A program made the translations under genes and the position numbers. The notes under the pieces were generated by a model, which made no database searches, had not been told where the DNA came from, and saw only the letters and a list, made by a program, of their open reading frames with translations. 64,000 nt of DNA from Selaginella moellendorffii. Taxonomy: Eukaryota > Plantae > Lycopodiophyta. This document shows, one piece after another, positions 1 to 64,000 of the stretch (position 1 is its first letter; each line of letters starts with the position of its first letter). The stretch lies in the NCBI RefSeq assembly GCF_000143415.4, contig NW_003314411.1, forward strand, positions 124,452 through 188,451, read 5' to 3'.

Positions 1-650
1 CACCTCTCATCGAAAATCTGGCGAAGTATGTCCGCCATGATGAACACGTCGTGCCCGGGCGGGTTGTAAGTCATGGCATTCGAAAAGGTGAGCTTGACAT
101 CGTCCGCAAACTCGACTGGCGTGCGGTAGTGGCCGCCCTCGAGCTTCTTCTTGATGGTGCCCAGGTCCATGGGCCGCCGGATCACCTTGTGGTAGTCGTG
201 GAGCCCGAGTTTGACAGCGTCCACGGGCTCGTTGAAAACCCAAGCGTGCTTGTGGGTGATGAGCTTCTTGAGCAGCGTCCCACACTGTTTCATTATGTCG
301 CCCATCCTCTTCATCCGCGCTAGCTCCACCCTTTGCCGCTTGTTGTCAATGTCGCCCTTAGTCCCTTTCTTGGGCGGGACGAGCGCCTTGGGCTTGACCT
401 TCTCCGGCGGCGGCATCTTGTCCTTGGCCGAGAAATACTCCGAGGTGCTGTACATCTGATTCGCCTTGGGCGTCCGCTTCTCCTTGCTGCTGCCGCCCGT
501 GCCCGGCGTGCCGAGAGTGCCCGACGATCTGGACTGCTGCTCTAGCGCCTCAATCTTGGTGCTAATCCCGATAACCTGTTCCAGGTCGAGCTTCAAGCGC
601 TTGCGGACCTCGCGCTTGGATTCTTTCGGCATTGCCGACACAGATTCCAT
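1..650 (-). CDS. GTE: GTE/BET-family bromodomain transcription factor, 5' part (runs off window edge)
   Basis: Manual minus-strand translation from ATG at 650: [26 protein letters not shown]...[10 protein letters not shown]...[56 protein letters not shown]...[15 protein letters not shown]. Classic plant GTE bromodomain; absent from the ORF track because no stop lies in the window. Confidence 0.93.
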
Positions 651-1181
651 CGATCACACGCACCTGGAGGCCGATCCCCACACCCTAATCACTAGGCCAG
701 GGCTCGGCGGCAGATCCCTACCGAAACCCTAGAACACATGACGGAAGAGAGGAACCGAGGGCTCCTTTAAAAGCGGTGTCCACGCTGTCCTGGCCGTTAG
801 ATCCCCATCGGGCGGTCCACATTCCTCGGGGCCCCCGGCCGTTGGATCCCGGATCGGACGTCGATTTTGATCTCTAGCCGTCGGATGTGCATCGCACGGC
901 TGGCGCCCCGGGCAGCCGGTCCGCCGTCGGATGCGTGTAAACGGTTTCGATGGGGCTGCCCGTGGTACACGTGGCGGGACTGCAACCGCAGGCGCCCTAT
1001 CCGTAAAATGGAAAAGAAAGTTTTTTCACACGGTTTCCCCAGACGCGGGGGAATCTTCACTGATACCGTGGCGATATTTTTTTTCTCTCTCTCGCTGGCA
1101 CTTTATAAGTATCTAGAGTCGGGTTCGCGATCTCGACACGTGTTGCCGCTCAACACCGTTGATTTGCGTCTTCTTGTGTTC

Positions 1182-1272
1182 GTCACTCAGGCCTGTACTG
1201 TCGTCACTAGAGCTCGATCGGGAGCTTCTCGGAGGATTGACAGATTTTCACAGAATTTCTCATCCCTGTGAC
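1182..1272 (-). ncRNA. Box C/D snoRNA, snoR14/SNORD110-like, guiding 18S Um in GGAUUGACAG
   Basis: Minus strand: terminal stem GTCAC..GTGAC, C box GGGATGA, guide AATCTGTCAATCCT (antisense to conserved 18S AGGAUUGACAGA) followed by D' CCGA, C' GTGACGA, D box CTGA. Confidence 0.85.
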
Positions 1273-1290
1273 TCAAATAAAAATGATCGA

Positions 1291-1361
1291 TCGCTCAGAA
1301 CCTGCTGGAACAAAGTCCCAATCCTATCAAAAGATCTTCTTGTTCGAGTTCATCACTGCGA
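1291..1361 (-). ncRNA. Box C/D snoRNA (target not identified)
   Basis: Minus strand: stem TCGC..GCGA, perfect C box GTGATGA, D box CTGA; middle member of the cluster. Confidence 0.7.
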
Positions 1362-1369
1362 GCCCCAAA

Positions 1370-1455
1370 TCACTCAGCGCTTCTTAGAGGGTATTTCCCC
1401 ACATCAGGCACAAAGAATGGCCTCTAGGGTGGAAATATGAGCTTCATCACGGTGA
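1370..1455 (-). ncRNA. Box C/D snoRNA with guide to 18S rRNA GCUUCUUAGAGGG
   Basis: Minus strand: stem TCAC..GTGA, C box GTGATGA, internal D' CTGA, guide CCCTCTAAGAAGC just before D box CTGA. Confidence 0.85.
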
Positions 1456-1713
1456 AAAACCCCGATAATCCCACGCACACAACGCCTAGAAAACACTCCT
1501 CATAGCAGACAGATCTCAGCACTAGATCAGCAATTGAAACGACGATTCGCGAGAAATCACAGGAGCCAGAGATTTTCCAGTCCAAGTGGCCGCTTGGATC
1601 ACCCGGAGATCGCAAGCGGATGGAAGAGCGACTGGAGAGACACTATGTCTTGCCGCCGCCAGGGCGAGATCGCAGCAGCGCCCAAACGGGGCGCTGCCGC
1701 CACACAACGCAAG

Positions 1714-1767
1714 AACCCTAGAAATTGACCTAGAACCACATTTTTTATGATCGAGAGCTAGGGTTTT
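1714..1767. promoter_or_regulatory. Telo-box pair in putative bidirectional promoter (snoRNA cluster / PBC1)
   Basis: AACCCTAG at 1714-1721 and CTAGGGTTTT at 1758-1767 between divergent units. Confidence 0.5.
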
Positions 1768-1793
1768 CTGATCGCGGTGATCTGGTGGAAGCG

Positions 1794-2749
1794 ATGTCGG
1801 TAAGGTTTTTGCTAGCGCCGATCGATTCCTGGAGCTGAGAGCTTCCGCCTTGGCAGATTTTCACCTACAATGGCAGCGCCTTGGTTGCGATGGTCGGAAA
1901 GGATTGCTTTGCCATAGCCAGTGATCGCCGGCTTGGTGTGAATTTCCAGACGATAGCTACGGATTTTCAGCGCATTTTCAAGATCCATGACAAGCTCTAT
2001 GTCGGATTAGCAGGGCTTGCTTCCGACGTCCAGACTCTGTAAGTTTCTTACTTTGAATTTTTTTGTGCGTTCTTTCTGATTCGCTCGCTGCCTTTGTAGC
2101 TACCAACGATTGAAGTATCGACACAACCTCTTCCAGTTGCAGGAGGAACGAGATATGCGACCAGAAACCTTCTCGAATTTTGTCTCTGCAACACTCTACG
2201 AGAAGAGGTGAAAATTCTCTCCTTCTCTCTTTCGAAGCCTTTTCTTCATCTCTTTTGTCAGATTTGGTCCCTACTTCGTTCAGCCTCTCATTGCTGGGCT
2301 CGGAGCAGACAACAAGCCTTACATCTGCACGATGGACTCTATCGGAGCAATGTGAGTGTCCGACTTTCGTAAGCTCATAAGTGACTTACTTGTTTTACGC
2401 AGCGAGCATTCCAAGGACTTCGTAGTCGGGGGCACTGCGTCTGAATCCTTGTATGGTGCTTGCGAGTCTATGTACAAGCCCGACATGGTAACCATTATTC
2501 TAGTTCATGTTACGAGTCCTGTTTTTTTTCTCTCTCAGGAGCCTGAAGACCTTTTTGAAACGATCTCACAAGCGCTGATCTCCTCGGTTGATCGTGACTG
2601 TCTGAGCGGCTGGGGAGGAATCGTCTACGTTGTGTAATAGCGCTGATTCTTTCTCCTCACCTTCAAGCATACTGATCTTATGCTTATTTTTCTTGTGTAG
2701 GACCCCCGACCAGGTAATCGTAAGAACACTCAAAGGCCGCATGGATTAG
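1794..2749 (+). CDS. PBC1: 20S proteasome subunit beta type-3 (multi-exon; first coding exon is 6 nt)
   Basis: Spliced translation MS|[45 protein letters not shown]...[24 protein letters not shown]...[11 protein letters not shown]...LKGRMD*; GT-AG introns. Confidence 0.96.
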
Positions 2750-3297
2750 GACTATGGTGCTTTCAGTTTGTTTATACTGGGCACTTGGAACATTTGGTCA
2801 GTGCTTGTTATCCATTGCAGTTTTACTTAACCGGTCCCTTGTCTTGCACTTTACGTCCGGAAAGTATCTTTAACATCACAGAATCACAAGCGATGTTTCG
2901 TTTTTCAGACGAAACACTAGGTTCTAAAAGCTGTGGAAGTTGGCAGCTTCATAAGAACCTCGGGTTTTGGGTTTGGATCCGCGTTGTGCTCATGACAGCC
3001 GTTTTTCAACAACACTAGACCGGCTCTGGTTGGCTGCCATTCAATGGGAACTGAGAAGTTTATCCTAAATTCATGGACCTCAAGTCGCCACAACTGTGAG
3101 TTGTACGTAAGAACGTCCAAGAATTTGCTTCTTGACCTGCTCTTGTTTAGTTGTCATTTTAACAGGTGGTTCCCGCTTTTTGCCATTCATTGTCTTTTAA
3201 CTGTTTGTGATAGCGGCTGCTGCGTTTTCCTTGTTTCTGTATTCTTATTGTCTGCCTGAATGTCCTGTCCTATCCTCTCTATTCCATCTCCTCTTGA

Positions 3298-5169
<1,872 letters not shown>

Positions 5170-5500
5170 ACCGTAAGTGATATTCTAGTTTTCTTCCTTC
5201 TGTTTCTTGCTAAATAGATTGAATTTTCAGAGGTACGAAAAATGGGAGCATTGCTGCATCTTAAATCAAACTTCTGGTTAGTCTGGTTCTTGTCTTCTTT
5301 AATTCAATTCATTACTCATCTAGGGCTGTGGAACTTCTGAAAGAACCCACAATTGTTTCACTCGGGTTTTCTCTTGCGTGCAGCAGCCTGATGGTTTGGC
5401 GGTGAGAAGTTGTGGCTTTTATCTGTGTTGCTGATTTACTAAGATAGTCACTTTTGCAGGAAGCAGCGAAAGGGAAAAATGGCATAGGCTTTGGCCAAGC

Positions 5501-7843
5501 ATGCAGTATGAGTCGCATGGATCATTCCACATTGAACGAGGCCCAGGAGAAAATGACAAGAGGAAGAGCTCTCTCTCTGGTATGCTTGCGGCATTAAAGC
5601 TATCAAGCAGCTCCAGGAACTTAGAGCTCGGGAAAAAGATCCACGCCGATGCAGTTCAAAGCGGCAATGAGGCCAACATTTACATGGCCAGCACTCTGGT
5701 GGACATGTACGCTAAGTGTGGCTGCTTGGCGGAGGCTCGCAAGGTCTTTGACAATATGCCATCGAAAAACGTGGTATCCTGGACGTCACTCATGCTCGGC
5801 TACGTGCAAAACTGCCAAGCCAGGACAGCTCTGGAGCTCTTCCAGCGTATGGTGTCCGACGGCTGCGTTCCAGACGCTCAGACTTACGTTGCTGCTCTCA
5901 AGGCGTGCTCAAACTTGGTGGCGAAAGAGTCAGGCAGTGCCGCGGATGGCAGGCTCCGGAAGATGGTGGTGCTGGAAACAGGATTCATGCTCCACTCTCT
6001 GGCTGCTCCATCGGGCTGCGACTCGGACATCTACGTCGCCAGCACTCTGGTGGACATGTACTCCAAGTGTGGAAGCATGGAGGACGCTCGAAAGGTGTTC
6101 CTTGGGATGGAGTTAGCGTCTCGAAACGTGGTGCTCTGGACAGCGCTCATGACCGGCTATGCTCATAACGGCGAAGGTGAGCTCGCTCTAGAGCTCCTGG
6201 GATCCATGAACTGCGCTCCAAATTCTCTTACGTTCGTCGCGGCTCTCAAGGCGTGCTCGGCTCTAGCAGCGAAAGAGGAAGGCCAGAGAAGCAGCGATGG
6301 AAAGATGGTGAAGATGGTGGCGCTGGAAGCAGGAATGCTCGTCCATGCCCGGGCTGGTTTGGCCGGTTTGGAGTCGGACATCTTCGTGGCGAGCACTCTG
6401 GTCGACTTTTACGCCAAGTCCGGGAGTTTGAACGACTCGTACAGGATCTTCGACGCAATGCCGGTGAGGAACGCGATCTCGTGGACGGCTCTCATGTCCG
6501 GCTGCGTGCAGGAAGGAGAAGGCGAGAAGGCTTTGGAGCTCTTCTCACAGATGATGCACAGGGATGGCTGTGAAGTCGATGCGCAGGCTCTCGTGGTGGG
6601 ACTCAGAGCTTGCATTGCCAGTGCTGGGAAAGAGGAGGCCAGGAAGATCGACGACAAAACGGTGGAGCTCGTCTCTCTCTCGAGTGGAGTCCGGCTGAAA
6701 GAAGCGGTGATCCAGCGATCGATGAAAGTGGCAGCTCTGGAAACCGGGATGGTTCTCAAGGATGAAGTGATCGATCGAATGGTCAAAGTGGTTTCTCTGG
6801 AGCGAGGAATGGCGCTTCACAGGGAGGCGAGAAAGCGAGGCTTCGAGAAAGATATCTTCGTCTCCAGCGCTTTGCTCGATATGTACTCACACTGTGGAAG
6901 CCTGGTGGACGCTCTCAAGATCTTCGAGGGAATGCCATGTCATAACGCGGTGACGTGGAATGCCCTGCTGCTCGCGTATGCCCAAAACGGTGAGCGTGAC
7001 ACGGCGCTGGACGTTTTCGCGTGGATGCGCCTCCACCGCGAATCCTACCACGTGGACGGCCAGACGTTCGCCAGCGCGCTCAAGGCGTGCGCCGGCATGG
7101 CCGCTCTGGACATGGGACGTGCCATCCACGTGGACGCCTGCCGCTGCGGCGCCGCGGAGCTGCCCGCGGTGGTCAACTGCGTCGTCGACCTGTACGGCAA
7201 GTGCGGCAGCACGGAAGCCGCGCGGCGCGAGTTTGACGCCGCGGGCGTCGCGGACGTGGTGACCTGGAACGCACTCGTGTCCGGGTACGCGTGGCATGCT
7301 GACGTGGCGGAGGTGTTTGGCGCCTTGTACGACATGCGGCGGGCGGGGGTAAAGCCCGACCGTATCACGTTTCTGGCGATTCTCACGGCGTGTAGCCATG
7401 GCGGGCTCGTCGACAAGGGGATTAAACTCTTTGAGAAGATGGATGTGGTGTACGGCATTCGTCCGGACGTGGAACACTACCACTGCATGGTTGATCTTCT
7501 GGGGCGGGCGAATCAATTGGAGCGGGCGGTGGAAATGGTGAGGTCCATGCCGGTGGAGCCAAATACCGTGACGTGGATGACGGTTCTTGGGGCGTGCTGG
7601 AAGTGGAAGAATGTGGAGCTTGGGCGATTGGCGTTTGAATCGGTGGTGGAAAAGGATAGACGCGAGCTCGCGGCTTACATGCTCATGGCGAATATCTATG
7701 GGAGCGCCGGGATGTGGGAGGAGAAAATGCGAGTGAGAGAGATGGGAATGGAGCTCCAAAAAGGGGAAGATTGTGTGGCCCATGCAGGTCTCGAACCTGC
7801 GACCTTGGCGTTATTAGCACCACGCTCTGACCATCTGAGCTAA
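5501..7843 (+). CDS. PLS-class pentatricopeptide repeat protein with E domain (no DYW)
   Basis: 780-aa ORF with repeated STLVDMYAKCG/NVVSWT/TFVAALKAC motifs, ACSHGGLVDKG, HYHCMVDLLGRA and an E motif; upstream exons possible. Confidence 0.93.
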   Translation: MQYESHGSFHIERGPGENDKRKSSLSGMLAALKLSSSSRNLELGKKIHADAVQSGNEANIYMASTLVDMYAKCGCLAEARKVFDNMPSKNVVSWTSLMLGYVQNCQARTALELFQRMVSDGCVPDAQTYVAALKACSNLVAKESGSAADGRLRKMVVLETGFMLHSLAAPSGCDSDIYVASTLVDMYSKCGSMEDARKVFLGMELASRNVVLWTALMTGYAHNGEGELALELLGSMNCAPNSLTFVAALKACSALAAKEEGQRSSDGKMVKMVALEAGMLVHARAGLAGLESDIFVASTLVDFYAKSGSLNDSYRIFDAMPVRNAISWTALMSGCVQEGEGEKALELFSQMMHRDGCEVDAQALVVGLRACIASAGKEEARKIDDKTVELVSLSSGVRLKEAVIQRSMKVAALETGMVLKDEVIDRMVKVVSLERGMALHREARKRGFEKDIFVSSALLDMYSHCGSLVDALKIFEGMPCHNAVTWNALLLAYAQNGERDTALDVFAWMRLHRESYHVDGQTFASALKACAGMAALDMGRAIHVDACRCGAAELPAVVNCVVDLYGKCGSTEAARREFDAAGVADVVTWNALVSGYAWHADVAEVFGALYDMRRAGVKPDRITFLAILTACSHGGLVDKGIKLFEKMDVVYGIRPDVEHYHCMVDLLGRANQLERAVEMVRSMPVEPNTVTWMTVLGACWKWKNVELGRLAFESVVEKDRRELAAYMLMANIYGSAGMWEEKMRVREMGMELQKGEDCVAHAGLEPATLALLAPRSDHLS

Positions 7844-7849
7844 TAGGCC
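7776..7849 (-). tRNA. tRNA-Ile(AAT), antisense to the PPR 3' end
   Basis: GGCCTATTAGCTCAGATGGTCAGAGCGTGGTGCTAATAACGCCAAGGTCGCAGGTTCGAGACCTGCATGGGCCA; cloverleaf, A/B boxes, T5 terminator at 7758-7762. Confidence 0.95.
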
Positions 7850-7932
7850 TTAACTATCAGTGATTATAAAGTTACTGGATTCAAGGAAATGTTAGACATT
7901 ACTCCATGATTATATTGGTTCTACAAAAAGCC

Positions 7933-8006
7933 TGGCCCATGCAGGTTTCGAACCTGCGACCTTGGCGTTATTAGCACCACGCTCTGACCATCTGAGCTAA
8001 TAGGCC
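7933..8006 (-). tRNA. tRNA-Ile(AAT), tandem copy
   Basis: Same 74-nt sequence with one T-loop difference (TTCGAAA); T5 terminator at 7925-7929. Confidence 0.95.
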
Positions 8007-8227
8007 TTACCAATAATCAGTTATGGGCAAAGAATTTTATATAGTTTTAGAAACATTAGCCTCCAAATCTTTGGACTTCATGAAGGTTTCGAATAATCGT
8101 ATAGTGATAATGTGACAGAAAGGTTTAAGTCTCGAACGTACGACCTTTTAAAAAGTTTATCATTGGTGATTTGTATGTACAGATAAAAGTTCCACGCTAT
8201 TCTATACAAGACGAGAGTTTTCTTCGT

Positions 8228-9096
8228 TTAGTTAGTCTCGTGCTCGGGCCGCTGCCCAAACCATCGCGAAGGCAGTCCTCGCCTCTTGAGCAGCCGCGAG
8301 AGCGCCGACTCGGGCATCTTTGCTCGCTCCTCCTCCGCCAATTCTTCCGGGGTCTTTGGAATCGAGTCTGGCTCCAGGAACAGCTCCTCCTTCTCCACCA
8401 CTGCCGCCGCCTTCGCTGCCTCTTCCCGCGAGCGCGCCGCTACGTTTTTCTTTCGATTGAATCCCGCGAGCACGACCAAGTTCTTGATGAGAGTGGTCAC
8501 GCCGCCGGACTGCCTGACGAGATTCTCCAGCCTCTCCAGCGGCTGGCACGACTGATTAGCATCGTCGAAGGCAGCAGCGCATTCCTCCTGGGAGCTCTCC
8601 TGGAAAACGAGAACCAAAAGTGTCAGAGAGATGGACAGACGATTCTTCACGAATCAATCGAAGCGGACAAACCTTGATCTTCTCGAATTCGAAGAGAGCA
8701 TCGTAGCACTCGTGGGCCTGGTCCCCATCCAGAATGGTGCATTCGTCTACTCCACAAGCAAGAGAGAACCACAGAGAACTCTCAGAGAGATTTCAATCGA
8801 ATCGAGCAAGCTGATTTACCTTGCAAAGCGTGCTCGGCCTTCTCGAGCAGCGTCCGCTGTCGCATTCCACGAACGCTTCTACTCTGCGTGAATGGCTCGA
8901 GCTTTGGAACCTCGGACGAGACCGACACCGACGATGAAGATGAAGATGATGATGAAGAAGAAGAAGAAGAAGAAGCCGAGACAGCGGCTACGACACAAGG
9001 ATGCGAATGCGATCGCCGATTGGCACCAGGAAGCCACGAATTCTGCGCCACCACGCCCACGCCGATTCTAGCAGCAGTCGCAGCCATAGCTCCCAA
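8228..9096 (-). CDS. CBP1: CCG-binding protein 1 / MEE14 homolog (3 exons, poly-Ser N-terminus)
   Basis: EVPKLEPF...LLEKAEHAL, CTILDGDQAHECYDALFE, LENLVRQSGG, IPKTPEELAEEERAKMPESALSRLL...WFGQRPEHETN match the family pattern. Confidence 0.85.
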
Positions 9097-9522
9097 GAAC
9101 CCTAAACTCTAAAAAGTGGATAAGCTTCGTCAGATATTTGGGCCGAAAACTATTCCATGGCATATTCCGGACTTCCTTAACTTTATTAAGCGTTGGCCAG
9201 TCGATAGCGTACGGTCAGGCCCACTTCGCTTTCCTCTCTTTTTTATCTTTCCTAGGGTTTCCGGTGGCGAGCTCCAGGGCGCGGCGGCCATTCTCTCTCC
9301 AGCTCCTCGAATCCTCGATGTTAGAGTAAGTGATTGCCATTCCCGGCGAAAGATCCAGCGATTAGTGACATAAGCGGCAGCGGCCAGGGATTCAGTACAG
9401 GGATTTCCAGATCATGTCGCCTCCAGGAGCAGCAGGCACTGCGTGACACGAATCGGGATCGGCAGGGCCGGGAATTCGCCACAGGCATCGCGATTGTGGC
9501 CCGGAGAGGAGATCTGGTCGCC

Positions 9523-10725
9523 ATGACGTATTTCCCTCTCAACACTGGCGCGAAGATTCCAGCCGTGGGTCTCGGGACTTGGCAATCCGATGGAGCGTCG
9601 TGTAAGCTAGCGGTCCAAACGGCGCTCGAGGTGGGCTACAGGCATTTGGACTGCGCGCACTTGTATGGCAACGAGATCGAGGTCGGGCAGGCTCTCGGCG
9701 CGGCTCTCAATGGTGGAATTCCCGGCCTCCGGCGAGAGGACGTGTTCGTCACCTCCAAGTTTTGGTGCACCACTGACACCTCCAAGCGGGTGGAGATGGC
9801 TCTCACGGTCTCGCTCAAGAACTTGGGGGTGTCCTACTTGGATCTCTATCTGGTGCACTGGCCGGTGAGCTCCCAAGTCGGGGACGCCACGGATCCGCCT
9901 GGGAATGCCACCACCGAGCTCAAGAAGATGTCCCGGAGGCTCAAGTCGATCTGGCGGGCGATGGAGGCGCTGGTGGAGAGGGGCAAGGTTCGTGCGATTG
10001 GAGTGAGCAACTTTGGGATCTCGCAGATACAGGAGGTGGTGAGCTTCGCGAGGATAATTCCAGCAGTCAACCAGGTGAGAGCTATCAGAACTTTACCAAG
10101 GACCGATCTAACTCTCTATCTTTCCTTGCCAAGGTTGAGCTCCACCCCTTCTGGCGTCAAGACGAGCTCGTCAAGTTCTGCCAGTCCAAAGGGATCCACG
10201 TCTCAGCGCACACTCCTCTGGGATTTCCTGGAGCCCGCCTTGGCAGCTCCGGCAATCTCAGCTCCATGGGAGACGACGAAGTGGAAACCCGGAGCCAACC
10301 CATAGTTTTCTCGAGGTCGCGGTCTGTGCACGCTCCCATGCTCGGCACTTCAGCGGTGGCTGTCATTGCCAATCGGCACCGCAAGACTCCGGCACAGGTA
10401 CTTTTTGGTTCTTTCTTTTCTTTCAGCCTCAGAGCCCCGTCGTTTTCCTCCGCATTGATTGGAAACACGACACGCCTTTGAATGGCAGGTCATCTTGCGG
10501 TGGGGCGTCCAGAGAGGAACGAGCGTACTCCCTCGCAGCCTCAAGCCAGAGCGAATCAAGTCCAACTTCGACATACTCAACTGGTCCCTTTCGGACGAGG
10601 ATTGGAACTCGGTGAACACGATGGAGCCGCAGCTCAGGCTCATTGTGAGCAACCAGTCGTATCTCGGCGAGAACGGGAGGCCACTCCAAGCCGTGAACGA
10701 GATGGACGATGTCGATTTCCACTGA
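9523..10725 (+). CDS. Aldo-keto reductase (AKR4C-like), 3 exons
   Basis: LNTGAKIPAVGLGTWQ, catalytic D/Y/K/H (HLDCA, LYGNE, TSK, VHWP), AIGVSNF, NQVELHP, TPAQVILRW. Confidence 0.93.
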
Positions 10726-13258
10726 CTAGACCCATGGCAAAGGTAAGATCTCTCTTTCTCTCACACTCTCTAGCTCACTCGTTTCTTCTTTGAATGGACT
10801 AAAGTTTTGGACTAAAGTTTTGGCAGGACTGGAAGCTCACCTATATTTTTGTACAGTACACAAGCAAAAAGAAACCAACACGAGCGATAATAAATGCTTG
10901 CCACGTTATAGGGTTCATTGGAATTAAAATGCCATGTTGATAATAGTCTCATGCGGTGGGCCTTTCATGTACCGATCCATGTGACCATGCGTTGCCACCT
11001 TTTTTAAAGCTTATCTTGATCAAGCATGCCATGCCCTTCAGCGTGTGCCCAGAAAGACACAGCCATTTGGGATCACTCTTACTTACACTGGAGCAATAAA
11101 AGAGCTCCTTTATACCTTCGCCATGCTTCAGCAAGTATCAAAAGGAGAACTACTTTTCCAGGGCATCCAATTGTAGTGTTGTTTGCCAACACCAAAAGGC
11201 TTCGATCAAGTTAAAAACCTTTGGAAGCCAAGAACCTTGCAAACATTGGAACCAAGATCCCTAGCGCACTCGCGTTTGAGTCCATGGATGATCCACACTT
11301 GACACATTAAACTCCATTGTTCATGGACGGAAGGCAACAGGGGAGTCTCCTACGTGAGCCTAGCGAGAACTTCTGGGGCGGACATCACAGCATGCTTTGG
11401 AGCCCGCTTCAAGTAGTGTGGAATCCAGGTAGCAAAAGCCTCTGCGCTGGCAAACCCTCTGGATTGCAAGAAACTTCTGAAGATTACAGATTCAGCTCTC
11501 TCTTGTCGAAGTACGTAGTGTCCGAAACATCGACTGATAAGAGACTGCCTCTGGCTCTTCCGGTGCACCTGTTGCTGGTTAACCATAGATATAACAGGCA
11601 GAAACATCTACAGGAGATCTATCTAAGTTCTAACAAAAGGCTGAGCAAAATTTTTACACTCATCGCAGACTGATCCGTTCAATTGCTGTCTTAAAACCCA
11701 CCGGAATGCGGCCCTGCCAAAACCAAGAGAGGAAGCATCAAACATGGCGATGGAGGAAGCAGTGACCCATGCGATGGAAGCATTAAGGGGGTTGCGTGAC
11801 TTTTTCACCGTAAAAAAGTTACGGGCTTTCATGGCTGTCTCCATCCTCAAATCACTTCTGTTTCCTTCGCCTCTCATCTCCAGCTCTAATCTCTCTCTCT
11901 TTCAGCTCCGGATGGGCGCGCAGCGGTCGAGCTAATGTGATCACCCTCGCGCGATGGAATGCACACGTTGGAAGGTAATCGATCCATCGTCCTTATCAAC
12001 TGGCAATGGAACTTGGTTCATAGCTAAGGAGTGGTTCTTCTTTGTTTCGATTTTTCTTCAGATTGATCACTGGGAATACTTCTTTCCTTTTGTTTTTTCT
12101 TTCCAAGCATGACAGAAAGGTCGAGTTGTTTGGTTTGGCCGATGACATGAGAGAGCATAAGGAGCAGAATTCCATGTCTTTCAGTGTCACAGGACAACGT
12201 TTGCAACTGAGGGGAATGGTAAATGTTGTTGGATTTGGAACCATCAGGTCTTGTGTTCGAAAAGCATTTTCCAGCTCAGAATTAAGCAGGCAGAAGAAAA
12301 GGGCAATTCCACATTTTCCGTCTGAAGGAAAGAACTATGAACATCAAGCTTAGCATGCATACCATAGGCATCCAGATCCAAGCGCCTCAGACCTCTATTT
12401 AATCATCTTCTTTGGCCAACTTCAGGTAGAGGAGCAAGCGCCGGTACAGTAGTAGCAAAAACTTCTTCACGATGGTCTTACACTAGAACTTATGTTGATC
12501 ACACAGCTTTCTTTTGATATAGTGAGGATGGAACGCAGTACAAAACTGTGGCTTGATGGAGGCCACTGTTTGCGCATTCTCTCTTCCGAGGAAGGACACT
12601 AGGCGGCTTCAAGCACAGGTCACAAACAATTTCTTTCACTCAATTCTTCCTTTCTTTCGTCGCTTCCAAACCATACTTCTACCAAGTGAGCGAAGACTGG
12701 AAATGGGAAGAGACGCACGAGAAGGCTTTGCGCGCATCCTTTCTCAGCGTTTGGCATCAGCTGCGACACAAAGCTACGGGCAATGTAGCTGTTGCTTCCT
12801 TCCATCGATTTGCTTCTCAGACAGGGTAGTAACTTTGCGTGATCAGGTGCCGTCCATGTTACTGGTCTTCATTAGCAACTTTTTTTTGCTTCCCAATCAC
12901 TGGAGCTAAGTTTCGAAGAAAACAAAAAAGTTTAAATGCTACAAACACTCAGTATATATAGAAAAAGAAATATCACTAAATCTTCCTTCCCAGCACCATC
13001 AAACGGTGTAGAAAGTTGTGTTGCTTGCATCAGACAAAGATCCGAATCCACCAGCAATGTAAGATTTCTCCGCTCACATTTTCTCTTCCAGCAAAAAAAG
13101 AGCCACCTTCTCTCCAGCCGATGAAAAAGACATCACTCCCGATTGAATCACATAGTGTTAAGCCACCGCCTTCAAGTTTTTGATCCAAGTACCATGCCTG
13201 CGAGAACCTGATCCTGTCCACTCCACATCCTGATGTATTTCCATCGCAAGCCTGGAAG

Positions 13259-15377
13259 TCAGTGAGGCAGGAGGCTTCTATTCCTCCTCCACGACCTCCT
13301 CCTGATCACCGAGAAGAGGTAGAGGAAGAAGAGGAAGAGCAGCGCCACCAGCAACCCGGCAAGGATTGGAAGAAGCAGCGGGGTTGCTGCCACAGCCGTC
13401 GCCTGTAAGTTGAAATCGTTGGAGGAAGGCAGCTGAAGATCTGCATTGTTGGCTCTGCCTTCGCCTTCCAACAGCGAGCTCAGGATGGCATCGCTGCTGC
13501 TAATGCCCTCTCCTTCAAATAACTCGATGAAATCATTGACACTGCCGCTGCTCATACCGGCGTCATACAATAAACTTTGAGAGGTCGATGTTGAAGTCTC
13601 GTCAACTGCTTGAAACTTTTCTGTGTTGATCCTCTTGGCCTTCCCACCATCCTTGTCCAAGCTTCGAGGGAACCACCGCCACATAGAAGGTGGTGGCGAT
13701 GCTGGTGGTGGTGAAGCACTGCCACTGTTGCTGCTGCTGCTAGCTTTCTTAGTGTCACCACTCCTGCCGATTTCCCTCCTGGCCAGTAACTTTCGAGATG
13801 ATCCTGCTGCTGCATGGGACTTTAGCACCTGTTCAATGTCTTAGTACGAATACATCTGATTTCTGTCAGCAGAGACATACCTTGTAGGATGACTCCTTTG
13901 CCATTGCTGTCGCACTATTCTTGTATGGAAGCGTCCTGACGGTGCTGGTGCCATCGCCTTGCAAGCTCCGCCAAAAGACTGAAGCTGGTGTCGATGAAAT
14001 ATCAGCTTGCCTCAACTTTCGAAATCCTGCTGCATGATGAGACTTTAGCACCTGTTCAGTGTCCATCTTAGTACGAATACATCTGATTAGAGACATACCT
14101 TGTAGGATGACTCCTCGGCCACAAGTTCTTCGTTATTCTTGTCTGGAGGCTTTCTCACGGTGCTAGTGACATCGCCTCGCAAGCTCTGCCAGAAGACTGC
14201 AGCCGGTGGCGATGAAATACCACCTTGTTCTTCTCCATCTTCTTGCGCTGCTGCAAACCTCTGCCTCAGTGGAGCTATGAAGCGATCCACCCCGCGGAAT
14301 ACAGGTCCATTCTCGCTGATGGGAGGAGCTGGTGCTGCTTCCAGTAGCATCCGTCGAGAGGTAATCACTGGGAGCCGAGAAGTGATCACTGGGAATCGTT
14401 GCCACCCCAGAAAGTTCTTGAGTTCTTCCCATAATTCCTGGGACGTCACCTCATCCTCCTCCAAGCCCGCGTCCAAAAGCCTGCTCCATATTTCTGCTTT
14501 TATGGACCGAAGAGTTTCGGGTAACTTCCAAGTCCAGGTCTCAATCAGCTGCTTAAGTTCCTCCACCTCTAGGTGCATATCAGCTTTGGACGGTAGCTCC
14601 AGCGATGGGAGAGGCGACCGTAGTGAATCCAGACTCCAGGTCCGAAACAAGCTCTTGATGTCCTCCCAGCTCAGGTTTTCATCGTCGTCATCGTTGAGTC
14701 CAGTTGTCTTGCCACCAAGAGAAGAATACTGAACTGAATCCACAGCTCCAACCATGACCGCCTCCGGCTGCAAGAGAAGATTGGGGTGAGCCCGTAAAGC
14801 AAACCATCTTAGCTCTCGAGTTACCTCTTGCAAATCATCCTCGAGTACAGGTAATGGTGGTGGATCATACTCGGGACCACTAGGTGCTGGGTCACTGCTG
14901 GTGATCACTGCCTCGAGCTGTGACGGTGGTGCTACCGAGGACGAACCAACAAAGTAATCCTCCAGCTCGATTGGAGTCACTACCTCTCGCACAAAGCTCA
15001 TCGCCGGCTGCAAGAGAAGATTAACAAGAGGAGCAGATCATTTAAATCGAGTTACCTCTTGCAAATCCTCCAATGGTGGTGCATCATACTCTGGAACACT
15101 TGATGCTGCATCACTGCTGGCGATCACTGCCTCGAGCAGCGAGGGCAGTGCTGGGAAATCCTCCGCTTGCTTGTCCGATCGCGCTGATGCTGCTGCGCCA
15201 GGAATCTGCACGCACCCGAAAAATGTCAAAAAAAGAAAAGAAAAGAGAACAGGAGCGAGCTCTACATACTTCCAGGAGGATCTTCAATCCTGTGGCCTGT
15301 GTGCTTGCCTGTGTGCTTGCTGCCTGTGCGCTTGGAGCGCGTCGCAACCACGAGAACGCCAACGCCAAAGCTTCCAT
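13259..15377 (-). CDS. Lineage-specific modular protein with duplicated exons and C-terminal transmembrane helix
   Basis: About 6 exons joined by GT-AG introns; duplicated modules (LEAVI.SSD.A..PEYD.PP..EDLQE; VLKSH.AAG.RKL; FW.SL.GD.TSTVR...ESSYK); TM LLLPILAGLLVALLFLFFLYLFSV followed by RRR. Confidence 0.6.
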
Positions 15378-16916
15378 CGCCGCCAATATAATAGGGCATA
15401 AGAAAAGAGGGTTACTATGTAAAGTAAAATAAAAATGAATTGAAATATTGAAAGGTCCGAGGATCAATATCCATGGGTAGATACTGAATCTCCTTCGTAT
15501 AGAAATAGAAACACCACTTATCTGCCGGATCCATCCCAGATCTTATTCCAGGATCACCACTATGACCTTGTGAATATGCACCATTTTCGGATTCCAGAAT
15601 CCTGTATATTTTTTTTCATTTCTGTATTAAAAAAGGTTCTTTTTTGTTAATCAATGTATTTTGTATGTTGCCAGCAGGGTGCCACGTATGCTTGTCAACT
15701 TTATAGATTCTTGTCTATCAAGAGTGCTGGAGCTCCGGTTTTGAACGTAACCACGCCTAATCATTGATCTAAAACCTTTCTATTGTAGAGAAAGCATGCT
15801 GAGGCAAATGGTAAAACATACATTCACCATCAAGTAATAGTGTCGTACTTGTCTCCAATTTTCCTTGCAACTCAGCATACTCAATTTGTAGAATTTAAAA
15901 CTCAAAAGTTGTCTAGAGTTTTGCGATACCTTTCCATGCAAGAGATTGTCACGTCAGAGCCATGCATAGTAAACGTTTTTCTTCCCTTGGACCCAATCCC
16001 TGTCATCAGCAAACATAAATTGCCCGATCTCAACTTCTTGCGGTATCAGAAAATGGTTTTGGTTCCCACGAAGGATACTCCTTGTCACTTTCAGAAGCAT
16101 TTTCTGTGTGCTGAATTCCTGCGAGTCTCAGCCATGGAGATGTTTCTCTGGACTTGTTGATGTCAAGTCTTTAGATCTGTAAAACTAGAGCTTGAGGTAG
16201 GACTATGTCTGCACTTGTCTTGCTAACTCCATCAATGCCAATGCCTTTGATGCTATGCCAGGGCCATGGAAGTTATTATGAGTCAGACATTCCTTCCGGT
16301 CAAATTTTTGCAAATAAATTTTCCAATTGAAACTCTTTTCCTATATAAAAATAGCATGTTATCATTAGTAAAGCTCTAGGAGCCAGACTTGCTTCAACAC
16401 GAAATTGGGTAAATACACGATAGAGTGATTCAACAAAGTGGTAAAAAGTAATCAAAACTTTATTCATGTATTTTTTGTCACAAATTAACATTTTACAATT
16501 TTTTTATTTTCAAAATAATTGTGATCTTCACAACACTAATTGGAAGAAAAAATTCAAATATTTTTATATAAAAAGTTATGAGGTGGCTTTAGTGTCACTT
16601 CAAATTTTTTTTATTACTTTGTTGTACTATTATATTATGCATTTGCTCAATTATCACCTATGGTTTTGATACAAAATGGATATGAAAGTGGATATAGTTT
16701 CCAAGGAGTAAATGTTAAAGCACAAGATAATATAAATGATGGTTATAGCTTCTTTCTCAACCTCTTAAGGATCGTATAAGTGAGTTGATGACTAAGCAAA
16801 TGGCTTATCCTTTCTAGAGGGAAAAAAAACTTGAGCATAATCTTGGATGAAATATTTAAAGAATTTTATCCTCCCAAGGAAATTTTGAAGTTATTTGGGC
16901 ATGAAAGGAAGTTAAA

Positions 16917-17370
16917 TATAACATATATGATTATGGGATAAAAGTTGAATATATCGTTACATTTTTAAAACTTCAGATAAAATAATCATTAAAGGTTTTT
17001 TTATCAAATACTTACCCTTTTTCAATTGCTTAAGAAGATAGAGATAAAGTACACTATATGGGGTATCAGAGCAAATAATATGAGTATTGATTAGTAACTA
17101 TTTAAAATATAATATATCTTTGAGTAAACTATATTCTTACTTTTATATTGAGCATTTACAAGTATATTCTTTGTCTTGTAGGACATCCACTAACAGAATA
17201 ATCCATTGTGTAATTGGATGATTAGTTGTTTTATATAAATTAACTAATCTATATATTGGAAGGATTGATAATTTCAATGTGGAAATGGAAGTGTTAATTC
17301 CCCTTAGCTCAATAAAGGTTGTTAGTAAATAAGCACATTAAAATTGCTAAAAGGGAGGTGAGTGTAACAC
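16917..17370 (+). mobile_element. Degenerate TRIM copy (same family as 33899-34598)
   Basis: LTR-like segment, PBS GGTATCAGAGC (~17060-17072), homologous internal part, PPT AAGGGAGGTGAG then TGTAAC. Confidence 0.65.
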
Positions 17371-17379
17371 CTCCCTAAA

Positions 17380-17601
17380 AATTTATTAAATTTTTCATGT
17401 TACTTTAATCACTTAACCATGCCTTTGACTACTTAGAGAAGTCTCACTCCAACCTTTATATGCCCTTATCCTAACTTAAGGCATTTATTAGCCTTATGAT
17501 TTCAAAACCACACCAATTTTGCATTTGGTTTAAGTGCTCTATATGTTTAGTCCCACTTTGGACACCCAAATGTACCACTAATGTAATGGTTTCTTATGCT
17601 A
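17380..17601 (-). mobile_element. Degenerate LTR fragment (same family as the LTRs at 30654 and 36987)
   Basis: Colinear similarity to 30660-30880 (ttaaattt.cat...cacttaaccat...gtaccact...ttatgcta). Confidence 0.6.
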
Positions 17602-18814
17602 TAGAAAGCTCTATTTCGTTAAAGTGGGATTTATTCAGTAAAATGGGACTAGGTACAAATTTTCAAGTATTTGAAAATGACGTGAAATTATATGTTTTTT
17701 GTCCAGGGGCTAGACATATCTGGGGCATGGTGACTAGCGCGGTGACTTTATGTCCAAACTGAGTCCATCTGGTTGTATAATAAATCTCATTGTCAAGGTG
17801 AACAAGCCGAATCTGAAGCTAAAGAAGAGCGATGGCATGCGTGCACACACTATTTGTTTGTTCATTGAGCGTGTGGTGAACTTTCCAAGATGAACGTCAT
17901 TCCTATTAGCCAGATATATCACTTAATGGTGAGAACATTTAGATATTATTCAATGTTATCTTTTTCTAACGAATCTAATTGTGAAGGTGTAGCAAGAGGC
18001 ATTGCTAGTCTGGAGAAGTCATTTAACTCATTTGACCACCCTTAGTGTATTTTCATGAAACTAAATAACATTCATATTATTAAGGAATTTCTCTAGTACC
18101 TTTTTTTTACGACATAGAGGCTTGCATTTCTTTCAAAGGTGATTTAGTAAAAGGCCTGAGGGCACATGCCATTCTATTTCTCAGACCGGTATTAAGATAT
18201 ACTAGTGCAAAGGGAAAAAGGTATTTGGTGATCAAGTAAATGGCATGAGGGCACACGCCATTATAAGCCTAAGCGCTAGTGGACACCTCCTTTTTGGTAC
18301 TCTCAGCGGTACTATCATCCTTCTCCGGGTTAGTTGTTTTGCTTTGGATTGTTGTCTCTGACGTTACTGGGGCGTTCTCGATAGTTGTTAATATTGCTGT
18401 TTGTTCAGAAAAATGATCACCTGGAGTATAGTACGGGGAGTTTGGAAGACTTATATATTCTACATCTTCACCTATCTCCTTCTCCGTCTCCTTTTCTGCC
18501 TCACTTACAGATTTTGTGCTTGCCATGAGAACGCTCTTCACCCTAAAATATGGAGTTCGTTGTGTTATAAAAGGAAACCAACACACACGCTGCAAGGGAA
18601 TGATGGTACATAAAGTACGTAAGCCCACAATATGGGTTTATGTGCCATTAATATGGGCCACACGCCATATTATTAGATTTATGCACGTGTGATTGGTAAA
18701 TGCATATGTCACATCATCTTTGTTTTACCTTACACACTATATCAGGCCTCCTCTGATTCAGATTCGGATTGTTCACTTTGAAATAAAATACATTAGAAAC
18801 TTAGTAAAGGAATA

Positions 18815-21800
18815 TTAATGAATCTCACCTTGAACCCGGGTTATGAATGCTCTTGCTGCATCTCTTGTATGGTCTGGCAAGGTGATGGTGGCACTTTGCT
18901 TCCGCATCCAACCATGCACAACATTATCCACCGATATGCTCATGCTGGGATCCCTTGGATTCAGCACCCATCTCTTTTCTAGGCAATCCTTCGTATATCC
19001 GGAACTTGGCTTGAACCACTCCACAGTTACATTGAAGGAGTTAGTTTCCGCGTCCTCCTCTGCATCAGTGATGTAGCGCCCCACCCATATCATTTGTTTT
19101 TTATTACTGGGTCTGACAAGCACGACCATTCCTTTGCAGACCTGTACTGGATTGAATGCTGAATCCGGCTTCTTGTTCCTCGGCCCACAATAGTGATCCT
19201 CAACATCGTTATCTGTCACTGCATTTCCAGACGACATTGTTCCGCTACTATCTGGTGCTCTGGGTTCTGGCCAAAAGGACTCTTCCAATTCTTCATATAC
19301 AACCGGCCCATTTTGGATAGCAGATATAATCTTCTCCCAGTATTCGAGCAAAGGCTTGCACCTCTGAAAATAGGATTCTCCACCAAACACCAACCCCCTC
19401 TTCCAGAAGGCAATATGCTGTCTAATCCCGGCCACTATACTTTCCTGGTCTTTGAGTCCATCCGGGTGCATCGGCCGTGGGGAACCCTGAGGAATCATAG
19501 GTTCCCCAGTTATGGGATCTCTCTTGAAGAGTTCAATGCCGTCCACTGGCAGCCACACTGTGTCCCATTCTCTCATCTTGTACCTTATCACTGGAGCACC
19601 GTCACACATGCTGAAATGAAACTGAAGAGGCTTGGAGTGGCCAATCAGCGTTTCGGATCCGTCCTTGATGTAGCCTCTTACAAACCCCTTAAAGTCTGGA
19701 ACCTCTGTCAGAAGTGCAGCTTCAACAGTGCCTTTGATGCAATTTTGGAATTCATCGTAGAGTTGTGGGAGGGTGAGGACATTGGATCGCCGGAGGGACT
19801 CTGCCAGGTGACTGAACATGGCATCGACGTCTTCATGAGTGTGCCCAACCATGAGAAAGCCAAGTGTAACCGTTTCAAATATGCCTTTGGCAACAAGCAT
19901 CGCCAAGTACGCGAAGACGTACATGTTTTTGTTCTCACTGCCAGCATTGTCTGTTTGGAGCAGAAGATGGGGTGGAAGGCCACATCGGCCGCAAGAACTT
20001 CCTTGAGATTCTGCTTCGTTTGGATGAGGCTGTGCATTCACCGGGCGACCAGCCTCGTCGGAATGGCATGAGGCCTCACGTGATAACCCTACAATCTGAC
20101 GGCCAACATATTCACTGGGATGGCATGGGGCCCCACGCGATACTGCAAGCCTTTGCTCCTCCTCCAGCTGAACCCTGTATGGGGTTCGATCGACAAGGGC
20201 CTTATGCAAGGGTTGGCCGTTCAGCTCAGTCTGCGCACTTTGCAGAGACCTTAAGTGTTTTGCTAGGGACGCAATCATCATGTTTGCACCCCCGCCACCC
20301 CATAGAGGTACAAAGAAGTTCCCATAGTTCTGGGCACCATGCCCATGAGCGATTATGCCAAACAGAGACACAGGCAACTGCATGGATGAAGAGATTGCCT
20401 TGGGGGCAGGATTGAGTCGAGGTAAGCACGTCTTTTTCTGGTCCATTTTGTCGTGGATGATGCAGAGGTAAGAGTCAGGTCTCTCCATGGAGAGAATCCT
20501 GTTATGATAATATGCAGTCCTGCAGCTTCTTTGCTCGATGTTGTGGTCGAGCCGCCTTCTAACCAATGTCTCTCGCTCTTGAGCGCTGCAAGAATTCTTC
20601 GACAAAGCCATTTTGATAGCAGTGCACTCGTCACACTTTGAAAAGCTGGAGTACTTTCCTATACTCACATCCCTGAACCTGTTGCTCCATAATCTACTAA
20701 ATCTAGATTGGCTCAGCTTCCTGTAGCCATTACTCTGGAGTTCCCGATTCACAACTTCCAATATGGCCCCCTTGGTATACATGGAAGGGAGAACTCGTTG
20801 GGTGTCTTGTGTTCCATCTTCCAAGAGGCGGGTTTTATGTGGTTGCTGCTCGCTACATGTCTCAACAAACCTCTTGAAGATTGCCTCTCCATATACAACA
20901 TGACCCCTGGTTTTGTGCGTACCGTCGTTCCCATGGACTGCCTGTTGAACCCTTTGTTCCTCGAACTCAGTTTTGATTCTGTAGAATGTGGTTCGAGGGA
21001 CTCCATAAATGATTCTCCATGCCTTCATGTAGACCAAACCCCTTTGGAAGACCATGCCCCCCACCTGATGTTCTGAAGCATCAACAGATGACCGTAATGC
21101 CTCATACACAAAATTGCGAGCTGCCTTCCAGGACAATGTCTTGTATCTTGCTCTCTCCTCTTCAATAGCATCCCAATCAGCATGTTGACAGCAGCTCCTC
21201 TTGCAACAAGCAACTGTCGAGACCATTCGAACCTCCATCGCCATTTTCTGCCTTTTCGGTTCGTTGCTCAGATCCCTTTGGCTGCGCTTTAGGAAGGTGT
21301 ACTTTCTTTTCCCATGAAGAGATGTTCTGTCATCAGTTGTAGTGGTGTTTGATTGTGAATCCTTCACATTCTCAAACACTAAGTGCCTCAATTTCCACCG
21401 CACAATGCTTCCAATAGTTAGACTGTTTTCTTCTGTGTCAACAACCTCTAAAATCGCAACTCCAATATCATCCCAGCCCAATTCTTGATAAGCAACCGCA
21501 TCTCTTGGATCGACAACTGTGGCTAAGCCCTCAGCTACCACCTCCCCCTCGGGGTTGTTTAGAAACACCTTCGCCTGAATCCATGTAGCACGGTTCTTAA
21601 GATCCACGGAGGGAACATGCGTCGCACTTGCGCTGTCCCCAACATCTGCTTTCTTTTGAAGGTTTTTCAAGGCAACAACAACATTTACCCCGACGACCCT
21701 CTCTCCTCGTTCAATAGCAACCATATTCCCATCGAAGACAGTCTCTACTGATACAGCAGCATTGCCTTCCCCAAACCTTTGACAGTGTATAACAAAGTTC

Positions 21801-21883
21801 CGATCCATAGACACAAGGGTCCCTTTTGCAACTCTCTTCCCACCATTCAAAATGTAAACCTTTTCCCCAACCCTGAAGGCCAT
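18815..21883 (-). CDS. Sola-type DDD transposase, 1022 aa, intact ORF
   Basis: Motifs KCDEC, CIIHDKMDQKK, LLLQTDNAGSENKN, GFLMVGHTHEDVDAMFS; a possible splice donor near the 3' end could extend the C-terminus. Confidence 0.88.
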   Translation of the reverse strand: MAFRVGEKVYILNGGKRVAKGTLVSMDRNFVIHCQRFGEGNAAVSVETVFDGNMVAIERGERVVGVNVVVALKNLQKKADVGDSASATHVPSVDLKNRATWIQAKVFLNNPEGEVVAEGLATVVDPRDAVAYQELGWDDIGVAILEVVDTEENSLTIGSIVRWKLRHLVFENVKDSQSNTTTTDDRTSLHGKRKYTFLKRSQRDLSNEPKRQKMAMEVRMVSTVACCKRSCCQHADWDAIEEERARYKTLSWKAARNFVYEALRSSVDASEHQVGGMVFQRGLVYMKAWRIIYGVPRTTFYRIKTEFEEQRVQQAVHGNDGTHKTRGHVVYGEAIFKRFVETCSEQQPHKTRLLEDGTQDTQRVLPSMYTKGAILEVVNRELQSNGYRKLSQSRFSRLWSNRFRDVSIGKYSSFSKCDECTAIKMALSKNSCSAQERETLVRRRLDHNIEQRSCRTAYYHNRILSMERPDSYLCIIHDKMDQKKTCLPRLNPAPKAISSSMQLPVSLFGIIAHGHGAQNYGNFFVPLWGGGGANMMIASLAKHLRSLQSAQTELNGQPLHKALVDRTPYRVQLEEEQRLAVSRGAPCHPSEYVGRQIVGLSREASCHSDEAGRPVNAQPHPNEAESQGSSCGRCGLPPHLLLQTDNAGSENKNMYVFAYLAMLVAKGIFETVTLGFLMVGHTHEDVDAMFSHLAESLRRSNVLTLPQLYDEFQNCIKGTVEAALLTEVPDFKGFVRGYIKDGSETLIGHSKPLQFHFSMCDGAPVIRYKMREWDTVWLPVDGIELFKRDPITGEPMIPQGSPRPMHPDGLKDQESIVAGIRQHIAFWKRGLVFGGESYFQRCKPLLEYWEKIISAIQNGPVVYEELEESFWPEPRAPDSSGTMSSGNAVTDNDVEDHYCGPRNKKPDSAFNPVQVCKGMVVLVRPSNKKQMIWVGRYITDAEEDAETNSFNVTVEWFKPSSGYTKDCLEKRWVLNPRDPSMSISVDNVVHGWMRKQSATITLPDHTRDAARAFITRVQGEIH

Positions 21884-23178
21884 TCTGAAAGTGCAGAAAA
21901 GAAGTTAAGACCATACAAAAAATGATTGGAGAATGGCTTAAATCATAACATACCAAACAACCTCAATAGCATGAGGCCACATGCCATTATTCAAACATGC
22001 TATTGACACCCACGTGAAATTTTGCATTCACAAAATTGGCATGAGGCCTCATGCCATCTTGATATACACATAGCTGCAGGCATGTAAAAACATACATGAC
22101 AATACGCTAGCCATGAAATTACAAGGGCCCAAGATGGCATGTGGCCTCATGCCATTTCTAAATGTGGTCCTAAGCCATTCCATGGTGAACATACCAAGAA
22201 GCACAAGTGCCGAATATCAAGAGGAAGCGGTAGCCACACCAAAGACAATGCCGCTCGCAACACCGCAACTACTCGTAGTGCCGCTCGCAACACCGCAACT
22301 GCTCGTAGCGCCGCTCGCACAAACTGCCACTCGCATAAACTGCTGCTCGCAATGGCGCTCGCAATGCCGCAACCGCTCGTAGACGCATAAACCACAGCCC
22401 ACAACGCCGCTTACACAAGCAGCGCTCACTGCGCTTAGCGGAACCAAGAACACGGCGCACAAAAATGATAGACCTAGGAATGAGTTCGAGAATTCAAAAA
22501 TAACACACGCTTGAATGTCACATCAAATCCTCTGACAAACCAGATCTTATGACTCCTCTGACAAATTTCAAACTGAGTAGCTTCTAGACTTTGCTATCGG
22601 AGGTTGAACTTTGTCACATCATATCCTTGCCTCGATCCAGCTGTGCCATGTCAGTGATTCGAACTTTGCCATGCCATGTCAGCGATCCGCGCCAAGATTA
22701 TTCGCCGTGTAAAGGAATAATTATGCTCTGTGTGTACGTCCATTTATGGCAATATAAGGCCACACGCCATTCAAAGAATAATGCTAGTCGAGCATTTTTT
22801 GGTGCATTTTTGGGTTCAAAATTGCATGAGCCCACACGCTATAAAGTTTACCTGTACCAAAAATAGAAACAGCTTTATTTACTTGGGAATTTAAGTGGTT
22901 GAGGCATTTTTAAACTTACAAACACATGCCCTACTTACATTCCTTTGGTTGCTTAAAATTCAAAAATATTATAAACCTTTCTTTTTGCATTTTCAATGTT
23001 TTCAATTATGGTTTTTGATTTTCGCAGGACCAGCCTAGTAATCTATTTGCATCCCGTCATGTTTATAGCTAGCTTTCGTTTGTCCCCTTCGCTAGCCTGA
23101 GATACATCTGCTCGGCATCTGCCTCTTACAGCATTTGCCCAGAAAGGGCATCTTTCTTCACGCAGCATTTGCCACATG

Positions 23179-23211
23179 TTTAGGGTTTAGGGTTTAGGGT
23201 TTAGGGTTTAG
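23179..23211 (+). repeat. Interstitial plant telomeric repeat (TTTAGGG)4 TTTAG
   Basis: Directly visible between the two divergent transposon genes. Confidence 0.9.
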
Positions 23212-24036
23212 CAATTCAGTAGCTTGATAAACATGCAAATATAGAACTTGATGCAAAATCCTTTGATATGTCACAATGCCCCTAGGACTATAAACACATT
23301 TCAATAGAGAGGGTCCTTTCATTTCGCTATAATATTGATTTGAGAGAAAAATAGAAACAGATAGAATTTCTTTATTTAGCTGAACATCTGCCATTTTTGG
23401 AAATACAAGATGCTTTGGAATATCCAATCATGCATGGTATAAATATAGCGAGGGTATTAAATGATATCCCAATCATGATCTTTCTTTTGGATTTCGCGTG
23501 CATGCAGTCCGAGGAATGATGACGTTGCGGATTTCTTTTGGATTTTGCGTGCTTGCATGCGCACGGCAATCCAGAAATTAATGGTGGCGCCCAAGTCCGA
23601 GGAATGATGACGTGGCGGGATTACCAACCGTTGTGACATTTCGCGCGTGTGAGGTTAGGTTTTGCATTTTGCTTCGTACTCGCGCTCGCACACTCGTGCT
23701 CCCGCTCGCATCGCGCTCCCACTCGCGATCACGCTCACTTCTCTACAGGTTTCTCGTGTGCATCGGCGTCCACTCGCGCTTGCATCACACTCGCGCTCGC
23801 ATCGCGCTTGTGTGCATCGGCGTCCACTTCAAGACACACCCAGTTTGTAACTTCGCCGCCAACTCCGCCGCCCACTCCGCCACCCACACGCAGCCCACTT
23901 GGCGTCCCGGGAGATTTCAGCGCCACTCTCCAACTGTAAGTGGCAGAGTAGCCTTGTTGCTACGATCCGCTGCACACACAGTGCACATTCGCCAGCGAGT
24001 CCGGCCTCAATTGTCACGGCCTCCATTCGGCTTCAA

Positions 24037-27000
24037 ATGGTAATTCTTTTAGGCCAAGTAGAAAATGGCATGAGGCCACATGCCATTCAGTAGCAACATT
24101 GGCATGCACCGATTGGGCTCTTGAGTGCAGTCCGGTTACAGATGGCGTGTAGCCTCACGCCATCTTAGGATGCAGCCTCAAGACATCTGATGCAGTGGTG
24201 AATGGCGTGTGGCCTCACGTTATTTCCAGCTGCTAGCTTTTCATCTGTCAGCTCTAATTGTTGTGCATTTCTGAACAGGCGAGGAATTGCGTTCTTCTTC
24301 CAGCCACTGTCAATGTGGATGCAGAGAAGGGGGAGGAGCTCACCAGTTGGACTTTCGGGATGGAAGGCGAGGATCTGATGCTGTACAACACAGATGGTGG
24401 GAGAAAAGAATGTATGGGGATCCTCATCCAAGTGACAGACACTCCATGCAGTTCCATGCAAGAATATGGACTGGCACTTGTGGTAGAGATAGCATCCGCC
24501 TTCAAGATCCACCTTGCACATCCTAGCGGCTTCCCAGAGGGAGGCAGCGGCTATGAGGAATTCCTAGAGGGAGCTAAGGAGAGGTTGTCCAGGAGGCCCA
24601 CAATTTCAAAGACGCTGCGGGTCTATGAAGATCACATGGAATCCACGGACCTCACCTACGGCGATGTTCAAAAACTATATTCCAACATTGAGCCGTTGAG
24701 AGTGCCTCCAGTTCGCGAAGCGAAGGGGAAGGGGGTCGATCTGGAAACTACCTCGAAGCTGAAAAGGGTGGTCAAGCTCAAGCCGACATCCGACTCTGCT
24801 GCTCCAAAAAAGAAGCTACTCGGTGATGCCATTGCCTCGGGTTCGAACACTACACCCACCAAAAAGAAGAGCCGCAAAGAGCAGAAAGAGCAAGAAGAGG
24901 CAGCAAAAATCGTCGCAGATAATAGTACTTGTTACTATTCCAACAAAGTATATACAATCGACGTGAGCCGTATCGACATCCAAAGCAAATACAACCACAG
25001 GCTAGTATCTGATGAGTGGGTGGAGAAACTGAAGCAGAAGATGCTGGCAAGTTCAGTAACACCCGACATCGCAGACGTGATCCCCTACTACCAAACAATG
25101 AAGGGCGAGACGAGGTTTCCAAACTTGATCAATAGGAAGGTGTTGGACGATCAGAACATCTGGTTCTATGCCGTCTCCGGGTAGCATTCTAGCTTGGCGA
25201 TGCAAGAGATAGTTCTGGATATTATGGTGGGCGAGGAGGTGAAGAAAGTCTTCAAGACAAGAGTTGTCCGCCTGATAAAAGGCAACTCGCCCCTCCGATC
25301 TATCATATCCATCTCCCACGCGCAGAATGTCAAGCAAGAAACGTGCTACAAATCGGGTCTGCACGAGACATTGGCACGAACACGGAAGCTCTGGGTTCAA
25401 CTGAAGAAGCCACAAAAACCAGGACAAGGACGTGCACTAGCAACTAGCACCTGGCAGGTAAGCCTCGTTGCATGTGGCATAGCATGTGGCCTCACGCCAT
25501 TTCCATTGCAGGAATTCTCGAGTCTTCTCTCGAAAACACTGGGGGTCAATGACACACTCAGCATCCATAACATTCTACTCGCGACAAAAGTTGTTTTTAA
25601 CAAATGGGTAGATGTGCTGAGGAGGTACCATGACGGGGAGTTGCTAAACTCAATGGGTGTGGAGGACGGCCGGAAGCCCAATGATTTGAAGTTCAACGCT
25701 TTGCGTTTCTCGCGGTCTCTAGACGACGACGACCTTCTGACAGTGGCTAATGCTCTTCTACGTGGTGAGGTAGTCTTCAACAAGACCAAAATGACTCCCG
25801 GCCATATTGTGACATACGAGGACTTGTGCACGACTCTGAGAGCTCGTGCGCTATTGAAGGATTGGATCTTCGAGCAAGTGGCCGTGGAGAGGGTGAGCAT
25901 CGACATCACGCAAGAGATGATGGAAGAGCTGGACTTGTCAAATGATGACATCGACGAGTACGTGAAGGGGGCCCCCAAGTTCATCGATCTGCTGCGGGAT
26001 GCCACGAAAAGTAAAGCTGAGAAGTTGGATCAGTATCCAAATTTCATTAAGAGGGATGTCGACTGCCGGCTTCAGAAACAGCTCGACCCCGCAGCAGAGG
26101 CCTATCGAGAACCTTACCGGGTATACGTGAATTCGGATGAGGATCAAAGGTGGAGGAGCATCGTTTCCCGTGGAGATGAGCAGGTCAAGAGCATCTTTTG
26201 TGTGATGGACTTCACAAACGAAGAGATCACTCATGCAGACGAAGTCAGCTCCATCATTGACTTAATGGTGGGACTTGCGGAGGTGGAATCTTCAGTCCAC
26301 TATATGATCTACGATTCCGAATCCTATCACAAGTTCTGGAAGGCCTTGAACGAGGTGAAGGCTCAGTTGAAAGGCAAGGAGATGCGGGAGATCCATGGGA
26401 TAATGGCTAAGAAGAAGATATCGACGAATGTCCGCATCTTCACACTCGCCCTTGTTATTGGTCCTGCAGCAAAGTGGGACTGGAGTGACTTCCCAGCTTC
26501 GTTCGACAAGGCCGATCGAATTGATCTGAGGGAGGTCAATTTACCCGTGCCTGAGGAACTGAAGACGGCTATGGAGCTTTCGAATCCAAAGAAAGCTCCA
26601 GGTGCAGCATGGGAAATGCTCAGCTGGGTCTTCAACGCAATAGCGGGTGACACCAAGGGCAAATGCGTTGTCGAGTACAACTGCGGCGGACTATTCTTTC
26701 GAGCCGCACTACTCAAGGGTGTCCCGTGTGTTGCGGTGACAAACTCCATTGAAGAGGTGACTTCAATGGAGCATATAATTACAGTTGCCAAAGAAAAACA
26801 GTATCTTCTCTGCGAACCTGGTGAGTACGCACTTTAAGTTTAAATGTTATCTCACAAGCTCTGTATGCAGGAGCATGGCCACCCCCAGATGCTGAAACGG
26901 CGTTAACAGCTACTGATGTTAGGCCGAGCTCACAACCTGCACAAGGTAAGGTCACGTGAGGCCTCACGCCATTTTGATTATAGATCGTTGTGAATATTCA

Positions 27001-29615
27001 GACACGAGGACTGAAAAGCGCACTGGTGGCGCGTCGAAGAAGGACAAACAGACAAGCAATAGGAAAAAAGGAGGTACAAATTATATTTGCAATGGCGTGT
27101 GGTCTCATGCCATTCCTTGCAGGAGACACTTCTTCAAAGGCAAAACAGGCAAGCACCAGCCAAGCTCAAATTGACAGTGGTCATAAAAAGCGAAAACACG
27201 TTGGACAGTCGTCGGGATCAGAGGCGTTTGATTCGAAAAGGAAGAAGGGCAACGAAAAGATGATAGGTAATGCCTCGCGGTTATAGCGTGTGTGCTCATG
27301 CCATTCATTGCATATCAAGGGCTGAGTGAAAGGAGCCAGTCACCACCTCCTGACTCAGATTCCTATGGCGGACTCCCCTTCCCCAATCTCAATGGAGAGG
27401 TACAATGGATGAGGGATGCTTTTCAAGTCAGGGCCACGTTTTTCTCATCTCGTTGTCTTCGAAGGGTGCAAGAACGTGCAGAAACCATGTTAAGACAGTC
27501 GGGTGAGGATACGGTCCTAGGTTAAGCACTGAAACAGGCTATGGATGTCTTGTATTTTGAGATGGAGACTCGGCTAGATGATTTTCCCAAGATGGTCCTA
27601 GAAAAACAAGCCATCCAGCCTGAGCAGCCTATGGAAGAAATGCAGGAGGGGGATGAGGAGCCAAAGAAAGATAATGAGCAGGAAGAGCAGAAGGACGAAG
27701 AGGAGGACAAAGAAGAGGAGGACGAAGAAGAGGAGGACGAAGAGGACTTGGATGGTCCTCACAATGGTGACGATCACAATAACGACGATGACGATGATGA
27801 CGACGATGGCCAGCCTGAGGTGGCCAAAGAGCAGCGGAGGAAGGTCATACAAGACAAACCATCAGGTAAATAATAGTACATCCATTCCTAACCTTTTACC
27901 ATTTCTAACATTGTCCATGTAGGTCGCAGAAGAAATGGTAAGTAGAGATTATTCAGTTGAATTAAGATACAAACTCTAGCCTTTAGTGTCGAGGAAGGAT
28001 AGTGCCAAGCAAGGGTCGAAACGTATGTCCAATCCTTCAGAATCAGCAGTGTGCCCAATAGCAGTTGATGGTAAATACAGTATAGTCGATTCAATGTGCT
28101 AATGAGTTTGTTTTTAGTAGCTAGTAGGGAGGATACCATCTCAATCGAAGGGAGATATTTGGACATGCATATGGATCCGCCAGTGGACTCTACTTGCCTG
28201 CAAGAGTCATCAGAGCTGGTGGAGGCTACTATCCATATCAACGCCAAGCAAGCTGACCACGCTCCACTTGATGCTGCCCATACCACTGAGTCAATCTTGT
28301 CCACGTATCCAACTGACGGTGACCAGGCGCCATTGGACCCACATAAGGCCGCCCCAGCCGCCGAGCCGGTCGTATCCTCATTTCCAACGGACTCAACGTG
28401 TGCCCAATCGTCTGACTACGCGCCGTTGGAACCTCCCTACACCGCCCCTGCTGCCTGTTCGGTCATGTCCACTTTGCCAACGGAGGCACCAGCTGAAATG
28501 GCGTGTGATCACACGCCATCGGAACCACCCCATGCCACTGTTGAGCCAGTTGTACCAGAGTCTACAGCTGAAATGGCATGTGCCCACACGCCATCGGATG
28601 CGATTGACCCCACATTGCAGAGGAGAGTATTTCCGCCCTTCACGTTTCCTCGACCAAAACCCTCTGAACGACCATTGGGAGCACCATTCGCTAATATTGT
28701 AGATGGCAAAATTGACTTGTACCATTTTTTATGCTGACGCATTTCATTTCAGAGTCACGGCGAAAGTACTGTATCGTTTTTGATCTGAACGGTGTCCTTT
28801 TCTCCCATGAGCGTGGCTCGTCCTCGAATGTCACTGCACCCTCCAAAGCCTGCGGTCGCAAGTTGGTCAAAAGAGACAGATTCACATTAATCACACGGGA
28901 GAAACTGCGGGATCTAATAATAACCATGCGACACTTAAAACAGAGGGCCGGGTTCAATTTGCAATTGGGAGTTTGGACATCCATGATGCGCCACAATGCA
29001 TTAACGTTGTTACAGATGATGCACGATCAAACGCGAGTAATATTACCATTTGACTTTCTCCTAACGCAGGAGGATTGCTTGACTATGGTCCATGTGAGGG
29101 GTAGCAAGCCCATCTTCGTCAAGCCAGAGGCTGTAGTGATGAACTGGACTGCTAGGTCAAGTGAAATCCTCATCATCGATGACTCGCCGATTAAAACTGC
29201 AGCGAACACGCACACATATGCAGTGCACCCCATCTCTTGCAGTATGGAAACTAGGGAGAAGAAACCGTATGTTCTGGGGGACCTTGCAAAATGGCTTGAA
29301 GCGATGGTGATAGAGAACCGGCCAGTCCAGGAGGTGGCTGTAGAAATCAACCAAATGGCAGATGGAACGGTATATCAGAAGCCATTTGATCGGACAGACA
29401 CCAGTCATCATTTATGGCATGTATATTGTCTAGCCAAGCACTATCCGCATCTCCATAATCTGCTCAACCGGATGGGTTCTTCGACCACTGAACATGAGCG
29501 TGGACGTATTAGAGAAGAGATGGCATTACTATTGGGTTTAAATCCTGATAGTGTGGAGAGTGATGAAATTCCAAGATTATTGTATAGGCGTTGGAGGCAA
29601 AAAATAACAGTCTGA
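24037..29615 (+). pseudogene. Transposon cargo gene, 11 exons, ~1625 aa: ParB/Srx-like + degenerate N6/N4 DNA methyltransferase-like + acidic linker + FCP1/NIF HAD phosphatase-like; two nonsense codons
   Basis: Exons 24037-39, 24279-25457, 25512-26820, 26871-26945, 27002-27073, 27123-27266, 27320-27865, 27923-27937, 27987-28070, 28118-28705 and 28753-29615 splice in one frame (last intron GC-AG). In-frame stops TAG 25182 and TAA 27523. Motifs: IDVSRIDI..YNHRLVSDEWVEKL..FYAVSG*HS; VVEYNCGGLFFRAALLKG; IVFDLNGVL..ILIIDDSPIK. Confidence 0.75.
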
Positions 29616-30118
29616 GATGGCATGTATTTATTTAAAAATGTAACTTATTATGGCATGGGGTTCCATGCCATTGTATTAATATTAAAAGACAATTCTTTGA
29701 GAGGATTTGCATTATACTAGAAGTGTTACAGCATGTTATTGGAAGTCTACGAAGTTGTTTTATTAATAAGGGGAAAGTAAAGATTGAATGGGGACTTGGG
29801 CTCCACCTAGACTCGGAGCAACTAAGCCAATATTAAAAGGATGGAAAGAAATTGGACGACGATGACCAGGAGAAGAGAGAGGTGAAGCAGTGGCAAGGGG
29901 AGGAGAAGTGATTGAGTAGACATTTCCTTGTTTAAAATAAAATGGCATGTGCCTCAATGCAGTTGAATTTTGTTATATTTATATACTATATAAAGGTTTG
30001 GAAACCTTATTTTACAAGTGGGATAATGACAATTCCCACTTTAACGAAATAGAGCTTTAGAATAATAAACTATGGTATAGATAGTTTTAGGCTACCAATG
30101 AGATAATATAAATAAATT

Positions 30119-30650
30119 ATAACACATCTTATCTCTCTCTCTTTAAGTCAACTGGAAAAGGGGTAATTGCTTGATGAAAAAGCCTTTAATGGCTATTTTA
30201 TCCCCATTTATCCCCCAATGTTCCAAGGATCCACAGTGATAGTATATCCAAATCTTATCCCATGATCACATGCGCTACACTCACCCCCCCCCCCCCCCCC
30301 AAATTATGTGAAAAATATCAAGGTCCTTATTGAATATTGACTATATTGAGTTAAGGGGAATTAACACCTTCATTTCCACACTAAATTTACCAATCCTTCT
30401 ATTGTGTAGATCAATTATTCCATGTGAAGCAACTAGTCATCCACCCATACCGTAGTCCTACGGTGGATACTTTTCGTCCGTGGATACTCCACATAAAAGG
30501 AAGGACGTACGCATGGATGCCCAATACGTACGATTTCAAATTTATGGGTAGGAATATACTTGCTTAAAGTGTATATTATATTTTTAAATAGCCACTAATC
30601 AATAGGAATCTAACCTATGCCATTTGTTCCGATACAACTATAGCACACCC
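30119..30650 (-). mobile_element. TRIM copy with truncated 5' LTR
   Basis: LTR ...GCGCTACA, poly-C PPT, internal region and PBS-like TTCCGATAC, homologous to 33899-34598. Confidence 0.7.
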
Positions 30651-31660
30651 TATTGTAAGTGATTAAATTTTCCATTCTACTTTAGTCACTTAACCATACC
30701 TCCGACCACTTGGAGGAGTCTCACTCACAACCTCCAAAAGTCTTATTTTGGACTTAGAGACTTACTAGCCCCAAAAATGGTGTCCATGCCACTCAACCAT
30801 TGCACTTGGTCCAAGTGCTTCACGTGTCCGATCCCATGACCGACACTCTAAGGTACCACTGACATATTAACCCGTTATGCTAAGGCCATGCCCATTCACC
30901 TTGATCACACTGGTGGTCTATCACCACCTACATCATAGCCCCATCTCTCAAAGACTGGCCATCCGTCCAGGAGTAATCATCCCAGATCCACTCCTTAGCA
31001 TCCTTAGGATGCCTGCAAGCATGGTGAATAGCCTTCCCTAATATCCTTTTTCTGGTCCCCACCAAGTCCCTTTCTGCTCATGGCCATGTTTGCCAACACT
31101 GCCATTGGATTGAGGCCCACAGGCCCAACCACTAAGGCCCATGGTCCTCTGAGACTTCCTCACCACTTGATTGTATCCTTGGTCACTACACCAGAAAGCT
31201 ACTCCTCTTCCTTTCCACAGTTTAGGCATTTGGGACAACATTTTGGAATACTGTAGCCCTACGTGAGCCTCATAGGTACTCTCCCTGCTTTCCACCTTTG
31301 GGTGCTCTAGCCATGGGCTTAGAGCGAGGTTCTGTTAAGCCACACCAGGTATCCAAGTAGGTAGTGCCACCCACACTTGGACTGGGAGCATCGACCATTT
31401 AATCTCCCGGGGGAACTAAAGCTGGCTTTTGAACACTTCACAAAGCTACCCCGTTTGTCGGTTTGTATTCACTCTAACTTTGGACTTCCCAGTGGTTATC
31501 CCATCACCCAACACCTGGGTACAGCCTTTCTAGGACAAACTGGCATTTCCTAGCCAAACTGGCTCCACTGGAGTCCTCCCCCTTACTATACTTTTGGAGC
31601 TCACCAAACCCCCTAGGGTCTAGGAGACGAATGCTTTGGGCTTTCACCACCTCAGATTCA

Positions 31661-32020
31661 AACTCGGACTCGGACTCGGACTCGGACTCGGGCTTGGGCT
31701 TGGGCTTGGGCTCGGTCTCGGCCTCGGCCTCGGTCTTGGTCTTGGTCTCGGTCTCGGTCCCGGTCCCGGTCTCAGTCTCAGTCTTGGTCCCGGTCTCAAT
31801 CTTGATCTTGACTTTGGACTCCATCTCGGGTCCTTCTCGGACTCCATCTCGGATTCTATCTCGGACTCCATCTCGGGTCCATCTTGGACTCCATCTCGAG
31901 TCCATCTCGGGTCCATCTCAGACTCCATTTCGGTCCATCTCAGACTCCATCTCGGTCCATCTTGGACTCCATCTCGAACTCCATCTCGGGTCCATCTCGG
32001 GTCCATCTCGAACTCCATTT
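31661..32020. repeat. Hexamer (CTCGGN/CTTGGN) and GACTCCATCTCGG tandem arrays inside the LTR
   Basis: Directly visible; a decayed equivalent lies at 37975-38185. Confidence 0.85.
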
Positions 32021-33898
32021 GTGTCCCTTTTTTAGAGACTCACTTATTGCTTGCTTTGTGCTTATTCCTTGAGCACTTCGTTGGGAGTTCCACTCCCGCT
32101 CTTGACCTTTCAAATCGGAGCTTTTAGTCCAAACGTGTTACGTTCGTTTGGCTTTCGCTTTGGCCACTACCAAGTGGCACCCTTTCGGCTCCACTTTAGG
32201 GCCTAGGGATTTTGTGTCACACAACTCCACTACCCATAGATGAAGTTTGATGTCCTTATCGAACGGTAAACTATTTTATAAAGTAATACCAACATGTATT
32301 ATCCTTTCCATTCTTAGCACCTCACCAATATTCGTCAATGGTTTGATACCGAAGGGTCACCATGCCTTACTCATCCTCTAAGGAGGATAGTCTCTCCAAC
32401 TTCGAGACTGATTGGACCACTTGTCGTGGTTCTCTCCTTTTATTGGTTTAGTTTTCACTAAACCTGTTAGAAACACCATTTATATCTTAATTTCACTACT
32501 CTTTCTTGAGTAATTTTAATTTTCATTAATATAACCTTTGCACTTTGGAACTTTTACTTTTGATTTTTTTAAGTCAATTTCCTAAGTGTCTCTGACATCT
32601 TGCATTGCACATATTGTGCAACTCCACTTCCACATTCTAGGAAATTCTCTACTTGAGGGCACCATCATCCTTTCTTCTATTTCATGCCTCCTTGGGCACT
32701 AAGTTTCAGTTATCATAATTTTGTGCTAGGGTTGTCAATGGTCCTATCATTTAGCTATCTTACCGCTCCCTCCTTTGGAGCTTCCACTTTTGCCAAATCG
32801 GAGCAATTAGGAATCCATTCTTGAAAACACCTTGCCTTTCCCACAATTCGTTAGGCCCCAACACATTAGTGTTCTTGGCCTAACTTTGCCTTTTGGATTC
32901 TTTCCCATGATTCCCATGGCTCTTGTCTTAGCTATTGGTCTTTTGCTCCTATCTTTTGATAGTTGCCCCCAACAACATAGGATTGCTATCTCCATTCTCA
33001 AAGTATCTTTTCGGTTCTATAGCAAAGATTTTGCTTGCCAAGTCCAAAGGGTATTTACCCCTAGTATGTCTCTTTATCATTTTCTGCTATGGCTTTATTC
33101 ATAGCCCAATTTAGTGACCCTCCCATGGGTCTCTTATAGAGACTACTTTCTTCGGACTCACCATATTATCGCATGGACATAGCTTATTTCCCTTAAGTGC
33201 TCTTCCTATTTGGTCATTTTGACCAAGCCACACCATCATAAACAGTTCAAATCAACACTTTGAACCAAGAATTTTATTCCATAGCCAACCAAAGACCTTA
33301 TCCTTATTTAGCCATAAGATCACCTAGTGATTTCACTTTAACACCTTAATAGAGTTGCCCAGAGGTACTTGGTCTTCTAGACATTCAAGTTGTTGACTAT
33401 GACCCCGGGGGCATCCCCCACACTTGGCAGTGCACCCAAGCCAGCCCTTACAGCCAAGGGTCCATAACAACTGAGATTAAGTGTCCCCATCTCATTCACC
33501 ACGTCCTTGGTGCCACTTGCACCAAGGTGTTCAAGTTAAATGTGCCAAGCTTTTGCACTAAGCAATTTAACTGTGCATCACGACTCCGAGGCATCCCTTG
33601 CTTGGCGGTGTGCCCAAACCAATCTCCTCACTAAGAGTTCATGACCACTGAAAAATGAGTGTCCTCATATTCCAAACCATCACCACGCCCTAGTGATTTG
33701 GGACTCGAACTCAAGCACTAGAGGGTTGAGACTCGAACCCAACCTCCGTATATGCATCTACGGACAACATTGCCTAGGATGCCTGGCGTGACTCCCCACG
33801 CCGATGCACCAACTTAAATTTAAAGTGCGTTATAGATCACAACTTAGGAACCTAGTTTCTTCACACTGCCAAGTCCTCTCACTTGACAAGTCTGTGAT

Positions 33899-34598
33899 TG
33901 TAGCACACATTATCTCTCTCTCCTTAAGCCAACTGGAAAAGGGGCAATTGCTTGATGAAAGAGCCTTTAGTGGCTATTTTATCTCCATTTATCCCCCAAG
34001 GTTCCAAGGATCCACGGTGACAGTATATCTAAATCTCATCCCATGATCACATGGGCTACACTCACCCCCCCTTCAGAGATGTCAATGTCCTCATTGACTA
34101 TTGACTAACAACCCCTACTAAGCCAAGGGGAACCAACACCTTCATTTCCGCACTGAATCTACCAATCCTTCCATTGTGTAGACCAGCTATTCCATGTGAA
34201 ATAACTAATCATCCACCCGTACGTGAAGCAACTAATCATCCACCCGTACCGTAGTCCCATGGTGGATACCTTCGTCCGTGGATACTCCACACAAGAGGAA
34301 GGACGTACGCATGGATGCGCAATACATACGATTTCAAATTTAGGGGTAGGAATATACCTTGCTCAAGGGTATATTATATTTTAAGTAGCCACTAATCAAT
34401 GGGAATCGAACCCGTGCCATTTGCTCCGATACCAACTGTAGCGCACCTTATCTCTTTCCCCTTAAGCCAACTGGAAAAAGGGCAATTGTTTGATGAAAGA
34501 GCCCTTAGTGGCTATTTTATCCCCATTTATCCCCCAAGGTTCTAAGGATCCTCAGTGACAATATATCCAAATTTCATCCCATAATCATATGCACTACA
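33899..34598 (-). mobile_element. Intact TRIM (700 bp)
   Basis: LTRs 33899-34060 and 34437-34598 (TGTAG..CTACA), PBS TGGTATCGGAGC on minus, PPT GGGGGGTGAG on minus, 5-bp TSD GTGAT on both sides, no ORF. Confidence 0.92.
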
Positions 34599-37500
34599 GT
34601 GATCATGCATGGACTCCTCCATGCTTGGCCCCACGGTCCACCCCTTTGAAGTTGACCCCTTCAACTAGTGTATTTGTTCCCCCAACTTGCTAATCTCACT
34701 TAACAAGTCATTCGACCACCATAACATGGTTCATGCATAAGCGTGAAAATCCTTAACCATCAACTTTCGTTTAAAGCCCTCTCTTTGAACACTTGGGAAC
34801 TACTTTCCTAACCTTGATAGCCTCGCCTCTTAGCAAGCTTCACGACCATACTTTTGCTGCGCCACTTTGATTCCGCACGTTCTATAAATATTTACATTTG
34901 GCTTTGAACGATACTAAGCTATCTAGAATTGTCTTTGGGAACCTTTAAAGGAACTCTGTCCCTTAGCTTGCTAAGACCTCTCCTTTCACAAGCTTTTAAA
35001 TTGCCATATGGTCTAACACGGATAATTCCATGCTTTACTCTTTATGGCATCACAGTTGCTAGTAACAACCTACTTGAACACCCACTTGATTCTCCACTCC
35101 CAGTTGGCATAACCACCCTTGGTTATGCAATTTGATTCCTATGGTTTGGTTCTATCCCCTTACTACTTGCTTTTGGCCTCACATCTTTCCTTCGGTTATT
35201 CTCCTCCAGACAAAGAGGATAGCTTTGCACTTTCTATTATGCCATAGCAAGTATTCTTAGGGATGAACGTATTCGATAGCCTAAGGAGTGGTTCCTCAAT
35301 CCGGGCATGCTCAACTTATAATCCCATACACCGTGGTTAACGTTGCTACTTATGGGCTTTTATATGCCCTTCACTAGACTTGCCACAATTCCATTTTGGC
35401 CTTGTCCAATTCGGGTAGATAGTCTTCTCTTGTCTCTGCAACCTTAAACATTTGGATAGCACCTTCTATCCATCATTCGTTAAGGACTTAATCCCTTGGG
35501 CCTCATCTATTGCCCTCGCGACACTAAACACTACCTCTTAGTGTTTTAGAGTGTTTGAGTGTCCCAATAATGGCCTCCTTGACAATGAGCATTTCCTTTT
35601 ATAACATTGACTTACTATATCGCAACATAAGTAATTTATCCCTGATAAGGGTATATTTAACTTCTTTATGCTATTAAGAAGTCTTGGGTAGCTACCTTCT
35701 ACCTGTTTAACCAATTACTTTATACCTCTTGCTTAGTTGCTTCATAGTTGTCAAGTCTTACAACTCATTATTGGTGCTTCCACACCTCCATCATTATCTG
35801 GGTCACCACACTCTATCACATGCCTTCTAGCTTAGGATATGTCATTCTCATTTCCATTGGGATTCCTTTGGTAAGGGGTTTTTATAAACCCATCAACATA
35901 ACCTCAAAGTATCCTACCTTGGCACATTTGATGTCTCCACACCATCAGCTTCATGAGTCTACTTTTATGACACTTTACACTTGTGCCTAGGTCTTTGCCA
36001 AAACCAATTTAGTCGTTTTCTTATGCCAACTATCCGTTAGCACTACACTATAGTGTTCGCACATAACTCTGCACCAAAGTTGCTTCTTCTAGGAACACCT
36101 TTCCCACGACTTTAGTATGGCATATTCTACCCCCCATGAGATACCCACTGTTCTCATACTTGGATTTTATGATCCTCCCCATCCTCTGTGGGGCACAACA
36201 CACCTTAGTCCAAATGCTTCCATTAGTCCTTTAAAACCATTCCATGATTCCACTTAAGTCATTCAGCCTTTTGGACTTTTCCTAATCCCCCGACTTATAA
36301 GGTCTTATTTTTGAGGTGCCAGCTCACTAGAATACAACTTCATGTATTCATGTCCTACTCACAAGGACCATCTTTGCAAGTGCTACTCTGACACTTGATT
36401 TTGTTCTCTGGGGCCAATTTTTGCCCCTTATGACTACTTGTCCATGTGATGAGAATACCAACTCCTCCTCTGAGTGCACCCTTAACTCCTTGGGTTATTC
36501 CAACATTTATTAAAGATAGCCCCGGCTACCATTTCAAAGACTTGTGTCTTCTTTCGTATTTAACCTCCCGTGGTCATTACTTTTGGTCTCACATTCATGA
36601 GCACCAACCTCAACTATATGAAGATAATCTTGTGACTCCTTTATTGCTTTGGAGTCTCTATCTTTCTTGTGATCCTAACTATAGTTGTTTACCACAACTA
36701 CATTAGCCAGTTTGCTAAGTCAAACACTCATTTGGATCACATCCTCAACTCTCTGAGGAAACCCTTATACTGTTCCCAAGATCCCAAAATCGTTCCCTTA
36801 CTGGCCCTTTTCTATCCACCACATCGCGCCCAAGTTCACGCATGAACTTGAGTGGAGAGCTATGTCCTCTCGACATGTTACTCCTCAAGGATAGGCCCAC
36901 TCCTAGGACCTTCCGATGCTAACATCAATGGTGATATACTTGAGCACCAATAAAAGTCGAAATAAGGAATAACTCCGATACCAAGTTGTAAACGACTAAA
37001 TTTTCCATTCTACTTTAGTCACTTAACCACACCTCCGACCACTTGGAAGAGTCTCACTCACAACCTCCGTAAGTCCTATTTTGGACTTAGGGACTTACTA
37101 GCCCCAAAAATGGCGTCTATGCCACTCAACCATTGCACTTGGTCCAAGTGCTCCACATGTCCAATCCCATGACTGACACTCCAAGGTACCACTGATATAT
37201 CAGCCCGTTACGCTAAGGCCATGCCTATTCACCTTGGTCACACTAGTGGTCTGTCACTACCTACATCATAGCCCCATCTCTCAAAGACTGGGCCATCCGT
37301 CCAAGAGTGATCATCCCAGATCCACTCCTTAGCATCCTTAGAATGCCTGCAAGCATGGGGAATAACCTTCCCCAATATCCTTTTTCCGGTCCCCACCAAG
37401 TCCCTTTCTGCTCATGGCCATGTTTGCCAACATTACCACTGGATTAAGGCCCACAGGCCTGACCATTAAGGCCCATGGTCCTCTGGGACTTCTTCACCAC

Positions 37501-40500
37501 TCGACTGTATCCTTGGTCACTACACCAGAGGACTACTCCTCTTCCTTTCCACAGTCTAGGCATTTGGGACAACATTTTGAAACACCGTGGCCCTACGCGA
37601 GCTTCATAGGTACTCTCCCTGCTTTCCACCTTTGGGTGCTCTAGCCATGGGCTTAGAGCGAGGTTCCATTAAGCCACGCCAGACAATATATCCAAATAAG
37701 TAATGTTATTTATATTTAAATTGGGAATATTGACCATTTGATGTCTTGTGGGAGATAAAGCCAACTCTTGAACACTTTACCAAGTCAACCCACTTGTCTA
37801 TTCATTTTCACCCTAGCTTTGGACTCCTCAATCATCACCCACCACGTAAGTGTAACTGTCCTTAGTCACACTAGCCCTACTAGTTCCACTGGAATCTTTT
37901 GCTTACTATCCGATAGTGACTCACCAAACCCCCCAAGGTTTCGAAAATAATCACTTTGGGCTTTCACCTTCAATTTCAGACTTGATCTCAAACCCAGTCT
38001 CGGACTAGTTTTGGATCCGATGGCAGGCTCAATTTCAGATTGAGTCTTGGACTTTGACTCAACTTCAATCTCAGACTTGAAATCGCACTTAGTCTTGGAC
38101 TTAGTCTTGCTCTTGCTTTCGGATTTGGTCTTGAACTCGGTCTTGGATTTAATCTTGAACCTATCTTGGACTCCATCTTGAGCTTAGTTTTGACACTTCC
38201 ATGTGGCATAACACCTGACATGTGTTGGTCATTCTTTTGTGCCTTTCTTGAAACTCACTTATTAATTGCTTTGCGCTTATTCCTCAGATCTTGTGTTTGG
38301 CATTATATAACATAATGCCATAAGAAGAAATCTTTAAGCCAAAAAGAAGGCCCTTAGAACCTCCAACCTAACACTTCAAAGGATTTAATGAGAAACAATG
38401 GAGCCAACAATGCTAAAAACCTTGCTTGAGATATTAGAAATGAAACTTAAACGCTGTAGAGGTGGAATAAAGCTCATCTATTTAAACTTGTAGTGAGTAG
38501 TTCAAAAGATCATGAAATATATGTGTTATGAAGTGCTGGAATGTTGCTTTTGCATTATAAAGTCTAAAAAGGAGCTAATTGTATGCAAACTTTCCTCATA
38601 GTGTGGAAGGCCATCTTGTCACAATCATTCATGTGGATCAATAGTTGGCTATATCTAAAAAACCATCTATAAAGGAGTACAAATTGTGTCCCATAAGAGG
38701 ATCCAAGTGAAGGTCATGTTGTTAAGAGCTAGAAAATTTACACACATGCAAAGTTTGCTATTGCTTTTTTGAATAGGGATGATGTTAGAAAGCCAGTTGA
38801 GATGCTCAAGGGGTAAATGACCCTAAACATAATCAAAGAGCTTAACAATTTGCTTTGTTTTCTAGAGTTTTAGAAAGGCCACTACACTATTGCAACATTG
38901 CATTCTCAGTAGAAGTATATGCTCTACTTGGTTGAGGCTCCATTTTTCTTATTAAATCTCTACATGATTATGGGATATTTCCATGAACAAGAAGTAAAGG
39001 TAAAAATTTGGTGTTCCAAGACTATAATTTCCATGATGGAGTAGGCTTGTATTGGAGAACAAGGTATGGAATATTTGACTAGAAATATCCATAAAGCTAG
39101 TTGTTCCCCTCTTTAGATAGATGCTTAGAATGGCAGATAGTAAAAAACCAAGTTTGGGAGAAGTTTACTAATGAATATAGTAAGTTGTTACTACTCTTGA
39201 TAGGTTAGATTGTGTTTCAATTAGAGGAGCTACTTGGTTTAACTCATAAGAAATAAGATTAATAGTCTTCATGTAACATAACAATCTTCATGAAGTAGTT
39301 TTCATGTAATAAGCAAAAAAGTAGAACAGTCTTCAAGGAGTCATATTTATTAAGACAACGATCTTGAGGATGAGGTATGTTTTGTACACTTCTTTTAAAA
39401 ATTCTGTAAAGCCCTAAACTTTAACAATATAATCACATGTTATGACATTATGATGTTGCAATTTATCATGACTTTTAGATGATAGATTGATGCAACTTGC
39501 TTTATTTCTTTTCCTCCTCATTTGAAGGTTTCCTCTCCAAGTGGATGCTAATGCAATGGATTAGAAAACATTGCCAACGGTAAGAAAGACCTTTTATAGT
39601 GGCTGTTGAATCCAACTAAAAGAGCACCAAATACTACTAGCTGCAAGAAATCAAAATTTAGTAGAGAAATACCTTGTTTTTCTTAGAAAAATAAACTTAA
39701 AGAAAAATAACTTGTTACACATTGCATGCAGCAACACTTGGTTTGTGTGTTATTCCTATTATTAATTCAATTGATCAAATGGAAGATTATAATTATAAAT
39801 ATATTTATAATTTATAAACACAAGATTAATTTTATTGCATATTAACCATTAGATGGTAGAATAAAAAATAATATACTAGAAAGTGTTTAGGAAAGTTTAT
39901 AAATTATAAATGCAAGATTAATCTAAATAAATAATGACCATTAGATGGTAGAATATCCTTAAATATCCAAGCATATTCTAGGTAGATTCATCTCAGTCCC
40001 CTACAGGTTTGCTTAAGCAAACCAAAAATGAAAAATATGAGGAATTGTTTTTAAAATTAAAGTCAAATTAGCTTTCACAATTAGAAATTTTAGATTAGAG
40101 GTTTTTAACCTTTTGCACCACCATCACTGCCAAAGTGAAGTGGATGCACTCCCGGACTGAGCTATCATGTTTACATTCCTCCAATGCCAGACAATCACAC
40201 AATGCCTGCCACAACTGCCAACTAGATCCTCACCACCAGGGTGGATTAAGCTTTGGTCAATGTACACTCTATGTTGGTGGTGTTGTTGAACACCTTTTGT
40301 GCCTTGTTGATCTTCTTGGCTAGGATATGCTTCTTCTAGATGGCCATTCTTGCTGAAAAGCTCAATCACTATTGTCATGAGTTTGGTGTTTGCTATGCTT
40401 TCAAAATGTTGATGTGTGAGTAAAGGCAAAGTAATGTTTATCCTTCCTTTGTGCCCATCCTTGGTAAAGGGGAACTTTTTTCTCTATTGCATTGCCAAGG

Positions 40501-43500
40501 AGGAGATACCTAGTAGCTTTGGCAAGATTCATCCTTAGGAGAAGATATAGCAAAAGAGAGATATCACTTTTTCTCTTTTGCTCTAGGTTTGGAGAAAGCT
40601 ATAGGTTTAAACATACTACTGTTGCAGCTTTGGCTCACAAGTTTCTAGCATTGTCTGTGCCTTTCTTTCCCTTACAGTGTTGTGGGCAATCCAAGGAATG
40701 CACAACATCCATATTGCAATTCATGGTGGCTAGATTGAACAAAGAGCAAGACAACAATAATCTGTAGTGATCCCAAGTATGTGAAAACTGCTTATGTGGC
40801 CATTAAAATTAGATTTATGGCATAGATTGGCATTGCTAATTCTAATCAAGGCCGCAATGACTCTAGTAAGCCACTTAAAGGAAAAAGGTAGGCATTATTC
40901 TTTAGCATTCTTCCTTACTAACTAGAAAATACTTACTAATCTTTTAAAATATTCTTAAGCATATTTTATAATATATTCATACACATACATGATTTATAAG
41001 ATGTTAAATTCTAGAACACTACTATAGAAAATATGGCTTGAAGGTGATCTTAACTCATACATGCCAACCCCTAAAACATGGCTTGAAGGCAAACTTGTCT
41101 AAAGTGGGTCAAAAGTAAGCTCAAAAGTATATTAAGGCATGGATATAGAGTAAAGAACTTAATTTACCTGAAAAGCTCACAATAGTGTGTTATGAAACTT
41201 TTGAAGTAACAAGAGTATGCAAAACCCTAATCTAAATGAATAACAGTAGAATGTTTTAAAATATTCAAATATATTCTATATGTATCCACTACTACCCACA
41301 AAAAAAATCCTTTATTCAAATTGTAAAGACCATTAAATTAGTGTAGTCTAGTGTTAGCAATAATCTTTCTTTATATTTTCCTCATTAAGATAGGGTTTCA
41401 AGGAAGCACTGGAAAAATCAATCACTTCAAAAGTAGGAATAAATCAATTTAAATAAACAACACTTCTTTGGGATGAATTTCTTTGTGACTTCTTCTTTGA
41501 ATAGTGTGTGGTTGCAGCATAGATTGGTGATAGGGTTCTACCAATCAATTAATCAATACTAAGTAGTGGAGAGCTGTGAAGAAAGAGGATTTGCAAAGCC
41601 TATTGGGAGAAAATGTTATTAAGAATTTATTTTAAGAAGTTCTTATGAAATTTTTTAAATTATTAAATGGGTGGATTATAGCAAAATACATTAAATAATA
41701 GTAACTTTGTTCTCTTGCAATTAGTACATAATTGGTAGGTAAAGTAGAGGTGAGGTCACTGTATCTATATACTAGGGTTCACAAACTTTATAAAAACTCA
41801 AACACTACCATCTGGAATAATAAATTTTTTTTAACTATATATAAAAATACTTAAAAATCATAAAATTTTATCCCTTTCAAGTACTTCTATCTTGTCAATG
41901 TGACCAAGTAGAGTATGGACGTTTTGGTAGAACCACAATGAACACTACAAAAAACTAATCATGTTAAAGCAAGAAAATAAAATCAATCTTAAAATCAATC
42001 TCATATAAAAGTTTTGATATCTCTGATTATTTAATTTTCTTGTCCTTATCCTTTATTTTCCCTCTTGGGAAGTTCTAATTTATACAATTCACCCTTATCC
42101 AATCTAAAAATCCCCATTCATGTTATCCACCAAAGCCATAGGTAAATCTAATGTCTAAGTCAGTTTCTTAACTATCTGTGCAAGCATATGCATCTGGATG
42201 AATTGTAAAGTGACCACCCTAGGAGAGGCAATCGATTCTAAAATTGAGAAGAACTTAGACTTCTATCATGGGAGCTCTGTAGAAATGACTTAGCAACACA
42301 TTTATAAAGAAGAAAGAAGAAATAAATTGAGCAGTGAGAAATAGAGCATTGTCCACAAATGCACATCTGTCCATGACATGTGTCCATGCAGCATTGCGCT
42401 CTTGGATGATCTGTTGCTCCTGGTAATAGATTGCTGATGAGATTCGTGGCATCCTTACGCATACATTTCATACTTTAAAAGAGGTACAGCTGAGGAAGAG
42501 CCACAAGAAAGAGGCTTGTACTCCAGAGTGATAGCACTGCTTTCTTCCATAATTTTCCATAAGCTTCTTTGTCAGGGCTCCTAGATCCCTCTGAAAAACC
42601 CTAGCAAGCAGTGATCTGTTAATATTTTGGTGCTTACCTCCTGTAAAGACCTAGTGCCGTGATAACAACACACCCTCGCTGGAGCAGTGGCACGCCCTGG
42701 CAAGCATAGATCTAACATCGCAAATCCACGCTCCATCCCAGATCTTCATGATTTCCTGCAGTAATCAACCTGCATTCCCCAGATTATCAGCCCAAAGCTG
42801 TGAGGGAGCCAAGCATTGACTGATCCACACAAAGCCATGGCGCCTGGCGCTGAAAGGCGTCTGCCGTAAAACCTCAACGCTCCCGCTTCATTTGAGCCGG
42901 AGATTATTCCCGAGCATGCATATGGAAATTCTACACGTGATAAATCCTGATAAAGATATCATGATGTTAGGGAAAAGAATGCAGAGGGCCAGGGCTTTCC
43001 ATTCAATTTGGGTGCTGGATTCCAAAGCCCGTGAATACATTACCGTTCTACAAGAAGATCAGGTTTGACGCACCTCACATTTATTCATTTGGACGCTAAA
43101 GCTATTTTATCTGGTTTTAGGGCATCTTTTCTTTGTTTTTTTAATTTTCTAGGAGGCAATCGATCAATCCATCGACGCAGCTGTGGATCGTGGGACGCGC
43201 CAGTCGCATCCGTGACCGTGAATGCAGAGATCGCGCGGCCAGATCTGCGCGCCCACCGGTGAGTCTTTCATCCAAATCGCCCAGGGCGAGGGTTTGGGGA
43301 CGCGAATTCGGGCATGCGGCAGTGAATCCCTGAAAGCGCTCGCCTTTGGGTGCTCTCCAGCTCCAGATCTGGCTGCTCGCGCCGGGACGAGGCGATGATG
43401 CTGCTCCTTCGCTCCACATCCCAGCAAGGCGTGGCGTCTCTCTTCTCCGCGTCATAGCCACAAAACAATGCGTCTTCCTCTCTACAGCACGGTAAGCGCG

Positions 43501-43922
43501 TAGCTAGATCGAGCTCGAGAGTTGTTCTTGCGAGAGATGAGAGAAAAGATTGCCTGATGAGAAAGGAGAGCTAGATCGCAGCAAGAAAGGAGAGAAAGAC
43601 GGTAGCTTCACAACCAGGGAGATAGAAGTGATGCATAGCGAGGAAGGAGATAGAGATGTAGATTGCGATAAAGAGAGAAGAAGAGAGGCTTAGAGTTTTT
43701 GGTGAGGTGTGAGAAAGAGACAAGAAGTAGAGGTTTTCGTGATGAAGTGTAGATTGCGAGAAGAGAGGCATAGAGATTTTTGCGATGGATTTCTCTTACA
43801 CTTTGCTTCGTGCTCCAAAACAGGGAGAGACACAGGGTCCAGGGAATTGCACTTACTGCAACCTCCTCCTCAAGCAGCAAAGTCCCGGGCGAGCCAGCCG
43901 CTTCTGCAAGGCCGCCACCGCC

Positions 43923-45290
43923 ATGCCTCCCTCGGCCGTGCACGACTGCTCCTTCCCGTCCACGCCAGGCAAAGTGAAGATGGAGAGGAGCAACTACTTC
44001 GGCAGAGTTGCAAGCCGGTGGCAGTCGTTCGGCCCGGGGAAGATCGTCTTCTGGTGCGTCGCGCTGCTAGCTTTGCTCGTGGTGGCGGTCTTCTTCTACG
44101 CGACGTCCCCCGGCGTCCACAACAGCTTCGAGCAGAGCTTGAGCTTGCGGGAGGCGAAGAACGACGTGGTGAGCTGGGGGGGATCCGTGTGGGAGAAGCA
44201 CGTCCGCCACTCGGCGCACGCCAAGCGAGAGAACGGCCTGGTCGTGCTCGTCACTGGCGCCGCCGGATTCGTTGGGACTCACGTCTCCCTGGCTCTCAAG
44301 AAGCGGGGTGACGGAGTGATCGGCCTGGACAACTTCAACAGCTACTACGATCCGTTCCTCAAGCGCGCGCGGCAGGGGCTCCTGGAGAAGCAGGGGGTGT
44401 TCGTCGTCGAGGGCGACATCAACAACATCGCGCTGCTGCGCAAGCTCTTCGACGTGATCACTTTCACGCACGTCATGCACCTGGCGGCGCAGGCCGGGGT
44501 GAGATACGCGATGGAGAACCCGGGCTCTTACGTCCACAGCAACATCGCCGGCTTCGTCAACCTCCTGGAGGCTTGCAAGGAGGCGAGCCCGCAACCGGCG
44601 ATCGTCTGGGCCTCGTCCAGCTCCGTCTACGGCCTCAACTCCAAGGTCCCCTTCTCGGAGATCGATCGAACCGACCAGCCGGCGAGCTTGTACGCGGCGA
44701 CCAAGAAGGCCGGCGAGGAGATCGCTCACACTTACAACCACATCTACGGACTCTCCATCACGGGCTTGCGGTTCTTCACGGTCTACGGGCCTTGGGGGCG
44801 GCCGGACATGGCTTACTTCTTCTTCACCAAGGCGATCCTGCAAGGGAAGCCAGTGAACATCTACCAGGGGCCGAACCAAGTGGATCTAGCTCGCGACTTC
44901 ACTTACATCGACGATATCGTGAAGGGCTGCTTTGGAGCGCTGGACACGGCGACTCCGAGCACAGGGACTGGGGGGAAGAAGCGGGGGCCGGCGCAGCTCC
45001 GGGTGTACAACCTCGGGAACACTTCGCCCGTGACGGTGCCGACCTTGGTGGCGATTCTGGAGAAGCATCTCAAGGTGAAGGCCAAGAGGAATGTGGTGAG
45101 GATGCCGCGCAACGGGGACGTGCCTTTCACCCACGCAAACGTGACGCTGGCGAGGGTGGAGCTGGGCTACAATCCCACCACGGATTTGCAAACGGGGCTC
45201 AAGAAGTTTGTCAAGTGGTATCAGCTCTACTATGGTGGAGGATCATCTTCTTCGTCTTCTTCTTCGAGCAAGAGGAGGCTCCGGCCTTGA
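43923..45290 (+). CDS. GAE: UDP-glucuronate 4-epimerase (intronless, type II membrane SDR)
   Basis: PSTPGKVKME N-terminus, TM, TGAAGFVG, HLAAQAGVRYA, YAATKKAGE, YGPWGRPDMA; an upstream in-frame ATG exists at 43785. Confidence 0.96.
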   Translation: MPPSAVHDCSFPSTPGKVKMERSNYFGRVASRWQSFGPGKIVFWCVALLALLVVAVFFYATSPGVHNSFEQSLSLREAKNDVVSWGGSVWEKHVRHSAHAKRENGLVVLVTGAAGFVGTHVSLALKKRGDGVIGLDNFNSYYDPFLKRARQGLLEKQGVFVVEGDINNIALLRKLFDVITFTHVMHLAAQAGVRYAMENPGSYVHSNIAGFVNLLEACKEASPQPAIVWASSSSVYGLNSKVPFSEIDRTDQPASLYAATKKAGEEIAHTYNHIYGLSITGLRFFTVYGPWGRPDMAYFFFTKAILQGKPVNIYQGPNQVDLARDFTYIDDIVKGCFGALDTATPSTGTGGKKRGPAQLRVYNLGNTSPVTVPTLVAILEKHLKVKAKRNVVRMPRNGDVPFTHANVTLARVELGYNPTTDLQTGLKKFVKWYQLYYGGGSSSSSSSSSKRRLRP

Positions 45291-45663
45291 TATATAGAAT
45301 GGTTTGGTTTTTTTCCTTTGCTCGTGCTGGGAAAATAATTTGCTTGCTTGCTTGCGTGATTGATTGATTGATTGATTGACCCCCCTTCCCTCTCGAGAGA
45401 GCGAGCGAGAGAATTCTTTGCTTTTTGCTTCTTTCGAAGGTGATTTGGCGAGCAGTTTTTTTGGATCGAAAGAAGGCTGATGAAATGTAACAACGTAGCT
45501 TCGAATGAAAAATGATAGTACGGAATGAGCAGAGGTACTTCCGAAAGCATATACCGTGGCTGATTATTCCAGAAGAATATACTATTAGGGCAAGAGATTA
45601 TTCCAAAGAATATGCACACGAATCAAAATACCACCAAAAAATCGATCATTGGGATTGGATCGA

Positions 45664-47583
45664 TCAACACCTCCAGGTGGAAGCCGCGACGATGGGCTTG
45701 CCCTTCCAGCCAAGAACAATGCAGCCCTTCTCCTCCACCAGCGTGTAGCCCTCGGATGGATAGTACATGCCCAGCCACGTCTTGACCTCGCCCAAGAACT
45801 TGAGTGGCTTGGGCTGGAACCCCGCGCGGCTCATCCTCCGCCGCCACTGGTCCGCCCGCTCGTGGCGCTCCACCCGGTCCGGCCCCTCGCACGCCACGAT
45901 GTTCTTGATCTCCTCCGCGTAGTGGTACTGCTCGATCTTGAGCCGCTCCTCGCTGTCGCTGGGCAGGATCGCGTCCACCGCGTCGAAGATCGCCGAGTAG
46001 TAGTGGAGCGCCTCGATGAATCGCCCCAGGAAGAAGGGGCCGTTGTGGCAGGCGTCCTGCTCCACCAGCGTCAGGATCTTGGGGCTCAGCTCGTGGATGG
46101 ATTGCAGCACCGACTTGAGCGATCGCCGGCTCTCCTTGACGACGCAGTGGAGCTGGAACGCGCTGTTGATCGCCATGGCCTCGCCGTCGCGGACCTCGAG
46201 CATCCCCCGCTGGAGGCTCTCCACGGCTTGGGTCACGGCCCGGAACTCGAATTGGAGCTCCAGGCTCTCGGCCAGGCGCGAGAGCTCCTCGCCCGCCAGG
46301 AAGAGCTTGTCGCTGCGATCGCAGCTCACGCCCGTGATCCGGATCGACTCGGGCGGCCCACCGGGGCGCGATGCCAGCCCCTGGAGCAGTGCCGGCCACT
46401 GCAGCGCACTGCTCATCCCGAGATCCACGATGTGGACCCTCGATTCTCCCTCGAAGGCGTCGAGGATGGCGGCGTTGGCGGCGAAGTGGCCGAAGGAGAA
46501 GTAGGGGCAGAACTCGTAGACGAGGTTGAATCCCTCGTCGCGCAACGCCTCGGGGATCTGGCTGCGTCGTGCCGCCGGCGGTGCCACTGCTGGCTTGTAG
46601 GCGGCGCCGCTGAGGCTGATGCTCTGGAGCCCCGCCAGCCGCGCGGTAAGGCCCTCGACGAAGCACGACGTGACGCGCTGCATGGAGTCGCCGCGCGGCG
46701 ATGCCATTTGCTGGAGCTGGCTGAGAAGGGTGGCGGCTTGGTTGACGTCGCGGCACGCCACTGCCTCGGCGCAGGCGAGGAGAAGCTGGATCAGCCGGAT
46801 TCCCACATTCGCATCGCCCGATTCGTGATGATCTTGAGCAGCTGCCGGCTGTACTCGCGATCCCTGCTGTTGTTCTTGTTCGAAGAGCGATTGATCTTGG
46901 GCATGGCGTTGTTGCTGCTGTTCTTGCTGTTCTTGCTGCTCTTGCTGGTGCTGTAACCCTCGCCAGAATTCCAGGCCCACCGCACCATCGCTCTCCAGCG
47001 CCGATATCGATTCCTTGAGCTCGATCTTGTCCTGCAGCACGTCCTCGCGCTGCACGGGATTGAAGACGTCGTTGCTACACATCATCTCCAAGAACTTGGT
47101 ATCGTCGGAGGAGTTGTATGACGATGGAGCCGAGGCGTGTGTCGCGGAGTGGTTCTGCCAATCTTCGTCCAGGCCGATATTTTGCTGCTGCTGGATGTGA
47201 TTCTGGCCGGGATCCAAGAGCCGCATCTCGAATTCGTCGTCCGAGGCCGTGGATAGCAACACCTCGGGCTGCCAGATGGAGTAATCCATCCCCGACGACG
47301 ACGACCTGTGGAGCGAGGAGGAGGAAGAAGGCTGGAGCGATGCCTCTAGATCACCTGTGAGATCGAGTGGCGCAAACACATCCTCGAACTCCTCGTCCGA
47401 GCCGCTGGCAGTACCGCCGTGCTTGAGCTTCTTCTGCCGAAAGATTTGCTGCTGCGATGGCGGAGGCGCCGCCGGGATGAGATGATGCTGAGGCGGCGAA
47501 ATGCAGTTCCCAAGATCGAGGACCGATTTTGGCTCCTCGTGATCGTAGCGAGACGAGCGCCTTCTCTTGGCGATCCCGCTCAT
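45664..47583 (-). CDS. RAD1: GRAS transcription factor, RAD1 clade (arbuscular mycorrhiza)
   Basis: LIQLLLACAEAVACRD, VHIVDLGM, QLHCVVKESR..L.SVLQ.IHELSPK, HNGPFFLGRF.EALHYYSAIFD, EEIKNIV.CEGP.RVERHER.DQWRRRMSRAGF, KPIVAAS.W.C, all typical of RAD1. Confidence 0.85.
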   Translation of the reverse strand: MSGIAKRRRSSRYDHEEPKSVLDLGNCISPPQHHLIPAAPPPSQQQIFRQKKLKHGGTASGSDEEFEDVFAPLDLTGDLEASLQPSSSSSLHRSSSSGMDYSIWQPEVLLSTASDDEFEMRLLDPGQNHIQQQQNIGLDEDWQNHSATHASAPSSYNSSDDTKFLEMMCSNDVFNPVQREDVLQDKIELKESISALESDGAVGLEFWRGLQHQQEQQEQQEQQQQRHAQDQSLFEQEQQQGSRVQPAAAQDHHESGDANVGIRLIQLLLACAEAVACRDVNQAATLLSQLQQMASPRGDSMQRVTSCFVEGLTARLAGLQSISLSGAAYKPAVAPPAARRSQIPEALRDEGFNLVYEFCPYFSFGHFAANAAILDAFEGESRVHIVDLGMSSALQWPALLQGLASRPGGPPESIRITGVSCDRSDKLFLAGEELSRLAESLELQFEFRAVTQAVESLQRGMLEVRDGEAMAINSAFQLHCVVKESRRSLKSVLQSIHELSPKILTLVEQDACHNGPFFLGRFIEALHYYSAIFDAVDAILPSDSEERLKIEQYHYAEEIKNIVACEGPDRVERHERADQWRRRMSRAGFQPKPLKFLGEVKTWLGMYYPSEGYTLVEEKGCIVLGWKGKPIVAASTWRC

Positions 47584-47699
47584 ACCTAGCTCTCGAGCTC
47601 TTCTTTCTTTCTATCCCCAGAATTTAAAAATGCCCCAATTCCTTGGACCCGTTTTAAAACCCCCGCGCAATCCCTGCCGGCCGATCCCTTCGCGCCTTC

Positions 47700-47941
47700 C
47701 ACGTGGCGGGATGACACCCATTCTCCATCCCACGTACGGCTAGCCCATAAAGCGTCTGTACGAGACTGGATATTCCGGCATCCCATCGCTACATGTTAAA
47801 ATATTTCCAAAGCTCTCGACATCGTCGATGGCAAATTCATATTGCCCATCTATGAGAAAATCTTTTTGCCAGCTATGAATGACCACATTCTTTAGTTCCT
47901 GGAGTGTGGATGGAACGCAAACTCCAAGCCCCGGGATATTC
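47700..47941. promoter_or_regulatory. RAD1 upstream region: G-box and two P1BS (GNATATNC) elements
   Basis: CACGTG 47700-47705; GGATATTC at 47768-47775 and 47934-47941. Confidence 0.6.
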
Positions 47942-47959
47942 CAAACCATGGACTGTATA

Positions 47960-48560
47960 GCCTCAATAGTGTTTTCTCTATAGTCAAGCTGTATTTACAT
48001 TTTTATATGGTTTCTTTTCTCTCTGTCCCTTTTTTTCCTGGATTTTTTCGAGCTAGACTATGCAATGCAAGCTTTGTCCTTGATGCTCGTCATAAGCCCC
48101 AATCGTGACCGTCTGTCAATGGATTTGCAAAGCTGTGGAGCCCTGGTTGTCACCCTTGTAGTGGTCGGCGCAAAGGTATTTCTCTACGTAGTCCTGAAAG
48201 AAAGAAAAATCACTATTTAAGTTTAAGATCGTCTATAAAGTTCTAGTCTAAGAATCCTAGAGGGTTTTCTGGAAGGCCGGAAGTAATGCTATAGCGAGAA
48301 GCACTGCTCAATTGCAAGAGATGCCAGATCAAACAGGAGCGAGAAACCAAGTAGAAAAAACAGTAGCTACATTCGATCGCGATGGAGAGGAATCGAGGCT
48401 TTGTTTTGCTCGGAGAGCACAAACGAGGACAAGCAGTAGGCTCGAGGAGTAAAATATATTGATCAATGCAACAGTTAACACTGTGAAGTAGCAACAGTGC
48501 ATGGCTCATGAGACAAGGGAAAGATCAAGCAAATCATGACCAAGGTGAGAATCCAAAGGA
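47960..48560 (-). pseudogene. Duplicated fragment of GILT (last intron, last exon and 3' UTR)
   Basis: Colinear with 53820-54410 (caagctttgtccttgatgctcgtcataagccccaatcgtgaccgtct...). Confidence 0.8.
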
Positions 48561-48659
48561 AAGACCAAACTCTCCCAAAAAAGAAGATAAAATAACACAC
48601 CAAAGAACAGAAAAACTTCTCTTTCAAATTTAAATAAATAATTGCTACTATATAATCAC

Positions 48660-50130
48660 AAGCTTCATTCAGAATCTTGAGCTTCATTTATTTCATGCTG
48701 TGGCTATATTATTTTCCAGTTCTTGTTTCTTCAACTCTTGCATGAGCCCTGATACATACTCCCATTGATCCTCTGGAATATAGATCTTTCTCGCCAACTG
48801 AACCGTCTCCCTCTCCTATAATGCGCATTGTAAACCTGACCAAAAAATTCAAAAAATAAAAAAGCAACAAACAAAATTTTTTACATCGCGAGGAGTCCAC
48901 TTGGTCACCTCCCGACCCATCAAGGTTTTCAGCATCCCCTCGTAAAACAGATGCGAGCTTTTATGAAGTTTTTGGTCTGAACGAAAACCTGGCATTCTGA
49001 GCCCCTAAAAACCATGCGAAAAAAAAGAACTAAGAAAAACAATGAAAACGGACATAACATACCCATGGATGGATGAAAAGCCTGCGCACTGGATACCTTC
49101 CATCTGGGATCTTAATCTGTTGACAATGAAGATTCGCCCTCCATTCCGCAAATCTCTTCGGATCATTCTCCGACATGGTGGCACACTCCCAGGGACGGTC
49201 AAAGGAAGAGCTTCTCTCTTCGTCAGAGGAAAACCTGCAGGGGATTGAGTTAGAAACTGAATATTCTGTTCAGCACTTACAAGCCAAACTCTCCTCAACT
49301 AGCTCCTCGTTTTCCACTTGAACAAACTCGTGGATTTCAACATACCCGTAGTACCATGCCCCACACCTGGATGCAAACCGGACGCCACTGCTCCATTCGT
49401 GCCCAAGCCAGGTTGTTAATCACAACAGCAGCCAGCTGATAGAGATTCTCGCTACTGCAAGCTTGCAAATGTTTCATGCCAAGAACTTCGAGCTATTTGG
49501 CTTCTTACAGACCTTCCGCTGGCGTTTTTCTTGAAGTCCACCGCCACCCGCAGTTCCTCGCGGAGGCCCCTGTAAACTTTGACGAACACATTGGAGTGCA
49601 TGGGCTGCAGGCTAGTCGGGTCTCCTACATCTTCACCGTCTTCTGCAAAAAGCTCTAGAGTCTCTTTGGCATAGCCCATGACAAACTCGGAGCTGCACAA
49701 TGGCATCAGATCTATAATATACGTTTTAGTAACGGTTCGTACCTTGCATCTGTCTTGCTCATTCGCCGGACTGAAAGCATCAAGTGATAACTAGCAGCCA
49801 ACAAAAGAGAGAAAACCTAAGTTTGGGCGTGAACTCCCGGAATGTAGTCAGCAGAAGCTCTTGGATCATGCCCTGCCGTTTATCGTCGCCACCAGGATTT
49901 CCAGCTCGGAGTGCTTTGCCAACGGCAATGCTTGTGAGGAGATATGCTGTATTAACAGCTCATCTCAGGGAGCCGGAACTGGTCGTAGTGTGGCATGATC
50001 CGGTCTCCGTGATGGATTACGATGAGGCCATGGGAAGTTGTCCGTCGAGCTGACAAGGCGGAGTGTCGAACAAATCCTGAGTCTTATCCTCCTCCTGCGC
50101 GTCTTCTCGTCCAGCTCCAAAGCCCTAATG
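48660..50130 (-). pseudogene. Degenerate paralog of the uncharacterised gene at 51602-53329
   Basis: Exon-by-exon similarity (MPL.SSE..., VFVKVY...ELRVAV.FK) with deletions and a lost 5' end. Confidence 0.7.
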
Positions 50131-50391
50131 ATTTTCGTAAATAGGAATAGTTATTTTTCTGTATAGAATAGAAGATGGAAAGTTCTACTTGTCAATGTTT
50201 TCATTAGGTTTTACTAGGCCCTTCTATTTTCTTTCTCAGACCAGCATTAATTTATCAACCTTGGCAAGACTTGCTTGGTCATGGCTAATATTGCTTTCCT
50301 GTAGCCATAGCCATAATTAGCACTCATTTCATAATGGCTATAGCTAGCCAATGGCCCTCATTAGCACTTGGAAGTTTGTTTGATATAAATA

Positions 50392-50546
50392 TTATGATGC
50401 TGTATACTAATATTAGCGTAGTGGGATTTTGGTAGCCATCGGATTAGTTTTAATCCGAACCACTCACTCCTGTACATAAGTTAGGGTTTTTGGGCTAATT
50501 GATATGCACATTTTTGTATTCCCTTTCTATATTCCAAACACTCACA
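50392..50546 (+). mobile_element. 5'-truncated solo LTR of the gypsy family at 56476-61486
   Basis: gtatactaatattagcgtagtgg...ctaattgatatgcacatt...cactcaca matches the 174-bp LTR. Confidence 0.85.
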
Positions 50547-51254
50547 TATTATTTTATATTTAGATGATTAAGTCATTCAAAAATAATTAAATTGCTCCAT
50601 ATAGCAAGTCATTAAAGCTTTGTGGGAGGTGGGCTAAACTGTTTTACTTGGTTATTTAATATAAAATAATTAACTTCACCACAATGTTATAAGTAACTAA
50701 AGTGTGACTGAGAGATAATATATTTGAATTCAAATAAAAAATGAAGAAAATTACATTTTTTTAATCAATTAAAAGTATTAAATACTTAGAGTTAAGTATC
50801 TAGAGAACTAATCTAATTGGGCTAGACCTAAGAGGTAAGGTATCAATAGATTAAAGCTCTTGCAGAGGCATTTGAATGCAGAGAATGGCAAGCGTTGTGC
50901 AGAGAGATTGTTTGTCTTGGATCCAATCTTATATTGCATTTATCTTTTTTTACATGTATAGATAGTTTTTAACTTCTGTTCACAAGAGTGTGAATTTGCA
51001 AAAAAACATAATGAATTGTAAGCAACTAAAACAAAGAATTTAAAATATAATTCATTAGGGTTCAAATATAAAAAAAAGGGTTACAAATAAAAATGCAATT
51101 TAAATTCATAAAACATTCATGAAGATTTAGCCACCAAATGGTTTTTTAGGGCACATGCAGGTGCCCTACGCCAAATGCCAAAAAACCATGCCAAAAAAAG
51201 TGCTCAAACATGGGGCAGAAACAAGGAGATGTTGAAGCTCTAGAAGTCTATTAA

Positions 51255-51440
51255 ATTTCAGAGGTACACTATTGTGTCTTCTCTTTGCTAATTAACTAAC
51301 CACTTTTGCAGGAAGCAGCAAATGACAAAAATGGCATAGCTCATTGCACATACCCAGCAAATGACAGGAAGAAGAGTTCTCTCTCTAGTATGCTTGCGGC
51401 ATTAAAGCTATAAGAAGCTCCAGGATCTTAGGATCCACGC
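51255..51440 (+). pseudogene. Fragment homologous to the 5' region of the PPR gene (~5220-5650)
   Basis: cacttttgcaggaagcagc..aaaaatggcatag..ctctctct.gtatgcttgcggcattaaagctat..agctccagga is shared. Confidence 0.75.
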
Positions 51441-51601
51441 AATAAGATCTACACAAGTATGTAAAAGTGTGAGTCTTCAACATGGTGTCCTGGATGGAAA
51501 AGGAAAAGAGTAAGCAAAATCATGACCAATGCCACAACCTTCCCGAAGAAGACAAAACCGTGAGCAAAAGAAGAACTTCTTTCTCAAACAATCAATAAGT
51601 A

Positions 51602-53329
51602 TCACATTCCCAAATCTTGAGCTTGAGTTATTCCAGACGATGTTGTGGCTATAATATTTTCGACGTCTTGTTTCAACTCTTGCATAAGCCCTGGTACATA
51701 CTCCCACTGATCCTCTGGAATGCCGATCTTTCTCGCCAGCTTAGCCGTCTCCCCTCTCCTATAGTATGCACTGTAAACCTGAAAATGACAAAACAGAAAA
51801 TCAAAATCCAAGGTACAAAACAAAATTCACAAAAATAAAAAAAAACTTACATCGCGAGGAGTCCATTTCGTCACCTCCCGACCTACCAAAGTTTTGAGCA
51901 TCCCCTCGTAAAACAGGTGCAAGCCCTCCGACAGCTTTTTCGCTACACTAAAATCTGGCAAGGTTTCCCCCTGAAAAAGCAGAAAAAGAAAAAATAAAAC
52001 GAATCAAATCAAATCGAAACTTGACATAAGCCACACCCCAGGATGGATGAAAAGCTCGCCCACGGGATATCTCCCGTCTGGGATCTTCATCTCTTGTCCA
52101 TGAAGCTCCGTCTTCCATTCGGCAAATCTCTTCTGGACCATTCTCTGGGATGGTCGAACAGTCCCTGTGACGAGCTCTTCCTTTTTCTTTAGAGGAAAAC
52201 CTGCAAAGCACAGAATGGATCGCGTCAAAAGGTGAGCTATAGGAGACGAAATCTGCTGTTCACTTACAAGCCAAGCTTTCTTCGACTAGCTCCTCGTCTT
52301 CCACTCGAACAAACTCCTGGATTTCGATGTAGCCATAGTACCATCTCAGCTTGTCCCACACCTGGATGCAAACAGGAGGCCAATGCTCCTTGGATGGTGC
52401 CCGAGCGAGGCTTTTTATCACAAACGCGGCCGGCTGATAGAGATTCTCGCTACTGCAAGCAAATGTTTTCATGTAAAAGAACTTCGATCTATACTCACTT
52501 TGCGCTGGTCTTGAAGCTAACCGCCACCCGCAGTTCCTTGCGACGTCCCTTGCTGTAAACTTTGACGAACATATCGGAGTGCCTGTGCTGCATGTCAGAA
52601 TCCAGGGTTTTCGTCCTAGTCGGGTCTTCTACATCTTCATCCTCTTCAGCAAGATTTAGAATCTCTTCTTCGGCATCACCCAGAAGAAAGCCTTCGGAGC
52701 TGCGCAATGGCATATCAGATCTACGAGTACGTTTTAGTGACGATGTTTACCTTACAACTCTCCTGACTCTTTTGGATAGAATAGAACGGAGCATTCGCCG
52801 GACTGAAAGCATGATCAAGGATAAGTAGCAGCTAATAGGAAAGAAAGAAAAACTCACCCTCTCCATCCCCTTCCAGGAATTCTTCTAAAGCCTCTTCGTC
52901 CTTGTTCCTCACGGGGGCATGTTCAGGCAATGGCGAGGTGAAATCGCGGAATGTAGTCAGCAGAAGCTTTTGGATGCCTCGACCATGATCCCGAGGATCT
53001 TCGAGAGCTCGGACTGCTTTCCCAACGGCAATGCTCGCAAGGAGATGCACAGCGTTGACGGCTGGGAGCTCCATCTCGCGGAGCCGGAATTGGTCGTAGT
53101 GTGGCATCTGGTCACGATGGATTTTAACGAGGCCATACTTGAGAGAAAAGGTGCCTGAGTCGAGCTTACAAGGCGGAATTGTTAACAAACCCTCGCTCAT
53201 ATCTTTGTCCCTGTGCATCTTCTTCATGAGCCCCTCCAGCTCCTGCCACAGCCTTTCTGACTCTCTCCACTTCCGATTAAGCGTGCCAACCACCCGACCC
53301 AGCATTTTGGCATCCGCCTCCCACAACAT
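51602..53329 (-). CDS. Uncharacterised lineage-specific multi-exon protein
   Basis: Chain of minus-strand ORFs (52832-53329, 52495-52713, 52260-52472, 52004-52228, 51602-51823) flanked by GT-AG sites and conserved in the paralog; no family recognised. Confidence 0.55.
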
Positions 53330-53920
53330 CCTTCAAGCCCTAATCAGCTAGAATTACAATTATTATTCATTTAAACTGATTTTGTATTTAAAATTTATAA
53401 ACATATATTTTATAATAAATAAACACTCCAACACTCTTAAAGTATAAAAGAGTAGAGTTGTATTATAAAGAAGTTGTTTAGTTACTTAAAGATATATAAT
53501 TACATGATTGATTATTACATTAGTCAAATGTAAATTTAGAACTCTTACCCAATTTTATTCTAACATATGATAATTGAAGAAAAAAATTTATGCCCACAAA
53601 TACTCATTTAATAGGGTTTCATATCAATTACTTCTTCTAAGAATTCTTAACAAACCAAATGTTGTTTATTAATATGCAATAAGATTAATCTTGTGATTAT
53701 AAATTACAAACATGCTTATAATTATAAACTTCATTTGATCAATTGGATTAATAAGTAATAATAAAACTACCATTAAGTAAATCAACTGTTGCTTCATGCA
53801 ACGCGTAGCAGTTTTTTTTCAATACTATGCCTCTCTCTATCCCTTTTTCTATAGTATTTACACCCATAATAGTGTAGTATTTACATTTTTATATGGTTCT
53901 CTCTCGGATTTTTTTCAAAG

Positions 53921-55317
53921 CTACGCCATGCAAGCTTTGTCCTTGATGCTCGTCATAAGCCCCAATCGTGACCGTCTCTCAAAGGACTTGCAAAGCTGTG
54001 GCTTGTGGTCACCCTTGTAAGCGTCGCAAACGTATTTCTCTATGTCTCCGTAGTCCTGGAGGAAAGAAATGATGCCGGTTAAGTTTAAGACCGTCTAGAG
54101 AGTTCTAGTGTAATCTAAATGGTTTTCTGTGGAAGCCCGGAAGTAATGATATAGCGAGAAGCACTGCTCAATTCGAAGAGATGCCAGATCAAACAGGAGC
54201 GAGAAACCAAGGGGAACAAACAGTCTTTATACACGAGAAACGTTTGGATCACTATGGAAGGGAATCGGGGCTTTTTTTTGCTCGCGGAGATATGTGACAG
54301 CACAAACGATGACACACAGGAGTAAAATATAATGCAAGTTCCCTGTGGTGAGACAAGAGAAAGATCAAGCAAAATTATGACCAAGTTGAGAATCTCCAAA
54401 CAAAGGGCCAAACGGTGGAGTTCTTACCCAAAAGAGGGACACACCAAAAAACAAGAGCAAAGGAAGAAACTTGGAAGCTTAAACTAAGAACAGGAGCTCT
54501 TCGTACCTCATATAACGGGTTTCCATTCACGACCACCCATGGAACATATCTGTGCGGAGGATCAAGCTCGCCAGTGATCTTGGCATAGCCTTTTTCGAGC
54601 TGCGAGGATCACAAAGTTGGGAAAAAATGAGAAAGACAAAAAAACAGCAAAGAAACTGGAAGAAGAACTCGAACCAGTAAACCGGTAGGTCCTTTGTAGC
54701 ATTCCTCCACGAGTGTGATGTTGGCGATGGAGGAATTACAACTCTTCCAAGCCTCGGCAGCTATGGCCCTGGGAAGAGATTCGAGACAATAGATAAATGG
54801 GAACCACGCATCCTTCGCAAGAACACATTGGTTTTTTCGATTAATAGCAAGACGTAATTGATGCTCACCACTTTTGGCCAGAGGTGGATAGCGCATGACT
54901 GGATTATGTTGAGCTTGCACTCGTCGGGTCCGTGCTGCGAAGATCAAAACGAAGAATAATTTGACCAGATAAATCAATGATAAGAACCTGGCAAGTGATG
55001 TGACCACTGGAATCCATCCTCGCATTTCCATAGGGGATGATCTTCAGGTCGACAATCTCAATGAGGCCATTTGTAAAGAACTTGCTGAGGTAATTGACGA
55101 CGAAATTCGCGCAGAAGGGGCACAGCGATTCGGTGTAGAGCTCCACCGAAACTTTCTCCGCGTCCGCGCAGGTCTTAGCATCTGGATCCAAAAAATCTTT
55201 GAGTGCTGTAAAGCGATCCAATCTTTACGTACCTGGATCCGCGATCACCACAGCGACGAGGAAGAAGAGCGGCAAGGCCAGCAGCGAAGACGTAAGGCGG
55301 TGGTCCGCCATAGCCAT
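53921..55317 (-). CDS. GILT: Gamma-interferon-inducible lysosomal thiol reductase (GILT), multi-exon
   Basis: Signal peptide, VELYTESLCPFC (CxxC), PYGNA, CQHGPDEC.LN, FPFIYCLE, YVPWVVVNG, DY..IEKYVCDAYKG. Confidence 0.93.
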
Positions 55318-56883
55318 CAAACGCGACCTAGAGCGCCAGATATTTTTAAAATTTTTTTGGCCCGGCACACTCTTTAGGGGCTTTGCTTCACATACTTGCC
55401 ATGGAACTATTTGTAAATCATAGAGTGTGAGTATCAAGAAATATAGATTCCATGAATTCTAATTTCCACGCGAAGATAAGGTCGTACGTGTGAGAGAGCG
55501 AAAGCTTCCCTCTACTGAGGAGCTGCACGTAGGAAGACTAGATACATCCCAAATGATGCACCCAGTCTTGAAGCATCGATTTGCAGGAATGTGGCTAAAC
55601 GAGGAAGTCTAAGAAGCCAAAGCCTGGTCACTATTTAAACAGTTAGATATTAATATAATAGAAATTAAAAATTAGATCATATTAACCTTGAAAATTTTGT
55701 GGAAATGTTTATCACTTTATTCTATACAGAGAGAGAGAGAGAGAGCCTTGATAGGTTTAAAATTTACTCAAATATTTTAGAAAAAAGTAAATAAATTTTA
55801 AGACTTAATAATGCCTTGTTTCTCTCATAGATCATCCAAGTTTAATTTCTTGCCCTTATTGTTTTGATATTTTTACATGGATAATTTTTCCACCTTTAGA
55901 AAAGAAATATTGTACCTAATCTAAATGCCATACTCTAAGAATGCTACTGTTTGCTTCGAGGAACAGAGAGCGATTGAGCAAGTCTGCCAGCAAGCTGCGC
56001 GACTTGCGTTAGATAAAGCTTTCATATATTATTATTATAATAAAACTTTTCTCAAGTGATTACATGTTAAGAAGTCTTTTTCATTGGTCTCAAGAATTTA
56101 TTAGTTAGCTCTTTAAATCCAAAAGATCAAAATCTCATTTTCAACACTAATTCAAGTATGATAACTAGAAATCTCTAGAAGTTGATTTTGAAATTTTATG
56201 ATCTTACTGATTTAATATGTATACTATAAATCATGGCAATCCAAAGTTGAGCATCTTCTTTATTCATTTGTAAATATTTATGTGATATGCACATGTCATT
56301 GTGATTCATTTAATGCCCATATATATCCCTTGGGCAATTAAAATGTAGTAAGGCATTGATGGTAATGAGGCTTAGGTTCTTCTCGAAGATCAGACTCTTG
56401 GAAGTAAGCTAGAAGCTGAGGATCGAGTAGCAATCCATAAGTTATTTTTAAATATTATATAAGAAAATATTATTCTGTGAGGGCCAAGTGTACGGTTACA
56501 ATGCCGTATACTAATATTAGTGTAGTGGATTTTGGTAGCCATCGGATTGGTTTCAATCCGGACCACTCGCTTCTGTATATAAGCTAGGGTTTTTGGGCTA
56601 ATTGATATGCACATTTCTGTATTCCCTTTCCATATTCCATGCACTCACATTGGTGGAGGTGAGGGGCACCTTTGATTATCCCTGGGGAGTGCTTGGATTT
56701 GGGATTTCGGTTTAGATCTAGCTTTTGCATCGTCTAAATCTAGTTTTTTCCATTTCCTTTCTTTTGTTCTTTCCTTTCAGGATTTTGGTTTCGATCTAGC
56801 TTTTTGCATTGTCTAGATCTACCATTTCTTTCCAGCTTTTTTGTCATTTCTCTTCTTTTGCTCTTTCTTTTTCGTTCATCTTC

Positions 56884-57816
56884 ATGGCCGATCCACAATC
56901 TCCTCCTTTGACTCTAAAGCAGCAGTTGGTTCAATTGCTTGATGCTATGTGCTTGCAATTGAACAACCAAACTCAGTTGATGGCGGCGTTCACGGCACGT
57001 GGTACAACTCCTCCTGCTCTTGGTGCCAGTCCTCACGTTCGGCCGGAGTTCTTTCGCGGGAATCCTGGGGATGATGTGTACCATTGGTTCGATCACTTTA
57101 CGGTGATTGCCACATATCATTCTTGGGATGATGCTCGACGGTTGCGTGAGTTTCCCACATGTCTCCAAGGGACGGCGTTGCAGTGGTACAATGGTTTGAG
57201 CGCAGCTACTCGTGGGGATTGGAGTGTTCTCCCGGACGTCTTCAAACGCACCTTCGGACATGCCGATGATTGTGATGATGCTTTCCAACAATTGCATTGT
57301 CTTCGCCAAGGGCCATCGGAGTCGGTGATGCAATTTGGCGTTCGTTTCCGAAGTCTTTTGCTTCGTGCGGAGCCAAATATGTCGGAGCGGATCAAGCTAG
57401 GAATGTTGTGGCCAGCACTTCGTCAAGATCTTGTCGGACTTGTGCATGCACTTGCTCCTGCCACCCTTGACGATGCTCTTCGCTTGGCACAACGTTATGA
57501 GACGTCGCCTCTTCCACTTCTCGCTGCATGTCCTTCCGCTCCACTTCCTATGGGTGATGGTCCTGTTCCAATGGAGGTTGATGCTGCTGCTGCTCGAGTC
57601 CAAGGACAAGCGCGAGGATGTGGTCGTGGCCGTGATGTTCGCTGCTGGGCGTGTGATGAAGTTGGTCATACTTATCGGCGTTGTCGTTGTTTTCCGGATT
57701 GGCGACCTCCATTTCCTGGGTGGAGACCTTGGCGTCAGCAACGTCCCCTGGGTGCTGCTGCAGTGGAATGTCTGGACACCGAGATGCATCAGGGAAACGA
57801 GGAGTCGCGCGAGTAA
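56884..57816 (+). CDS. gag: Gag with CCHC zinc knuckle
   Basis: LQGTALQWY, LRQGPSESV..F, PVPMEVD, CWACDEVGHTYRRC. Confidence 0.9.
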   Translation: MADPQSPPLTLKQQLVQLLDAMCLQLNNQTQLMAAFTARGTTPPALGASPHVRPEFFRGNPGDDVYHWFDHFTVIATYHSWDDARRLREFPTCLQGTALQWYNGLSAATRGDWSVLPDVFKRTFGHADDCDDAFQQLHCLRQGPSESVMQFGVRFRSLLLRAEPNMSERIKLGMLWPALRQDLVGLVHALAPATLDDALRLAQRYETSPLPLLAACPSAPLPMGDGPVPMEVDAAAARVQGQARGCGRGRDVRCWACDEVGHTYRRCRCFPDWRPPFPGWRPWRQQRPLGAAAVECLDTEMHQGNEESRE

Positions 57817-60800
57817 CGGAGGGACCTTGCGCGAATAAATCAGTGACCCCTCCATCTTTCTTTCGGGAGTATCATCAAGGGGTTCACTCGGCACCAGTTC
57901 ATCCAGTGTTTACTTTCCAAGCTCGTTTTTATAACAAGAAGTCTCCTATTATTCTCTCCGTGTTGGTTGATACAGGTTCGAGTTTATCTTCTATTGCTTG
58001 ACCTGTTGCCACACGTTGTCGTCTACACTTGCGTCGTGCGGCAGAACCAGTTTTCATTCTTTATGGCAACGGCCGTACACATGCATGTGCACGGGATGAG
58101 GTGGACCTGGTTGTGCGTGTGGGCGATCTCGAGCTTGAGTTGCAGTCGTTGCGGGTGGTGCCGAGTCAAGCTTTTGACCTCATTCTTGGTATGGATTGGT
58201 TGTAGCGCAATCATGCCAAGTGTGACTTTGAGGCTTCTCCCCCTTGTCTCATACTTCCTTATGTTTCATCTATTCTTCTCACTTCCATACCTCTTCGTCC
58301 CTCTACTTCTACCTCTGCTTCCATTACTTTTGTTTCCCCACTCTTTCCTTCTGTGTTTCCATCTTGTTCTGCTTTTCCCTTTTCCGATCCCTCCGACGAT
58401 CTTTGTGTTGCAGCAGTTGACCGGCTCATGAAAGAGTATTCTGATCTCTTTGAATTTGACCTATCGTCTGGGGCCAAGATTGCCACACGTCATCCAATTC
58501 CCACCGGGGATGCTCGTCCAATCAAGGTTCCTGTTCGTCGTCGGTTACCTAAGGAGATCAAAATTTTACGAGCAAACGTCAAGGAAATGCTGGAAAAGGG
58601 TGTTATTCGGAAGTCGCGGAGTCCTTGGGCATGTGAACCTCATCTTGTGACGAAGCCTGATGGGAGTATTCGTTTTTGCATCGACTATCGTCCGTTAAAC
58701 GAAGTGACGATCCCAGATGTGTATCCTCTTCCTCACACTGCTGATCTCTTGGATCGTCTGGGGCGAAGTTGTTGGTTCACCAAGCTAGATCTTGCTTCTG
58801 GGTATTGGCAAGTACCAATGGCCGAAGAAGATATTCCTAAGACTGCTTTTCGTACACCATTTGGTTTGTACGAGTTCTTAGTGATGCCGTTTGGTTTGAA
58901 CAATGCTCCAGCAACTTTCCAGCGGATGATGGACGAGGTTCTTTGCGATATGCCGGAGGTGACTGCTGACTTCATTGATGATGTCTTGATCCACTCGGAG
59001 GGGATGTGGGAGGAGCACGTTCGTGATGTTTGTAAAGTGTTGGATCGGCTACGCGACGTTGGTTTAAAGCTGAAGCGGTCGAAGTGCGTGTTTGGGTCCA
59101 AGGACACAACTTATCTTGGGTACCGTATTTCTCGTGAGGGTTTGCAAGTTGATCCTGACAAACTTGTGGCTGTTCTAAAGTTCCCTACTCCGAAGTGTGT
59201 AAATGATGTGCAGCGCTTTTTGGGTAAGGTGTAGTATCTTGGTCGTTTTGTGGATCATCTTTCCGATCGCACTACACCATTGCAAGCGTTGCTGAAGTCA
59301 TCAACGTCATCTTTCATCTGGTCTCCGGATTGTGAGCGGGCGTTCGTGGATCTCAAAGAGTTATTGACAACTCCTCCGGTTTTGGCATATCCTGATTACA
59401 CTCGACCTTTTATTTTGCGTGTGGATGCTTTTGACATTGGTCTTAGAGGTGTGTTGATGCAAGAGAGCTCGAGTGTGCTTGGTCAGCGCTATCCCATTGC
59501 ATACATAAGCCGTACATTACAACCAGCGGAGATGAACTACTCCACGACGGAGAAGGAGTGTTTAGCAGCAGTCTGGGGTTTCAAGAAACTTCATGCATAT
59601 CTACATGGTTCTCGGACGTTACTTGAAGGTGACCATGCTGCTGTTACTTCATTATTGAAGCAGAAGAACCTGATTGGTCGTACGGCTCGATGGGCTTTGA
59701 AGCTTCAGATATATAATTTCGATGTTGTTCATTGCCTAGGGAGTTCTATGGCTGATGTTGATGCCCTTTCTCAAGCTCCTCTTCCTTCTTCATTCACTTC
59801 TCATCATTCTGACGAACCTGTTGTTCCAGCATCTGTGGATTTTCTAGATGAGGATTCTGTGCCGTCGGCGGTTGCTGTCCTTGACGTTCAGTGTCCACAG
59901 GGTGCAGAGCAAGATCTGCCTTCTCTTGAGGAGGTTCGCGAGGCTCAGAAGATTGAGCCGTGGATTCGAAGGCTTCGAGATGGGTTTGAGAATCCTGCAT
60001 CACTTGCTGATGACTTGCCTTTCCGGCATTTACATTCTTAATATTGCCTTGAAGATGGCCTTCTTTATTTTGTGGGGACGGATCCTGATGATCATTTACG
60101 ATTGGTGGTACCTTCGGTGTTTATTCCACGGTTTCTCCATGCCTACCATGATTCTCCTGTTCTAGGTGGGCATATGGGACACCGTCGTGTCACCGAGAAG
60201 CTGTGCAGGTCTTTTTATTGGCCGGAGATGCGACGTGATATTATCCGGTATGTGCGTAGCTGCGTTTGGTGCCAAGCTCGTAATACTCCCCCTTGTGCTG
60301 CGGAAGGACGGTTGGAGTCAATTGCAGTTTCCCATCCGTTTCAGTTGGTGGCGTTTGATCTTATGGGACCTTTTCCACGATCGACTGCTGGCAATGAGTA
60401 TGTTATTATTGCTTCTGACTACTTGACTCGTTGGGTGGAAGTTGGTGCTCTTGCTAGTGCCTCTGCAACTGCTGTTGGATACTTCCTCCTCAATCAAGTG
60501 GTGTTCCAGCATTCTTGTCCAGAGCGGATTCTTTTGGATAATGGTCCTGCATTTATGGCTGAGGTATTTCATGTTTTGACATCTCGGTTGGGGATACGCC
60601 ACACTTTTACGAGTGCTTATCATCCACAATCAGACGGTCTGGTGGAACGGCTCGTTCGGAAATTCAAAGGGATGATTTCGAAGTATGTGAACTTTCAGCA
60701 TTCGGATTGGGATGGTTATTTGCCGTCTCTTCGGTATGCCTATGTCACAGGGGTGCAGAGTTCTGTTGGTGCTTCACCATATAAACTTCTATATGGTCAT

Positions 60801-61280
60801 GATCCAATATTACCAACAGAGTTGGGTTTACCTTCGCGATTGCCACGAGCTCCTGATGCTAGGTCATGGGATCAGTATTTGACAAGCATTCTTCCACTTG
60901 TCCGAGCAAAGTCTGCCGAACACTTAGGCTGCGTACAAGTGGGACAACAACGGCGCTACAACTCCCATCATCATCCACCTGCGGAGTACAAAGTGGATGA
61001 TTTGGTGTTAGTCCGTTTTCCCCATCTTACGGTACGTGGTTTATCTAAGGGGCTCCTTGCGCAGTGGAAAGGACCATATTGGGTGTTGCGGCAAGTTGGA
61101 CCGCAAGTTTATGAGGTTCGGCATGATGTTCAGCAGGCCGATCCTCCGGAGATTGTGCATGTGCAGCGGTTAAAACGCTTCATACAAAGGGATAAGGAGC
61201 AGTTAATACCGTCTACAGATCTGCCGATGCCTCCTCCTGACGTTCCTTCAGATCCCGGCCCATCTACAAGAGAACCCTGA
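57792..61280 (+). pseudogene. pol: Pol (PR-RT-RH-IN) in the -1 frame with four in-frame stops
   Basis: VDTGSS protease, CIDYRPLN/MPFGLNNAPATFQ/FIDD RT, RNase H, HHCC + DDE integrase + GPY; stops at ~57999, ~58203, 59232 and 60039, all in the same frame. Confidence 0.92.
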
Positions 61281-62039
61281 CGGCCTTCCATTATTCCGAG
61301 AGGAGGGGATGATATGAGGGCCAAGTGTACGGTTACGATGCCGTATACTAATATTAGCGTAGTGGATTTTGGTAGCTGTCGGATTGGTTTCAATCCGGAC
61401 CACTCGCTCCGGTATATAAGCTAGGGTTTTTGGGCTAATTGATATGCACATTTCTGTATTCCCTTTCCATATTCCATGCACTCACAATTCTAAATTTCCT
61501 TTTTGTTCTTATATTTCCTATTTAGGTCCATTAAAAAATCTTTATACTTTAGTGTTTGACCAGCTTAGAAAAAGTATGTTAATCTCTTTGACTTTGATTT
61601 ATTATTTGAGATTAATATTGCAATGGATTATCATATTCTAACTAGGGATGCGTGTTTGATTAAGGTTTTTGTTTATTATTTTTAATTAAAAGAGATCAAA
61701 ATTTTATGAGTAAATATTCAAGAGATATTAGAGAAGAATGTTATCTAAAAGTCCTAGAGTCCTTAAGCGTGTGTGTGATGAAACTTATAGAAGTATTCAT
61801 TTTTACACTGATAATTATCCATTAAATTATATGACTATTCCAGATGTGTATCTTTTTCTTCCTACTACTAATCTTCTAAATTGTTTAGGGAAAAAGCATT
61901 AGTTCACCAACTTGGATTTTATTTTTGGGTACTGACAAGTGTCGATGGCTGAGGAAAATATTCCCAAAAATAACTTTTATACACTATTTGGTTTATACAA
62001 GTTCTTGATGATGCTATTTAGTTTAAATAATGGTTTTGT

Positions 62040-62605
62040 TAATCATCCACCCATACTATAGTCCTATAATGAATACTTCCATTTCTACAATGAATTTATT
62101 AATCCTTTTATTATGTAGATTAGGTACTTTATATGAGGCAACTAATCATTCATTTGTACCATAGTTCCACAGTGGATACCTTTGTCTGTGGATGCCTTAT
62201 AAAATAAAAAATATACTTATAGATGCCTAATTTGTACAATTTTAATTTTAAAGGTAGGAATATACTTTATTCAAGGGTATTGCAGTCCCACAATAAATAC
62301 CTTCATCTGTGAATGCCCTACAAGACAAAGGATGTACTTATGGATGCCCAATATGCATAATTTCAATTGTAGGGGTAGGAATATACTTTGTTCAAGGGTA
62401 TATTATATTTTAAGTAGCCACTAATTAATGGGAATTGAACTTGTGTTATTTACTCTAATACTACATGTAGCACACTTTATCTCTCTCCTATTAAACTAAT
62501 TGGAAAAGAAGCGATTACTTGATAAGAAAGTTTTCAGTATTTTATCCAAGGTTCCAAGGATTCATAGTGATAATATATCCAAATTTCATCATATGATCAC
62601 ATATA
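62040..62605 (-). mobile_element. Degenerate TRIM copy with internal duplications
   Basis: Homology to 34190-34598 (gggtaggaatatact..caagggtatattatattttaagtagccacta..tgtagcacac..atgatcaca). Confidence 0.7.
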
Positions 62606-62989
62606 TATTCTTAATATCACCTTAAGAGAAACTTTTTTACTTCATGGGGATTCATATTGATAATTATTAATAATTATCATACTTTTGATCTTTATTCTAT
62701 ATTTTTTCTATACTTACTATAACTCTTCTATTCTAAGCAAGCATATAAAACATCAATGTGTGACAAAAAAGTTACATGTCTTTATATTGACTAAAGATTG
62801 TAAGATAATATTATCCAATATATGTATAGTTGTGTTTGGATCCAAGTTTATAATACTCCCCTTTATACTATGAAAGGATAATTGAAGTTAATTTTAGCTT
62901 TCTACCCATAATTATTTGACTTATTTATAAAAGTTAATGTGTTTGCAATTACTATTAGATATATCCTCTTAAATTCAATGATGTTTCAA

Positions 62990-63590
62990 TATTCTTGTTT
63001 GAAGAGGATTTTGTTAGGCATTGATCTTGTGGCTGAGGTGTTTCACATTTTGACATCTCAATTGAGGATATATTACACTTTTATTATCATCCATAAATTG
63101 ATGGTTTGATAGAATAACTTGTTCAAGGGGATGATCATGAAGTATATCAACTTTTAACATTCAAATTAAGATAGTTATTTACCATATCTTATATATGCAT
63201 ATATCAGAAGGGTGTAGAATTCTATGGTGCTTTACCATATAAACTCTTATATAGTAATAACTTTATATTGCCATCTAAGTTGAGTTTATTTTCAAAATTG
63301 CTACAAGTTGTTAATATTAGGTTTTGGAATCAATATGTAATGAGCATTCTTTCATTAGTTTGAGTGGAGTCTACTAAACATTTAGGCCATATACAAATGG
63401 GATAACAACATTGTTGGGATAATAACATTGCAACCCTTATCATCATCCAATTATGGAGTACAAAATGGATGATTTGATATTGGTTTATTTTCCTAATCCT
63501 ACAGTATATAATTTGGTCCTTGCCTAGTTGAAGGGATTATATCAAATGTTGTGGCATATTAGATTGTAAATTTATGATATATACTTTTAG
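62990..63590 (+). mobile_element. Heavily decayed integrase relic of the same gypsy family
   Basis: Colinear with 60510-61130 but with pervasive C>T/G>A changes. Confidence 0.75.
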
Positions 63591-64000
63591 AGGCAATAAC
63601 CTCTGGAGGAGGTGGTGGAATACGAGTGAAATCAAAATAAGTAAGAAACATAAAATATCAAAAGTAAGCCGATGAATAGAGGAAAATTGAGTCAATAAAT
63701 AACCTCAAAGGCGTGAGAAAGCACAAAGAAACACTTAGATGTTGTTAATCTAACTTATTACAAGGGTGTATTGTCTTCTAATGACGACAAAGAAGACAAA
63801 CCTTTGATCCAATTAAAAAAGAAGGATTACATTGATGAGAATAATTAGCAATATAGCAATAAAAATCTTAAGAATAAAAAAGGATGATGAACTTCCTCAT
63901 AAAGAGAATCCTGTAATAAAAATTATAAAACTATATGTTATAAGAAATGAATATAACCAATGAGGATGAAAGCCATAATTAAAAACTTAAGAACTTAAGA

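Follow-up and report, generated by a model that had tools for sequence, protein, structure and literature searches.

A 12,452-bp transposon in the genome of Selaginella moellendorffii carries 20 copies of a 22-bp palindrome, and we consider it probable that these copies are parS-like sites for a ParB-like protein encoded by the element itself, likely serving self-marking or anti-silencing. The window, that is, the whole stretch of DNA analysed, comprises 64,000 nt (contig NW_003314411.1, positions 124,452 to 188,451). The element spans 17606-30057, has terminal inverted repeats (TIRs) of 27 bp and a 4-bp target site duplication (TSD), TAGA, on both sides, and bears two genes, A and B, arranged head-to-head. 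Its main features are:

17602-17605, no strand: left TSD TAGA, identical to the four bases at 30058-30061
17606-17632, plus strand: left TIR, 24 bp perfect, 26/27 overall, beginning 5'-AAG
18269-18526, minus strand: small acidic ORF of 85 aa, a possible third gene or last exon
18815-21883, minus strand: main ORF of gene A, 1022 aa, DUF7869 transposase
20030-20143, minus strand: candidate in-frame 114-nt GT-AG intron of gene A, predicted (or a low-confidence loop), holding palindrome copies 20063 and 20120
22200-24036, no strand: divergent intergenic region with palindrome copy 22821, the remnant 22749 and CG-rich short repeats
24037-29615, plus strand: gene B, about 1620 codons as an open chain, ten predicted introns
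30031-30057, minus strand: right TIR, terminating CTT-3'
30058-30061, no strand: right TSD TAGA

CpG observed/expected is 1.08 in the divergent intergenic region. Gene A encodes a predicted Sola1-like transposase. Sola elements are described as having a 4-bp TSD, TIRs of 11-1124 bp and a DDD/E transposase with an RNase H-like core (PMC10741241); here we find the TAGA duplication, the 27-bp TIR and a predicted RNase H-like core with invariant acidic residues (D478/D481, D645 and E684/D685/D687), which in the model aligns to integrases, IstA and Mos1 (Z 7.6-8.2, rmsd 3.0-6.6). The protein also has a helical HTH-like region and a BAH/chromo-like C-terminus. Assignments to Helitron, CACTA and Kolobok were dropped, as termini, TSD and Pfam matches disagree with them. 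DUF7869 is not named in the literature searched, and no relatives of gene A were found in viral contigs.

The consensus of the palindrome is ATGGCRTGW-GGCC-WCAYGCCAT. A preliminary description of this DNA had proposed a 20-bp palindrome in about 21 copies, with conserved arms and a variable centre. The palindrome is real and the count was fair, because two one-armed remnants (near 18650 and 22749) add to the 20 copies, and the perfect palindromes at 22037 and 28499 are indeed there; but the unit is longer, its outer AT...AT being conserved, and the centre is constrained, reading GGCC in 9 of 20 copies, with G as first base in 19 and C as last base in 18. Besides copies 20063, 20120 and 22821, given above, the copies lie as follows, none being assigned a strand:

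17832-17853: degenerate copy, 3' of gene A
18151-18261: copies 18151 and 18240, a local duplication 89 bp apart
21966-22155: copies 21966, 22036 (inner 20 bp perfect) and 22134, upstream of the gene A ORF, in an intron or 5' UTR
24065-24223: copies 24065, 24142 and 24202, in predicted intron 1 of gene B
25479-25500: one copy, in the 54-nt intron 2 of gene B
26951-27304: copies 26951, 27092 and 27283, one each in predicted introns 4, 5 and 6
28498-28594: copies 28498 (perfect) and 28573, within a predicted Pro/Thr-rich exon
29650-29963: on the 3' side of gene B, copy 29650, whose two 9-bp arms are complementary, and the degenerate copy 29942

Enrichment was evident by every measure used. With at most two mismatches, the 20-bp pattern has 18 matches in the window versus 0.13 expected and a maximum of 1 in 100 shuffles; 17 of them fall within 18152-29670 and one at 33784. 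The longer pattern ATGGCRTGW-N4-WCAYGCCAT matches 19 times inside the element and 0 times outside it in the window if up to three mismatches are allowed; allowing a fourth raises these counts to 20 and 1. Under a symmetric matrix built from the 20 copies, all of them score at least 15 bits, and no site of that level occurs in the 51.5 kb of flanking DNA, host genes included; left out in turn, the copies score 9.5-36, and the best site outside the element scores 6.9. The clusters noticed earlier near the ends and the gene starts are present, but the copies form 9-11 clusters along the entire element, the farthest base lying 923 bp from a site, with a spacing more even than random (P 0.004-0.056, varying with the merge distance). 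Under the predicted gene model 16 of the 20 copies are non-coding (P 3.5e-5, the tally counting four copies as coding). Since clusters flank both gene starts, the palindromes could be captured host transcription factor sites that drive the element's genes, and single copies contain what we take to be G-box-like or TCP-like words; but the absence of copies from the flanks with their host genes, and the presence of a different 18-24-bp palindrome in each related lineage (see below), make this extremely improbable.

Are the palindromes selected as DNA or RNA structures? Cruciforms or hairpins, for example ones aiding the splicing of short introns, had also been put forward. Seven copies do lie in five of the first six predicted introns of gene B, four of them singly in introns of 49-56 nt, two copies are perfect palindromes, and in one copy the W position has changed but the arms are complementary throughout. 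Against this, five predicted introns of similar size hold no copy, compensatory covariation was found at 0 of 11 pairs, and Watson-Crick concordance at the two variable arm positions is at chance (10/20, permutation mean 9.2; 7/20, mean 7.5), with A:C mismatches in 7 of 20 copies and A:A or T:T in 11; moreover, the centre is conserved and self-complementary. The structural reading is thus very improbable. Arms that are conserved and vary independently, in an element encoding a predicted ParB-like protein, favour instead the other suggestion of the preliminary description, a putative binding site for a dimeric protein.

The flanks of the copies are unrelated, as first noticed, with a mean identity of 28% versus 77% for the motif. 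It could nevertheless be argued that nothing binds the palindromes today and that they are neutral relics, left by tandem duplication on a local scale or by a very small mobile unit: some neighbours are 57-98 bp apart and share flanks (18151/18240 and 28498/28573), related loci L009, L017 and L001 contain tandem units of 24, 47 and ~141 bp respectively, and single sites are deleted in minor variants of the family. Yet the motif identity far exceeds that of the flanks, none of the 20 copies is flanked by direct repeats of 4, 5, 8 or 9 bp at four offsets (copies do not behave as ends of an independent MITE), the majority of the family carries the consensus base at position 27285, and five lineages show the pattern, each with a sequence of its own. 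We therefore regard relics as highly unlikely, and binding by a protein as the preferred reading.

The best candidate for that protein is the product of gene B, whose parts, all on the plus strand, are:

24040-24278, 25458-25511, 26821-26870, 26946-27001 and 27074-27122: predicted introns 1-5
27267-27319, 27866-27922, 27938-27986, 28071-28117 and 28706-28752: predicted introns 6-10
24927-25343: predicted ParB/sulfiredoxin-like N-terminal domain, family motif F.A[IV]SGQH[ST]
25512-26084: conserved all-helical region behind the ParB-like domain, candidate DNA-binding part
26175-26790: degenerate N4/N6 DNA-methylase-like region, matched by way of homologue P0075; model pLDDT <50 here
28753-29615: last exon, NIF/FCP1-like HAD domain with the degenerate motif DLNGVL (Pfam NIF E 1.4e-5)

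The window copy of gene B has premature stops at 25182 and 27523; the element belongs to a high-copy family, and nearly all other copies are free of these two stops. The sequence of intron 2 is absent from homologues. Contigs from one read set contained no spliced joints, and one spans predicted intron 6 unspliced; as these reads may be DNA, every intron but intron 2 is still a prediction. We discarded as an artefact a GC intron scored at 28576-28620, and put apparent joins between palindrome copies at loose contig ends down to cross-mapping, not recombination.

The N-terminal domain is predicted to fold like ParB, Noc and KorB. Its model has pLDDT 73-89 across most of residues 11-140, and among 48,161 chains compared with VIA-align the top 8 are all ParB/Srx-fold proteins (Z 5.6-8.6), including PadC (Z 8.6, rmsd 3.3, 98 aligned), pNOB8 ParB (Z 8.0, rmsd 4.4, 198 aligned across residues 8-308) and KorB (Z 8.0, rmsd 12.4). 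Foldseek ranked Noc and ParB first (best E 1.1e-3, probability 1.00) and KorB lower, with no match down to E 0.001. In PHROG the domain matches a single entry, annotated as a ParB-like partition protein (E 0.23); Pfam and NCBIfam ParB models matched neither gene B nor its homologues, and PDB sequence searches with the domain or its profile returned no ParB. Alignments to pNOB8 ParB and KorB extend over residues 8-314 at rmsd 4.4-12.4, residues 173-203 being of low confidence; because the helical region matches ParB only at high rmsd, the sequence-reading HTH stays a candidate. Phage ParBs that partner DNA-modifying enzymes are described as having no obvious DNA-binding domain (PMC13229309). 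In ParB the phosphate-binding motif is GERRxR, and a KorB mutant at the matching Arg loses CTP binding and long-range action (PMC11790492). That position reads GQH[ST] in every gene B homologue covering it, so the CTP arginine is missing; an invariant Asn (N143) follows the GxH motif at a distance similar to that of the Asn conserved in the hydrolysis helix of canonical clamps (KorB N146). CTP-driven sliding seems doubtful.

The rest of gene B is a predicted fusion of methylase-like and FCP1-like parts. DPPY is the type of catalytic motif found in N4/N6 DNA methyltransferases. A TSPPY methylase motif is given in 10.1101/2021.02.12.428880. The methylase-like region has neither DPPY nor SPPY, the aligned position being VMDFT in the window and IADLR in a Selaginella homologue; motif I reads VVEYNCGG in the window and VLDFFSGG in P0075, whose Pfam N6_N4_Mtase match (E 5.8e-4) is below the cut-off. 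NIF/FCP1 phosphatases have the catalytic motif DxDxT, and here the NIF match passes its cut-off, yet DLNGVL stands in that place. Lacking catalytic motifs, both enzyme-like domains would serve for binding or as adaptors, not for catalysis. Homologues of gene B were found in Riccia, Calypogeia and Selaginella; homologue P0075 combines ParB-like, N6_N4_Mtase and NIF parts, and the ParB-like, methylase-like and FCP1-like fusion is also present in a liverwort homologue. Two of the 12 homologue matches (P0057 and P0058) were dropped as repeat-driven chance matches. Word-indexed protein searches with gene B gave no match, its relatives were not found in viral contigs nor those of homologue P0064 in phages, and the ESM Atlas returned streptophyte clusters only (0.85-0.86), which we regard as a lead.

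Further evidence comes from 80 related loci, which were chosen by their transposase and many of which are the same site from different samples. At least three copies of a palindrome are present in 39 of the 80, the motifs having been derived from those very loci. Four other family-specific palindromes of 18-24 bp have 10-39 copies in their seed loci versus shuffle maxima of 0-1, and the window's palindrome occurs at most once per related locus. In L009, all 39 palindromes lie within one complete TIR element of 11,273 bp with the 4-bp TSD ATAT. No palindrome family rose above shuffles in L004, L006, L054 and L078, which are short and mostly coding, nor did one emerge de novo in L002 and L005, where the L003 motif occurs twice and once, respectively. 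Neither the likely binder nor this lineage-specific turnover of the motif appeared in the preliminary description.

A search by tblastn with gene B and its homologues gave no matches in the 80 loci, nor did a two-sequence NIF profile; after seeding with L009 fragments, gene B remnants appeared in six loci, the ParB part in one (E 0.013) and the NIF part in five, of which L009-L011 are one site. In L041 the remnant is head-to-head with the transposase and six palindromes lie directly upstream of it, as in the window. L003, with 11 palindrome copies and 10 kb upstream, yielded no gene B match.

Most palindrome-bearing loci thus have a transposase and no detected gene B, and the palindromes might be the transposase's own binding sites, for end synapsis or transcriptional self-activation, gene B having a different role. 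Motif type tracks transposase clade (in a quick tree with weak deep support), clusters lie near both ends in L009, L080 and L017, the helical region of the gene A model aligns to the DNA-binding parts of CENP-B and Mos1 (Z 6.6-7.3), a homologue has a weak TNP1/EN/SPM match (E 0.023), and a 2026 preprint attributes sequence-specific activation to the AtMu1 transposase. However, the loci were selected by transposase, hence its presence at each by construction; no half-site closer than 3 mismatches exists in the terminal 40 bp, the part that a transposase has to bind; and copies fill mid-element introns as far as 6 kb from an end. Symmetric targets are explained more directly by a ParB-like protein. 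We hold a transposase site to be unlikely, and have reasonable confidence that the gene B product is the palindrome binder.

A ParB-like fold together with 20 palindromes in one transposon suggests that the transposon likely marks its own copies as bacteria mark centromeres. In such a model, a dimer would read both half-sites via the helical region behind the ParB domain; the protein would load at site clusters about every 1-2 kb and coat or bridge the element, marking it as self, possibly to resist host silencing. This marking would most likely keep the element transcribable despite host methylation, as VANC does for VANDAL, and joint drift of protein and motif would leave every family with a palindrome of its own. 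If gene B does encode the binder, anti-silencing appears somewhat more plausible as its purpose than end-bridging or repression. Counting against it, 31 of the 40 listed differences between the window copy and the family majority are C-to-T or G-to-A (12 in CG context), so this copy is unprotected.

The candidate target is now explicit, a 22-bp site with four alternatives in sister lineages, and cognate versus non-cognate binding and anti-silencing become testable in moss and liverwort models. If our reading is right, a bacterial centromere-type recognition has been reused on plant chromatin, which may help explain the very high copy number of the family and would supply natural pairs of long-site DNA binders. 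More speculatively, and on balance improbably, a land-plant transposon clade may run a working eukaryotic parS/ParB system, with a family-specific, intron-seeded palindrome every 1-2 kb, a nucleotide-gated clamp spreading along the element on chromatin, and the folds of a dead methylase and a dead Pol II CTD-phosphatase serving as readers; sequence-specific anti-silencing would then have evolved independently a second time, here with a programmable code pairing protein and palindrome.

How does the element compare with known systems? The sites of Noc and KorB are dispersed. As in ParB/parS, Noc/NBS and KorB/OB, gene B has a predicted N-terminal fold followed by a helical region, and the symmetric sites lie on the replicon encoding the protein; KorB uses its own sites for gene control at a distance (PMC11790492). 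Unlike bacterial ParB, gene B is a eukaryotic, intron-bearing gene with GQH[ST] in place of GERRxR and a longer site (22 bp), and unlike in parABS no ParA ATPase gene was detected in a Pfam scan of the element's long ORFs, which returned DUF7869 and NIF only. VANDAL elements are Mutator-like. Their family-specific short motif has likewise built up by local duplication in non-coding sequence, introns included, and the motif described here is enriched in the non-coding parts of the predicted gene model; the VANDAL motif, in contrast, is a 9-bp non-palindromic word in one orientation with proven binding and demethylation (PMC5735166), both of which are at most presumed for our element, with its DUF7869 transposase, 4-bp TSD and ParB-like accessory protein instead of VANC. 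Among transposons, VANDAL alone is named as known to bind its own sequence and to modify it (10.1101/2025.02.11.637652). For algal transposons, ParB-domain accessory genes have been proposed to do so, with no target known to have been tested (PMC12477816, 10.1101/2025.02.11.637652). In the red alga Bostrychia, the Plavaka (EnSpm) accessory protein PAG3 is also ParB-like, with inverted repeats of the element as proposed targets; it belongs to another transposase superfamily and its ParB is fused to a 2OG oxygenase, and the repeat arrays adjoining PAG3 genes, whose role is only hypothesised, are according to the main text tandem arrays beside the gene, whereas ours are single sites spread along the element, introns included (10.1101/2025.02.11.637652). 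Sola1-1_Ec32 of the brown alga Ectocarpus is likewise a giant TIR element with a 4-bp TSD, biased to an A end, a 5'-AA terminus, and, opposite the transposase, an accessory gene with ParB-like and N4/N6 methylase domains, whose product has been proposed, as a hypothesis only, to bind and modify the element's own sequence; the string 'palindrom' does not occur in the main text on it (PMC12477816). That element measures 21.5 kb with a 282-bp TIR, in contrast to the 27-bp TIR of the land-plant element, which departs from this design in its additional FCP1-like domain, in catalytic motifs that are degenerate and in having a candidate target identified.

The palindrome TGGCRTGW-N4-WCAYGCCA of the preliminary description is indeed enriched in the window, with 18 matches at up to 2 mismatches versus 0.13 expected, but its unit is 22 bp rather than 20 (consensus ATGGCRTGW-GGCC-WCAYGCCAT) and its centre is less free than had been proposed, being GGCC in 9 of the 20 copies. 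Allowing up to 3 mismatches, 19 copies of the 22-bp form fall within 17606-30057 and 0 in the remaining 51.5 kb of the window; a twentieth lies inside the element at 4 mismatches. A matrix built from these 20 copies gives each of them at least 15 bits and every other window site at most 6.9, with leave-one-out scores of 9.5-36. As first noticed, the flanks differ (mean identity 28%, versus 77% in the motif), and flanking duplications of 4, 5, 8 or 9 bp were found at none of the 20 copies, which speaks against their being MITE ends with their own TSDs. Because, in addition, no arm pair covaries beyond permutation, the sequence pattern is consistent with a protein, presumably a dimer, recognising two half-sites, and not with the selected hairpins or cruciforms offered as an alternative. 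In 11 copies (17832-29963) both W positions are A or both are T. Of these, 9 show T-GGCC-T when read along the sense strand of whichever gene is nearer, which suggests that the site is slightly asymmetric and oriented.

Features of the window
5501-7843: host-type gene, PPR with E motif
9334-10305: host-type gene, aldo/keto reductase
17606-30057: the transposon
18815-21883 (-): gene A, main transposase ORF
24037-29615 (+): gene B, predicted, head-to-head with gene A
43785-45290: host-type gene, NAD-dependent epimerase
45664-47583: host-type gene, GRAS factor
56809-61280: gag, RT, RNase H and integrase ORFs

Domains of PPR, GRAS and gypsy type mark the window as plant nuclear DNA. TIRs of 27 bp, with TAGA duplicated at their outer edges, enclose the palindromes and delimit an element of 12,452 bp, flanked by nested, decayed LTR-retrotransposon-like repeats (16925-17590, 30116-38000, 56809-62600). 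When the sequences on its two sides are joined, they match an older repeat near 37.1-37.3 kb through the point of junction (67/104 and 25/47 matches), which lends moderate support to arrival by clean insertion. Sequencing runs with as few as 2-5 million contig letters contain around two thirds of its words, and 16,598 and 46,106 contigs from two runs of one sample mapped to 3.8 kb of it, a depth that is not a copy number; we therefore infer a high-copy family. The window copy has decayed: C-to-T or G-to-A changes make up 31 of its 40 listed differences from the family majority, and 12 of these 31 are in CG context, versus 338 of 1869 available. Nearly all other family copies in three runs lack the two premature stops of gene B, and one family-majority difference restores a palindrome arm. 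In minor variants some 60 bp are missing, from a point within or immediately before a palindrome onward (26957-27025 and 27275-27341, the two deepest joints among those listed), with several differing junctions and filler bases, reflecting either breakage at palindrome sites or one old deletion each. Other copies hold extra sequence, absent from the window copy, at 26915 and 27164, seen as 27 gap letters in a single contig and as a long loose end. Telomere-type repeat letters fill one variant deletion joint at 24412-24499, and a short telomere-type array also lies between genes A and B.

The 1022-aa ORF of gene A matches DUF7869 (E 1e-41) and has 52 homologues, including a Riccia protein. Its structure model (mean pLDDT 77) contains an RNase H-like core with invariant acidic residues that resembles integrases, IstA and Mos1 (Z 7.6-8.2). 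By its 4-bp TSD, short TIR and predicted transposase core, the element would work like Sola, as the latter's features are given in the available part of PMC10741241. Tudor/KOW-like domains occur at the N-terminus of the model, and its C-terminal domain (residues about 909-1022; 18815-19150 (-)) resembles BAH/chromo histone-reader folds (SHL, EBS, AIPP3 and DNMT1 BAH; Foldseek E 0.007-0.02, VIA-align Z 6.8-7.7); chromatin-guided target choice is possible.

Gene B comprises about 1620 codons through a chain of ten predicted GT/GC-AG introns and is open but for two stops; for intron 2 there is support, in that the 18 residues it would encode are missing from homologues, the other introns being predictions. 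A full HMMER scan gave 12 proteins, 10 of which were kept, from sources including liverworts and Selaginella; in one cluster member, P0075 of Riccia, this N-terminal domain is fused to N6_N4_Mtase (E 5.8e-4, under the cut-off) and NIF (E 1.9e-5). When the structure model (residues from 24900, 17 sequences; mean pLDDT 56, 73-89 over most of residues 11-140) was compared with 48,161 chains, the top 8 were all ParB/Srx-fold proteins, led by PadC (Z 8.6), pNOB8 ParB (Z 8.0) and KorB (Z 8.0); Foldseek ranked Noc and ParB first, with no match reaching E 0.001. The family motif is GQH[ST] where ParB has GERRxR, whose arginine KorB requires to bind CTP and to act at long range (PMC11790492, in part), and the motifs of both the methylase and the phosphatase have degenerated. 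On these grounds the product probably works like a ParB-family protein, and is classed neither as a canonical ParB CTPase nor as a methylase or phosphatase that is active. Annotated S. moellendorffii genes (P0055, P0067-P0069; 379-451 aa) correspond to gene B in its helical and methylase-like regions, lack the ParB domain, and are possibly domesticated or mis-annotated.

Under the predicted gene model 16 of the 20 palindromes are non-coding versus 34% expected (P 3.5e-5), 7 being spread over 5 of the first 6 predicted gene B introns and 0 in the last four. The two copies in the gene A ORF sit in a low-confidence stretch of the model, 114 nt with in-frame GT and AG bounds, which may be an intron. 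The sites group into 9-11 clusters whose spacing is more regular than chance would give (P 0.004-0.056), and every base of the element has a site within 923 bp; the half-site was not found in the terminal 40 bp. We consider it rather probable that a dimer of the gene B protein would bind the palindrome and coat the element from sites placed in stretches under little coding constraint. The palindromes would have spread by local duplication and subsequent flank decay, as PMC5735166, in the part available, describes for the VANC motif. By analogy we favour anti-silencing as the purpose, end-bridging and KorB-like repression being possible alternatives. Phage ParBs that partner DNA-modifying enzymes are described, in the available part of PMC13229309, as having no obvious DNA-binding domain and seemingly no need of the CTP residues, which calls for caution here. 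The main rival, in which the transposase itself would bind the palindrome, appears unlikely.

The best 80 of 519 loci with related transposases, many of them one site recovered from several samples, and the majority decayed, carry palindromes other than the window's, with at least 3 copies of one motif in 39 of the 80 and shuffle maxima of 0-2.

Palindromes at related transposase loci
TTTGGCCATATGGCCAAA: L001, 10 copies
GAAAKCTA-N8-TAGMTTTC: L003, 11 copies; L021, 12 copies
ATYTRGTGGCCACYARAT: L009, 39 copies; many other loci too
CCCACGGGTG-NN-CACCCGTGGG: L017, 10 copies; variant in L060

All 39 copies at L009 lie within an 11,273-bp TIR element (TSD ATAT); at L080, 8 of 10 fall within 4,644 bp. 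A quick 58-row tree has palindrome type tracking transposase clade. Few of these 80 loci show a gene B remnant: a ParB-part match at L041 (E 0.013, no decoy match) stands head-to-head with the transposase, just behind six palindromes; NIF matches occur in L009-L011 (one site), L022 and L037; and none was found in 10 kb at L003. Three tandem NIF/FCP1-like domains are present at L009:2431-5220 (-) versus one in the window element. Upstream of the transposase at L001:526-1832, palindromes are spaced about 141 bp apart, near nucleosome core length.

How does this element compare with known systems? Neither land-plant elements of this kind nor family-specific palindromes in dispersed copies were reported among the full-text literature matches listed; subscription papers and Repbase Reports could describe either. 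Eukaryotes are known to have drawn methylases from phage ParB-methylase loci (PMC4738411, in part). According to the available text of PMC12477816, Sola1-1_Ec32 of Ectocarpus shares the layout of the window element, a ParB-methylase gene opposite the transposase, and has AACCG termini and a 4-bp TSD, the latter likewise found here. Plavaka PAG3 of Bostrychia has a ParB domain, with adjacent tandem inverted repeats proposed as its targets (10.1101/2025.02.11.637652, in the portion available). ParB-gene transposons are already known from these algae, and a land-plant element with dispersed family-specific palindromes appears, from the literature matches listed, to be new.
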